From: Ascidiella aspersa | Lineage: Eukaryota | Assembly (NCBI GenBank): GCA_963924565.1 | Contig: OZ004607.1 | Span: 11,842,001 to 11,906,000 of the forward strand | Length of the DNA: 64,000 nucleotides | Reading direction: 5' to 3' | Part shown: positions 1 to 64,000 of the stretch, in pieces | How positions within the stretch are numbered: position 1 is the first letter of the stretch | Layout of the letters: every line of letters starts with the position of its first letter | Notes under the pieces: generated by a model | What the model was told of the DNA's origin: nothing | The model's input: the letters and a program-made list of their open reading frames with translations, nothing else | The model's database searches: none | Translations under genes and position numbers: made by a program

Positions 1-280
1 TTTCAGAAATCCGTACAGTGTCTTCTTTATTCGCCCGTATTTAATAACAATTTATGAACGAAAAATAACCGATCAGTGATATAGTCAGTTTGTATGATTC
101 GCTAATTAATTTACTGAATCTCCAGAACCTAAAGAAACCAATAAGCACAATTAGTGTTTTAGCCTCTAGGGACTATAATTTTAACACGCTATTGTTTAAT
201 AGTTGTGGAGTAAGCAAACAGCAGCGCTTACACCTAATGACGTCATACGTAAAAAAACGTAAAATCTCTCGACCTTTAAG

Positions 281-575
281 CAGGGCTGCAGGCGGACTCG
301 GGACTCGACATAGTCGGTATATTTGGCTGAGTTGGGACTCGGAACACGAGTAAGACCACTCGAGACTACTTGATTTCTGAGTTCGACGTGTTCTTGCGCA
401 GACGTAAGTTTGGAATCAAAAGACCACACACTGCTGTAGATTATAACGGTGGTATAGCATAGGGTGGTAAATCGCCAACCCCTTATTAAGTGTTATATGA
501 CTGAAAGTCAAACTGGGGACCCGGAAATCGGAGTCGAATTTATGTTTACGGTCGGAGTCGGACTCGGGAGTCGGG
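281..575. mobile_element. Degenerate GGAGTC/GACTCG-repeat MITE (CAGGGCTG terminus)
   Basis: Begins CAGGGCTGC and has many GGACTCG/GGAGTCG units. GACCCGGAAATCGGAGTC resembles the element at about 41678-41818. Confidence 0.5.
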
Positions 576-609
576 TTTGCGTTGTTTAAACAGCAGTTAC
601 AGTGCCTAC

Positions 610-3600
610 CTCATGTAACGCTGTAAGTACATAAGCGGTATGTTTATCTTTCCCCCGGATTTGTTCAAATGCTTGATTCCCAGGTATGCCACCAAGAGAC
701 CGCTAAGAAAGTAAAAAGAATCGACCGAGAACGTTCCATTGGAAATTACAAGCAAGCTCCAAGATTCACGACTTAGGCGTGATGCATAGGCCGCGTTATC
801 TGAAAGTGTAGAAGAATTGTATACTAATCAGCAATTCTAAGTATGGAAATAAGTTTAATAAGTTTAGAATTGTTGTAGATTTTTTATCAATATTTTACTT
901 TTTTATCTTTTATGATAACCTTGAGTGTATCAGGTGCACAATGTAAATTAAACTTTACCTGTAAATAGTTCTAAGTATAGGCCTATCACATTAGGATTAT
1001 AAGTTAATATTAAAAAAACTATTTGAAATGTTGAACAAGGTTAATAAAAGAAATCAGATAAAATATCGTTTGTATCAGACTTCTATACTTTTTATATAAT
1101 ATAAATTTGATAATTATAATTACAATGTTAATAACTTGTAATGTCACTACGTAGTCAGTCACTCACTGTGCTTATAAATCCTAATCATTCGGTTTAAAAA
1201 AAAATTATATATAACTTTACATGCCGTACCTAATGAATATAGCATGAAACTATAAGAATGTCCGAGAATCACCCAGGTTGTTGAAATAAAACGTATACCG
1301 TCTAACACTGGTATCGATCCAGGTTTCTTAGACATGTCCAATATTTTTTCCCCATTTGAAACCAAAGAAAAGCACAACGCCATTTTCACTGCAAATCAAA
1401 CAAGACTGATTCTTTATTCAAAGGATTTTTAAAAGCTTAAGCACTTTTTAAAAGCTTAATAACTATTATGACTCTTTTTGTTTTAGTATTTGTGGATTTT
1501 GTTGGGTGTCGCTCAGCTAACAGCAGGGGCCACCAAATTAGGGCCCGCGGCCAACATTTGGCACGCAGAGGTAATTCTAACAACCCGTGGCATATTTTCC
1601 GAAGATAAAGTACGGGCATAATTTTTATTCCAATACAAGGGCAAATCTAATTTTGATGAATTTGAAATTGTTAAAAGTTTTAAACTGGGACGAGATTTAT
1701 ACCCGGCCAGAGAAGGACAATTTTTCCATTTATCCCACATTTTATGTACTTTAGAAATGTCGCACGTGAGAATTGCCATTGGGTTCATTATTTAGTCTGT
1801 GTATCCCTTGGTAGGTAGTTTGACATGGCGATTTAATTTTAGTTTTGGATCGGCCGTCCCCGTTCCACATTTCATATACGTATCTCATCATTTTCGCTAT
1901 AAATATTCAGAGATTATAACTTTTGTGAACATTTACATTTTTTAATGTTTAGAAATTACAACGAAATATTTTATTTTTTTTTTTATATTTTTTTTATGTA
2001 TATACCGAACATGGAATCATCTTTTTGTCGCTTCCTCGTCGTATCTGTGAGCTCGAAAATGGTCCCAGCTATTAACAGAGCGCCAATACAACTGGATACG
2101 ATTCTAAAAATAAGCAAATAATTCCACATATCCTTTTAGCTACGGGGAATTTATCAACTGACTTAAATATTTTGCTTTACCTTGATATCAAGAAATTTTG
2201 AAATTTCAGAAATGCACAACCAATAGTATAACCAGTATTTTTCAAATTATGAAAGGCAATCGTTTATCGGTTGTTATTTCCAATTTTATTTAAAACTTAT
2301 AAGCGCAGTTTCCTGGGATCCATCTTCTTTGACAATGCCAACACTTTCAAACAGAAATACATAATATAGTAAACACTAAACTTAATTGCACTAACATGCC
2401 GATTATACTTGCTGTGCTCAAGTGATAGGTGCTTGGCGGATCTGGACAGTAGACCGACTGAAGTGGCAACCTTGGGCGTGTGTCGTTTCCAACTATGGAA
2501 AGCCATAGGAGGGCCTCTATCGCTTCCTTTGTGCATATCTGAGGCATACAGAGCCCGAAGCTTATGTCGACTGGATATGCAACGGGATAGGGCTGCGACA
2601 ATTTAAAGTGGTTATAGTTAAATTTCTGTAGTACCCCTCTCTTTGTGCTGGAATTACACTTAACTGAGAGTAGCATTGCCTAACCTAATATTTTATACTC
2701 TTTATGTGATATATATTTAAAATTTATAAAACCATACTCATAAATAGATAAAAATGGAACATTTAATACAGATATATATACTGGCAAGTATAGGTACAAC
2801 ATGGACGGCGAACGACAAATTATAGTTAGTTTTAGGAGTAAAATAACACAAATATAAAAAAAGGATTATCAGACACGCGATATTGAAACCATTTAGGGTT
2901 TGCATCCCTTAATTCATGTTAGGATTAATTTTACAATGCGGACACTTACAATATCTTTAAATCCCCAGTAAGAGTTGCACCATTTGCCGTTTAAATCCTT
3001 GTCAGTGTCATGCTTTACATCAATGCATTCGTAATAGTGGCCGGGCCAACGAACGTTGCCAACCAGCCAACCAGACTCTTTACTACCCCACGAATCCAAG
3101 GCTGGCAAAATTAAATCCATAGTAGCCTTCGAATCGCAATTACGATCTAATTTAGGTAATTTTTGCCAAAAAGTTATATTATTGCGACAACCGAAATTAG
3201 TTGAATCGTTGATTTTAAAAGTTATTATTTAGTATAAAAAACTACACATAATTCTTTAATATTTATCTTATGTAATCATTCAAAAAAAATTTGGAAAAAA
3301 AAATTTCGACTCTTACTTTGAACAGCGTATGGTATTCCATCATAGGCGTCATTCACTACTTGAAGATATTTGCCGTAGCATTTTCTAATCTCCTCTTCTG
3401 TTACAGAGAAAGATTCGTTGTTCCATTGTAAATTCAGTTCTGGACCGAGTCTGTAAATACACGATAACGCTAGAATGAGAGAAAAGAAGATCATTTAGTG
3501 CAAAACTTCACCGTTCAAAACTTGAAAATTCATCTCTAAGTCAGAGGTATAGAAACCCCGTGCGTTGAAATGAAGGGTCTTTTTATCAATAGAATGTTGT

Positions 3601-5211
3601 TGCATGCAGGCTGAGAACTATAAATTTATTCCAACCCCCAGTATAGATTACACAATGTTGTACAACTCTACAATGACGTCTTAGATAACGTCAAAACTTG
3701 ATGGTTGGCATATGCAATTCGGCAAGCAAGATTAACAAATACATTCGCTAAATAAGTCACCAAAACTTGGTTAGATTAAGAAAAGGGAAAAGCAGCATTA
3801 ACTTCACACAATATTAACGTCACACAAAAACGGGAGTAACAGTGTCTACTTTTTGGACACACCGACAGTGTGACCACGACGTCTGGTGGTCTTCAAAATC
3901 TGGCCGACTGCAGTTTGTTTGTAAAGCAGGTCCTATAGTTTAGTACAGGGATGTCCAACCTGCGGCCCACCACTTATTGTCACTTTCAGAAGCCTTTATT
4001 AAAAGCAATTGTTTCGACTATCGTCAAAACGTGTAGAACGCACAGTATTTGATGTAGGCCTAATATTATGTTTTTTCTGATAGAATCAAATCTAATGTCG
4101 CATTTCAACATCCATCGAACACTTTGTGCACACACCATTGCGAAGCAAGATGTATGTTTTTTTAAATGTGTATGTTTCCGGACCGTTTTAAGGAAATGTA
4201 TCAGCCCAAAGATGTAAAAACTCAAATTTTCGCGCTTCACCATAATAAAAATAATAAATAAGGTCGAGATTACTTGCATATTCGCGCATAAGTTCACTCT
4301 CGAAGATCGGGTGTTTATAAGTTAAGTTGTTTTATGACGTCACGATATGACGTAACTTGTGACGTCACCCCTTTAATTTGAGAGGTTTGGCGGCCCTTCG
4401 AAATGTTTAAAGTGGCAATGCGGCCCATTCTGCTAAAAGGTTGGACATCCCTGGTTTAGTATTCAGTGGTTCTCAACCTTTTTAGCTTACGGGACCGGTA
4501 AAGTTTCAAAACAAGTTTTGCGGACCGGTGGACCTTCAAAAATAAAAATCAACCCAAAATTTAATAACGCCACAGTTGCAACTAAAACACAGTTATCTTT
4601 CACATACAACTGGCCTTAAAGCTGAAGACTTGAACGAGTTGTAGCCTACTTTTAAACAGTTGGCCAAAACACTTGCAGCATTGTGACGATACAATGAAGT
4701 CCAAAGTAGACCTTTAACAGTTTTAACTCATATAAGTTACGTGACAATGCTGCAAATTACGGAGCTGGCGAACTTCTTAATTTGATGGATAAGCCTTCAA
4801 CATCTTGAGTTTTGCAATTTAGATTTAAAATTGCAATACATTTGGCGGACCGGCAGGAGCGTTGACGCGGACCGGCGGTTGAGAACCACTGGTATATATA
4901 GTCCTTATAGTTGAACATTGTTGTTGATAATTGTTAATGACTAAACTATGCTTTATTAATCTTTATACATACCCTGTGATATGTTGTACAATTTCCTTTT
5001 TTGACTTTTGTGTACCGTGAAGTTTGCTAAGAAATTCTATAATACCATCCCAGTCTTCTCGAAGGTTAAAGCGCGAATCTTCTTTTGCAATGTGATAGCT
5101 TTGGCGATACACTAATTGGCGCGCGTAGTTAGGGTTTGCTACGATTGCTAGGTTTTTTTGAACTAAACAGAGTGTAATAAATCCCCAAACGAAGTTCAAA
5201 CAGAGTTTCAT
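610..5211 (-). CDS. nrf-6: NRF-6/OACYL-like acyltransferase-3 paralog A, 3'-partial (exons 1-7; remainder beyond the left edge)
   Basis: Exons 5211-4973, 3450-3317, 3101-2950, 2592-2396, 2103-2006, 1388-1230, 799-610; all introns GT-AG and phases match paralogs B-D. Signal peptide MKLCLNFVWGFITLCLV; NRF-domain motif DSWG..GWLVGNVRWPGHYYEC; acyltransferase-3 motifs DGIRFISTTWVILGH and NGTFSVDSFYFLSG. Confidence 0.92.
3946..4453. mobile_element. hAT-type MITE, family 1
   Basis: Perfect 15-bp TIR CAGGGATGTCCAACC and perfect 8-bp TSD GTTTAGTA. A related copy is at 55915-56417. Confidence 0.92.
4464..4891. mobile_element. hAT-type MITE (CAGTGGTTCTCAACC TIR)
   Basis: Perfect 15-bp TIR; TSD not recognisable. 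Confidence 0.85.
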
Positions 5212-6379
5212 GATATAACTTTATGCGGTCTGCACACAAATGAAACACATATAACAAATTGTAAGTAGTTATAGAAGCTCTTTGCCAGCAAAATATCAGC
5301 ACTATATATCAAAAAAGATGTATATACTTATTAAAGATAAGTATCCATGTTTTTACAACAAAATGTCGCCTGGCAGAGTTTGACAAAAATAAAATAATCT
5401 GTATTTGTAGCAGTTATAGTTAAAATAAGAAAATTGAAGTAGTTTATAAAGCTGTCGGAAATATTTTCAAAGACAGTTATTCATCGACAAACAATAAACC
5501 TTTATATCACACTTGATTATTCAGCGATTAAGCTGATGTGCTCGTAAACTGAAAGGCTAAAACATTATGTAAAGAACTGTTGTGTGTTGAAAGGTCTTAC
5601 GACACAAAACTGGACTTTAAACCACACTCAATGTCGCAAAGACAAACATTCAAAAAAGTTATTACAGCATGAGCCCAGATCAAAAACCACACCATTACAC
5701 AGTGGTATTGAAAAAATGTTGTTATCGAAGTAAATTTATCTCAAATGTTAACGTTTCATTTTTAGGCTTTATTCGGTACTTTTTAAATAGTGAAAGACTA
5801 TAACCAAAATGAATTTTACATTTGTGAAAGAAATCTATGCCAGTTGTTTACCACATCTTATGACCTCCCAGTCCTATATAGGCATTTTATTACCCATACA
5901 AATGTTGACGCAACGATCATGTAATCCTAATAACAAAATAAACAGGGGTGGGCAATCCTTTTTGACATGGGGCCGAATAAGAAACTGAAAATCTCTTGTT
6001 TTAAAAAATGGATAAATAACCTTGCTGGTAAAAAGCTTGTGAAAATAGGAATAGTAAAGATGTCTTCACAAGCGTGATTTATTTAGCAGGCAATTGTTTA
6101 AAAGCGTTTGCAAATATTCAACTTGTAAAATGAGTTCGAAAAAACATTTCTAGGGAATAAAAACCTTCCGCCATGGAGTTATAAATTAAGTAAACCTTTC
6201 TGAATTTTGTAGAACTGCTGTGGAAATGTGCATGTATAAGATTTTCCCAAAAAATAAAACATGTTGGCGCTTAATCGGTTTAATTTGTTAAAACGTCGTA
6301 CGGGCCTCTATATTGACTTTTACGTAAAATAGGCCAAATTTGTGGACTAAAGATACCAAGGAATTAAGTTGGTCTCGTG

Positions 6380-6553
6380 CAGGGGCGGACCCAGAACTTA
6401 TGCTTGGGCGGGCATAGACATTTTCAGATATATGACGTCATAAGTTTACGCAAAACGTGACAAAACAAAATACGTCAAAACTAAGGAAGCGTGGCTCCGT
6501 GCTCAAAACTAAGGAAGCGTGGCATTCGTCCCCCCTCCCCTGGATTAGCCCCT
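6380..6553. mobile_element. PIF/Harbinger-like MITE between the divergent starts of A and B
   Basis: Imperfect TIR AGGGGCGGACCCAG / CTGGATTAGCCCCT, internal repeat CAAAACTAAGGAAGCGTGGC x2, and a TGACGTCA palindrome. Confidence 0.55.
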
Positions 6554-6999
6554 AGCCCCTCGTATCGTTTACCGTGTTGTCTGTGACACGGTGCACTCAA
6601 TGAACACACAACCTGTTTAACGAGCATTTATGACTTTATAGGAGAAAAGGTTGTAAATGTATCCATCACCGTCGCATAATTGTCACAAGATCCAGAGTTT
6701 TCACTCGCAATGATGAAAACGTCTGTTTGGTGCATTTTTGATGGCATATTTTAAACGATATCTACTTTCATGTTCCGTAACCAGTTAAAAGTTCTATAAC
6801 CGACTAAGAACAATCGCTTGTTAGTAGGTGATTCCAGACAGAATTAAGAGCTTACGAAACTGAAGTGCCTGCCATTTTAGGTCAAACGCACTATTTAAAA
6901 AAATAAGACTAAACAAACTTTAAAGAAGCCTAGTGTCGTCACCTGAGCAAATGTTTTCAGGTTTTAGCAATACATAATCAATAAGACGTGCCAGCAGCA

Positions 7000-9900
7000 A
7001 TGCGTCTGGCTGTTACTTTGGTTTTGGGATTTCTACCGCTCTGCTTTTGCCAAAGGGGCCTGGTTAATCACAACGCTTACCAACAAATCGAATTGAGCAG
7101 TTATTACGAGATAAAGGAAGATTTGTCTCACAAGCCAACAAAAGAAGATTTAGACGGAATCGTAAACTTTCTAAGCAAGTTTCATGGATCTACGAAATCA
7201 AGAAACGAAATTTTGCAGCATATTCAAGGGTACGGTAGGATTGGTGCAATGATCTTGCCAAATATTTAACCTTTTAATTCGGCCAAATAGCGAAACATCA
7301 CTAAACGTTATACAGGGTATTCCGCTGCAGTAGCGCTTGTAGGTCAAGGATAAAGCAGATCCGGTACATATATTTTTTTTCAGGGGGGGGGAGGTTAAGT
7401 TTAGCAATTCATATAAGAGCAGGCTGAAGGTTAATATTTAACTGTACAATGTTGATAAAATTGTGCGTTTAAACGCGTCCCCAAACATTTTACATCGTAT
7501 GTTTTGAAATACGTAACCTCCAAATTTGAAAAGTATGTTTGACGAATGATCGAACATATTTTTGGTTAATCCTGCTTGGATACTAAGTATTTTTAGTTCC
7601 TAATTGTTTGCTGACGCCTGTAGAGCTCTACATTTTGTAGGCTACCATAATATACGTTAAACAAATAAAGAAATTGACTACTTAATCTAGATTAGGCACT
7701 AGACTGCAATCTCCCATAAAAGATTCCAAAGAGGTCGCAACCGAAGAAGAAATATGGAGTTGCTACACAAAATACCTGAAAATGATGATCGATTCTGCTA
7801 ATGGAGTACCATACGCCGTTCAAAGTAAGAAAAAACAATTCAATTAATTTTGAAGGCCTACAAGGTACACCGACTGTGAGACCAATTTTATTGACTGATA
7901 CCTTGTCAGGGCAACAGACGTCGGCATAATTTTATTAATAAGTATAGGCCTAATACTTTATTGCTTATTACGGATACAGTTAGGTTGTTTAAGGATCTAA
8001 TATTTACAATGACTATGACAGCTGGTTTACAACAAACTGAGCAGACTTATAGAATAAACCTCAGGTAGAACTGTTCATCAATTAAAATGTGTAATATGTT
8101 CTTATGTATTTCTAATTTTTAGTATTTACCGAGTTATTTTAATGAGCGTGATTGTCCATCTACAAAAAAAGATTTAAGGAACTATAGCCACAAAGAACAC
8201 CGACTAAGAAGTCTTCTGTCTCTTATTTATATTTTAACTGTTTCTAGGCACAGATTCATGGGGCAGTGTGGAGTCTGGTTGGCTGGTTGGCAACGTGCGT
8301 TGGCCCGGCCACTATTACGAATGCATTGATGTAAAGCATGAAACTGACGAGGATTTAAACGGCAAGTGGTGCAACTCTTACTGGGGATTTAAGGATATTG
8401 TAAGTGGAAGACTGCAACATCAGCACGTGGGCTACGGCACGTATTTGTTGGCAAACTGAACACGTATAATTCTAATACTGCGTAATAGCATTTTGTAAAA
8501 GAGTTTATAAAGTCACGCAAAAAGTTGCATTATATTCCCGAAAAAAAGTTAAAAGGGGTTGGGTGGAATCAGGGTTTTTTTTTTTTTAGCTTTGAATCAG
8601 GGTTTTTACTTATTTTGCATCACGCCCTCTTTATTCTATTTGTCCAGTGCTTTGCCCCTCTCAGGTTTAATTATGCATCATAGAAAGAGCAATTCTGATT
8701 TATCCGTTACACACCAGGGAGATAATTCAAATATATTTTTCTAGCAACAAGATTTTGTAATCAAGTTTAAATTTCTTAGAGTGTACACCCAGGGCGCATG
8801 GAATTTTGGTTTGGGGGCACTTTACGATGACATCACAAAGATAAGTGATAGCGTGTCGTCTTAAAACAGTTATCATAAAATAAATAGATAATTCTAAAAA
8901 ACTTCCTGCTCTCGAGCAAACTCGTCTGCAATATAATTAAAGTAATGTCGTAATCGCACGAAGCGCAATAACTATATACATTTATCTTGTTTTCAATGGC
9001 GTTTTTAAATGGAAAATTATGGATTCGCGCAAACAGAAGATATGAAAAATATTGTTCGGAAACGGGATGACTGCTATCCCTATGCGAGATGTTATAGTTT
9101 AGCGCAGAAAATGATTTTGTCGTTGCGCCCCATTGTTCTATCTGTTCGACGCGCTGGACGCGTATACGTAGGCTATAATTAATGAGTAAGAATTGTCAAC
9201 ATTCCTTAAGTCCACGTACATCAACAAGAGAAACAAATTGTTAAGCTAAATTACAAGATTCTATATCGGGACATGTGTTTCAAAAATTAAAAGGCACCCA
9301 TATATTTTTTCAATTAACTTATTTTGTCTCAAATTTACCCAGCCTTATCCATTGGGTTACCCAATCGACATTAGCTTTGGCCTTTGCATGCCAAATGTCT
9401 GCACAAAGGAAGCGATAGAGGCCCTCTTGTGGATTTCCATAGCTGGAAACGACACGGGTGCAAGGTTGCCACTGCAGTCGGTCTACTGCCCGGAGCCTCG
9501 CAGCGCTTATCAGATGTCCACCGCTACTATAGTCGCCATGTGCGTAGTTTGTATTTGTTCTTAAACGGGATAATGGTTGTAAAATGAAACATTTTAAAAT
9601 GAGATGGGCAATCACAATAATATCACTTTTTCACTTTTGTGTATTTTCAGTTTTGTAAAAGCTATTTGTGCTAAAAGATGACTATGGTTTTCGAGAGTAA
9701 TTTCCTGAATTGCCCTGTTTGTTTTGTTTTGCATGGGTTTTAGAGTCATTTCGGCGTTTATTGGCGCTCTGTTAGTCGTCGGAACGGTTTGTGATCTGAC
9801 CATCAAGAAAAAAACAAACAGAGACTCTACATACGGTAAAGTTAAATTGTATAAACCAAACAAGTATCGAGCAAAGGTATATGTAGTTGAGGGTCTCAAA

Positions 9901-12900
9901 AACTTGTAACATAACCTGAAAAGTTGGGCGTTCTATAGGTTTTGTTGTTATTTATTTGATTTACATCATCAGTAATATTTCTTTTTTACTAGTGAAAGTG
10001 GCTTTATGCTTCTCTGTAATATCAAATGGCGAGAAAATCTTGGACATGGAAAAGAAACCCGGGAGTTTGCCTGTGATTGACGGCATACGTTTTCTTTCAA
10101 CCACCTGGGTGATCATTTATCATTCACTTCTATATATGTGTTATGCTCTCGGTGAGTTTGAATAATTGCAGTAAGGATGAAAGATTTGCAATAATGTAAA
10201 AAAATCTTCACCTATATAAGATAACGCCGGCTATGCGTCTCGCGTGTTTCGCAAGTCTTGGAGCTTGCTCCCTGTTTCCAACGGTACGTTTTCGGTGGAT
10301 ACTTTCTACTTTCTGGGCGGCTTCTTGGTGGCTTACCTGGGCATACAGAGCTTGCATAAGACCAAGGGGAAAATAAACATACCGCTTCTATACCTGAAAC
10401 GATATATAAGGTTTGTGGAGTATGATTGAAACGTATTTGTTTTATGCTTCTGTTCAGTAAAAGTTAACAAGTACATGCGATATATTTAAAAAATATTAAC
10501 CAGTAAACTGTCGAAATGAAAATGAAAAAAATTTGATAAGGTAAACCTTGAATGTATCTTACATGTTCAATAATTCTAAGTAGTGAGTGATGCTTTTTCA
10601 AAATATATTTTTTTCAAATCTATAGATTGACACCAGCCTACGCCTATGCCATCTTGTTTTCCGTGGGGCTCTATAGGTATGTAGGACAAGGTCCCTTTTG
10701 GCAGGACATGGCCGAATTTCATGAGGAAACATGCCGGTATGACTGGTGGACCAACTTACTTTACATCACTACAATTTACCCAGCCAACCAGAGGGTAATA
10801 ATGGCCTGAATCGGTTTATAAAAACAGTTTGCGGTGTACAAACTAAATTTATAACAGAACAAATCATTTATATATATCTCACACCTTTTTTAGTGCTTTG
10901 GAGTTGCGTGGTACCTCAGCAACGATATGATGTTCTACATACTTTCGCCTTTTGTTCTGCTTGTTTTATATTAGTAAGTATTGTTCCAAGGAATAAACTC
11001 ATCAGGGCATGCTCAGTGCTTCCAAAGAGAAGTGTGTAGCACTTTTTTAAATGCATTCATAGATGTTGAATATAATTATGTTAAGAGAAAATGCTCATTA
11101 TACCCTATAGGAGTCCTTCAGGAAAAAAATCGCACAAGGGGTATTGCTAAATAATATTTCTGTCAACCTTATCTATGATAATGCTATAGGATCCTAGAAC
11201 TCTTCTAAATGAAAGACATGTTTATGATTTTAAATAATTACATTGATTCACGTATTACGAAAACAGTTTACGGCTATAGAGTATTTGACGATTGTGTTAT
11301 CACGTATCTATATATTTTTACTCTACCTGTTCCTAATGGTTACAAAACTGTTTGGGCATTTCTCTTAACAACAGTTTTTTTGGTAATTTAATTCATCTAA
11401 AACTGTTTTATGTATTTACAAGAGTTTTTTTGCAGTGCATTCTACGTCGGACTCGCAGTAATGTGTTTTATTATAATTGGCTGTCAAGTTGCGATCGGCA
11501 TTCTTGCGTCACACAGCAGCATTCAACCCACCGTTGTTGGCTTCATGCAAGGAATGACAGCGTAAGCTAGTGGTTCTCAACCTTTTATGTTTCGTGTCCC
11601 CCTTTGAAAGGCTCTCGACCCTCATGACCCCTGCTTATAAAAATACCAAGCATTGTGTTTAACGTCTTTTCATCCGTTTTACTTCTTCACGTTAATAACA
11701 AATACAGCCATTAATCAACGAATAAACGCACTTACAAAATTACAAATAAGTCATTTTAATTTAAATTAACTTAGTTAGTCATTACCAATCTTGTATTTCG
11801 ATGCACCAAGACATTTTTTATATTCTGTTTTGTAGGCTACTGAGCCAAGCGATGTCACTACATTCGTTGAGATGATTTGTCGAGTTTCGTTTGAATAATG
11901 CTTAACTAATAGCCTACTTGAAAAACAAGCTGTGCATAAACCGCTGAATGTTGGCCTAAAAATGACCTTGAATAACCCTGTAGCGTAGTTTATGCGCTTT
12001 ACGATGGAATATTTCTTTTGCAACTGAACGCTCTTAAAGGAAATTGCGAAATCTCGGCACCTGACATTACATACTATAGTTGCTCGCCTAACAGGATTTG
12101 TCGGACACTTAATGATTAGGCAAAGGTATCGCATGTAATAATTGGCCGCCCGAAAAAACGCTGACGCCGCACTGCATTGCTAGTATAAGGTGACTGGTAT
12201 ATTTTGAAAATACTCACACTTTGGTTTTCGCAGTATATAGCTAGTGAGTTATGCCCGTGGCCCCCGAATGACCGCTCCGTGGCCCCGCAGGGGGGCCGAG
12301 GGCCACGGTTGAGAAATCCTGGCGTAAGCAAGCACACGTTCGTTTACTATAATGTACGTTACTTAAACGTATTACCCTCGGTACGCTGTAACAAAAGTTG
12401 TTTTATTCAAAACAATATATATTTGCCCAAATCGTTATAAAAAGTAGTTTCATAAAGACTGTGGGCTACCAAATATTCTTTGCGCGCTCGCTCTGTTGGA
12501 AGTGCAGGTCAGTTTATCGTATGTTAACTATTGAGTTTGATTGCGCTTCGATTCCCACTAAACATCTTACAAATGAAGCAATTGCTTCACAGAAATCTCT
12601 CAAAGCCGCCATATATCACACGGATTGTTTTAATTTCACTAAATTACATCTGGCGTGTCTTTTCATCTTTTGACGATAAAATGCTCTATTTCTATTCTAG
12701 TATGTTTTCGCTAGAAATGTTTTAACCAGATATTTAACCCTACGACGGGTGAAGATTCTTTTTTCTAAACCCAAATCCATAGGTTAAGGTAAGACATGGG
12801 GTTTTGGGTGGTTTTCCGAAAATACGCGGGGAATTTGTATAAAATAGAACGACCCGATTTCGTCATTATTTGCATTATTTCCACAGCAAAATGATACAAG

Positions 12901-15900
12901 CTTCTCTAATTTAAATGCTAAACGATTGCATACGACAGTTCCGAAGCTTTGGGGTAAAATCATTAGCGCTCCTGAGAGCGAGATCATGACTTGTGAGCCG
13001 CAATTAATGTTACACAAAATTTAGATATCGTAATAATACCTAAATTTGCTTATCGTTCTAGTACTTTCCAGGTGGATTCGTTTTTATATATCGGATGATC
13101 CCCAAGAGAGTCCCTTGAGCGTCATATTCATGTACGACGTGTACTTCACGCCTTGGAGCAGATATGCAATATATTTGATTGGGATGCTTACCGGCTATTT
13201 GCTTTACAAAAAGGATGGCAAACTTAAAATGAATAAGGTAGGGCCTATGCCTAAAAGCGATACCATATTTTTTACAACTTTGGCAAATATAATATGATTG
13301 GAAGATAGAATTTTAACCAAAGATAGGTTTAAATTATACGAAAGTGTTTGGCATAGTTATCACGAACTTTGTGTAAAAGTGCCATAAACTAAATACAGAC
13401 GAAATTCGTCGAATTAAAGGGAAAAAAAGATGATGAATAGAGTGAGCAAAGTAAGTATTTCAGTTTCCTAGTTTGGTTGATTTTAACTGTTTGTCGTTTT
13501 TTTTAATATTCAGTTATTGCTTTACATTTTACACCACATAAACAAAACATCCAGTTCAGTAAATGAAAAAAGACTGTTAAAATTTTGCGTCGAAAATTGT
13601 TTGATTAGAATTTTAGTTTTTCAATGTTTTGGCATTACAAAATTCTCTATAGTGGCAAATCCTTTTGAATTTTATGATGTCGTAACGATATTAACCAGAA
13701 AATATTTGCTTTAAAAAATGGTTTACTAATTAACTATCAGCACGCCGGCAAAGGTAAATTTTATTTTGAAAAGTGGTAAAAATAGGCCATTAGGGTCCGC
13801 ATAGCGTACCGGTGAAATATATTTTCCAGGTACGTGGAATCGGTAAAAAATGTTCCATTTTACCACACCAAGTCCCTTTATCACCATAAGCCATCGCGAC
13901 ATTTTAGTTGTATAAGATTTCAGTTGTATTTGTTCACTACGTCGAACGATAACCCATGGTTTCCTTATCATAGGTTACTTGTTCATAGGACGTCCCACTG
14001 TGATGTAACTTCGTAATGTCATTTCTAAAAATCTTTATGCGTCCGATAAGATCATTTGACAGCGATCCATTGAGAAAGTTATTGTACTTTTATCCCGGTT
14101 GTCACACGGTAAATGACTTCGAGACTAGCGAACATGGTTATACTTCGGCCTATACCAACATTGGTAGACGTGCAGTAGACAAAACACTTATTTCCCCCCA
14201 GCTTTACCTAACCTCGAGTTCAAATAAAAACGTCTTTTAAGTTTGTTGTTGCCATCGGCTGGACTCTTTCAACCGCGTTCGCCGCTGCAATAATCTACGG
14301 ATTGTTCAACCATGTACAGAACGTTGAACCCGTGAGTGACGAAATGACGGGTTTCTACCACGGGGCTTCGCGACCCGCTTGGGCTCTTTGTATGGCTTGG
14401 GTCGTGGTTGCCTGCTCTTCAGGCTACGGAGGTAGGCATAGTTGGCAAACTGCGCCTATCGTGTGACTATTAGGAAGCCCTTGTCTTCAGATATATGTAT
14501 GACAACCAAACGTCACATGAAATTACCCCTCTTGCATGTTTGTATCAACTTTAAGTGGCAAAATACACATATATAGAATGTATAAATAGAATATTTAGGT
14601 TTTTATTTTTTACTTAGCAGGAAACATTTTTAACTGCGGTCATAAAATAGGTGATTTCATAAAAAGGACTGTTAAGCAGCATATTGTAGTGATTCAACTA
14701 TAGCACATAAATGGATTGAATTTTAATTAAATAATAAAGATATGCTTAAGTTAAAAAAACTAAGTTTTATTAGTGACTAGTGTTTTGGTATGCGTAATCA
14801 AGAAAAAAACAACTTTATAAGCACTATTTCAATCATTCATGCCGAACTTGCTATAAATCGAAAATACAAGTGAAATGATACAAGCCAAATTTTCTCGCGT
14901 ATTACTTGCTGAAATACCATTTTGTCTGAGACATATTGTTACACATTTAATTTTTACATCCTCTAAACTGGTTATAGGTCCTGTTACCACGTTCCTCAAT
15001 TGGAAGGTGTTTACCCCTCTCAGCCGGCTTACTTACAGCACTTATCTTTGCCACATTATGGTGTTGTTCTACTACATCGGTTCGCAAGAGAAGCCCTTGC
15101 ACTTTCTGATGCTTAACATGGTTTATATACATTTGGGTAGGTTTCTGTTTCATACATTAACTTAAAGAAAGTTAATTATTTTTTTCTCGGGGTGTAAGAA
15201 TTTTAATGTGGTACGTCTTTAGTATGCTAATGGTTGAATCAATTAAAATGCCGTCCTCTTTTCGTGTTACTCTTTAACGTTTTCCTTTTCGTTTTTTTCA
15301 GGTACGGTGGCAATTTCCTTTGGAATTGGCTTTCTTCTTACCCTTGCCGTGGAATGGCCAATGATCGGTCTGCTTAAACTAGCTTTCCCTCCGAAACGGG
15401 TCGCAGCTCGACCAATCAGCAACGACCTAAACATGGAACAAACCAACGTACAACCACCAGAAGAAGATTTTTCTGGGGCGGTACACGATTTAAACAAAGG
15501 TTCGCTATGTTACAGGATTTTGCTGCTTTCGCTACCTATATATTAACTATTAGCCTATAGGGTGTAGCACTATATAAATCGAGATAGCACTACAAGGGCT
15601 GCCCAATCTGTTGGTTGTGCAAAAGTGTTTAAGGGGTGACGAGTAGGCCTACATTAACTGAACTTCAACGCTTGAAGAAAAGCAAACACCAAAAAGCATT
15701 TTGTTTATCGCTGTAAAACGCAAAGGGGCTTTCTGATGAACTCCTGCAATCCAAAAAAGGCATTTGTTAACTATTAAGGTTCTTAATATTCGTGGGATTC
15801 GAAATTTGGAAACCGTCCAAAAACTTTGAATTACCAACCCAGACAAAATAACACTTGCAATGAAACGACGCAGCAGTAAAGTTTCGCATAAAATTAGCAT

Positions 15901-16253
15901 ACAATTAAATATATGACCCACTTGTGCATTTTGTAGGGATTAAGGTCGTGTGTGGTACCCGCGCAATGAAAAGGTTTGCCATACCTGGTTTAGAGCAACT
16001 GGCCTATGGCAGTGTAAAAATCTAACATATTGATTATATGTTATCTGTATAAAAAGTTTAAACTAGGATATGACATTAAACCTATATTTAAAAAAACTTG
16101 GTTTTGTCAGTTCCTGTAGAGGGTCACAACAATGTTGGATACTTCCATGACAATGGAGCGATCGTCCAGCCCAATAAAGTACCGAGAAGTGGACCACCAT
16201 CCTATCACAGCGAGGATACTGCAGAAGTGACTGAAAAGATTCATGCATTTTAG
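7000..16253 (+). CDS. nrf-6: NRF-6/OACYL-like acyltransferase-3 paralog B, 15 exons, about 794 aa
   Basis: Exons 7000-7229, 7691-7824, 8248-8399, 9343-9539, 9744-9835, 9993-10151, 10221-10410, 10626-10794, 10894-10973, 11436-11561, 13072-13237, 14242-14431, 14978-15136, 15302-15499, 16111-16253 sum to 2385 nt in one frame. Motifs RYIRLTPAY, WWTNLLYI, CFGVAWYLSNDM, PWSRYAIY, FTPLSRLTYSTYLCH, LAVEWP. Confidence 0.93.
11568..12321. mobile_element. hAT-type MITE in intron 10 of B
   Basis: TIR TAGTGGTTCTCAACC / GGTTGAGAAATCCTG. Perfect 8-bp TSD GCGTAAGC at 11560-11567 and 12322-12329. Confidence 0.9.
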
Positions 16254-16378
16254 ACGCTAAATGTTGTTTAATTGTTTTCAATTTGTTGTAATTTTCTGTG
16301 TTAATGTTTCATTCTTCACCACTTTCATTTCTTAATTTTTATGTAGCAGAAAAGATAAAAGTGTATCACCCTTTGCAA

Positions 16379-16384
16379 AATAAA
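16379..16384 (+). terminator. Candidate polyadenylation signal of B
   Basis: AATAAA about 125 nt after the stop codon. Confidence 0.45.
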
Positions 16385-18191
16385 TAAGTAAACCTATGTA
16401 AAATATTGAACTGAATAACAAGCATGTTGTACGGTTAAAGTATTACTAAATACTAGAACATAAACCTAACATTTTTTCTGACCTGAATTTTCATTTTTTC
16501 TGACCTGAGGTTGCCTTATACAGTTCTAGGTTTGCGACGCTCAAAAATCGTGTATCAATTTACGACCCACTTTGTCTTTATCATATGTTACTAAATTAAC
16601 TGTATTACGAGTCTGTTAAACAAAGCTTAGTTTAAAATCCAAATATTAAACTTAATTTTGCAAGAAATACAGGGATTTTGCGTTATACATCCTTTTTAAA
16701 TACATCCGTTTCAATTGAATTTTAATGTACACGGCAACGACTTAAGTCTTGCAAGAACAAGTTGAATTGATAAACAATACAGTTTTATCAATTTATTCGT
16801 TTATTTTTTTTCCAAGTTAAATGCATCAGTGACTAGTTTACGAAATTGAACAGTCAAGTTTACCGTTTAAACAATTTTAACAACCTTTTATATAGCTTTG
16901 TTTGTTAACAATATTAATATAGATCAGGAAATTACTCCATTCAGTAGTAAGAAATATAAAAGTTAAAAATTTAAAATAAGACTTTTTTGATATGAGACAA
17001 TAGGCTAGGGTTCTTAAAGTTTTTTTGAATCGAAGCCCGAAATAAATTTTTGTCTTCACGTAGATCAGGCACGATAGTTTTAGAGCTGACGTCAAAATTA
17101 GCGAAGCAATATCATGGGATGTTACGTCGTGTAAAATCATATACCCTACAAAAGTGCAATTATGAGGAAATTGTACCTTCTTCAAAAGAATTTTTGTGTC
17201 AATTAAATTAAAATAAATGCACCCCTTTCGCACTCATCTTTAATTTGCTTTAAGTTTGCGAGTTTGCTTAAAAACAACAAGTGTTTTATTTAGGATTAGG
17301 GAAGGTTGCCTGTGACGGGAGAGTTTTTTACAAATGATTATAATAGTTTTAAATAATTTCATGCCTACTTCATACGTCTGTCATAAACGCTTGAAAAACA
17401 CTTATAGCTTTGCCTCTAGTATTTTAACTTTTAAAATAAATCGTCTTGGAAAAACGTTATTGTGTCCCGTCTTCAGAAACCAGAGTTTCAAGTGTTGGGA
17501 CAGTGTGCTTCGCAAAATATGACAATCAGAATCCGTTATTTCAAATTGAATTTTCACCACAAGAATTAAAAACAACTTGAATACTACATAAATTCAAAAC
17601 TAACCTGTTTAAAGAGATTTCACAGAATCGTAAAACGAATTTGTTGTTATAAGCGAAAATAAATATATCGTGTCTCTTTGCTCATTGTTTTTCTACAAAC
17701 TTTTGAAAATGTATATTGTTTTAATTCTAATAGATGTGGTTTTCGTTTTAGTTAAGTTTTACCTGCATTGGCAATATTTGTTGACACGGTGATCAAATTT
17801 TACCGGATGATAGCTGAACCCTTTTTTATGGTTAGGAAAAACGTATGAAAGGCTTGTATTAAAGTTTTGCTATAGTTGAAAACTTGTGAACTATAACAAA
17901 AAATGCCACTTTTTTATAAAAAGTTAATTACATTTTTGACTATACCAGTTGCCTCCTTGTTATTATTTGTTTTCTGTTACTTTTAGTATTATTCCGTAAA
18001 ACGCCTTGAATATTTTCGTGTTATCCAGAATTTCCAACACTTTCCCAGTTAAGAAGCCCTAATTACAAAAAATACAAGTTCTACCAACACGAAATAATAT
18101 AGATATAAAATTAGCAAGAAAACACAACTAGTTTGTTTAGATTGATGTGTTGTAAATGCCCACCGCCTACCGAAATGTTGTTGTGCTAAAA

Positions 18192-18513
18192 CAGGGGTTC
18201 TTAAACTTTTTTCACCGCGGACCCCCCACATTATTTTTTGCTTCACGTGGACCCCTGTAGGCAAGAAATTATTAAAAATGACGTCTTAAATTGACGTCGC
18301 AATCAAATAGCCTGTCAGAAATGTGCTTATGATTTAAGTAAAAAGGAGTCTAACATCAGTGGTAAAACGTTTTATTTTTAATTAAACTCTTTTTTTTTTT
18401 AATTTGATAACTTTTTAAATGTACACTAATATTTTAATTTGGCCTTCATGGACCCCCTGAAATTAGTTCGCGGACCCCCAAGGGGTCCATGGACCCCAGT
18501 TTAAGAAACCCTG
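18192..18513. mobile_element. hAT-type MITE
   Basis: TIR CAGGGGTTCTTAAAC / GTTTAAGAAACCCTG, perfect TSD TGCTAAAA, subterminal GGACCCC repeats. Confidence 0.92.
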
Positions 18514-18614
18514 TGCTAAAATGATGGCTACCATGTGGTGCTTTAAAGCTAATGGCACATCGACTTATTTGCGATGTCCCGACTCAGGCAACGTCCTTCT
18601 AAGCCTAGGTCATA

Positions 18615-19171
18615 TAGTGGTTCTCAAAAATTGCTCGCAAAATAACACGTTGTTTTTACTCCTATCAATGGGACTGGTGCAAACTGCGACACAGTCTGCC
18701 TCTGCTTGGAGGGTAAAAAGCCGATCGTGATCGAAATCTTCACGGAAAACGTGAAACCTTTAACGAATCACTTAATTTGAGTGAAGCAATTACGAACTGT
18801 GACCTACAGCGCACAGTGACGCAGCAACCTGTAAAAACGTAATTCTCATTAGCACAACGCAAGACTATGACGTCACAATGCACAATTCCACTCAGAGCAT
18901 GCAATCATGTGAATGAACAACTAAACGCGTATAGGTCGATCCTGAGTTTGGCTATCTTTTTTTTGCCCACAATTAGGCATATGTACGAAATAGTTATTAT
19001 TATTGTGTTTGCTAAGCTTGGTTTGGAAAAGTAATTTGCTCGAAAATTTTGTTGCACATTTTTTTTTTTTTTTAGGAGCGTCGTGTTGATTTTTTGTTAG
19101 GTGCTTCGCGATCCCAGAAAATTGTCTCGCGGGTTCCAAAATGACCGCGGACCACAGTTTGAGAACCTCTG
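18615..19171. mobile_element. hAT-type MITE
   Basis: TIR TAGTGGTTCTCAAA / TTTGAGAACCTCTG; TSD unclear. Confidence 0.7.
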
Positions 19172-20297
19172 TTCTAGGAAAACCTTCCCCTAATTGTTTT
19201 ATGACCTAACTTTGTGACACCATTCCTGAAATAAAATAAACCCTGGAGCCGCCCCTGGTCACAAAGCAGGTAGATCTAAGAAACCTGCTGTTTTTACTGC
19301 AAAATTGTGAAAATGAAATGGAGTCCAAATACATTTAAGGAAACTTGTCAAAGCATTTTTTATTAAATTTTTTTCTAGTTAATTTACTTTTAAATTATAC
19401 ACCGAGGTAAACTAGGTCTACATCAACCACAAAAAACTAGTCCTCGTCGTCGAACCCCAATAAGTAGGTCAAGCATATTAACCAATATCAAATGTATTTC
19501 TTGTTATGGTGTCTGTAGTATTTACTGGCAGGATACGTGACACACAGCGACGTATAGAACACAAGTAATGCCGCCCCAAGTACTGCAAGAGTGGCGGTTA
19601 TATACAGGCACAGCAATACGTCATAAAGGTCGCACTCAACAATCCTATACAACACAGTATTATACAACAACTCTACAGTGTCAAAACCCTTTATCTCAGT
19701 ATAAATAAAACTGCTGTAATCTGTGCCAATAGTGAGGAGAACGGAGTCAGATTAAAACAGTAATTAGTAGGCTATTATTGAATGCCATAAAATTTGGACC
19801 TTGATCCTTTTGTGAGCGCTTGTGCATGACATCATAGAAATACGTTTGCTCTAGCGTGGTGAAACATTGTGTTATTAAAGGTGAGAAACAAGAAAACACT
19901 GGTAAAGATGCTTAAACAGGTTTAATTGTGCAGTATGATTTATTTATGTGCATCTTTATAGTTATGTAGCTTAACAAGAAATACTGGCCTAATAGCTCAT
20001 TTTTCCTCGGTTTAAATTGCGCAAAATCATCGTATACTGTTATCACAGTCCGCAAACAACTCGAGCACCCGATTTATCTCGTGAGTCAACACACTTACGT
20101 CCTTTGCGACTGATTTAGCACTGTTTAAAGTTCAGTATATGCGTATCCATTTACTTTGTCAAGGCCTCAATATAACATAACTAAAGTTAGCTGCAAAGTG
20201 AACTCTCTGTACGTACTTCGTTTGTTAAAACTCTCTGTACTTCGTTTGTTGCTTATTTCAAAGGTTTGTACATCGTTTAAAAATAGCACAAACTCAA

Positions 20298-23200
20298 ATG
20301 CGTATTGCTTTTATTTTGATTTTGGGACTTTTCCCGTTGTGCTTTGGCCAAAAGGGTCTGGTCAACTTTAACGCCTATAGACAAATCGGACTGAGCACTT
20401 ACACCGATTTAAAGGAAGACTTGCACCCAAGAGCCAGTCGAGAAGATTTGGATGGGATCGTTGATTTTCTGAGCAAGTTCCACGGATCACAAAAATCAAG
20501 AAATGAAATTTTGCAGCACATTCAAGGGTTGGTTGTTTACGCTATAGTTCCGATTTATAAGAAACAGCAACCGTCCTTTTGTAATTATTAAACAGAATTA
20601 TTAGATAGTGGGCCACTATTGGTCCCCTAAAGCAGGCACGTATAGTTTAACTAAGCAAAGGCAACGTTTTTTCACGCTCATCACGAACCTTATGTGGCTG
20701 TTTATATGTTTAGCCCATATTATGCAGAAATATTTTGGCCTTGAGCGCCGTTAGCACCATAAAACTCCCTAACAAAAATTTTTTAGCTAAACGGATGCAA
20801 TTTGGCTTCCTTGGATCTTTGTTTACAATTTTGACCCTAGTATTGACATATTGATTGTTGACGGCTATAAATATCTGCATCTTGTAACATATTATGATAA
20901 ACAAATAACCAAGTTGACTACAGGTTAGGCACAAGACTGCAATCTCCCATGAAAGATTCCAAAGAGGTCGCAACCGAAGAAGAAATATGGAGTTGCTACA
21001 CAAAATACCTGAAAATGATGATCGATTCTGCTAATGAAGTGCCATACGCCGTTCAAAGTAAGACCTGTGTGTTGCAAGTTGCAACTACCTAATTTAATAT
21101 CTTGACATAAGTGCATCTTATAGTCACTGTTTTCAAATTGCATGATTTTTTTTAATTAAGTATTTTGGATAAAATGGTTTGACTCGACTTGGGTAGTTTA
21201 AACAAATGACTTGGACTTGGACTCAGACTTCGCCAACTGGATTTGTTTCAGCTTTTTAAAATTAGGTTAGATTTAAAATTAGAGCATATCAGTTGTTGTT
21301 GCTGTAGTTGCTTCTGCATTAGTTCCAGACCCTTCCTAACTATGAGTTTGACAGCGGTTCCTCGTTCAGTCGTTCCGCGATCCCATCCTTTTTGTCTGAT
21401 GAGGGTTCAGGTATCCAAGGGTGGTAGGGTTAGCAGTTTGGTGGGGTTGGGGATGGAGTATCGCTGGGGGATAGCGAGGCGAAGGAAGAGGGGTTTGATT
21501 TTGGGGCAAGCTAATTCGGTGAGGGTGGGGTTATACTCGTTTATGATAGTCCAAGTTTGTTGATAATATGGCGACGGAAAAGCTGTATGGTGGAGAGTAT
21601 TTTTAATACGGAAGTCATATTCAATGATGGGCTTTGGGTGTCTGCGGGGAAAGTTATATTCAATGATGGGCTTTGTGTGTCTGCGGGGAAGTCCAGGTTA
21701 CGTTGCTTAAGGTATAGGGGCCAATGATAACGATGAGAAAAGAGATCGATGTAGAAGGGATGTTGACGACCGAGTAGCCCCCGTGGGGCGACTGGCCGCC
21801 AAGGGTTTCAAGGGGGGTGAGGGGGTTATGGGGGCCGATAAACTATTTAAGTAATTTTAGTTTCATTTTTTTTCTTACCGGGTTTGGGAGAGAATAGACG
21901 GCAGCTAGTTGCGGAAAATAAAAAAAGAGTGGGCAAAAGTTAGGATGTGGGTAAGCCAGCGGTAGGCTATGGAATCAAACACTTCCCCGTCGCCAATTCG
22001 TCTGTTGTATTCGTAGAAGGTTTATTGCGCAAGGGCGTAGCAGTAAAGTAGTATAAAAGAACGATTTATTTAATATATAAAATTCTGTTGTTTGTCTTTA
22101 CTGTTGCACGCAAAAAAGTTTGCTTGATACATTTTGCTGTTTTTTAATGGTTAAACATTTTAGTTTTTATGTAAATGACCTGACTTAAAGTGGACTTATT
22201 ATGGCCTTGTTAAAACTTGGCTTAGCTCTCGACCATTAAAGCTTTTACTATTCGAAACTGAATAAATTGTGTTTGGTTGGATCTGTGGTAACTTATGGAT
22301 AATTACTCGCAAAACGATACGGTAATAATATAAAATGCTATCTTTGAATTGCTAAATCGAAAAAATTACATTATTTCTTTTAATTTTTAATATGTAATCA
22401 AAATTGAATTACGAGTAGACCTAACCGAAAGCAAAAGGGTTACTGAAATCCAGTAAAGATCAAAATCGTTTCTACACTCTTATCTACTTGTAACATTTTT
22501 CTAGGCACAGATTCATGGGGCAGTGTGGAGCCTGGTTGGCTGATAGGCAACGTTCGTTGGCCCGGACACTATTACGAATGCATTGATGTAAAGCCTGAAA
22601 CCAACGATGATATGGACGGCAAATGGTGCAACTCTTACTGGGGATTTAAAGATATTGTAAGCGTAACTTAATCAGGGATGTATTTGCACTATCTGTGCGA
22701 TGTTTCTATTTATCTGGAAACACTGACTGTTCAATGCAGATCATGATGATGATGGTTATCAAACAAATTGTTTTCCAAAATGTGGCTCGATTCTCCAAAA
22801 ACAAGTTGTGCCGTGGCCCCAAATGTTTAAGAACCCAAATTTAGGAAGAAACAATGACGCTATACTCTTTTATTTCAATTTGCTACTGTCGTTTAATATT
22901 TTTTAGAATTACCCCTTGGGTTACCCAATCGACATTAGCTTTGGCCTTTGCATGCCAAATGTCTGCACAAAGGAAGCTATAGAGGCCCTCTTGTGGATTT
23001 CCATAGCTGGGAACGACACGGGTGCAAGGTTGCCACTGCAGTCAGTCTACTGCCCGGAGCCTCGCAGCGCTTATCAGATGTCCACCGCTACTATAATCGC
23101 CATGTAAGTGTATGTGAAATATAACATGAATATTCAGGTTAGATTAACTGTTACATTGAATGTCCTGAAGCGCTTTTCTTCCGTCCTAAATCGCCAAACT

Positions 23201-26200
23201 AAACAGAATTTCGAATTGTTCAAATGCTAAATCGTTAAACGCTAAATCGATGTGAAGTAGATTAGTGAATTCAATAATAAGTTGCCCATACCGCAGAGTC
23301 GTTTCCACATTTATTGGCATTTTGTTGGTGTCTGGGACGATTTGTGACATTACATTGAGGAGGAACCAACAAACATGCGATTCTACAACTGGTAAATTGT
23401 GTTTCATGATTTCAACAAACCCACAAAAACATAAGTTAAAGCAATATTTATTAATTTTGAAAAATACGTTTTCCGGCTTGTGGACAGCTAAAACCTAACA
23501 AAATGTGTTAAACAAAAACACGTTTTTGACCTTTCTTCGTAACAAAAATTAATTGTACTGACACCAATCTATGGTAAATATTTAACTGTTGAAAAATACT
23601 GAATTTTTACAAATATAAATTTAGTGTTTTATAACCTAAAGCATAGATTCGTTGCTATTATTTTTTAGTGAAAGTGGCTTTATGTTTCTCGGTAATTTCA
23701 AATGGTGAAATAATTTTGGACCTCGACAAAAAACGTGGCGCAATCCCTGTGCTTGATGGAATTCGTTTTATTTCTACTACGTGGGTAATTCTTGGCCACT
23801 GTCTGATCTTCATGTTATATGGACTTGGTAATTAGACTGGTTGCTGTTTATAATTTGTTTAACTAAAAACATAATTGTGAAATCATTGTCGGCAGATAAC
23901 GCAGGATATGCAGCTAGAGTAAGCCGAGAATCTTGGAGCCTTCTTCCTCTAATCAACGGGACGTTTTCGGTGGATACCTTTTACTTTCTTAGTGGCCTCC
24001 TGGTCGCTTACCTGGGTATCAAGCATTTAAACAAAACCAAAGGAAAAATTAATATACCGCTCATGTATTTACAACGGTATATGAGGTTGGTATGGCATCT
24101 ATGTTAGGGCTATCAGATTACGTACGTTAAAAACGTTCGTTAAAATTAAGTAACGAAAATGGGAAAAAGACGAATGGTTTGTTAATTAGCTGTTAACAGT
24201 ACTGATTGAGTCGGTTCTCAAAGATTGTAATGCACATAAAAGCACAGTTAATACCCTTAAAGATTCAATTTCTTTTCAACAGATTAACGCCTGCCTACGC
24301 CTATGCCATCTTGTTTTCCGTGGGGCTTTATAGGTATGTAGGACAAGGTCCCTTTTGGCAGGACATGGCCGAATTTCATGAGGAATCATGTCGGTATGAC
24401 TGGTGGACCAATTTACTTTACATTACAACCCTTTATCCTGCAACTCACGAGGTAGCCTACTTTAAGCTTATAGGAAATTTTTAATTATTTCCAGAACCTT
24501 TTTCTAAATAAAGAATTGCACCATGTAGGCCTAATGCAAACCATTTTTTCATACATTTCAATTTTCTAGTGCTTTGGAGTTGCGTGGTATCTCAGCAATG
24601 ACATGATCTTTTACATTCTTTCTCCTTTCGTTCTACTTCTTCTGTACTAGTAAGTTAAATATTATAGGGTTGTAAATAACGCAGCCCATATATCGGCGTT
24701 GTCTATTTTAAAATGATAAGAATTCACTTAAGTTTTTCGGAAAAAAGACTTGATCTTCCCTAATTCATTTGGACAGATGGCATGACTTAGACGTCTTTTG
24801 CGAATTCTATATAGGCCTACTTGACTTAAAGTAAGGTGTTTGAATTTAATACATTTTAGTAAATTAGGATTAAATTTAACCATAAATTACTAATTGTTTC
24901 GGATTTGAATGTTTGCTTTGTGAAATGTTGCTCAGAATAGAACGCGTTTACCAATTTCATTAAATTCGTATTTAGCCTTATGCAAGTAGTTTGACATGGA
25001 TTTAATTATCTTTCAAGCACCCTGTATGTTTTCATGCGAGAGAGGGCCAGTTGTTTTGCCCAACAAATCATTTCACATGTCTTGCTTTTTATTGAAATGT
25101 GTTTTTTAATTAAACTCTGTTTTAATGTTTAAATAGGTTTTCAACAAATGTACAAGCATTTTATTAGTAGTGTTTTTAAAGTGTTCAGTTTGTTTTCACT
25201 GAACTTTCTATAAGTGAAACCCATGGCACGTGGTTGGTAAATCAATTTCAAAGTTATTTCGGTAGTTTTATTAAATAAGGTGTTCGTTATGTTTTTGCGT
25301 TAAATAAACCTAATATTATATTTACTAACTCAATATGCAACGTCAACACACCTGTTATCTGTATTTCAATGGAACTCGATAAGTTTAGCGTAATTAGATT
25401 ACATACTTTTCTGCAGTGCTTTCTACGTTGGACTTGGAATAATCTGTTTCCTTATAGTTGGTTGTCAAGTTGCGTTGGCCCTTCTTGCGTCACACAACAG
25501 CATTCAGCCCAATCCTATTGGCATAATGCAAACAATGACAGTGTAAGTCATTAGTGATTGACAAGTATGCAGGCTTGCACAGTTGCACACTATCATTTAG
25601 AGAGTTATAATTCTGGTAATTAATATTATATGGCATTCATTATATGGCATTCACATTTGTCTTGCTGTGTAGGCTAGTTCGGGTGATTCTTACGTTAAAA
25701 TTATAACCCTGCAACTTCACCTTCTGCTTAACTTGTAGCCCACCCTACAACTTTACCTTCTGCTTAACGTGGAATCACGCTTGTGTAGAATTGTTTTTTA
25801 AATCATGGAAGTATTTTTATCACCGTGGAATTTCGTTTAATACTTAGCTTTCATTTTATGTGTTTTTTTTTAGCTGGATTCGAATATTTTTACCCGAAGT
25901 CCCAGAAGAAAGACCTTTAAGCGAAATATTCATGTACGATATGTACTTCCCGCCTTGGACGAGATATGCGATATATTTGATTGGGATGCTCACTGGTTAT
26001 TTGCTTTATATGAAGAACGGAAAAGTTAAAATGAACAAGGTTAGATCCCTAAAGTCATTTGAAGGGTCAGTTTTAACCTATTGAAAGATGCGCTAAATGC
26101 TGATATAATTTCAAAGTAATGGAATATAAATTAAATTGGGTTATTTCAGCAGAAAAATCCAATCTATTAAAAATATGGTGGTGTGACAAAGTTATAATAG

Positions 26201-28298
26201 TTAATTTACATCAACCTTTAACAACCGTTGGGTTATTCGGGCACCAAACACAAATATGTTAGGGCAAATTTAAGGGCTCGAGGGGTATTCTATAAACAGG
26301 AAATATTTTTTTACGTTACGTAAAATAAAAAAAACAAGCAGAAAATGTAACGGTGATAATTTGTGATATATAATAGGATACAGTTTTATTCTGTAGGTTT
26401 TTTAAAAGCTTCTAGTGGCCACATACAATAGGAAGACATGAGTTTGCTTATTGTTCGTATACCGGTTTGAGGTATATGGTCTTTAACTTAACGCTGCAAA
26501 TTTTTAGTTGATTGTTGCCGTCGGCTGGATTCTCTCAACCGCGTTGGCCGCTGCGATAATCTACGGATTGCTCTACCATGTGCAGAACGTGGAACCCGTG
26601 AGTGACCAAATGACGGCTTTCTACCACGGTGCTTCGCGGCCTGTGTGGGCTATTTGCGTGGCTTGGGTTGTGGTCGCCTGCTCTTCAGGCTACGGAGGTA
26701 TAGGCAAATGCTGCATTCCACAGTGTTGTAATATTGTTGTTGCGAGTAATAGGATTAATTAGGAAAATAAACAAAAAGTTAAAAGACAAAAATTTACAGT
26801 TAAAGAACAGAATAAAACTGATGGAAAAAATATAAAAAAATGTCTTTTCATTTGCTACCAAGTTAATGATGTCGTTTAAGCTGATTTTGTTACATTTAGG
26901 TCCTATTACAAAGTTTCTCGATTGGAAGATATTTACGCCCCTGAGCCGGCTGACATACAGCACTTATCTTTCCCACTTGATGGTGCTGTACTACTACCTC
27001 GGGTCGCAGGAGAAACCCATCCACTTTCTCATGCTCAATATGGTGTATATATATTTAGGTACGTTAGAACCAGTTAATCACATATCTCTGTAGGTTAAAC
27101 TTAGGAGACATTTATTTAACTAATAAATGTTACATCATCTTAGTTTAAAGACAATGACTTGACTCAAGTAGACACGGATTTACTTAAGCTTTTCGTTGTT
27201 GTGTTGTTTTGAACTGGGATTTCGACTACTTTATTGTTAAAACTGAGACCTAAAAGTAAAAAAATCACCTGTTTTCAGTGACAAAATGCACCTGGATCTT
27301 TCCAACTGTCACTTCGACTTTTGGAGAAAAAAAATTTTCGTTATAATAACGCACCTTTGTAAATGCAAATATTATTATTATTATTTGTTCTACATTAATT
27401 TGTAACTAGTACCTCTAAACATCAGGAAGATTTTCGCAAAAGTTTTTTTTGATGTCCATCCGCTTGATATGGGCCAACTGAATCACTTGTCTGATTACAA
27501 ATATGTTTCGTTTTCTACAGCTACTACTGTACTTTCATTTGGAATCGGATTTCTGCTCGCGCTCGCTGTGGAGTGGCCAATGATCGGTCTGCTCAAACTC
27601 GCTTTTCCACCAAAACGAGCCACAACTCGACCAATCAGCAACGAATTGAACATGGAAGCGATCAACGTGAGAGAAGATTTCACCGGGGATCATCACGATT
27701 TAAACAAAGGTGCCTATTTTGAGTTTTTTTTGTCCTTTTCTTAATTTGATTGCAGGTTAATTGTTTAAGACAGTGGTTCTCAACCGGGCTGCCGCGCACC
27801 TCAGGGTGCCATTTCTAATTCCCAAGGGTGCGAAAAGATATTTAAGAATCTGTGAGAATCTGATTTTTGCTTAACTCTTATAACTCTTTGTGTAAGATTA
27901 GAGTGGAATAAATCCAATTATAGCTTCCTACGTTGTGTAGAGTTGATGTGTGTTGTTCCAAGTTTTATTATTTGTGAGGGGTGGCGCAAGCCATAAACCC
28001 CTGGTTTAAGGTGTTTCGAATGGTGTTAAATGCTCAAATAATTTGTGGTCTTTGAATTTTGTCGACCGAAAATCGTAAACAGTTTATCAAGCGGGAAAAC
28101 GCATGGTATTCAAAATAAGACTATTAACCCCAAACATATTATAATTTAATATTTTTTACAGTTGGGGCTCACAACAATGTGGGCTTTTTACCAGAAAACG
28201 GAGTGACCGTCCAGCACACCGATTTACCAAAAAGTGGCCCACCGTCTTATCACAGTGATGATGTTGCTGAACTGACAGAAAAAGTGCACAAGTTTTAA
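20298..28298 (+). CDS. nrf-6: NRF-6/OACYL-like acyltransferase-3 paralog C, 15 exons, about 790 aa
   Basis: Exons 20298-20527, 20924-21057, 22505-22656, 22907-23103, 23297-23391, 23669-23827, 23896-24085, 24283-24451, 24570-24649, 25417-25542, 25874-26039, 26508-26697, 26900-27058, 27521-27709, 28162-28298 sum to 2373 nt in one frame. Same motifs and intron phases as B. Confidence 0.93.
27771..28003. mobile_element. hAT-type MITE in intron 14 of C
   Basis: Termini CAGTGGTTCTCAACC and AAACCCCTG; TSD GTTTAAGA/GTTTAAGG. Paralog E shows the empty site at 63234-63241. Confidence 0.9.
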
Positions 28299-28361
28299 TT
28301 GAGCAGTATTTTTTTAATAATTGTTTTTTTTTTATAATTTGTTAAATTTGTTGTTTTTTAC

Positions 28362-28367
28362 AATAAA
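28362..28367 (+). terminator. Candidate polyadenylation signal of C (40233-40238 for D)
   Basis: AATAAA about 63 nt after the stop codon. Confidence 0.45.
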
Positions 28368-29373
28368 TCAATTTCCGATGTTTAAATTTGGCGCTTGTCT
28401 ACATTTGAAATTTCTATAAAACATCGTAATTTTTTTAACAAAGCAAGAGAAAATAAAATGCCGCCACCAATCAACCGAATGGAGGTGATCTAGTAGGTAG
28501 GTCAATTTTCGTACTTTTGCTTACCTTTTAGGTTGACAGAGTGTTAAGAAAACATCCCTCGAGGTCGTTTTTCGTTTTTATAAAGTAATACGTATTCCAA
28601 ATGTTTCGTCCTTCATTACTTTTTTACTGGAGGTTCGAAAGGACAAAAAGTACAACTTTATGCATGACACCAAACGGTTACGCAAGTCAACCAATGTTTT
28701 GCGCTTCGCATAAACATCTGCTTATTAGCGACCACACCAAAACTTGCGATTCCTGTTTTCTTAACAACCATCGGTTTGCACACCAAAGATAACCTACACT
28801 CACAGTAGTGACTTAAAATTCAAAGCTGCCTGTTTAAATGCAAAAACAAGCAAGTTTGTAACCCAGAGAAAAGTACAAGAAATACCAATTTTAATTTTGA
28901 GGAATTATAGTATATTTGTTTTATAGAAGGGACAATAGATGGTGGAATAGTTATATGTAATTGCATATAATAAAAAACATTTAACAGAGTTCGCTATGTA
29001 AAAAACATTAAAAAAACTAAACAAAAATAACGAATATTTCAAAACATAAATAGCATTAAAATTAAATTAAACAAATCAGACGCATTCTTTAAGGAATTTT
29101 ACTATTAAACAATTATCTTATACACTGAAAAATATGTAATCTATTTACAGACCGCTAAAAGTGTACTTCTATCCGTACAATAATAGCATTTAGCTTACAG
29201 TATAATGTCATAATGTCACGACGAAAATACACGTGTTTTTGTTAAAACTCAAAGAAAAAGTTTCATCTTGATTAAAACATATACTTTTTTTTTAATACAA
29301 AAATATATTTTTTATACATTAAGAAATACTTTTATATATATATATAAATATCACATTGGCGGTTGGCCATTTC

Positions 29374-29489
29374 CTAAATAATATCGTCGTTTCTTGTGAA
29401 GATTAGAACAGCTGTGTTAAGGTCGTTGACAAATCTACCGTATTTAGGAAGTCTGTCGCTCAAAATGTGATCGTTTAAGCTGCTCCAAT
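29374..29489 (-). pseudogene. Orphan duplicate of the terminal coding exon of the intelectin-like gene
   Basis: Copy of 41244-41359 (WSSLNDHILSDRLPKYGRFVNDLNTAVLIFTRNDDII*) with its splice acceptor, carried inside the first unit of the tandem duplication. No upstream exons next to it. Confidence 0.85.
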
Positions 29490-30064
29490 CTAAATAGAGG
29501 CCGTATATTACCCTTAATTTAACAATGTTTGTTTGTCTTTTGCAATGTAAATATAGTTTATTGGTATTATGAACTTGTTATGTGTTCTAAGCATGCAGGA
29601 ATACGGAGATCGAGACAGACTTGGAACTATTATAGTCTTTAGTCTGTGCTACGCTCTTGTATCACCAAGTTGAGAACCGATAAGGCCGGGAACTGAAAAT
29701 CGTGAAAGTGAAGTAGCATATAGGTTGAAATATATGGTAATTTGATTTTTTTAAAAACGATTGCATTATATACACCCTATTTTGGTTACATGGATCGGTG
29801 AGATACTAGGCCGTGGAATTGTAGCCAGACCCGGAACATCGGAGTCCCATAATTTGGCAGGAGTATAGGACTCCACAATCGAATATTTTCGTGTTATCCA
29901 GAATTTCCAACACTTTCCCAGTTAAGAAGCCCTAATTACAAAAAATACAAGTTCTACCAACACGAAATAATATAGATATAAAATTAGCAAGAAAACACAA
30001 CTAGTTTGTTTAGATTGATGTGTTGTAAATGCCCACCGCCTACCGAAATGTTGTTGTGCTAAAA

Positions 30065-30386
30065 CAGGGGTTCTTAAACTTTTTTCACCGCGGACCCCCC
30101 ACATTATTTTTTGCTTCACGTGGACCCCTGTAGGCAAGAAATTATTAAAAATGACGTCTTAAATTGACGTCGCAATCAAATAGCCTGTCAGAAATGTGCT
30201 TATGATTTAAGTAAAAAGGAGTCTAACATCAGTGGTAAAACGTTTTATTTTTAATTAAACTCTTTTTTTTTTTAATTTGATAACTTTTTAAATGTACACT
30301 AATATTTTAATTTGGCCTTCATGGACCCCCTGAAATTAGTTCGCGGACCCCCAAGGGGTCCATGGACCCCAGTTTAAGAAACCCTG
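30065..30386. mobile_element. hAT-type MITE (duplicate of 18192-18513)
   Basis: Same TIR and TSD, inside duplication unit 2. Confidence 0.92.
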
Positions 30387-30487
30387 TGCTAAAATGATGG
30401 CTACCATGTGGTGCTTTAAAGCTAATGGCACATCGACTTATTTGCGATGTCCCGACTCAGGCAACGTCCTTCTAAGCCTAGGTCATA

Positions 30488-31043
30488 TAGTGGTTCTCAA
30501 AAATTGCTCGCAAAATAACACGTTGTTTTTACTCCTATCAATGGGACTGGTGCAAACTGCGACACAGTCTGCCTCTGCTTGGAGGGTAAAAAGCCGATCG
30601 TGATCGAAATCTTCACGGAAAACGTGAAACCTTTAACGAATCACTTAATTTGAGTGAAGCAATTACGAACTGTGACCTACAGCGCACAGTGACGCAGCAA
30701 CCTGTAAAAACGTAATTCTCATTAGCACAACGCAAGACTATGACGTCACAATGCACAATTCCACTCAGAGCATGCAATCATGTGAATGAACAACTAAACG
30801 CGTATAGGTCGATCCTGAGTTTGGCTATCTTTTTTTTGCCCACAATTAGGCATATGTACGAAATAGTTATTATTATTGTGTTTGCTAAGCTTGGTTTGGA
30901 AAAGTAATTTGCTCGAAAATTTTGTTGCACATTTTTTTTTTTTTTAGGAGCGTCGTGTTGATTTTTTGTTAGGTGCTTCGCGATCCCAGAAAATTGTCTC
31001 GCGGGTTCCAAAATGACCGCGGACCACAGTTTGAGAACCTCTG
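30488..31043. mobile_element. hAT-type MITE (duplicate of 18615-19171)
   Basis: Same sequence inside unit 2. Confidence 0.7.
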
Positions 31044-32169
31044 TTCTAGGAAAACCTTCCCCTAATTGTTTTATGACCTAACTTTGTGACACCATTCCTG
31101 AAATAAAATAAACCCTGGAGCCGCCCCTGGTCACAAAGCAGGTAGATCTAAGAAACCTGCTGTTTTTACTGCAAAATTGTGAAAATGAAATGGAGTCCAA
31201 ATACATTTAAGGAAACTTGTCAAAGCATTTTTTATTAAATTTTTTTCTAGTTAATTTACTTTTAAATTATACACCGAGGTAAACTAGGTCTACATCAACC
31301 ACAAAAAACTAGTCCTCGTCGTCGAACCCCAATAAGTAGGTCAAGCATATTAACCAATATCAAATGTATTTCTTGTTATGGTGTCTGTAGTATTTACTGG
31401 CAGGATACGTGACACACAGCGACGTATAGAACACAAGTAATGCCGCCCCAAGTACTGCAAGAGTGGCGGTTATATACAGGCACAGCAATACGTCATAAAG
31501 GTCGCACTCAACAATCCTATACAACACAGTATTATACAACAACTCTACAGTGTCAAAACCCTTTATCTCAGTATAAATAAAACTGCTGTAATCTGTGCCA
31601 ATAGTGAGGAGAACGGAGTCAGATTAAAACAGTAATTAGTAGGCTATTATTGAATGCCATAAAATTTGGACCTTGATCCTTTTGTGAGCGCTTGTGCATG
31701 ACATCATAGAAATACGTTTGCTCTAGCGTGGTGAAACATTGTGTTATTAAAGGTGAGAAACAAGAAAACACTGGTAAAGATGCTTAAACAGGTTTAATTG
31801 TGCAGTATGATTTATTTATGTGCATCTTTATAGTTATGTAGCTTAACAAGAAATACTGGCCTAATAGCTCATTTTTCCTCGGTTTAAATTGCGCAAAATC
31901 ATCGTATACTGTTATCACAGTCCGCAAACAACTCGAGCACCCGATTTATCTCGTGAGTCAACACACTTACGTCCTTTGCGACTGATTTAGCACTGTTTAA
32001 AGTTCAGTATATGCGTATCCATTTACTTTGTCAAGGCCTCAATATAACATAACTAAAGTTAGCTGCAAAGTGAACTCTCTGTACGTACTTCGTTTGTTAA
32101 AACTCTCTGTACTTCGTTTGTTGCTTATTTCAAAGGTTTGTACATCGTTTAAAAATAGCACAAACTCAA

Positions 32170-35100
32170 ATGCGTATTGCTTTTATTTTGATTTTGGGAC
32201 TTTTCCCGTTGTGCTTTGGCCAAAAGGGTCTGGTCAACTTTAACGCCTATAGACAAATCGGACTGAGCACTTACACCGATTTAAAGGAAGACTTGCACCC
32301 AAGAGCCAGTCGAGAAGATTTGGATGGGATCGTTGATTTTCTGAGCAAGTTCCACGGATCACAAAAATCAAGAAATGAAATTTTGCAGCACATTCAAGGG
32401 TTGGTTGTTTACGCTATAGTTCCGATTTATAAGAAACAGCAACCGTCCTTTTGTAATTATTAAACAGAATTATTAGATAGTGGGCCACTATTGGTCCCCT
32501 AAAGCAGGCACGTATAGTTTAACTAAGCAAAGGCAACGTTTTTTCACGCTCATCACGAACCTTATGTGGCTGTTTATATGTTTAGCCCATATTATGCAGA
32601 AATATTTTGGCCTTGAGCGCCGTTAGCACCATAAAACTCCCTAACAAAAATTTTTTAGCTAAACGGATGCAATTTGGCTTCCTTGGATCTTTGTTTACAA
32701 TTTTGACCCTAGTATTGACATATTGATTGTTGACGGCTATAAATATCTGCATCTTGTAACATATTATGATAAACAAATAACCAAGTTGACTACAGGTTAG
32801 GCACAAGACTGCAATCTCCCATGAAAGATTCCAAAGAGGTCGCAACCGAAGAAGAAATATGGAGTTGCTACACAAAATACCTGAAAATGATGATCGATTC
32901 TGCTAATGAAGTGCCATACGCCGTTCAAAGTAAGACCTGTGTGTTGCAAGTTGCAACTACCTAATTTAATATCTTGACATAAGTGCATCTTATAGTCACT
33001 GTTTTCAAATTGCATGATTTTTTTTAATTAAGTATTTTGGATAAAATGGTTTGACTCGACTTGGGTAGTTTAAACAAATGACTTGGACTTGGACTCAGAC
33101 TTCGCCAACTGGATTTGTTTCAGCTTTTTAAAATTAGGTTAGATTTAAAATTAGAGCATATCAGTTGTTGTTGCTGTAGTTGCTTCTGCATTAGTTCCAG
33201 ACCCTTCCTAACTATGAGTTTGACAGCGGTTCCTCGTTCAGTCGTTCCGCGATCCCATCCTTTTTGTCTGATGAGGGTTCAGGTATCCAAGGGTGGTAGG
33301 GTTAGCAGTTTGGTGGGGTTGGGGATGGAGTATCGCTGGGGGATAGCGAGGCGAAGGAAGAGGGGTTTGATTTTGGGGCAAGCTAATTCGGTGAGGGTGG
33401 GGTTATACTCGTTTATGATAGTCCAAGTTTGTTGATAATATGGCGACGGAAAAGCTGTATGGTGGAGAGTATTTTTAATACGGAAGTCATATTCAATGAT
33501 GGGCTTTGGGTGTCTGCGGGGAAAGTTATATTTAATGATGGGCTTTGTGTGTCTGCGGGGAAGTCCAGGTTACGTTGCTTAAGGTATAGGGGCCAATGAT
33601 AACGATGAGAAAAGAGATCGATGTAGAAGGGATGTTGACGACCGAGTAGCCCCCGTGGGGCGACTGGCCGCCAAGGGTTTCAAGGGGGGTGAGGGGGTTA
33701 TGGGGGCCGATAAACTATTTAAGTAATTTTAGTTTCATTTTTTTTCTTACCGGGTTTGGGAGAGAATAGACGGCAGCTAGTTGCGGAAAATAAAAAAAGA
33801 GTGGGCAAAAGTTAGGATGTGGGTAAGCCAGCGGTAGGCTATGGAATCAAACACTTCCCCGTCGCCAATTCGTCTGTTGTATTCGTAGAAGGTTTATTGC
33901 GCAAGGGCGTAGCAGTAAAGTAGTATAAAAGAACGATTTATTTAATATATAAAATTCTGTTGTTTGTCTTTACTGTTGCACGCAAAAAAGTTTGCTTGAT
34001 ACATTTTGCTGTTTTTTAATGGTTAAACATTTTAGTTTTTATGTAAATGACCTGACTTAAAGTGGACTTATTATGGCCTTGTTAAAACTTGGCTTAGCTC
34101 TCGACCATTAAAGCTTTTACTATTCGAAACTGAATAAATTGTGTTTGGTTGGATCTGTGGTAACTTATGGATAATTACTCGCAAAACGATACGGTAATAA
34201 TATAAAATGCTATCTTTGAATTGCTAAATCGAAAAAATTACATTATTTCTTTTAATTTTTAATATGTAATCAAAATTGAATTACGAGTAGACCTAACCGA
34301 AAGCAAAAGGGTTACTGAAATCCAGTAAAGATCAAAATCGTTTCTACACTCTTATCTACTTGTAACATTTTTCTAGGCACAGATTCATGGGGCAGTGTGG
34401 AGCCTGGTTGGCTGATAGGCAACGTTCGTTGGCCCGGACACTATTACGAATGCATTGATGTAAAGCCTGAAACCAACGATGATATGGACGGCAAATGGTG
34501 CAACTCTTACTGGGGATTTAAAGATATTGTAAGCGTAACTTAATCAGGGATGTATTTGCACTATCTGTGCGATGTTTCTATTTATCTGGAAACACTGACT
34601 GTTCAATGCAGATCATGATGATGATGGTTATCAAACAAATTGTTTTCCAAAATGTGGCTCGATTCTCCAAAAACAAGTTGTGCCGTGGCCCCAAATGTTT
34701 AAGAACCCAAATTTAGGAAGAAACAATGACGCTATACTCTTTTATTTCAATTTGCTACTGTCGTTTAATATTTTTTAGAATTACCCCTTGGGTTACCCAA
34801 TCGACATTAGCTTTGGCCTTTGCATGCCAAATGTCTGCACAAAGGAAGCTATAGAGGCCCTCTTGTGGATTTCCATAGCTGGGAACGACACGGGTGCAAG
34901 GTTGCCACTGCAGTCAGTCTACTGCCCGGAGCCTCGCAGCGCTTATCAGATGTCCACCGCTACTATAATCGCCATGTAAGTGTATGTGAAATATAACATG
35001 AATATTCAGGTTAGATTAACTGTTACATTGAATGTCCTGAAGCGCTTTTCTTCCGTCCTAAATCGCCAAACTAAACAGAATTTCGAATTGTTCAAATGCT

Positions 35101-38100
35101 AAATCGTTAAACGCTAAATCGATGTGAAGTAGATTAGTGAATTCAATAATAAGTTGCCCATACCGCAGAGTCGTTTCCACATTTATTGGCATTTTGTTGG
35201 TGTCTGGGACGATTTGTGACATTACATTGAGGAGGAACCAACAAACATGCGATTCTACAACTGGTAAATTGTGTTTCATGATTTCAACAAACCCACAAAA
35301 ACATAAGTTAAAGCAATATTTATTAATTTTGAAAAATACGTTTTCCGGCTTGTGGACAGCTAAAACCTAACAAAATGTGTTAAACAAAAACACGTTTTTG
35401 ACCTTTCTTCGTAACAAAAATTAATTGTACTGACACCAATCTATGGTAAATATTTAACTGTTGAAAAATACTGAATTTTTACAAATATAAATTTAGTGTT
35501 TTATAACCTAAAGCATAGATTCGTTGCTATTATTTTTTAGTGAAAGTGGCTTTATGTTTCTCGGTAATTTCAAATGGTGAAATAATTTTGGACCTCGACA
35601 AAAAACGTGGCGCAATCCCTGTGCTTGATGGAATTCGTTTTATTTCTACTACGTGGGTAATTCTTGGCCACTGTCTGATCTTCATGTTATATGGACTTGG
35701 TAATTAGACTGGTTGCTGTTTATAATTTGTTTAACTAAAAACATAATTGTGAAATCATTGTCGGCAGATAACGCAGGATATGCAGCTAGAGTAAGCCGAG
35801 AATCTTGGAGCCTTCTTCCTCTAATCAACGGGACGTTTTCGGTGGATACCTTTTACTTTCTTAGTGGCCTCCTGGTCGCTTACCTGGGTATCAAGCATTT
35901 AAACAAAACCAAAGGAAAAATTAATATACCGCTCATGTATTTACAACGGTATATGAGGTTGGTATGGCATCTATGTTAGGGCTATCAGATTACGTACGTT
36001 AAAAACGTTCGTTAAAATTAAGTAACGAAAATGGGAAAAAGACGAATGGTTTGTTAATTAGCTGTTAACAGTACTGATTGAGTCGGTTCTCAAAGATTGT
36101 AATGCACATAAAAGCACAGTTAATACCCTTAAAGATTCAATTTCTTTTCAACAGATTAACGCCTGCCTACGCCTATGCCATCTTGTTTTCCGTGGGGCTT
36201 TATAGGTATGTAGGACAAGGTCCCTTTTGGCAGGACATGGCCGAATTTCATGAGGAATCATGTCGGTATGACTGGTGGACCAATTTACTTTACATTACAA
36301 CCCTTTATCCTGCAACTCACGAGGTAGCCTACTTTAAGCTTATAGGAAATTTTTAATTATTTCCAGAACCTTTTTCTAAATAAAGAATTGCACCATGTAG
36401 GCCTAATGCAAACCATTTTTTCATACATTTCAATTTTCTAGTGCTTTGGAGTTGCGTGGTATCTCAGCAATGACATGATCTTTTACATTCTTTCTCCTTT
36501 CGTTCTACTTCTTCTGTACTAGTAAGTTAAATATTATAGGGTTGTAAATAACGCAGCCCATATATCGGCGTTGTCTATTTTAAAATGATAAGAATTCACT
36601 TAAGTTTTTCGGAAAAAAGACTTGATCTTCCCTAATTCATTTGGACAGATGGCATGACTTAGACGTCTTTTGCGAATTCTATATAGGCCTACTTGACTTA
36701 AAGTAAGGTGTTTGAATTTAATACATTTTAGTAAATTAGGATTAAATTTAACCATAAATTACTAATTGTTTCGGATTTGAATGTTTGCTTTGTGAAATGT
36801 TGCTCAGAATAGAACGCGTTTACCAATTTCATTAAATTCGTATTTAGCCTTATGCAAGTAGTTTGACATGGATTTAATTATCTTTCAAGCACCCTGTATG
36901 TTTTCATGCGAGAGAGGGCCAGTTGTTTTGCCCAACAAATCATTTCACATGTCTTGCTTTTTATTGAAATGTGTTTTTTAATTAAACTCTGTTTTAATGT
37001 TTAAATAGGTTTTCAACAAATGTACAAGCATTTTATTAGTAGTGTTTTTAAAGTGTTCAGTTTGTTTTCACTGAACTTTCTATAAGTGAAACCCATGGCA
37101 CGTGGTTGGTAAATCAATTTCAAAGTTATTTCGGTAGTTTTATTAAATAAGGTGTTCGTTATGTTTTTGCGTTAAATAAACCTAATATTATATTTACTAA
37201 CTCAATATGCAACGTCAACACACCTGTTATCTGTATTTCAATGGAACTCGATAAGTTTAGCGTAATTAGATTACATACTTTTCTGCAGTGCTTTCTACGT
37301 TGGACTTGGAATAATCTGTTTCCTTATAGTTGGTTGTCAAGTTGCGTTGGCCCTTCTTGCGTCACACAACAGCATTCAGCCCAATCCTATTGGCATAATG
37401 CAAACAATGACAGTGTAAGTCATTAGTGATTGACAAGTATGCAGGCTTGCACAGTTGCACACTATCATTTAGAGAGTTATAATTCTGGTAATTAATATTA
37501 TATGGCATTCATTATATGGCATTCACATTTGTCTTGCTGTGTAGGCTAGTTCGGGTGATTCTTACGTTAAAATTATAACCCTGCAACTTCACCTTCTGCT
37601 TAACTTGTAGCCCACCCTACAACTTTACCTTCTGCTTAACGTGGAATCACGCTTGTGTAGAATTGTTTTTTAAATCATGGAAGTATTTTTATCACCGTGG
37701 AATTTCGTTTAATACTTAGCTTTCATTTTATGTGTTTTTTTTTAGCTGGATTCGAATATTTTTACCCGAAGTCCCAGAAGAAAGACCTTTAAGCGAAATA
37801 TTCATGTACGATATGTACTTCCCGCCTTGGACGAGATATGCGATATATTTGATTGGGATGCTCACTGGTTATTTGCTTTATATGAAGAACGGAAAAGTTA
37901 AAATGAACAAGGTTAGATCCCTAAAGTCATTTGAAGGGTCAGTTTTAACCTATTAAAAGATGCGCTAAATGCTGATATAATTTCAAAGTAATGGAATATA
38001 AATTAAATTGGGTTATTTCAGCAGAAAAATCCAATCTATTAAAAATATGGTGGTGTGACAAAGTTATAATAGTTAATTTACATCAACCTTTAACAACCGT

Positions 38101-40169
38101 TGGGTTATTCGGGCACCAAACACAAATATGTTAGGGCAAATTTAAGGGCTCGAGGGGTATTCTATAAACAGGAAATATTTTTTTACGTTACGTAAAATAA
38201 AAAAACAAGCAGAAAATGTAACGGTGATAATTTGTGATATATAATAGGATACAGTTTTATTCTGTAGGTTTTTTAAAAGCTTCTAGTGGCCACATACAAT
38301 AGGAAGACATGAGTTTGCTTATTGTTCGTATACCGGTTTGAGGTATATGGTCTTTAACTTAACGCTGCAAATTTTTAGTTGATTGTTGCCGTCGGCTGGA
38401 TTCTCTCAACCGCGTTGGCCGCTGCGATAATCTACGGATTGCTCTACCATGTGCAGAACGTGGAACCCGTGAGTGACCAAATGACGGCTTTCTACCACGG
38501 TGCTTCGCGGCCTGTGTGGGCTATTTGCGTGGCTTGGGTTGTGGTCGCCTGCTCTTCAGGCTACGGAGGTATAGGCAAATGCTGCATTCCACAGTGTTGT
38601 AATATTGTTGTTGCGAGTAATAGGATTAATTAGGAAAATAAACAAAAAGTTAAAAGACAAAAATTTACAGTTAAAGAACAGAATAAAACTGATGGAAAAA
38701 ATATAAAAAAATGTCTTTTCATTTGCTACCAAGTTAATGATGTCGTTTAAGCTGATTTTGTTACATTTAGGTCCTATTACAAAGTTTCTCGATTGGAAGA
38801 TATTTACGCCCCTGAGCCGGCTGACATACAGCACTTATCTTTCCCACTTGATGATGCTGTACTACTACCTCGGGTCGCAGGAGAAACCCATCCACTTTCT
38901 CATGCTCAATATGGTGTATATATATTTAGGTACGTTAGAACCAGTTAATCACATATCTCTGTAGGTTAAACTTAGGAGACATTTATTTAACTAATAAATG
39001 TTACATCATCTTAGTTTAAAGACAATGACTTGACTCAAGTAGACACGGATTTACTTAAGCTTTTCGTTGTTGTGTTGTTTTGAACTGGGATTTCGACTAC
39101 TTTATTGTTAAAACTGAGACCTAAAAGTAAAAAAATCACCTGTTTTCAGTGACAAAATGCACCTGGATCTTTCCAACTGTCACTTCGACTTTTGGAGAAA
39201 AAAAATTTTCGTTATAATAACGCACCTTTGTAAATGCAAATATTATTATTATTATTTGTTCTACATTAATTTGTAACTAGTACCTCTAAACATCAGGAAG
39301 ATTTTCGCAAAAGTTTTTTTTGATGTCCATCCGCTTGATATGGGCCAACTGAATCACTTGTCTGATTACAAATATGTTTCGTTTTCTACAGCTACTACTG
39401 TACTTTCATTTGGAATCGGATTTCTGCTCGCGCTCGCTGTGGAGTGGCCAATGATCGGTCTGCTCAAACTTGCTTTTCCACCAAAACGAGCCACAACTCG
39501 ACCAATCAGCAACGAATTGAACATGGAAGCGATCAACGTGAGAGAAGATTTCACCGGGGATCATCACGATTTAAACAAAGGTGCCTATTTTGAGTTTTTT
39601 TTGTCCTTTTCTTAATTTGATTGCAGGTTAATTGTTTAAGACAGTGGTTCTCAACCGGGCTGCCGCGCACCTCAGGGTGCCATTTCTAATTCCCAAGGGT
39701 GCGAAAAGATATTTAAGAATCTGTGAGAATCTGATTTTTGCTTAACTCTTATAACTCTTTGTGTAAGATTAGAGTGGAATAAATCCAATTATAGCTTCCT
39801 ACGTTGTGTAGAGTTGATGTGTGTTGTTCCAAGTTTTATTATTTGTGAGGGGTGGCGCAAGCCATAAACCTCTGGTTTAAGGTGTTTCGAATGGTGTTAA
39901 ATGCTCAAATAATTTGTGGTCTTTGAATTTTGTCGACCGAAAATCGTAAACAGTTTATCAAGCGGGAAAACGCATGGTATTCAAAATAAGACTATTAACC
40001 CCAAACATATTATAATTTAATATTTTTTACAGTTGGGGCTCACAACAATGTGGGCTTTTTACCAGAAAACGGAGTGACCGTCCAGCACACCGATTTACCA
40101 AAAAGTGGCCCACCGTCTTATCACAGTGATGATGTTGCTGAACTGACAGAAAAAGTGCACAAGTTTTAA
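32170..40169 (+). CDS. nrf-6: NRF-6/OACYL-like paralog D, tandem duplicate of C (one V>M change), about 790 aa
   Basis: Exons 32170-32399, 32796-32929, 34377-34528, 34779-34975, 35169-35263, 35541-35699, 35768-35957, 36155-36323, 36442-36521, 37289-37414, 37746-37911, 38379-38568, 38771-38929, 39392-39580, 40033-40169. HLMVLYY in C is HLMMLYY in D. Confidence 0.9.
39642..39874. mobile_element. hAT-type MITE in intron 14 of D
   Basis: Duplicate of 27771-28003. Confidence 0.9.
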
Positions 40170-41243
40170 TTGAGCAGTATTTTTTTAATAATTGTTTTTT
40201 TTTTATAATTTGTTAAATTTGTTGTTTTTTACAATAAATCAATTTCCGATGTTTAAATTTGGCGCTTGTCTACATTTGAAATTTCTATAAAACATCGTAA
40301 TTTTTTTAACAAAGCAAGAGAAAATAAAATGCCGCCACCAATCAACCGAATGGAGGTGATCTAGTAGGTAGGTCAATTTTCGTACTTTTGCTTACCTTTT
40401 AGGTTGACAGAGTGTTAAGAAAACATCCCTCGAGGTCGTTTTTCGTTTTTATAAAGTAATACGTATTCCAAATGTTTCGTCCTTCATTACTTTTTTACTG
40501 GAGGTTCGAAAGGACAAAAAGTACAACTTTATGCATGACACCAAACGGTTACGCAAGTCAACCAATGTTTTGCGCTTCGCATAAACATCTGCTTATTAGC
40601 GACCACACCAAAACTTGCGATTCCTGTTTTCTTAACAACCATCGGTTTGCACACCAAAGATAACCTACACTCACAGTAGTGACTTAAAATTCAAAGCTGC
40701 CTGTTTAAATGCAAAAACAAGCAAGTTTGTAACCCAGAGAAAAGTACAAGAAATACCAATTTTAATTTTGAGGAATTATAGTATATTTGTTTTATAGAAG
40801 GGACAATAGATGGTGGAATAGTTATATGTAATTGCATATAATAAAAAACATTTAACAGAGTTCGCTATGTAAAAAACATTAAAAAAACTAAACAAAAATA
40901 ACGAATATTTCAAAACATAAATAGCATTAAAATTAAATTAAACAAATCAGACGCATTCTTTAAGGAATTTTACTATTAAACAATTATCTTATACACTGAA
41001 AAATATGTAATCTATTTACAGACCGCTAAAAGTGTACTTCTATCCGTACAATAATAGCATTTAGCTTACAGTATAATGTCATAATGTCACGACGAAAATA
41101 CACGTGTTTTTGTTAAAACTCAAAGAAAAAGTTTCATCTTGATTAAAACATATACTTTTTTTTAATACAAAAATATATTTTTTATACATTAAGAAATACT
41201 TTTATATATATATATAAATATCACATTGGCGGTTGGCCATTTC

Positions 41244-44200
41244 CTAAATAATATCGTCGTTTCTTGTGAAGATTAGAACAGCTGTGTTAAGGTCGTTGAC
41301 AAATCTACCGTATTTAGGAAGTCTGTCGCTCAAAATGTGATCGTTTAAGCTGCTCCAATCTAAATAGAGGCCGTATATTACCCTTAATTTAACAATGTTT
41401 GTTTGTCTTTTGCAATGTAAATATAGTTTATTGGTATTATGAACTTGTTATGTGTTCTAAGCATGCAGGAATACGGAGATCGAGACAGACTTGGAACTAT
41501 TATAGTCTTTAGTCTGTGCTACGCTCTTGTATCACCAAGTTGAGAACCGATAAGGCCGGGAACTGAAAATCGTGAAAGTGAAGTAGCATATAGGTTGAAA
41601 TATATGGTAATTTGATTTTTTTAAAAACGATTGCATTATATACACCCTATTTTGGTTACATGGATCGGTGAGATACTAGGCCGTGGAATTGTAGCCAGAC
41701 CCGGAACATCGGAGTCCCATAATTTGGCAGGAGTATAGGACTCCACAATCGGGAGTCGGATTCTAGTTTATTATTTCAAGTCGGACTCGGGTTGTTGTAA
41801 ACCGACTCCGAAGCCCTGGAATTAATAATGGTACTTACAAGAAAAATCACCACAGCGTTGATAGTCAAAATTTTGTAAGTTTGCAGATCCAATACAGAAT
41901 TTAGAAGGGTCGGCGGTGGAGTCAACTCTATCAAACATAAAAAAATAAAATTAGGAATAACTGATTATAGCCTAAGTATCTGGAACAAATTTATTTCTCA
42001 AACTTAAACTTGTAATTTTAAAAACATCAGCAGAACGCCAAAACTAAAACAAATGTATAACAAGTTAAAATATTTTCGATTAACTTTACAGGCGATTTAA
42101 ATAGAGGTTTAACCTACTTAACACCAGGACACATTGCGTATGGGTTTCCATTAGAGTCGTATGCTCTGAACTGAATGTAACCTGGAGTCACCCCGCTATT
42201 CTGGGAGTGTGAATCATTGCCTTTGGCTATGTTTACAGGGAAGACAAGCGGCTGTGGTTTGTGAAGAATACGAATGTCCGTGGTTGCTGAATTGACTACA
42301 ACATAACAATGAAAATCATAATGCGTTGGTGATCTGTCATTTTTATTTTAAATTTAAGATTAACAATGAATTTTAAAGCGAAAAAGGTCGCGTAAATCGA
42401 CATTATTGTGATTAGGACGTTTCAAAACCTATACTTGTATCATTCACTGATGATGATACACGCAGGTATCAAAAGGTCTTAATCAAGATGATGTTGATTT
42501 ACTCGATCTTTTTGACTTTAAAATTCATTATTAAGATTAACAAATGTTGATACTTTTTGTGATATGGGCCTATCGTATTTCTATCATTTTCTATAAGAAA
42601 TAAAGTACTTAGTTTTTAAACACTACAAAGAAAATTTTACCAATTGCATCCACAATTGCTTTTAAAACATTGTCCAAGTGGCTTGAGTCAAATGGGTTAG
42701 AGTCTTTCCTAAACACATTTAAAGACGTTATGGTTTAAACTTTAAAGTATACACAATGTAATAAATCCGAATACTTGGCAAGTAGAAAGTATCCAAAAAG
42801 AGTGTTCTTTGTTTCCCTATTAAGCACCATTTCATTCGTCAGATTTGCTGAACTGTAAGTGGGGTAGGCAGAAAAACTATTCGAATATGAATTTAAAACC
42901 TAAGAAAAAAACAATAGGTTAGGTAATATAAACTATACCACGTTTTCGGTTACAATGTGTTAACATTTTTTGGCAAAAGCTGAAAGCAATTTATTTTGTC
43001 GGTCAATATAACGACAAATTATAACAAGAGTAGTCCATATGTTCTCTATTTTAAATGTACCTTTTTCGACCAAATTTGAAAGAATACTTGAGCAACGGAA
43101 GGAATGGACGCTCCCCTATTGTAAACTTGATGTCCTCTTGCTTGGTAAAACATTTCTTTGTATAAAAACGTATTGACGTATAAACTACCATGAGAACCGC
43201 CACTTGGAGATAATATTGATTCAGCCTAAATGATAGTGAGAGCATTTGTACAATTTTATATTCTAACAAAATCAATATACGCGGCAAAAATCAGTGTGCG
43301 GTAATTATCATACTTTCATTTTGAAAGAAGTTGATGCTCCATCAATTGCGTTGAACGAAAGAAGAGTTATGAATGGTTGAATAGCTGCACTACTTATATG
43401 ATAGGTCAAAGAATCTCTAAGATAAATAATGAATAGTTATATTATTTTGTTATATGTTATAAATACATATATATATTTTATATTAATTATTGCCAAAAAA
43501 CAACAACAAATGCTTCCAAACGTAATGACATTTACCTATTTCGTATGTCGTTTGCCAGAAAGTATGTTTATTGTAGTAGAGGGTGAAGTTTTATGAAAGC
43601 TATTTAACAATTGCATTTGACTTACGTATAACTCTTTCCATATGAAATCAAATTGTAAGGCTTTCCGTTTGCACTGAACGACACCTGAAAAATAGTATTG
43701 CATTAAACATTAATGAACGAAATCAATCTTTGGATTACTTTGGTAAATAAGCGATGCATTAAAATACATAAAAGTGTAAGTCAGTCACATGCCTTATTTC
43801 CGCCTTTAAAAAGGTTGCTTCCATTATAGATGAGAGTCGCATTTAACCCAGCGTCATAGTCGTATGTACTCCAATTGGGCACAAGCGAGGTTATTGAGAG
43901 ATTCTTTTGAAACTCAAGCAGTATTGTTTTGTCAACACCTTGATGGAAAATAAGTTATATGGAACGTCGAACTAACTTTGAATGATTTTAAGCCTTTGCT
44001 AGTTCTACTTTAATTTCAACTGTATTAGCCATACCAACTGTATTTAGCTGTAAAAAAAATTGCAGGGTTTTTTTATTGTTGGCTAAGTAAAGCATGCAAA
44101 GTTACATTACAGAGTCAACTGACCTACAATGCTAAGGCCACGAAGCGGTGCGTAAAAATAGAACAACGCTGACAATGTCGATCCGTATTCTTTCAGAAAT

Positions 44201-47200
44201 TTGCTTGAGGTGTAATATTGTTGCCTTGTGGTTGAGCTCAGATAATCGATAGGGACCGAGTTTGGAACATGAGAAACCATGATATCTGTTGCCTAAAAAC
44301 AGTTTTATTGTATCTTCAGAGCAAAAGAGCCTTGATGCTACAGCATATTGTGGTAATTTCCACCAACTGTGCCAACTTCAAATAAACGATAACAAAACTA
44401 TATTTGTACAAGCAAAGCAAAACTATTCGTACAATGGTAGCGTTTAACACTTGGGCAACAATGCGAGCTTAGGTCTAGGTAAATTGTTTTATAGTAGAAA
44501 ATATGTCTTTTACCTACAATTGTACGTGGAGTTACTGACATTTGTGCAGTAACTTTTAGAAATACCTTTAAACTGCTATAAGCTGAGTTTTTATAATCCA
44601 AAGATGTTGCGCTGCGAGCGTTTCCGAAGGTGCTGGTGCTTTCCCAATTAGAAGAACCTTTTCATGCCAAGAACACCATTAACCTAATGAGCTATTGCAC
44701 ATGTACATCAGCATACCTACAGTTCACCACTAAATATAACGAGTTTAATTATAAACAGAAAAGTACACATGACATTTTATGCTTTAAATCATTAAGTTGA
44801 TATGGAAATTTACTGCACCACCTCTTCTATTGAAGCGTGCAGCCTGGCTGTATGGATTCCGTGACCAGTTGTCATAAATCGTTGAACATTTCTGTCCAGG
44901 AGCCTCGTTCACTATAGATGCTACTAATGTCCAGCCTCCCCCTGCTGTTTTCATGTCACAGTAAACCTGAAGTACAGTACAGGTCAACTACCCAAACAAA
45001 CTCTAGGAAGAATTAAGGATTACTGTAGGATTTTTTTAGATTGGTGAATAATTTAACGATTTTATCTATTCAAACAGCTAGATGGTATTACTTTATGAAG
45101 AAAACAAATGTAACAAAAAATTCAAGGAAAAAAGCTTATCAGATTGAAACCTCCGAATTTTTTTAGCTATATTTTTTAACATTAAAACGCTGTGAAAGAT
45201 TTGCAAAAAATACATAAAATAAATGCAAAGCTCTGTTTAAATTCCATTTCAACGTAAAGCTAAATCATATTTTAATTTTCAAATCAGGCAAACCATTTTT
45301 ATACCGTTTGAAAGCTATTATACCCACTTGAATGTGACATACTTTGGAAGCATGGGTATTTTTGTTTAAATAAATTTCACCATGATATATCCTGTAAAAA
45401 ATCTGTTTCTTTGTAAGCTGATTCAAATGCACGCGTTTGCTAAATTTTATGAGTATATATAGACGAATACATTTGAAACCGAGAACATTTTATGGTTATC
45501 CTAGGCATCACATGGCTACGGTATACTGATTTAAAAGAAACCCATACGCACTTCGATTCCATCAGATCCTGCAGACAAATTAATCTTGTAGATTCCAGAT
45601 TCGTTAAAGCCGCTTTTTTTCAATTCCAAGCATGATTTGTAGTTGATAACTGTTAGCAATAGGTGAATGTATGGTTAGAGCAGTGATTTTCCACCGGTGT
45701 TCCGCGGAACACCAGTGTTTCGTGCAAAATTATTAGGTGTTCCGCAAAACATGATCACTGGAAAAAATCAATGGATTAAAGTAGCTTTTATATTCTGTAA
45801 TTGATTGTGATTTGTTTAATTTATTATTATGTACGGTATTACGACTTGTGTACAGGAGAGGAATTCTGTGGGCCTGTTGCTGTTTTACAATAATACGACC
45901 GAATATCAGTTATGTGCTCATTCAAACAGATCCAAATGTCGCACAACGACAAATTAAAAGTGAATACATTGTTGTTTTAATGCAATATTCCCTATAAACC
46001 TTTATTTGGTGTTCTGCAAATTTCTTTTAAAGCATACGGTTAAGTGTTACGTGGCATAAAAAGGTTGAAAAACACTGACTTAGAGTACATTAACTCTAAA
46101 ATGATGCGCCTAAGAAATTCTCAAGTGTGACTATAACGCATTTTTGTAACAACATATTATGAGATAAATTTAATGTCTGTTTGGCCCTGCACGGAAAAAA
46201 CACAAAAGGGTACTTGATAGAAGCAACGTAAAAGAATCATCAGTGTTTTATATCAAACAAAATATTAGAGTAAAAAAAAATTCACATATGACCTGCAGGT
46301 TCTTAAGTGTCATAGTTTATGTTGTGATTTTTCCTTTTTTTTAGTTTTCGAAAAGCTGACCATAATATTCTCTGTTGTTTTTATAAACAAAATACATTTG
46401 AATTCCATTGCCGGCCAACCCGTCGATCGTGAGCCGTATGCAGCTCATTTACAGTTTTTCTCGGCACTTACGTTTCCATTTGTAGGGTTTTTTAGGATGT
46501 AAAGTGTCGATTTTGTTTGCTTAAGTTACCGATTCATCGCCGGTTCCGACTCAGATTCAGTGGTCGGCAAACTGTAGACCGGGGCTCTAATGTGGGCCGC
46601 AGAGCCATTTTTAGTGGGCCGCGAGGTACTTTTGAATAGTATTGTTATCATGTAGTTGTGGGCCGCATGATAGCCGTGTAGATTAATTGCAAAAAATTGA
46701 AAAAAATTATATATTCTACGTTTTATAGTATGTTTTACAATTTTACATTATGGCATGGCAGTGTTCAAGACGCCGTGTAATATTTCACCTTTAAATCAAA
46801 TATCCTGAATACGTTCCTGTTGTCATGGTGGTTTTACGTAGTGGACCTTCAATAGCTCTGAAAAGAGTACTTTGGGCCGTGACAAAAAAATTTTGCCGAC
46901 CACTGTTTTAAATGCTTTGACAACGTTATGACTGTTTTATTCTATGGTGTGGTAAGGAATTCGCGTTTATAAGTTGCCTATACTCAAATTGTTACGGTAG
47001 AACATTTGCAATAAATCAAGTTGAGCAAAGGTACATATATAAGTGAAGTAGAATCGGGGTGAGGCTCATTTCTGCTCATATATAAAGTGAGGATATTCAA
47101 GGTTAAAAAAGTAAGAAATGCGGCTTTTGGTATTTGAATGGTTGGAAATGTCTTTCTTACATTAACAAATACCAGCGAAGGTAATATTTACTTTACGCCG

Positions 47201-49625
47201 TAAATAAATTACAAAGTAGATATATAATTTAGCAATTCGTCTAACAATTGCAACAAACAATTTCAATAATTATTACTTACCTGAATCACTTCCGGAAGGG
47301 GCTACACCAACAGATAAAACAGCATTCGTTTCCTGTACGTAAAGCCATTTGAATTATGGGGTCGAAATTAAAAATCCTATTGATTTTTAATAAACTTTTA
47401 TTTGAAGTATCTCAATATATATAATACAAAAAAACATTACAAACAAAGGTTGTTTCATTGAAACAAGAGCTGCGTTATCAACAGTCAGTAAAGTAGTCCT
47501 AGCGTTTGCATCGGCGTACCTTTGTCTAACATCGGTTAAAACAGGGGTCGGCAACCTTTTTCCAGTCGCGGGCCAAAACCAAACTCAGAAAGATCTCTGC
47601 GGGCCGCTCATAATGATAACTAAGAATTGTGTTATTTTCATGTTAAAACAACTGTGAACCAGCCGGGCCTCGGATCGTAACAACATTTAAGAAGGCTGTA
47701 AAGTGCAAAGAGCGAAAAAAATCGTTTGTTTGGTTTGAAATTCGAGTTCACACGTCGTCATCCATACCACTAACGAAAAGTAATAAAAGTACTTTGAGCG
47801 AACACGCAAACATTTAAAATTAACCTAGCTCAGTGTTGGCACACCTGGCGAGTGAAGCGAGCGCGATTTTTTTGGTATACCTGCATTTCTATTAAATTTC
47901 TTGCAAGTTTTTATTACATTGCCGAAAATAAAAAAAAATGTTAAAAATACACGTCCAACATTTTGAATACGTTTTCCGTGACGCACTTCGCTACCTTCCT
48001 AGGCGCAACGGTAAAGAAAATTTTCGCACTTACGTAGTTAAAATAGTCAAAAAGTATGTAAAACGGACTCGTGTCCAAATTATCAAAGAGGCGGCGGGCC
48101 GGATGAATTACATCGGCGGGCCCGATCGGGCCGTAGGTTGCCGACCCCTGGGTTAAAACAAAAAAACTAAGATAGGTTTTTGTGCACATCGTTAACCGTT
48201 ACTCATATAGTAAAATTAAACACTTAACAAATATAAGGTTAAACTACATGCTGTATGACATTACACAAATGATGTATATAACGGTTTCAAGCGGAAAATA
48301 GCCTAATGGAAAATAGCCTAATGATCATTAACTCAATCCTTTTCTAACGAAGTACGTTTTTTATCTTATATGTGGGCTGTATAGTAAGTCGTCGCAGGCC
48401 AGTGGTTCTTAACCGCGCCCATTTTGGGATTATAATTGCAACTTTTGGGGTGCTACGTTAGTCAGAACAATATGGTAGTTGTCATATGCAGTTGTGCGCA
48501 TGGGATGGACACAAGAGTAAGTTGTGCACATGCGATCTAACATGTGCAATTGGGTCGGACAACACTCCTACACATACAGCCGTGTACCAACTCTGTTTTT
48601 GCCAACCTTCACATTGAAACTGCGCAATTTTTTTTTAGTTATGTTGTTTCCTGTTTTAGTGACATTTTTAGCGCAAAGTCCTTTTGTGTACCATTGCATA
48701 TTTTCTGTCTATTAGTAATAGATTATAACGAACAACATTTTGGTGTTGGTTCGAAATGCTTTGCCAATTCGACCTTTTGGGTATGATATGCGCTTTGCGC
48801 AATGATATGCGTTTTAACATCAATCAAATACTTTTTAATACTTGATGGGCCGATTAACTTAGGATTACCTTTCTGAAAACACTATACACTAAGATCGAAA
48901 GGTATTAACTTTATCGTAATCGGTAACCTACCGTGTAGTTTAGGACAGAGGCGACCGCGATGACAAGAAGCAGTATTGTTGCGAATCCGAGCAGAAGTAT
49001 CACAATGAGGCCAGATTTTGACTGACTATCTGATTGTGATGCAAATATTTATATTAAGAGTATAACAAGTTACTATATGTCTTATTTAACAGAGTGCATC
49101 TTTTTGGTGCGACAAGACTCAACGACGGCCTAATTTAACTTGGTATACTGCACTATAAAGAAACCCCTTCTACATAAGTCTTTATAGCTTGTTAAAAGTT
49201 GAAGTCACATAGGAAATATGCATTGAAATTTCAACATTTTGCCAAAATCGCTCGACCAAGTTAATTATCGTTATTTTCAAGTATAATATATTTGCTTCAT
49301 TTATTTACTTTTAATGTTTCCCAATTTTTTTTAAGAAATTTACTATTCATTATTTAGTTTACCTACTTGTAAATCATTCCTATATTTTAAAATTCGCATA
49401 TGTATACAGGATGTCAATCTCAATCGTTTATTGGGACGTGGGAAGGAATCGTTTATCTAAGAATAAAATCGAACCTTGGCTGGGTTTTACATCTTCCTTG
49501 TTGGTTTCAACTGGGCTAGTTTTTGTCATCTGAGGCTCCTCGTAGATCGCGCTGCTTTCTTCGAACTGGGGTTTGGCCTTGCTGGAACCGTTTTGATTTA
49601 CATAGTTGTTGTCGGGACGAGACAT
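41244..49625 (-). CDS. ITLN-like: Type II transmembrane intelectin-like (fibrinogen-related lectin) protein with internal insert, 16 exons, about 617 aa
   Basis: Exons 49625-49475, 49029-48932, 47332-47281, 45649-45552, 44966-44822, 44657-44566, 44292-44124, 43938-43793, 43684-43626, 43416-43314, 43225-43061, 42899-42775, 42708-42641, 42295-42118, 41927-41839, 41359-41244 sum to 1854 nt in one frame. Intelectin motifs in order: SCLELK..GIYKI, VYCDMKTAGGGWTLVAS, NWESTSTFG..SATSLDYKN, HVPN, PGYIQFR..AMCPG, CIG, RCGDFS.W, AVLIFTR. Transmembrane segment GLIVILLLGFATILLLVIAVASVL. Confidence 0.88.
41678..41818. mobile_element. GGAGTCGG-type MITE remnant cut by the duplication breakpoint
   Basis: Ends ACCGACTCCGAAGCCCTG. 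Only its left half is present at about 29808-29880. Left boundary approximate. Confidence 0.55.
42365..42529. repeat. Imperfect foldback element with a decayed hammerhead-like core (possibly Penelope-derived)
   Basis: Arms start AATGAATTTTAAAG and end CTTTAAAATTCATT and pair along most of their length. CTGATGA-T-GATAC-ACGCAG-GTATC-AAAA at 42447-42474. Confidence 0.7.
45681..46077. mobile_element. hAT-type MITE
   Basis: TIR CAGTGATTTTCCACC / GGTTGAAAAACACTG; decayed TSD GGTTAGAG/ACTTAGAG. Confidence 0.8.
46558..46905. mobile_element. hAT-type MITE
   Basis: Perfect TIR CAGTGGTCGGCAAA and subterminal GGGCCGC repeats. Confidence 0.85.
47542..48150. mobile_element. hAT-type MITE, family 2
   Basis: Perfect TIR CAGGGGTCGGCAACC and perfect TSD GGTTAAAA. 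A truncated relative is at 61789-62042. Confidence 0.93.
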
Positions 49626-50119
49626 AATGCTTTTTCGCCTATTCTATACACACTTCGTTACGGTTTGGTCAATTTCAAAACTACCTGCTGCTTTAGCGAG
49701 TAATTTACAAATGAAAATCGCATTGTAAATCCTGTGTATTTGTAAACGACAATCGATTGCAACATTCCACAATGACCAACAGCTAGGCTTAATCACGCTT
49801 ACGACATACACTCGCGTAACTTGTTGTCGTACTTCCACCGTTGTGAAATATCATATTAGTCATTCAGCTTTCACCACCAGGAAACAGATTTGTTCATAAC
49901 TGAGTTAATCATAAAGGTAAAAAACAGTTTGGGTTGTTTACCTTGCTGTTTAACATAGTTTCAGCTGCTGCAGGCGCCCTCCGCACGAATGTTGCATTTT
50001 AAATCAATTTTTTTTGCAAAACGCAACAAATCCTATCTAAGATTTTGCTAAAATTTAAACAGCACATTTGATATATTTCGAAAATAACACTACAATTTTA
50101 ATTTTAAATTATTTTGTTT

Positions 50120-51791
50120 GGCGCTGGCCTGGAATCCTATCACCGTTGTGACAATTACACTGGTCAACAAATTTTCACTTTTTTATAAACGAAATTGTAA
50201 GTATTTCATCTTAGATGTATTTTTCGCACTGATTTCGAATACACCTTTAGTTTTTTTCTAGAATTTTTCGTAAAAACGCATTAAAAACAACGCACAGCTG
50301 TAATAAATGGCCCTTTTAAGCGTCTGACATAAAACGTTTTTATACACATAATTCAAGTCATCACCATAGAACTCCTATGATGGACTTTTCAACTATTTCC
50401 CCCTTTTAAAATCCTTGGTGATGGGGTTTTATTGCTTAAAATGTCAAGTTTTTTCGTCACTGACTGAACCTAGGTTTTCTGGAAAAAAATCAACTATAGG
50501 TGTGCAGAAAATGCACTTTGAGGTACATACATAACCTATCTATATGCTAAGCTAAGCAGATCATCAGCACCGAACGGAAAATAATTCAATTTGCATTTTC
50601 CTAAAAGTTAGCACATAGTCACCAAATGCTAGCCAAGCGCGTAATTCAACATTTTTACAATGTGCATCCTTTGATATTTTACTAATATTTTGTTCCATCA
50701 TGATTCGTTTCGTTTTGCTTAGCTTAGTAGTGAAAACTTTTAATTTTTTAAGAGGCGTAACGTTTGTGATATCAGACACGGTTCTCTTATAGGCTTATAG
50801 TCTCTTAGTAATGCACTTTGTAGCACGGCTGTTGTGGCAAAAAGGATCATCTACTGAAGGTTGTCGGAGTTTTATTTCCGTTATGTATTTATACTACATC
50901 AATCTCAAGCAAGTGGTTTTATTTTAATCCTAATACAAGCAGTTCCGATTTTCGTTTGAAAAAAAAAACATGCATCTACAGTAAGGCTGTCTGGCTTTGG
51001 CTGGCTTTGTTCTTATTAACTATATTTAATCTTCAACTTCATCAGGGAGAATTCATGACTTTTATGAGGAGGAAGTGAGGCGGAGCATTATGTGGTATAC
51101 GCTTTTTCGCCTAATCTAACAGCTTACGTGCAATCGTCCAACCTAATGATATCTGTAGTGATTCATTGTTTGTCGTTGGTTACTAAAGTTTGAAAAGTAT
51201 ATGTAACAACATTACTGATTAAAATCTGACATTACCTAACGTTGATTCATTTTGATTTTTTCTGCTATATTGCGAAGTTGTTTGAACAACATATACTCAG
51301 CTCGGATGCTGTTTTTACATCCAGAAATTAACTACTTTATTAAAAAAATCGTTAATAAAAGATCTTTTTTATGTTGTTTTTTTAAGATATCAGCAAAAAA
51401 CAGTTAAACGGTGTGCGAGTCACATTATAGTTGGACTATGTCACAGTGCGCAATTTGCCTATGTTAATAATACAGCTATACATTGAAAAAATTAAAATGC
51501 AAATATTTCAAAAATCTGACGTGCTAAAAAAAATGAGGGCATTTTCAGAATCAGTGCCGAAAGCACACTAAAAATCAATTCATCACATCTCCGTTTAAAT
51601 TTTGCTGTTGACCAGTGTTATTGAATCAACGCAAAATATTTGGCTTAGGGTGCGTTTGGGTGTGGGTGGGTTAAGTATTATTATATTTATTATTTAATAA
51701 TAATAGGCTACTTGAACCACCCGAACCCAAAACGCTAACCCACACTCTAACTCAAATAATGTGCGTTGTGGTAGAATTCTAGACCAGCGCC
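50120..51791. mobile_element. Harbinger-like palindromic MITE (GGCGC termini) interrupted by a nested element
   Basis: TIR GGCGCTGGCCTGGAATCCTATCAC / GTGGTAGAATTCTAGACCAGCGCC with TTT on both flanks. Internal inverted TTAGGG-like tracts at about 51645-51750. Confidence 0.7.
50158..51617. mobile_element. Chapaev3/CACTA-like non-autonomous DNA transposon
   Basis: TIR CACTGGTCAACA / TGTTGACCAGTG, 3-bp TSD TTA, subterminal GCACTGATT/AATCAGTGC. No transposase ORF recognised. Confidence 0.8.
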
Positions 51792-52980
51792 TTTTGTTTT
51801 CTTAAAGGCAGTTCAAAATAACGTAAAAGTCAATACAAGAACGTACAACTCACATGCCATCAGTTTTAAACATACTAGTTTTTCATCGAAAATTACAATT
51901 TAAGCGTTTTGCAAAACAGTAAGCAATTGAATAAACTACAAGATGGATGCAAAATATTAAAAAATATAAATACTAATAATATAGAGTCATCTTTTGATTA
52001 TTTTGAACTATTGCTTGTCAATTAATAAGATTTTACTTATGCTGGACCAACTAGCCCACGTTACCACACAAGCCTAGATTTCAAATATCCCACATTTTGG
52101 ACTGCACACTATTTTTTTTGATAAGGTGGAATGTTGTTTATTAATATTTTTTAATATGAAGTGTAAGGACATATTGAAATTTCTTAGGTTTGCTTTCATT
52201 GGAAAGAATGATAGATCACGAAAACCGTGTTGTTCTCTGGGTTATTGCACGAACGCACGTGTCACTAGCGAGATACTAAAAAAATCAATCCATGTGGCCT
52301 AACTCTGTACGTTCTGTGGGGAAAAAGCGGAGTATACTAGGTTACGCAAGGGGTTAAAAGGAGGCTAGGAAGTGCTATTTATGTTGAGCGCAGTGCTACA
52401 AGATGAGGCATTTTTATGTCGACGGATATCTTTCTATATATATTGCATTATTTCAAACACGTGGAGAATCGTACAACATTCACGATATCGTCGCACTGCT
52501 ACGCATGCATATTCCAATTCACAAATAATAATAATTATTTTAAATAGCATTGTTTGTGGTCGGTGGAATTGCTATTTCGCATCGAGGGTAACCTGCGAAA
52601 GGTTTCGGCGTCTTTTCGTAATTCGTAAGCCGCAAACGCTACTCTGAACACATTTCAGCATAAAAAAGTTCAGGGTAACAAAGAACAAGTAGGCCTATAT
52701 TTGCATAAAAGCATTTACTGCTACAAAGAAGTGAATAGGCTACAGCTATAGTTTACAGCGGATTTTTTTAATTGATTTCACCTGAGCGAACAACACAAGA
52801 ATCGTGAGAACAGCGGACACGTGATTTTCTGAAATTAATGGCAAGTACCGCAATAAGTGTAGAAAAATTGACGGTTAGATCCGAAATTTGTATTGGAATA
52901 CGGTGTGCTTTGTTGACAAGTCTGCCAGTTCGTGTTTATTTATTTCAATGTACACATTCGATAATAAGCTAATCTGAATT

Positions 52981-53099
52981 ACGTAATAAGAATATCAAAG
53001 CCCATGCAGAAGTAGGTATCATTTTGGACGTTTCGAATAATATTCGAAACGTCCAAAATGATACCTACTTCTGTATGGGCTTTGATATTCTTATTACGT
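52981..53099. repeat. Near-perfect 119-bp palindrome
   Basis: 59-bp arms 52981-53039 and 53041-53099, 1-nt spacer, one mismatch. Confidence 0.97.
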
Positions 53100-53648
53100 C
53101 TTACTACAACCTCCAACCATTATGCTCCAAAGATAATCTGAATTAAATTTTCAACAACTTTACTACGAGAAAATGTGTTAACCTCTTTCAGCTAACTCGC
53201 TTATTATGCCGCAGTGAGATGAGTTTTTTTAAAAAAAAAACTGCTAATGACGACAGGTCATGGCGTAACTTCTATTCGCCAAGTTTAAACAATAGGGCCT
53301 CTGCCCTTAAGATTCTTAAATCTGACCCTATAACTTAGTTATTCAGTACAGACAGCTGGATGGTAACCCTGTATTCGAACCATCATTCGTTCCACTCACA
53401 AGTTTTGGCGCACAAACTGTTTATTTTGCAGCGACTGAGTAGCCTCCAAAGCTGTTTGCCGTCTTATATTTGGTAAGGTATGAAAAGCCATGAAACTTAT
53501 AATTCTACGGCTTTTGGTGGCGCATGAAAGGTATTTTAAAGCACTAAATTCAACAGAACATACTTAATAGCATTTCACCCTTTAATCGTTTCTCCGAAGT
53601 AAATGGTACTAATGCAAACTGAAAACAATATAAAATAAACGCAAACTT

Positions 53649-61046
<7,398 letters not shown>

Positions 61047-61599
61047 GATATTTTATACACTGGTTGTAAAGCTTTCGCAAAACAACACGCCTGAGAAAAA
61101 AAAATCAAAATTTCCAGTGGCACAACACAACACAAGCGTTTTTGTAAATTGTTAAAACGTCTAATCTTCACCAGATTGACCTAATTTCCCTTTGGCTGAA
61201 GCCCTACGGAAATTACTCTAAACCAAAACGCAAATGGTCAGTTGATAGTACTCAAAACATTTCAAAGCATAGTAGAGTTGCAGGCCTATGCCTTTGCACC
61301 AACTTCCTGCGACAAGCGTAGTCCACAGCAGTTTTTAGAAAGGTTTTTTCGTTACGTTTTGCTTGGCAAATCAGGAGACAATTTCATCACGCAGCAAGAT
61401 TTTTACCATAAGCTATGATATTATATAAACGTTGTGTTCGAAATTCAAAGTATTGTTTCCAACCTCAACAAACTGTAAAAAAGTATCTGTGGGCAAGGAT
61501 GAAGCTAACGCCATTTGTAAGGCATAGTGCGGAGTCTGTCGGCCATGTTGACATTGTGGATTTGCTTGCTGTGTGCGAGTGAGTGTGCTTTGATGACAT

Positions 61600-61675
61600 A
61601 TTAGACGAAATACCCGGCGTTGCCCAGGTTAAATAGGAAATGGCAATCGATTTTATATATATATATATATATAAA
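61600..61675 (+). mobile_element. Possible Helitron/Helentron (DINE-1-like) terminus remnant with (TA)n
   Basis: TTAGACGAAATACCCGGCGTTGCCCAGGT resembles the ACTAGA..ACCCGGCGTTGCCCGGG start of such elements and is followed by a TA microsatellite. Confidence 0.45.
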
Positions 61676-61788
61676 GGTATGCATTTATGTGTTAAAAATA
61701 TATTTAACGTATTAAAAATGTAACAATTGTATTAATCAGGATAAAACTTTTTCTTTGAATTTTAACCCAAAAACGTGTTTGTTTACAT

Positions 61789-62042
61789 CAGGGGTCTGCA
61801 ACCTTTTTCTAGTCGCGGGCCAAACCAAACTAAGAAAGGTCTCTGCGGGCCGCATAAAGTGATAGGGCTAACTAAGAATTCCGTTATTGAAATGTTAGAA
61901 CAACTTTGAATCAGACTGGCCTCGGATATTTTTTGTACTTAAAAAACGTGTTTTATTACATTTAAAGAGGCACTAAAGTGTTGACGCAAAGCGCCGAAAA
62001 AACGTTTTGTTTGGTTTAAAATTCGAGTCCACACGTCGTCAT
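61789..62042. mobile_element. Truncated hAT MITE, family 2
   Basis: Aligns with 47542-47760 (CAGGGGTCTGCAACC ... CACACGTCGTCAT) and then stops abruptly. Confidence 0.8.
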
Positions 62043-62942
62043 TAGGGTTCCTCTTTTTCCCGGATTTTTTCACTCCCGGGAAACGGGATTGTAATAGTTC
62101 CATTAGAGTTTCGCCGACAGATTTTTGAAAATTTTCATTCGCTTTCTCATGAAGGCCCAAAGGAAATGCGCCAACTATAGTTTCAGAACGTTTTGTTTGG
62201 CCACGTATGGCGAAATATATAGTTTATTGGTGCAATATATGCATATCGTGTCAAAGAGCAAAGGTGACTCGTCACAACATTACACTGAACAACATTTAGC
62301 ACAAAATCCAAGTGGAATAAAATAGTCCCTAATTTTTACTCAATGCAAAGTGAATCGAAAACTTGGATTTTGGTTCATTATGCAGTTTATTTGCAAGCCA
62401 CAGCCCAGGAACTCAAGACCTGACAAGCATCATGATGACACTAAGTGAAGCAAAGTGGACTCATGATAAGTTATATCATTATTTGGAATCAAACTTGGAT
62501 CCGGTAACTACAGCCGACATGAACTTTGTGACTTCAACTGTAGAAAAAGCGAAATCAAAAAAGTAATGTAGGACGAAACATTTAGAATAAGTATTACATT
62601 AAAACAAACGAAAAATGGCACCGAGGGATGTATTCTTAACACTCTGTCCAACCTAAAGGGCAAGGAAAAGTTTGTTTTATTTATAGATGGAAAGGGTAGC
62701 GAACTGAATTGTTTGGCATTCCCTTCTCTTAAGAACGAAAAGTAGGCCAACCTACTAGATCACCTCCATAAGGTTAATTCATGGCAGCATTTTATTTTCG
62801 TTTTCTTTGTTAAAAAAATTACGATGTTTTAATGAAATTAAAATGTAGACAAGCGCCAAATTTAAACACTGAAAAATGATTTGAAAAACAACAAATTTAA
62901 ACAAATTACGAAAAAGAACAAAAAATTAAAAATAGTTCTCGA

Positions 62943-64000
62943 TTAAAACTTGTGCACTTTTTCTGTCAGTTCAGCAACATCATCACTGTGATAAGACGGT
63001 GGGCCACTTTTTGGTATATTGGTGTGCTGGACGATCGCTCCATTTTCTGGTAAAAAGCCCACATTGTTGTGAGCCCCACCTGTAAAAATATTAAATTTTA
63101 AGTTATATTTTTGGGGTTAAAAGTCATATTTTGAATATGCGTTTGCCCGCTTGATAAACTGTGATTTTTTGTCAACGAAATTCGAAATTCAAAGGCCACG
63201 AGCTTATTTGAGTATTTAACACAATTTGAAGCACCTTAAATAATTAACGTGCAATCAAATTAAGAAAAGAACACAAAAAACTTAAAGTAGGCACCTTTGT
63301 TTAAATCGTGATTACCCCCCGATAAATCTTTCCTCGGTGATTCCACATTGATTGCTTCCATGTTCCATTCGTTGCTGATTGGTCGAGTTGTGGCTTGTTT
63401 TGGAGGAAAGGCAAGTTTAAGCAACCCAATCATGGGCCATTCCACGGCGAGCGCGAGCAGAAAACCGATTCCAAACGAAAGTACAGTAGTAGCTGTGAAA
63501 AACGAAACATATTTGTAATCAGCAGATAACAAGTGATTTAGTCAATTGGCACATATCAAACGATTTGGCATCAAAAAGTAATTTTTTTGTCAAACATTTC
63601 TGTTGTTGAAAGGTAGCCTACTATTACACTTAAATGTAGAAATAATAATAATAATAGTAATTGCATTTACAAAAGAGCGTTATTAAAACAAACTAAATTA
63701 TTTTTTTCTCAAAGTCGAAGTGGCATTTAAAAAAAATTCAGGTGCATTTTGTTTCTGAAAACAGGTTATTTTTTTATTTGTAGGCCTTAGTTTTAACAGT
63801 AAAGAAGTCAAAACCCGAATCCAAATCTTTACAATAACAACAGCAAAAAATAAATCCGTGTCTACCTGAGTCAAGTTATCTATCGTCTTTAAGCTTAGTC
63901 GATGTAACATTTCTTAGTTTAACAAATGTCTCTTTACTTTTAACCAGAAGAGATATGTGATTAAATGGTTCTAACGTACCTAAATATATATACACCATAT
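62943..64000 (-). CDS. nrf-6: NRF-6/OACYL-like paralog E, 5'-partial (end of exon 13, exons 14-15)
   Basis: Exon pieces 64000-63980, 63492-63295, 63079-62943 (TAA). ATTVLSFGIGFLLALAVEWPMIGLLKLAFPPK...GPPSYHSDDVAELTEKVHKF*. Introns and 3' flank still align with C/D. Confidence 0.9.

What the first reader, a model, noticed from the sequence alone, without database searches (positions are those of the whole stretch)
42641..43938. About 220-aa unrecognised domain inserted inside the intelectin fold
Seen: exons 8-13 (666 nt; GVDKTILLEF...GGNKVSF...PSVAQVFFQIW...NTLFGYFLLAK...VLKAIVDAI) sit between the 'LF...P' segment and the 'P.VFPV' segment, which are nearly adjacent in the about 313-aa canonical intelectin. 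The block is bounded by phase-1 introns on both sides, as expected for a shuffled module. It has no cysteines and several N-x-S/T sequons. Inference: a separate folded domain grafted into a loop of the lectin.
Basis: partly seen in the sequence, partly recalled or inferred. Interest (0 to 1): 0.72.

Follow-up and report, generated by a model that had tools for sequence, protein, structure and literature searches.

The report
Shuffled unnamed domain inside sea-squirt intelectin
A probable sea-squirt gene for an intelectin-type immune lectin carries six extra exons for a separate 222-residue domain of no named family, which also occurs in tandem arrays, other sea-squirt surface proteins, bacteria and viruses, and which likely took over binding from the lectin's eroded sugar site after possibly arriving from a virus.

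Summary
Confirmed. A 16-exon minus-strand gene (49625-41244) gives a 617-aa type-II membrane intelectin. Exons 8-13 (666 nt, phase 1-1, no Cys, 5 sequons) are coding: three close paralogues keep all six, and RNA reads of a close paralogue splice them in, with no 7-14 skip listed. The window gene itself had no exon reads. The block is an independent domain (homologue model pLDDT 89) with no Pfam, NCBIfam or PDB sequence match. It sits at the same site in Ciona, Clavelina, Phallusia and Styela intelectins, which form one clade. It also forms stand-alone tandem arrays with the same intron pattern, joins CUB, Sushi and adhesion-GPCR proteins, and occurs in aquatic bacteria and viruses. Insert-bearing intelectins lack the lectin-site His (0 of 37); the window copy has also lost the domain's acidic motif. 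Ligand binding and viral origin are inferred. The insert probably equals the 'additional sequence' of Ciona intelectins (recalled; papers not held), and this scan found the same design in two other genomes. New here: the module's genomic mobility, RNA inclusion, clean loss in one paralogue, and microbial/viral relatives.

The parts
49475..49625 (-). Exon 1: predicted cytoplasmic tail (aa 1-50) with a YxxP motif
   Evidence: YxxP also in C3 paralogue first exons
48932..49029 (-). Exon 2: predicted type-II transmembrane anchor
   Evidence: Kyte-Doolittle 19-mer peak 3.29 at aa 58, next best outside 1.38
47281..47332 (-). Exon 3: short stalk (least certain exon)
   Evidence: splice sites and frame only
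44124..45649 (-). Exons 4-7: fibrinogen-related N-terminal half of the intelectin fold
   Evidence: PF00147 weak on exon 5, E 0.0018; homologue alignments
43793..43938 (-). Exon 8: inserted domain, phase 1-0, GC donor; holds the eroded DGGxDMYDxGN motif
43626..43684 (-). Exon 9: inserted domain, phase 0-2
43314..43416 (-). Exon 10: inserted domain, phase 2-0, conserved PF motif
43061..43225 (-). Exon 11: inserted domain, phase 0-0; eroded GADG and DPS motifs
42775..42899 (-). Exon 12: inserted domain, phase 0-2, GYxLL motif
42641..42708 (-). Exon 13: inserted domain, predicted closing helix, phase 2-1
42118..42295 (-). Exon 14: intelectin C-terminal part resumes
   Evidence: 28 matches in the genome
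41839..41927 (-). Exon 15: region of the canonical ligand site, here D-P-S-K in place of N-x-E-H
41244..41359 (-). Exon 16: C-terminus and stop
   Evidence: about 73% identical in C3 paralogues

Best explanation
The six exons encode a mobile, symmetric (phase 1-1) extracellular domain of no named family, predicted to fold on its own, that was likely exon-shuffled once into a surface loop of an early ascidian intelectin, is spliced in, and likely serves as the ligand-binding head in place of the lectin's eroded sugar site. Shown: coding exons, conserved site in four ascidian genera, one clade, stand-alone copies with the same intron pattern, inclusion in paralogue mRNA, loss of the canonical His in all insert-bearing proteins. 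Predicted: helix / beta-sandwich / helix fold whose two ends rejoin an intact intelectin scaffold. Inferred: the ancestral domain binds Ca2+ and a glycan through its five conserved acidic residues; the window's sub-clade, which has lost these too and gained a membrane anchor with a YxxP tail, acts as a diverged cell-surface recognition or adhesion receptor with a changed, probably Ca-independent ligand. Odds: module insertion 0.9; routinely included 0.8; domain is a binding head 0.55; ligand is a glycan 0.4.
For: Paralogue exon conservation and selection. RNA joints on paralogue locus L005: 7-8 19 reads, 8-9 6, 9-10 6, 10-11 8, 12-13 23, 13-14 9; no 7-14 joint among the 15 rows listed. Same insert in Ciona, Clavelina, Phallusia, Styela; insert clade UFBoot 98 in a 51-row scaffold tree. 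428 profile hits; among the 157 proteins held, 27 have intelectin parts, others carry up to 8 tandem copies or CUB, Sushi, VWD/trypsin, WSC, kringle, GAIN-7TM partners. Of 19 stand-alone genomic copies, 17 have internal phases 0-2-0-0-2 at the same profile positions, 15 start and 17 end in phase 1, 11 have the full series. One paralogue lacks the block cleanly, with a single 1,017-bp phase-1 intron. His of N-x-E-H: 0 of 37 insert-bearing proteins; E-H present in 4 of 6 insert-less database proteins and 5 of 6 short genes of this genome. In viral contigs 72 of 78 full-length copies are C-terminal, two database copies follow a phage tail-collar domain, and bacterial copies sit in large secreted Ig/PKD proteins: positions typical of binding heads (established knowledge).
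Against: No reads on the window gene's exons in about 6% of one RNA run; the spliced reads differ from L005 at many sites, so they come from a related paralogue, and the 11-12 joint was not listed. No binding or metal data. 12 of 37 insert-bearing proteins keep the Glu and 4 keep Asn/Asp plus Glu, so the lectin site need not be dead in all. The insert-less paralogue also lacks N-x-E-H. The window copy has 0 of 5 conserved acidic residues, its C3 paralogues 1 of 5, so it may be a spacer. Six short intelectins have no intron at the site. The spliced aligner mis-called both outer ends on the window control, so outer phases of stand-alone copies are predictions. Both structure models are of homologues (P0035, P0003), not of the window protein.
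Confidence: 0.62

Rival explanations
1. The domain is real and shuffled in, but in this sub-clade it is a structural spacer or oligomerisation unit, and any binding is by the intelectin scaffold or none (pseudo-lectin).
For: 0 of 5 acidic motif residues in the window copy; 8 of 14 intelectin copies in this genome have at most 1; insert evolves faster than scaffold among the C3 trio (0.48-0.60 vs 0.26-0.49); one paralogue lost it; five sequons.
Against: The scaffold's own site is also eroded; hydrophobic core motifs are kept and dN/dS stays below 1; 13 of 21 database intelectin copies keep at least 4 of 5 acidic residues.
Confidence: 0.22
2. The block is an optional cassette: splicing in or out makes long and short lectins from one gene.
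For: Phase 1-1 symmetry keeps the frame; a weak GC donor on exon 8; a genomic copy without the block exists.
Against: Paralogue reads give 19 (7-8) and 9 (13-14) inclusion joints and no listed 7-14 joint (listing needs 3 reads). Depth is low and from one sample.
Confidence: 0.08
3. The domain is a worn carbohydrate-enzyme module (galactose-mutarotase-like beta-supersandwich, as in GH65/GH94 N-terminal domains) and may act catalytically or as such an accessory domain.
For: All top VIA-align rows are of this kind: best Z 9.6, rmsd 3.5, 176 aligned, 5% identity; Foldseek best E 4.7e-4, TM 0.33; conserved Asp residues.
Against: Z is close to the 7-8 that unrelated models typically reach; no sequence match; tandem arrays and fusion to receptors fit a binding module better.
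Confidence: 0.06
4. The exons are chance open frames or decayed sequence in a long intron.
For: No reads for this gene; no Pfam match.
Against: Conserved exon lengths and phases, purifying selection, spliced paralogue reads, homologues in annotated proteins; 4 of the 5 alleles listed in insert exons for another individual are synonymous, the fifth R to K (only 40 of 270 variant rows were shown).
Confidence: 0.02

Closest known systems
Canonical intelectins / X-type lectins (human ITLN1 4wmq/6usc, Xenopus XEEL 4wmo, lamprey 7e1e; short ascidian forms such as Ciona intelectin-1b P0202, Styela P0201)
   Same: Both halves align; the homologue model matches at TM 0.87-0.89 of the target; core Cys and CGDF kept.
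   Different: About 240 extra residues at one loop; N-x-E-H replaced by D-P-S-K; HEN of the structural Ca region replaced by VNE; one Cys pair lost together; membrane anchor instead of signal peptide; many more introns than the short genes of this genome.
Long, uncharacterised ascidian intelectins (Phallusia 'cortical granule lectin-like' P0037, Ciona LOC100185757 and LOC100185179, Clavelina LOC143452591, Styela LOC120332903)
   Same: Same domain at the same site; P0037 groups with the window protein at UFBoot 99. 10 of 34 have an internal hydrophobic stretch like the window's, 13 of 34 a collagen-like tail.
   Different: Most keep the acidic motif that the window clade has lost. Databases call them uncharacterised and name no domain at the insert.
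'Additional sequence' of Ciona intelectins (Yan 2013, PMID 23643964; Hayashibe 2017, PMID 28656472)
   Same: Recalled from the 2017 abstract: an additional sequence reported only in ascidian intelectins; probably this insert. Seen here only as reference-list entries.
   Different: Papers not held, so identity is unchecked; I do not recall them describing it as a mobile domain with bacterial and viral relatives.
Galactose-mutarotase-like beta-supersandwich (N-terminal domains of GH65/GH94/GH116, e.g. 5h3z, 7fe3)
   Same: Antiparallel beta-sandwich followed by helix; best Z 9.6, rmsd 3.5, 176 aligned.
   Different: 5% identity, TM at most 0.39, Z near background; homology not established.
Uncharacterised phage proteins A0A8S0HZG8, A0A6J5PYY2, A0A6J5NIC1 (BFVD)
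   Same: Foldseek E 4e-12 to 1e-8, TM 0.58-0.67, 14-20% identity: very likely the same domain.
   Different: Viral, unnamed function, no lectin scaffold.

Membership tests
Intelectin (X-type lectin) | Fibrinogen-related N-terminal half | tested here: met
   PF00147 on exon 5 (E 0.0018, below cut-off) and on homologues (E 2e-7 to 2.5e-9); 55-59 of 135 identical to named ascidian intelectins
Intelectin (X-type lectin) | C-terminal intelectin part completing one fold | tested here: met
   second stretch to XEEL/ITLN1; homologue model TM 0.87-0.89
Intelectin (X-type lectin) | Ligand-site residues (N260, E262, H263 recalled; E274, W288, Y297 from PMC12800186 passages) | tested here: not met
   D-P-S-K at the N-x-E-H position; no Glu at the E274-equivalent; a Trp follows CGDF
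Intelectin (X-type lectin) | Structural Ca2+ ligands (HEN motif and following Asp residues; roles recalled) | tested here: inconclusive
   HEN is VNE; the Asp of DxWS, DYK and CGDF are kept
Intelectin (X-type lectin) | Secreted protein of about 300 aa | tested here: not met
   617 aa, internal hydrophobic anchor at aa 58-76
Intelectin (X-type lectin) | Trimer and Ca-dependent glycan binding | not testable with these tools
   three chains exceed the complex-folding limit; binding needs an assay
Class 1-1 shuffled extracellular module | Flanking introns of the same phase (1-1) | tested here: met
   window and C3 trio; 15 of 19 stand-alone copies start and 17 of 19 end in phase 1 by prediction
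Class 1-1 shuffled extracellular module | Tandem duplication and use in unrelated architectures | tested here: met
   up to 8 copies per protein; CUB, Sushi, VWD, kringle, WSC, adhesion GPCR partners; arrays on C6, C2, C1
Class 1-1 shuffled extracellular module | Pre-existing phase-1 intron at the acceptor site | tested here: inconclusive
   empty-site paralogue has one but nests inside the insert clade; six short genes have no intron there
Galactose-mutarotase-like supersandwich / GH65-GH94 N-terminal domain | Shared topology at a score clearly above background | tested here: inconclusive
   Z 9.6, rmsd 3.5, 176 aligned; typical background best 7-8
Galactose-mutarotase-like supersandwich / GH65-GH94 N-terminal domain | Catalytic residues or activity | not tested
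   no residue-level alignment was available

The most novel reading that the evidence does not exclude
Ascidians took an unnamed Ca/glycan-binding head domain from an aquatic virus, filled it with five introns, and spread it as a new phase 1-1 module through their innate-immune and adhesion proteins, where it replaced the sugar site of a whole intelectin subfamily and turned some members into membrane receptors.
Probability: 0.25. Interest if true: 0.82.

Novelty: new variant of a known kind. Interest (0 to 1): 0.57.

Why it matters
[quoted passage not shown] It splits the ascidian intelectin expansion into short canonical lectins and a larger set of two-domain proteins (secreted with collagen tails, or membrane-anchored) whose usual sugar site is altered, so 'intelectin' labels in ascidian immune studies may not mean galactofuranose-type binding. 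If the viral origin holds, it is a dated case of a horizontally gained domain becoming an exon-shuffling module.

Tried and rejected
Single insert exons against Pfam: 0 of 5 matched (exon 9 was too short to give). Insert of four homologues against Pfam, NCBIfam and PDB sequences: only weak chance rows, best E 0.043. 21 virus-type copies against PHROGs: no family matched more than 2 members. Exon 11 against the 5.8-billion set: nothing (weak evidence). ESM Atlas: best feature scores 0.89 and 0.81, structure TM at most 0.34: leads only, not used; the 0.88-0.89 rows were cnidarian clusters and were not followed. No RNA holder was listed for the window gene and the one RNA run had no exon reads: no evidence on its expression. 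No solved structure of the domain was found, which does not show the fold is new. Empty-site paralogue as the ancestral state: rejected, it nests in the insert clade with modest support (84/68). A specific viral sister group: not resolved (SH-aLRT 49.6 and 0); P0069 matched viral contigs only through its N-terminal 60-97 residues. Nine paper searches listed nothing on this insert; subscription papers are not covered. No complex was folded.

Full report
Observation. The finding lies on the minus strand in a 16-exon gene from 49625 to 41244 that gives an open 617-aa protein. Exons 8-13 sum to 666 nt, enter and leave in phase 1, and code for no Cys and five sequons. Exon 8 uses a GC donor. Exon 2 codes for a hydrophobic anchor behind a 50-residue tail, so the product is predicted to be a type-II membrane protein. 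The host is probably a phlebobranch ascidian: the nearest named protein is from Phallusia (UFBoot 99).

The exons are real. Three paralogues on C3 keep all six with the same lengths and phases, and GT where the window has GC. dN/dS in the insert is 0.24-0.26 against them and 0.48-0.60 among them. One RNA run, about 6% read, gave no exon reads for the window gene. Laid at 82% likeness on paralogue locus L005 it gave stranded spliced joints at the predicted boundaries: 7-8 (19 reads), 8-9 (6), 9-10 (6), 10-11 (8), 12-13 (23), 13-14 (9), 14-15 (11), 15-16 (7). No 7-14 joint and no 11-12 joint was listed. These reads differ from L005 at many sites and so come from a related copy.

It marks a subfamily. 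Of 15 further paralogue intervals tested in this genome, 12 hold the domain (one partly), 2 only a faint trace and 1 none. Named database proteins with the insert come from Ciona, Clavelina, Phallusia and Styela. Against XEEL the Clavelina protein has 252 residues where XEEL has 12. In a 51-row tree of the scaffold alone, rooted on a frog protein, insert-bearing genes form one clade (UFBoot 98) apart from four short intelectins; rows with under 170 aligned residues and P0108 were left out. The paralogue without the block has one clean 1,017-bp phase-1 intron at the site but nests inside the clade, as does insert-less P0199, so these are likely losses. Six short intelectin genes of this genome span the site in one exon, so an ancestral intron there is not shown.

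It is an independent, mobile domain. A four-sequence profile found 428 representatives; I saw the best 150. Of 157 proteins held, 27 have intelectin parts; others carry up to eight tandem copies or partner CUB, Sushi, VWD/trypsin, WSC, kringle and GAIN-7TM domains. This genome has arrays of at least 6, 10 and 3 copies with no intelectin halves in the fetched stretches. A phase-free spliced alignment of 19 such copies gave internal phases 0-2-0-0-2 at the same profile positions in 17, a phase-1 start in 15, a phase-1 end in 17 and the full series in 11. The method recovered the window's internal exons but mis-called its outer ends, so outer phases are less sure.

Structure. A stand-alone Phallusia copy folds with pLDDT 89 and pTM 0.87 as helix, about 11 strands, helix. 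The full Clavelina protein (pLDDT 83) rebuilds the intelectin fold from its two halves, TM 0.87-0.89 to human ITLN1, XEEL and lamprey lectin. No Pfam, NCBIfam or PDB sequence matches. The best solved-fold likeness is the galactose-mutarotase-like supersandwich of GH65/GH94 enzymes, Z 9.6, rmsd 3.5, 176 aligned, 5% identity, little above background. Three viral models match clearly, E 4e-12 to 1e-8.

Outside animals. A motif scan found 96 related stretches in viral contigs, some labelled giant-virus genomes; in the 80 kept, 72 of 78 full-length copies are C-terminal. Ascidian copies plus seven anonymous animal-type copies form one clade (SH-aLRT 88.9) that joins virus-type copies apart from bacteria (85.1); the sister group is unresolved (65 of 315 rows; one search agrees at 0.86). 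Direction is not shown, and other animals are not excluded, since 278 hits were unseen.

Mechanism. The domain conserves DGGxDMYDxGN, GADG and DPS; stand-alone copies here average 4.7 of 5 acidic residues. Such clusters often bind Ca2+ and sugars (inference), and the tip position on viral proteins and in secreted bacterial proteins fits a binding head. The scaffold's N-x-E-H is altered in the subfamily: His in 0 of 37, Glu in 12 of 37, against E-H in 5 of 6 short genes here. Residue roles for N260, E262 and H263 are recalled; E274, W288 and Y297 as site residues are from passages of PMC12800186. I infer that binding moved to the inserted domain. The window clade has lost both sites (0 of 5 acidic residues) yet stays under purifying selection, so it likely binds something else as a surface receptor, or uses the domain as a spacer (rival, 0.22).

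What is known. Passages read: PMC10433773, PMC10980280, PMC9682848, PMC12800186, PMC6321704 (22 tunicate intelectins, citing Yan 2013) and PMC9434060; none of those passages describes the insert. Yan 2013 and Hayashibe 2017 were not seen (for the latter); I recall the 2017 abstract naming an 'additional sequence' in ascidian intelectins, which is probably this. Two earlier scan notes report the same design in other genomes (seen after my reading was formed).

Verdict. A real, conserved domain insertion: a new variant of intelectin, probably noticed before as sequence, built on an unnamed mobile domain family with microbial and viral relatives. Interest 0.57.

Noticed in passing
window 18008-29881 and 29881-41751: Tandem duplication of 11,874 bp at 99.93% identity (5 mismatches, 3 gaps); it ends inside intron 15 and leaves an orphan copy of exon 16 at 29487-29377. 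Run X1 has a contig break at 41751 and about double depth inside the unit, while a contig of run X2 crosses the boundary: possibly a polymorphic duplication.
   Followed up: partly
window 38379-40170 (+), inside the duplicated unit: 3' exons of a multi-pass membrane protein that resembles NRF-6/O-acyltransferase-like proteins (recalled); one exon gave no Pfam match.
   Followed up: partly
G000:C6:945001-990000, C2:25745001-25795000, C1:25763001-25773000, C6:20.93-21.03 Mb: Genes made of tandem arrays of the same unnamed domain (at least 6, 10 and 3 copies; several further single-copy loci), most with the acidic motif intact.
   Followed up: partly
G000:C3:3154411-3155762 (L058): Intelectin paralogue that lacks the whole six-exon block, leaving one phase-1 intron.
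   Followed up: yes
G000:C3:26.22-26.24 Mb (L060, L061): Two paralogues in which the domain has five exons, not six, with one intron apparently lost and one shifted.
   Followed up: no
G000:C2:28.6-29.2 Mb: Cluster of about ten long intelectins with an eroded domain, related to Ciona LOC100185179.
   Followed up: partly
Database proteins P0001-P0004, P0017, P0020, P0022, P0023, P0029, P0191-P0193, P0196: 13 of 34 insert-bearing intelectins have a collagen-like N-terminal tail, a ficolin-like design, although a passage of PMC6321704 says intelectins lack collagen repeats.
   Followed up: no
Proteins P0039 and P0097: P0039 is an intelectin with two tandem inserted domains; P0097 is a Ciona adhesion GPCR with the domain at its N-terminus.
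   Followed up: no
window 41797, 42264-42554, 46338-46919, 47502-48374: High-copy short repeats, some palindromic, in the introns; they account for all RNA reads laid on the gene.
   Followed up: no

What the first reader, a model, noticed from the sequence alone, without database searches (positions are those of the whole stretch)
41244..49625. Membrane-anchored intelectin with a tyrosine-motif cytoplasmic tail: a candidate lectin signalling receptor
Seen: exon 1 encodes a hydrophilic 50-aa N-terminus with no signal peptide, containing DNNYVN and AIYEEP. Exon 2 encodes a 24-residue hydrophobic helix, exon 3 a short stalk, and then the intelectin domain follows, all in phase. Known: vertebrate intelectins (ITLN1, XEEL) carry a cleaved signal peptide and no cytoplasmic tail; pY-x-N is the Grb2 SH2 consensus and pY-D/E-x-P resembles Nck-type SH2 sites. 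Inference: a type II pattern-recognition receptor built like a Dectin-style C-type lectin but on the intelectin fold. The ORF track hides it almost completely.
Basis: partly seen in the sequence, partly recalled or inferred. Interest (0 to 1): 0.85.

Follow-up and report, generated by a model that had tools for sequence, protein, structure and literature searches.

The report
Membrane-anchored intelectin with tyrosine tail
This is a real-looking 16-exon gene for an intelectin-type sugar-binding protein that, unlike the secreted intelectins known so far, is tied to the cell membrane by an N-terminal anchor and has a short tyrosine-bearing tail inside the cell; this build is shared by several sister genes, but whether it is expressed and whether it signals are both unproven.

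Summary
On the minus strand, 49625-41244, I rebuilt a 16-exon open model of 614 aa (617 with another acceptor). All intron phases fit, and 15 of 16 introns are GT-AG.

- **Gene layout:** exon 1 is a hydrophilic 50-aa start with YVN and YEEP. Exon 2 is a 24-25 residue hydrophobic helix followed by an N-glycosylation site. Exon 3 is a 17-aa stalk. Intelectin exons follow.
- **Support for a type II membrane anchor:** four sister loci on another chromosome keep the same tail exon, helix exon, stalk exon and phases. A more distant sister keeps the helix exon. Tail dN/dS is 0.2-0.5.
- **Tyrosines:** Tyr8 and Tyr28 are kept in all five tails. The Grb2-type YxN sits at a different tyrosine in the sisters, and no ITAM, ITIM, hemITAM or endocytic motif is present.
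- **Expression:** no reads fell on any exon in the one RNA run available.
- **Signalling:** this remains inference only.
a 222-aa, six-exon module of unknown fold splits the lectin domain. One donor is GC. The last exon lies inside an 11.9-kb near-identical tandem duplication.

The closest known analogue is FIBCD1. I class this as a new variant of a known kind. The scan noted the insert earlier in a sister gene.

The parts
49475..49625 (-). Exon 1: start codon and a 50-aa hydrophilic cytoplasmic tail; the donor leaves 1 base
   Evidence: Homologous exons sit at four C3 loci with the same MSR start and the same donor phase. dN/dS is 0.2-0.5.
49596..49613 (-). Tail residues 5-10 around Tyr8 (YVN, a YxN pattern)
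   Evidence: Tyr is kept in 5 of 5 tails; Asn at +2 is not kept.
49533..49550 (-). Tail residues 26-31 around Tyr28 (YEEP, a YxxP pattern)
   Evidence: Tyr is kept in 5 of 5 tails; Pro at +3 is kept in 4 of 5.
48932..49029 (-). Exon 2: juxtamembrane Lys, hydrophobic helix, NYT sequon
   Evidence: Homologous helix exons sit at C3 (three loci) and C6, all starting with AT after a 1-base overhang.
48941..49012 (-). Predicted signal-anchor / transmembrane helix (24 residues)
   Evidence: The KD19 mean is 3.29 and the uncharged run is 25 residues. It is too long and too far from the N-terminus for a cleaved signal peptide (inference from general rules).
47281..47332 (-). Exon 3: 17-aa Ser/Thr/Gly-rich stalk, phase 0 in and 1 out
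   Evidence: It is the best splice-scored in-phase candidate, with consensus sites. The C3 sisters have a 55-nt exon of the same phase and composition with a kept NxT sequon. Sequence similarity to the window exon is weak.
45552..45649 (-). Exon 4: start of the intelectin domain
44822..44966 (-). Exon 5: fibrinogen-like core motif of intelectins
   Evidence: PDB intelectin-1 at E 3.6e-6. Pfam Fibrinogen_C at 18.5 bits, below the cut-off of 22.
44566..44657 (-). Exon 6
44124..44292 (-). Exon 7: last intelectin exon before the insert; phase 1 out
42641..43938 (-). Exons 8-13 (43938-43793, 43684-43626, 43416-43314, 43225-43061, 42899-42775, 42708-42641): a 222-aa cysteine-free module of unknown fold inserted in the lectin domain and flanked by phase-1 introns; the exon 8 donor is GC
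   Evidence: No Pfam or PDB match was found exon by exon or with a 9-sequence profile of exon 8. The module is also present in five more distant intelectin-like loci.
42118..42286 (-). Exon 14: the intelectin domain resumes (an alternative acceptor at 42295 gives 617 aa)
   Evidence: XEEL at E 0.07.
41839..41927 (-). Exon 15: the region that forms the ligand and calcium site in human intelectin-1; strongly diverged here
41244..41359 (-). Exon 16 and the TAG stop; it lies inside the second copy of an 11.9-kb tandem duplication

Best explanation
This is a protein-coding gene of a small lineage-specific family, in what looks like an ascidian genome. It encodes a type II membrane protein. The N-terminal 57 residues stay in the cytosol. 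One signal-anchor helix spans the membrane. A short glycosylated stalk then carries an intelectin-type lectin head, itself split by a 222-aa extra module, on the cell surface.

Shown by sequence and comparison: the exon chain, the helix, the absence of a signal peptide, and conservation of tail, helix and stalk exons in sister genes.

Inferred: the head binds a glycan, whose specificity cannot be predicted because the known ligand-site region is diverged. The two conserved tail tyrosines would be phosphorylated on ligand-driven clustering and recruit SH2 adaptors of the YxN / YxxP-reading kind, coupling binding to uptake or a cytoskeletal or immune response. I put the membrane-receptor architecture at about 0.75. 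I put the phosphotyrosine-signalling step at about 0.3.
For: The 16-exon model is open, in phase, and has AG acceptors throughout. Several exons match intelectins. The helix exon has KD19 3.29 and a 25-residue uncharged run. The tail, helix and stalk exons recur in the same order and phases at C3 2.60-2.67 Mb, and the helix exon recurs at C6 10.33 Mb. Apart from shared repeat elements, the introns between the window and C3 genes cannot be aligned. Synonymous sites are saturated (pS about 0.72) while pN is 0.43, giving dN/dS 0.2-0.5. Tyr8 and Tyr28 and their neighbours are the conserved blocks of the tail, and every tail has one YxN. The sisters have a strongly basic flank before the helix and NxT sequons after it. 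All sequons and cysteines lie on the luminal side.
Against: No RNA read fell on exons 1-7 in the one RNA run of the species; about 6% of that run was read and the tissue is unknown. The exon 8 donor is GC, whereas all sisters have GT, so splicing could be impaired. The window gene's own flank before the helix is only weakly basic. The YxN motif is not at the same tyrosine in the sisters, and YxxP is lost in one. No classical immune-receptor or endocytic motif is present. The candidate exon 1 of the C6 sister has no tyrosine. No orthologue from another species could be examined. The ligand-site region is not recognisably conserved.
Confidence: 0.6

Rival explanations
1. It has the same membrane-anchored architecture but works as an endocytic or scavenger receptor, or simply as a tethered lectin that may be shed by cleavage in the stalk. 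The tail would serve sorting or have no signalling role, as with FIBCD1.
For: FIBCD1 is a type II endocytic receptor with a fibrinogen-related head (PMC9994688 and PMC9449597). The short Ser/Thr-rich stalk could be a shedding site. The motif classes in the tail are not strictly conserved. The candidate C6 tail lacks tyrosines.
Against: No YxxPhi, NPxY or di-leucine sorting motif is present in any of the five tails. The tyrosine-centred blocks are the best conserved parts of the tail.
Confidence: 0.25
2. The window copy is a silent or decaying member of the family: structurally intact in its reading frame but no longer properly spliced or expressed.
For: There were zero RNA reads on its exons. 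It has a GC instead of GT donor at exon 8, and the next usable GT would shift the frame. It is the lone copy on C1, while the family cluster is on C3.
Against: All 16 exons are open and in phase after a divergence that saturated synonymous sites. AAG|GCATGT is a plausible GC-AG donor (general knowledge). One RNA sample of unknown tissue is weak negative evidence.
Confidence: 0.1
3. Exons 1-3 are not part of the intelectin gene. They would be chance ORFs or belong to another transcript, and the real protein would start with an undetected signal-peptide exon.
For: There is no transcript evidence. Exon 3 shows only weak sequence similarity to the sisters' stalk exon.
Against: The same three exons, in the same order, spacing and phases, precede the intelectin exons at four other loci. 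The helix exon does so at a fifth. Exon 4 needs a 1-base overhang, which exon 3 supplies. No alternative signal-peptide exon was seen.
Confidence: 0.05

Closest known systems
Intelectins / X-type lectins (human ITLN1, Xenopus XEEL and XCGL-1, ascidian and lamprey plasma lectins)
   Same: The head shows collinear similarity to intelectin chains over exons 5-7 and 14-15. This includes the fibrinogen-like core motif and the intelectin-specific C-terminal half.
   Different: Intelectins are described as secreted calcium-dependent lectins (PMC9441953; PMC6321704). This protein has no signal peptide and instead has a cytoplasmic tail and a signal anchor. A 222-aa module is inserted in the domain. 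The residues around the ITLN1 ligand and calcium site are not recognisably kept (residue positions recalled from memory; alignment).
FIBCD1 (fibrinogen C domain-containing 1)
   Same: It is a type II transmembrane protein with a short cytoplasmic tail and a C-terminal glycan-binding head of the fibrinogen-related fold superfamily. It acts as a surface receptor for microbial and matrix glycans (PMC9994688, PMC9449597, PMC10825690).
   Different: FIBCD1 has a canonical fibrinogen C domain, a coiled-coil and a polycationic stalk (the stalk details are from my own knowledge). Here the head is intelectin-type, with Pfam Fibrinogen_C below its cut-off. The stalk is about 20 residues with no coiled coil. 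The tails are unrelated.
Type II C-type lectin-like receptors (Dectin-1, CLEC-2, DC-SIGN class)
   Same: They share the topology and logic: an N-terminal cytoplasmic tail with tyrosine motifs, a signal anchor, a stalk and a C-terminal lectin head.
   Different: The fold is different (no C-type lectin domain). No hemITAM, ITAM or ITIM is present, and no YxxPhi or di-leucine internalisation motif.

Membership tests
Intelectin (X-type lectin) | Fibrinogen-like N-terminal segment with the conserved Cys-Asp-Met ... Gly-Gly-Gly-Trp core | tested here: met
   Exon 5 versus PDB intelectin-1 / XEEL, E 3.6e-6 to 1.3e-5. Pfam Fibrinogen_C gives a partial hit of 18.5 bits.
Intelectin (X-type lectin) | Intelectin-specific C-terminal half, collinear with the N-terminal part | tested here: met
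   A fish intelectin aligns in order to exons 5, 6, 7, 14 and 15. Exon 14 versus XEEL residues 202-230 gives E 0.07.
Intelectin (X-type lectin) | Secreted, with a cleaved N-terminal signal peptide | tested here: not met
   The first 57 residues are hydrophilic. The only hydrophobic segment is a 24-25 residue helix in exon 2. The secreted nature of the family is from PMC9441953.
Intelectin (X-type lectin) | Ligand-binding calcium site and aromatic box of human ITLN1 (Asn260, Glu262, His263, Glu274, Trp288, Tyr297; positions recalled from memory) | tested here: inconclusive
   Exons 15 and 16 alone give no significant PDB intelectin hit. In the weak alignment only the Cys-Ile-Gly and Cys-Gly-Asp-Phe anchors and a Trp are kept.
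Intelectin (X-type lectin) | Uninterrupted lectin domain of about 270-280 aa | tested here: not met
   A 222-aa six-exon module lies between exons 7 and 14.
Dectin-style type II C-type lectin signalling receptors | C-type lectin-like domain | tested here: not met
   No Pfam C-type lectin hit on any exon. The head is intelectin-type.
Dectin-style type II C-type lectin signalling receptors | hemITAM, ITAM or ITIM in the tail | tested here: not met
   A pattern scan of five tails found none.
Dectin-style type II C-type lectin signalling receptors | Type II topology (N-terminus in the cytosol) | tested here: inconclusive
   The sequence rules fit: an internal anchor, a basic flank in the sisters, and sequons and cysteines after the helix. 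No topology predictor or experiment was available.
FIBCD1-type receptors | Canonical fibrinogen C domain reaching the Pfam threshold | tested here: not met
   18.5 bits against a cut-off of 22, and only 17 residues matched.
FIBCD1-type receptors | Coiled-coil / polycationic stalk for tetramerisation | tested here: not met
   The stalk is one 17-aa Ser/Thr/Gly-rich exon.
SH2-docking tails (Grb2 YxN; Crk/Nck/Abl YxxP) | Motif present and positionally conserved in relatives | tested here: inconclusive
   YxN is present in 5 of 5 tails but at Tyr8 in the window gene and at Tyr20-22 in the sisters. YxxP at Tyr28 is present in 4 of 5. The sister tails are not independent of each other.
SH2-docking tails (Grb2 YxN; Crk/Nck/Abl YxxP) | Tyrosines phosphorylated and bound by SH2 domains | not testable with these tools
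   This needs phosphoproteomics or a pull-down.

The most novel reading that the evidence does not exclude
This would be a chordate-invertebrate family of signalling pattern-recognition receptors built on the intelectin fold. The proteins would be type II membrane lectins whose conserved tail tyrosines dock SH2 adaptors. Their lectin head would have acquired, by exon shuffling between two phase-1 introns, a 222-aa domain of a fold not yet described. That would make an independent invention of the 'Dectin-like' receptor logic.
Probability: 0.2. Interest if true: 0.75.

Novelty: new variant of a known kind. Interest (0 to 1): 0.55.

Why it matters
Intelectins are treated in the literature as secreted lectins from placozoans to humans. 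A conserved membrane-anchored branch with a tyrosine-bearing tail would show that this fold, like the C-type lectin and fibrinogen-related folds, was recruited as a cell-surface receptor. That would give a tractable entry into how filter-feeding invertebrate chordates sense microbial glycans. The unexplained 222-aa module inside the lectin head is a second, separate puzzle shared by at least ten genes of this genome.

Tried and rejected
- **RNA evidence:** the only RNA run of the species label (X4) put reads only on repeat elements in intron 2 (46.5-46.9 kb) and intron 2 (47.5-48.3 kb), and none on exons. This is uninformative rather than negative.
- **Whole-library protein search with exon 5:** it returned mostly giant multi-domain proteins sharing only the fibrinogen-like core, plus two fish intelectin fragments. 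No relative with a membrane anchor was found.
- **Word-indexed search with the tail exon:** no candidate was found.
- **The 222-aa insert:** I ran Pfam on ten exons, PDB searches with exons 8, 15 and 16, a 9-sequence profile of exon 8 against PDB, and an ESM Atlas look-up of exon 8 (best score 0.89 with few shared features, so treated as chance). None identified the insert.
- **Translated comparison of intron 2 with the sisters:** it did not detect exon 3. Exon 3 was found by splice-site scoring instead.
- **Direct exon 2 to exon 4 splice:** a weak alternative donor 5 nt downstream would be in phase in the window gene. It is impossible in the sisters, where all exon 2 donors are phase 0. Rejected.
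- **4-nt micro-exon at 48872-48869:** rejected as inferior to exon 3.
- **Exon 1 of the C6 sister:** only a tyrosine-free 27-aa candidate was found. Unverified.
- **Literature searches for a transmembrane intelectin:** nothing was found.
Full report
**Setting.** The window is AT-rich animal DNA (GC about 0.36). It comes from a 308-Mb assembly of 75 contigs and lies at C1:11,842,001-11,906,000. Earlier first-stage notes on other pieces of this genome call it ascidian-like. I did not test that. It fits the small AT-rich genome and the reported expansion of intelectins in tunicates (PMC6321704).

**Checking the observation.** All the relevant open segments are on the minus strand.
- Exon 1 begins at the ATG at 49625, which follows an in-frame stop, and runs to a GT donor after 49475. 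It gives 50 codons plus one base. It is hydrophilic throughout. Tyr8 sits in a YVN context and Tyr28 in a YEEP context.
- Exon 2 (49029-48932) starts with two bases that complete an Asp codon. It encodes a Lys-containing flank, a 24-25 residue hydrophobic stretch (Kyte-Doolittle 19-residue mean 3.29) and an NYT sequon, and ends in phase 0.
- Exon 4, the first intelectin exon, needs one base from the preceding exon. In the 3.3-kb gap the best in-phase exon by splice-site score is 47332-47281. It is 52 nt long, has a CAG|G acceptor and a CAG|GTAAGT donor, and encodes 17 Ser/Thr/Gly-rich residues.
- Chaining all exons gives 16 exons, 1842 nt and 614 codons, with no stop in any exon body or junction codon and a TAG at 41246-41244.

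**Is it an intelectin?**
- Exon 5 matches human intelectin-1, a lamprey serum lectin and Xenopus XEEL chains at E 3.6e-6 to 1.3e-5.
- A fish intelectin recovered from the whole-library search aligns in order to exons 5, 6, 7, 14 and 15.
- Exon 14 matches XEEL 202-230.
- Pfam sees only a sub-threshold Fibrinogen_C fragment, which is what intelectins usually give.

Two departures appeared. First, between exons 7 and 14 lie six further exons (43938-42641; 666 nt, 222 aa, no cysteine, five N-glycosylation sequons) flanked by phase-1 introns. By length-matched comparison with vertebrate intelectins they sit in a loop of the domain, so they are an insertion. Second, the part corresponding to the ligand and calcium site of human ITLN1 is so diverged that exons 15 and 16 alone find no intelectin. 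Glycan specificity therefore cannot be inferred.

**Are exons 1-3 real coding exons of this gene?** This is the crux, and RNA gave no answer. The one RNA run carrying the species label put 201 reads on the 6-kb stretch. All were on multi-copy repeat elements at 46.5-46.9 and 47.5-48.3 kb, and none were on exons 1-7 (about 6% of the run was read and the tissue is unknown). I therefore turned to comparison within the genome.
- The exon 5 query finds three close sisters on C3 at 2.60-2.67 Mb, plus more distant loci.
- The tail exon finds weak hits 5-10 kb upstream of those same sisters.
- After fetching 84 kb, translated comparison showed every exon of the window gene at the sisters. It also showed tail exons at 2,673,393, 2,635,909, 2,633,544 and 2,612,780, and helix exons at 2,671,920, 2,632,768 and 2,611,569.
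- All tail exons begin with the same three residues and end with a one-base overhang. All helix exons start with AT, giving Asp, and end in phase 0.
- A 55-nt stalk exon of the right phases, with a kept NxT sequon, follows in all four C3 units.
- A still more distant sister on C6 (35-60% identical in the lectin exons) has a homologous helix exon 320 nt upstream of its exon 4, again starting with AT.

Apart from shared repeat elements, only exons align between the window gene and the C3 genes. Synonymous sites are saturated (pS about 0.72) while non-synonymous differences are 0.43, giving dN/dS of 0.22-0.34 for the tail. Among the C3 copies the value is 0.26-0.73. These results make a chance ORF or a foreign exon very unlikely.

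**Topology.** The helix starts at residue 57 and is 24-25 residues long. That is too far from the N-terminus and too long for a cleaved signal peptide by the usual rules, so it should act as a signal anchor. In the sisters the flank before the helix is strongly basic; in the window gene it is only weakly so. All ten sequons and all six cysteines lie after the helix, and an intelectin head needs the oxidising, calcium-rich lumen. Type II orientation is therefore the only sensible reading. It remains a prediction, because I could not run a topology predictor on the joined model.

**The tail.** Aligning the five tails shows two conserved blocks, each centred on a tyrosine; the rest is free to vary.
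- Tyr8 and Tyr28 are kept in all five.
YVN in the window gene corresponds to YSPN, YIPN or YTLK.
- The sisters instead have YEN or YNN at a third tyrosine, where the window gene has Phe.
- YEEP corresponds to YEMP in three sisters and YDMS in one.
- Every tail thus has one YxN and most have a YxxP. However, the C3 tails share ancestry, so this amounts to about two independent observations.
- No ITAM, hemITAM, ITIM, YxxPhi, NPxY, di-leucine or PPxY motif occurs.
- A candidate tail exon for the C6 sister has no tyrosine at all (unverified).

The data fit functional tyrosine-based linear motifs. They do not show which reader domain, if any, binds them.

**Caveats on integrity.** The exon 8 donor is AAG|GCATGT in the window gene, where all three sisters have GT. 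A GC donor with this context can work (general knowledge). If it did not, the next GT would shift the frame. In addition, an 11,874-bp tandem duplication at 99.93% identity (18008-29881 and 29881-41751) ends inside intron 15. Exon 16 therefore has an identical second copy about 11.9 kb downstream. This does not alter the model, but it may be a very recent event or an assembly artefact.

**Comparison with what is known.** Reviews and primary papers describe intelectins as secreted, soluble, calcium-dependent lectins. Four literature searches found no transmembrane intelectin. The logic of tail, anchor, stalk and lectin head is that of type II C-type lectin receptors. The nearest structural analogue is FIBCD1, a tetrameric type II endocytic receptor with a fibrinogen-related head. 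The gene fails the membership tests for both: it has no C-type lectin domain, no hemITAM, no canonical fibrinogen C domain and no coiled-coil stalk. It also departs from intelectins in secretion mode and domain continuity. I therefore file it as a new variant of a known kind: an intelectin-headed type II membrane receptor.

**What I left out.** Every search used single exons by reference.

**Verdict.** The membrane-anchored architecture is well supported by family comparison. Signalling is plausible but unproven, and expression is unknown. Interest is moderate to fairly high for lectin and invertebrate-immunity specialists.

Noticed in passing
window 42641-43938 (-): A 222-aa, six-exon, cysteine-free module flanked by phase-1 introns is inserted in a loop of the intelectin domain. 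It is present in all four close sisters and in at least five more distant intelectin-like loci (C3 26.22, 26.23, 31.73 and 31.78 Mb; C6 10.32 Mb). It has a conserved Pro-Asn-Trp ... Tyr-Asp ... Gly-Gly ... Gly-Asn-Lys pattern in its first exon. No Pfam, PDB or Atlas match was found.
   Followed up: partly
window 18008-29881 and 29881-41751: An 11,874-bp direct tandem duplication at 99.93% identity. Each unit carries a plus-strand multi-exon gene resembling the nose-resistant-to-fluoxetine / acyltransferase-3 family. The right end falls in intron 15 of the intelectin gene, so exon 16 is present twice (second copy near 29373-29486). It may be a recent duplication or an assembly artefact.
   Followed up: partly
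window 43791-43793 (-): There is a GC instead of GT donor at exon 8 in the window gene only. The three C3 sisters have GT at the same place.
   Followed up: yes
window 46500-46900 and 47500-48300: Multi-copy repeat elements lie in the intron between exons 2 and 4, with DNA word depth up to 10^5. They are related to copies at C3 2.660-2.661, 2.672 and 2.649 Mb. They drew the only RNA reads of the stretch, on both strands.
   Followed up: no
C3:2,633,380-2,638,850 (L037): Upstream of sister copy 2, the tail exon is present four times. Two copies are intact and 92% identical. Two further copies keep the first 11 residues and then diverge. These may be alternative first exons or decaying duplicates.
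   Followed up: no
C3:2,603,000-2,612,800 (L038, L039): In sister copy 3 the stalk exon and exon 4 occur twice (2,609,955/2,608,939 and 2,604,179/2,603,057). This is an internal duplication that would stay in frame if both pairs were spliced in.
   Followed up: no
window 5000-15600 (+), 62700-64000 (-): Further copies of the same acyltransferase-3 / NRF-like gene family flank the duplication, so the intelectin gene sits inside a tandem array of that family. A prostaglandin-reductase-like exon lies at 54059-54460 (-) and 56921-57274 (-).
   Followed up: no
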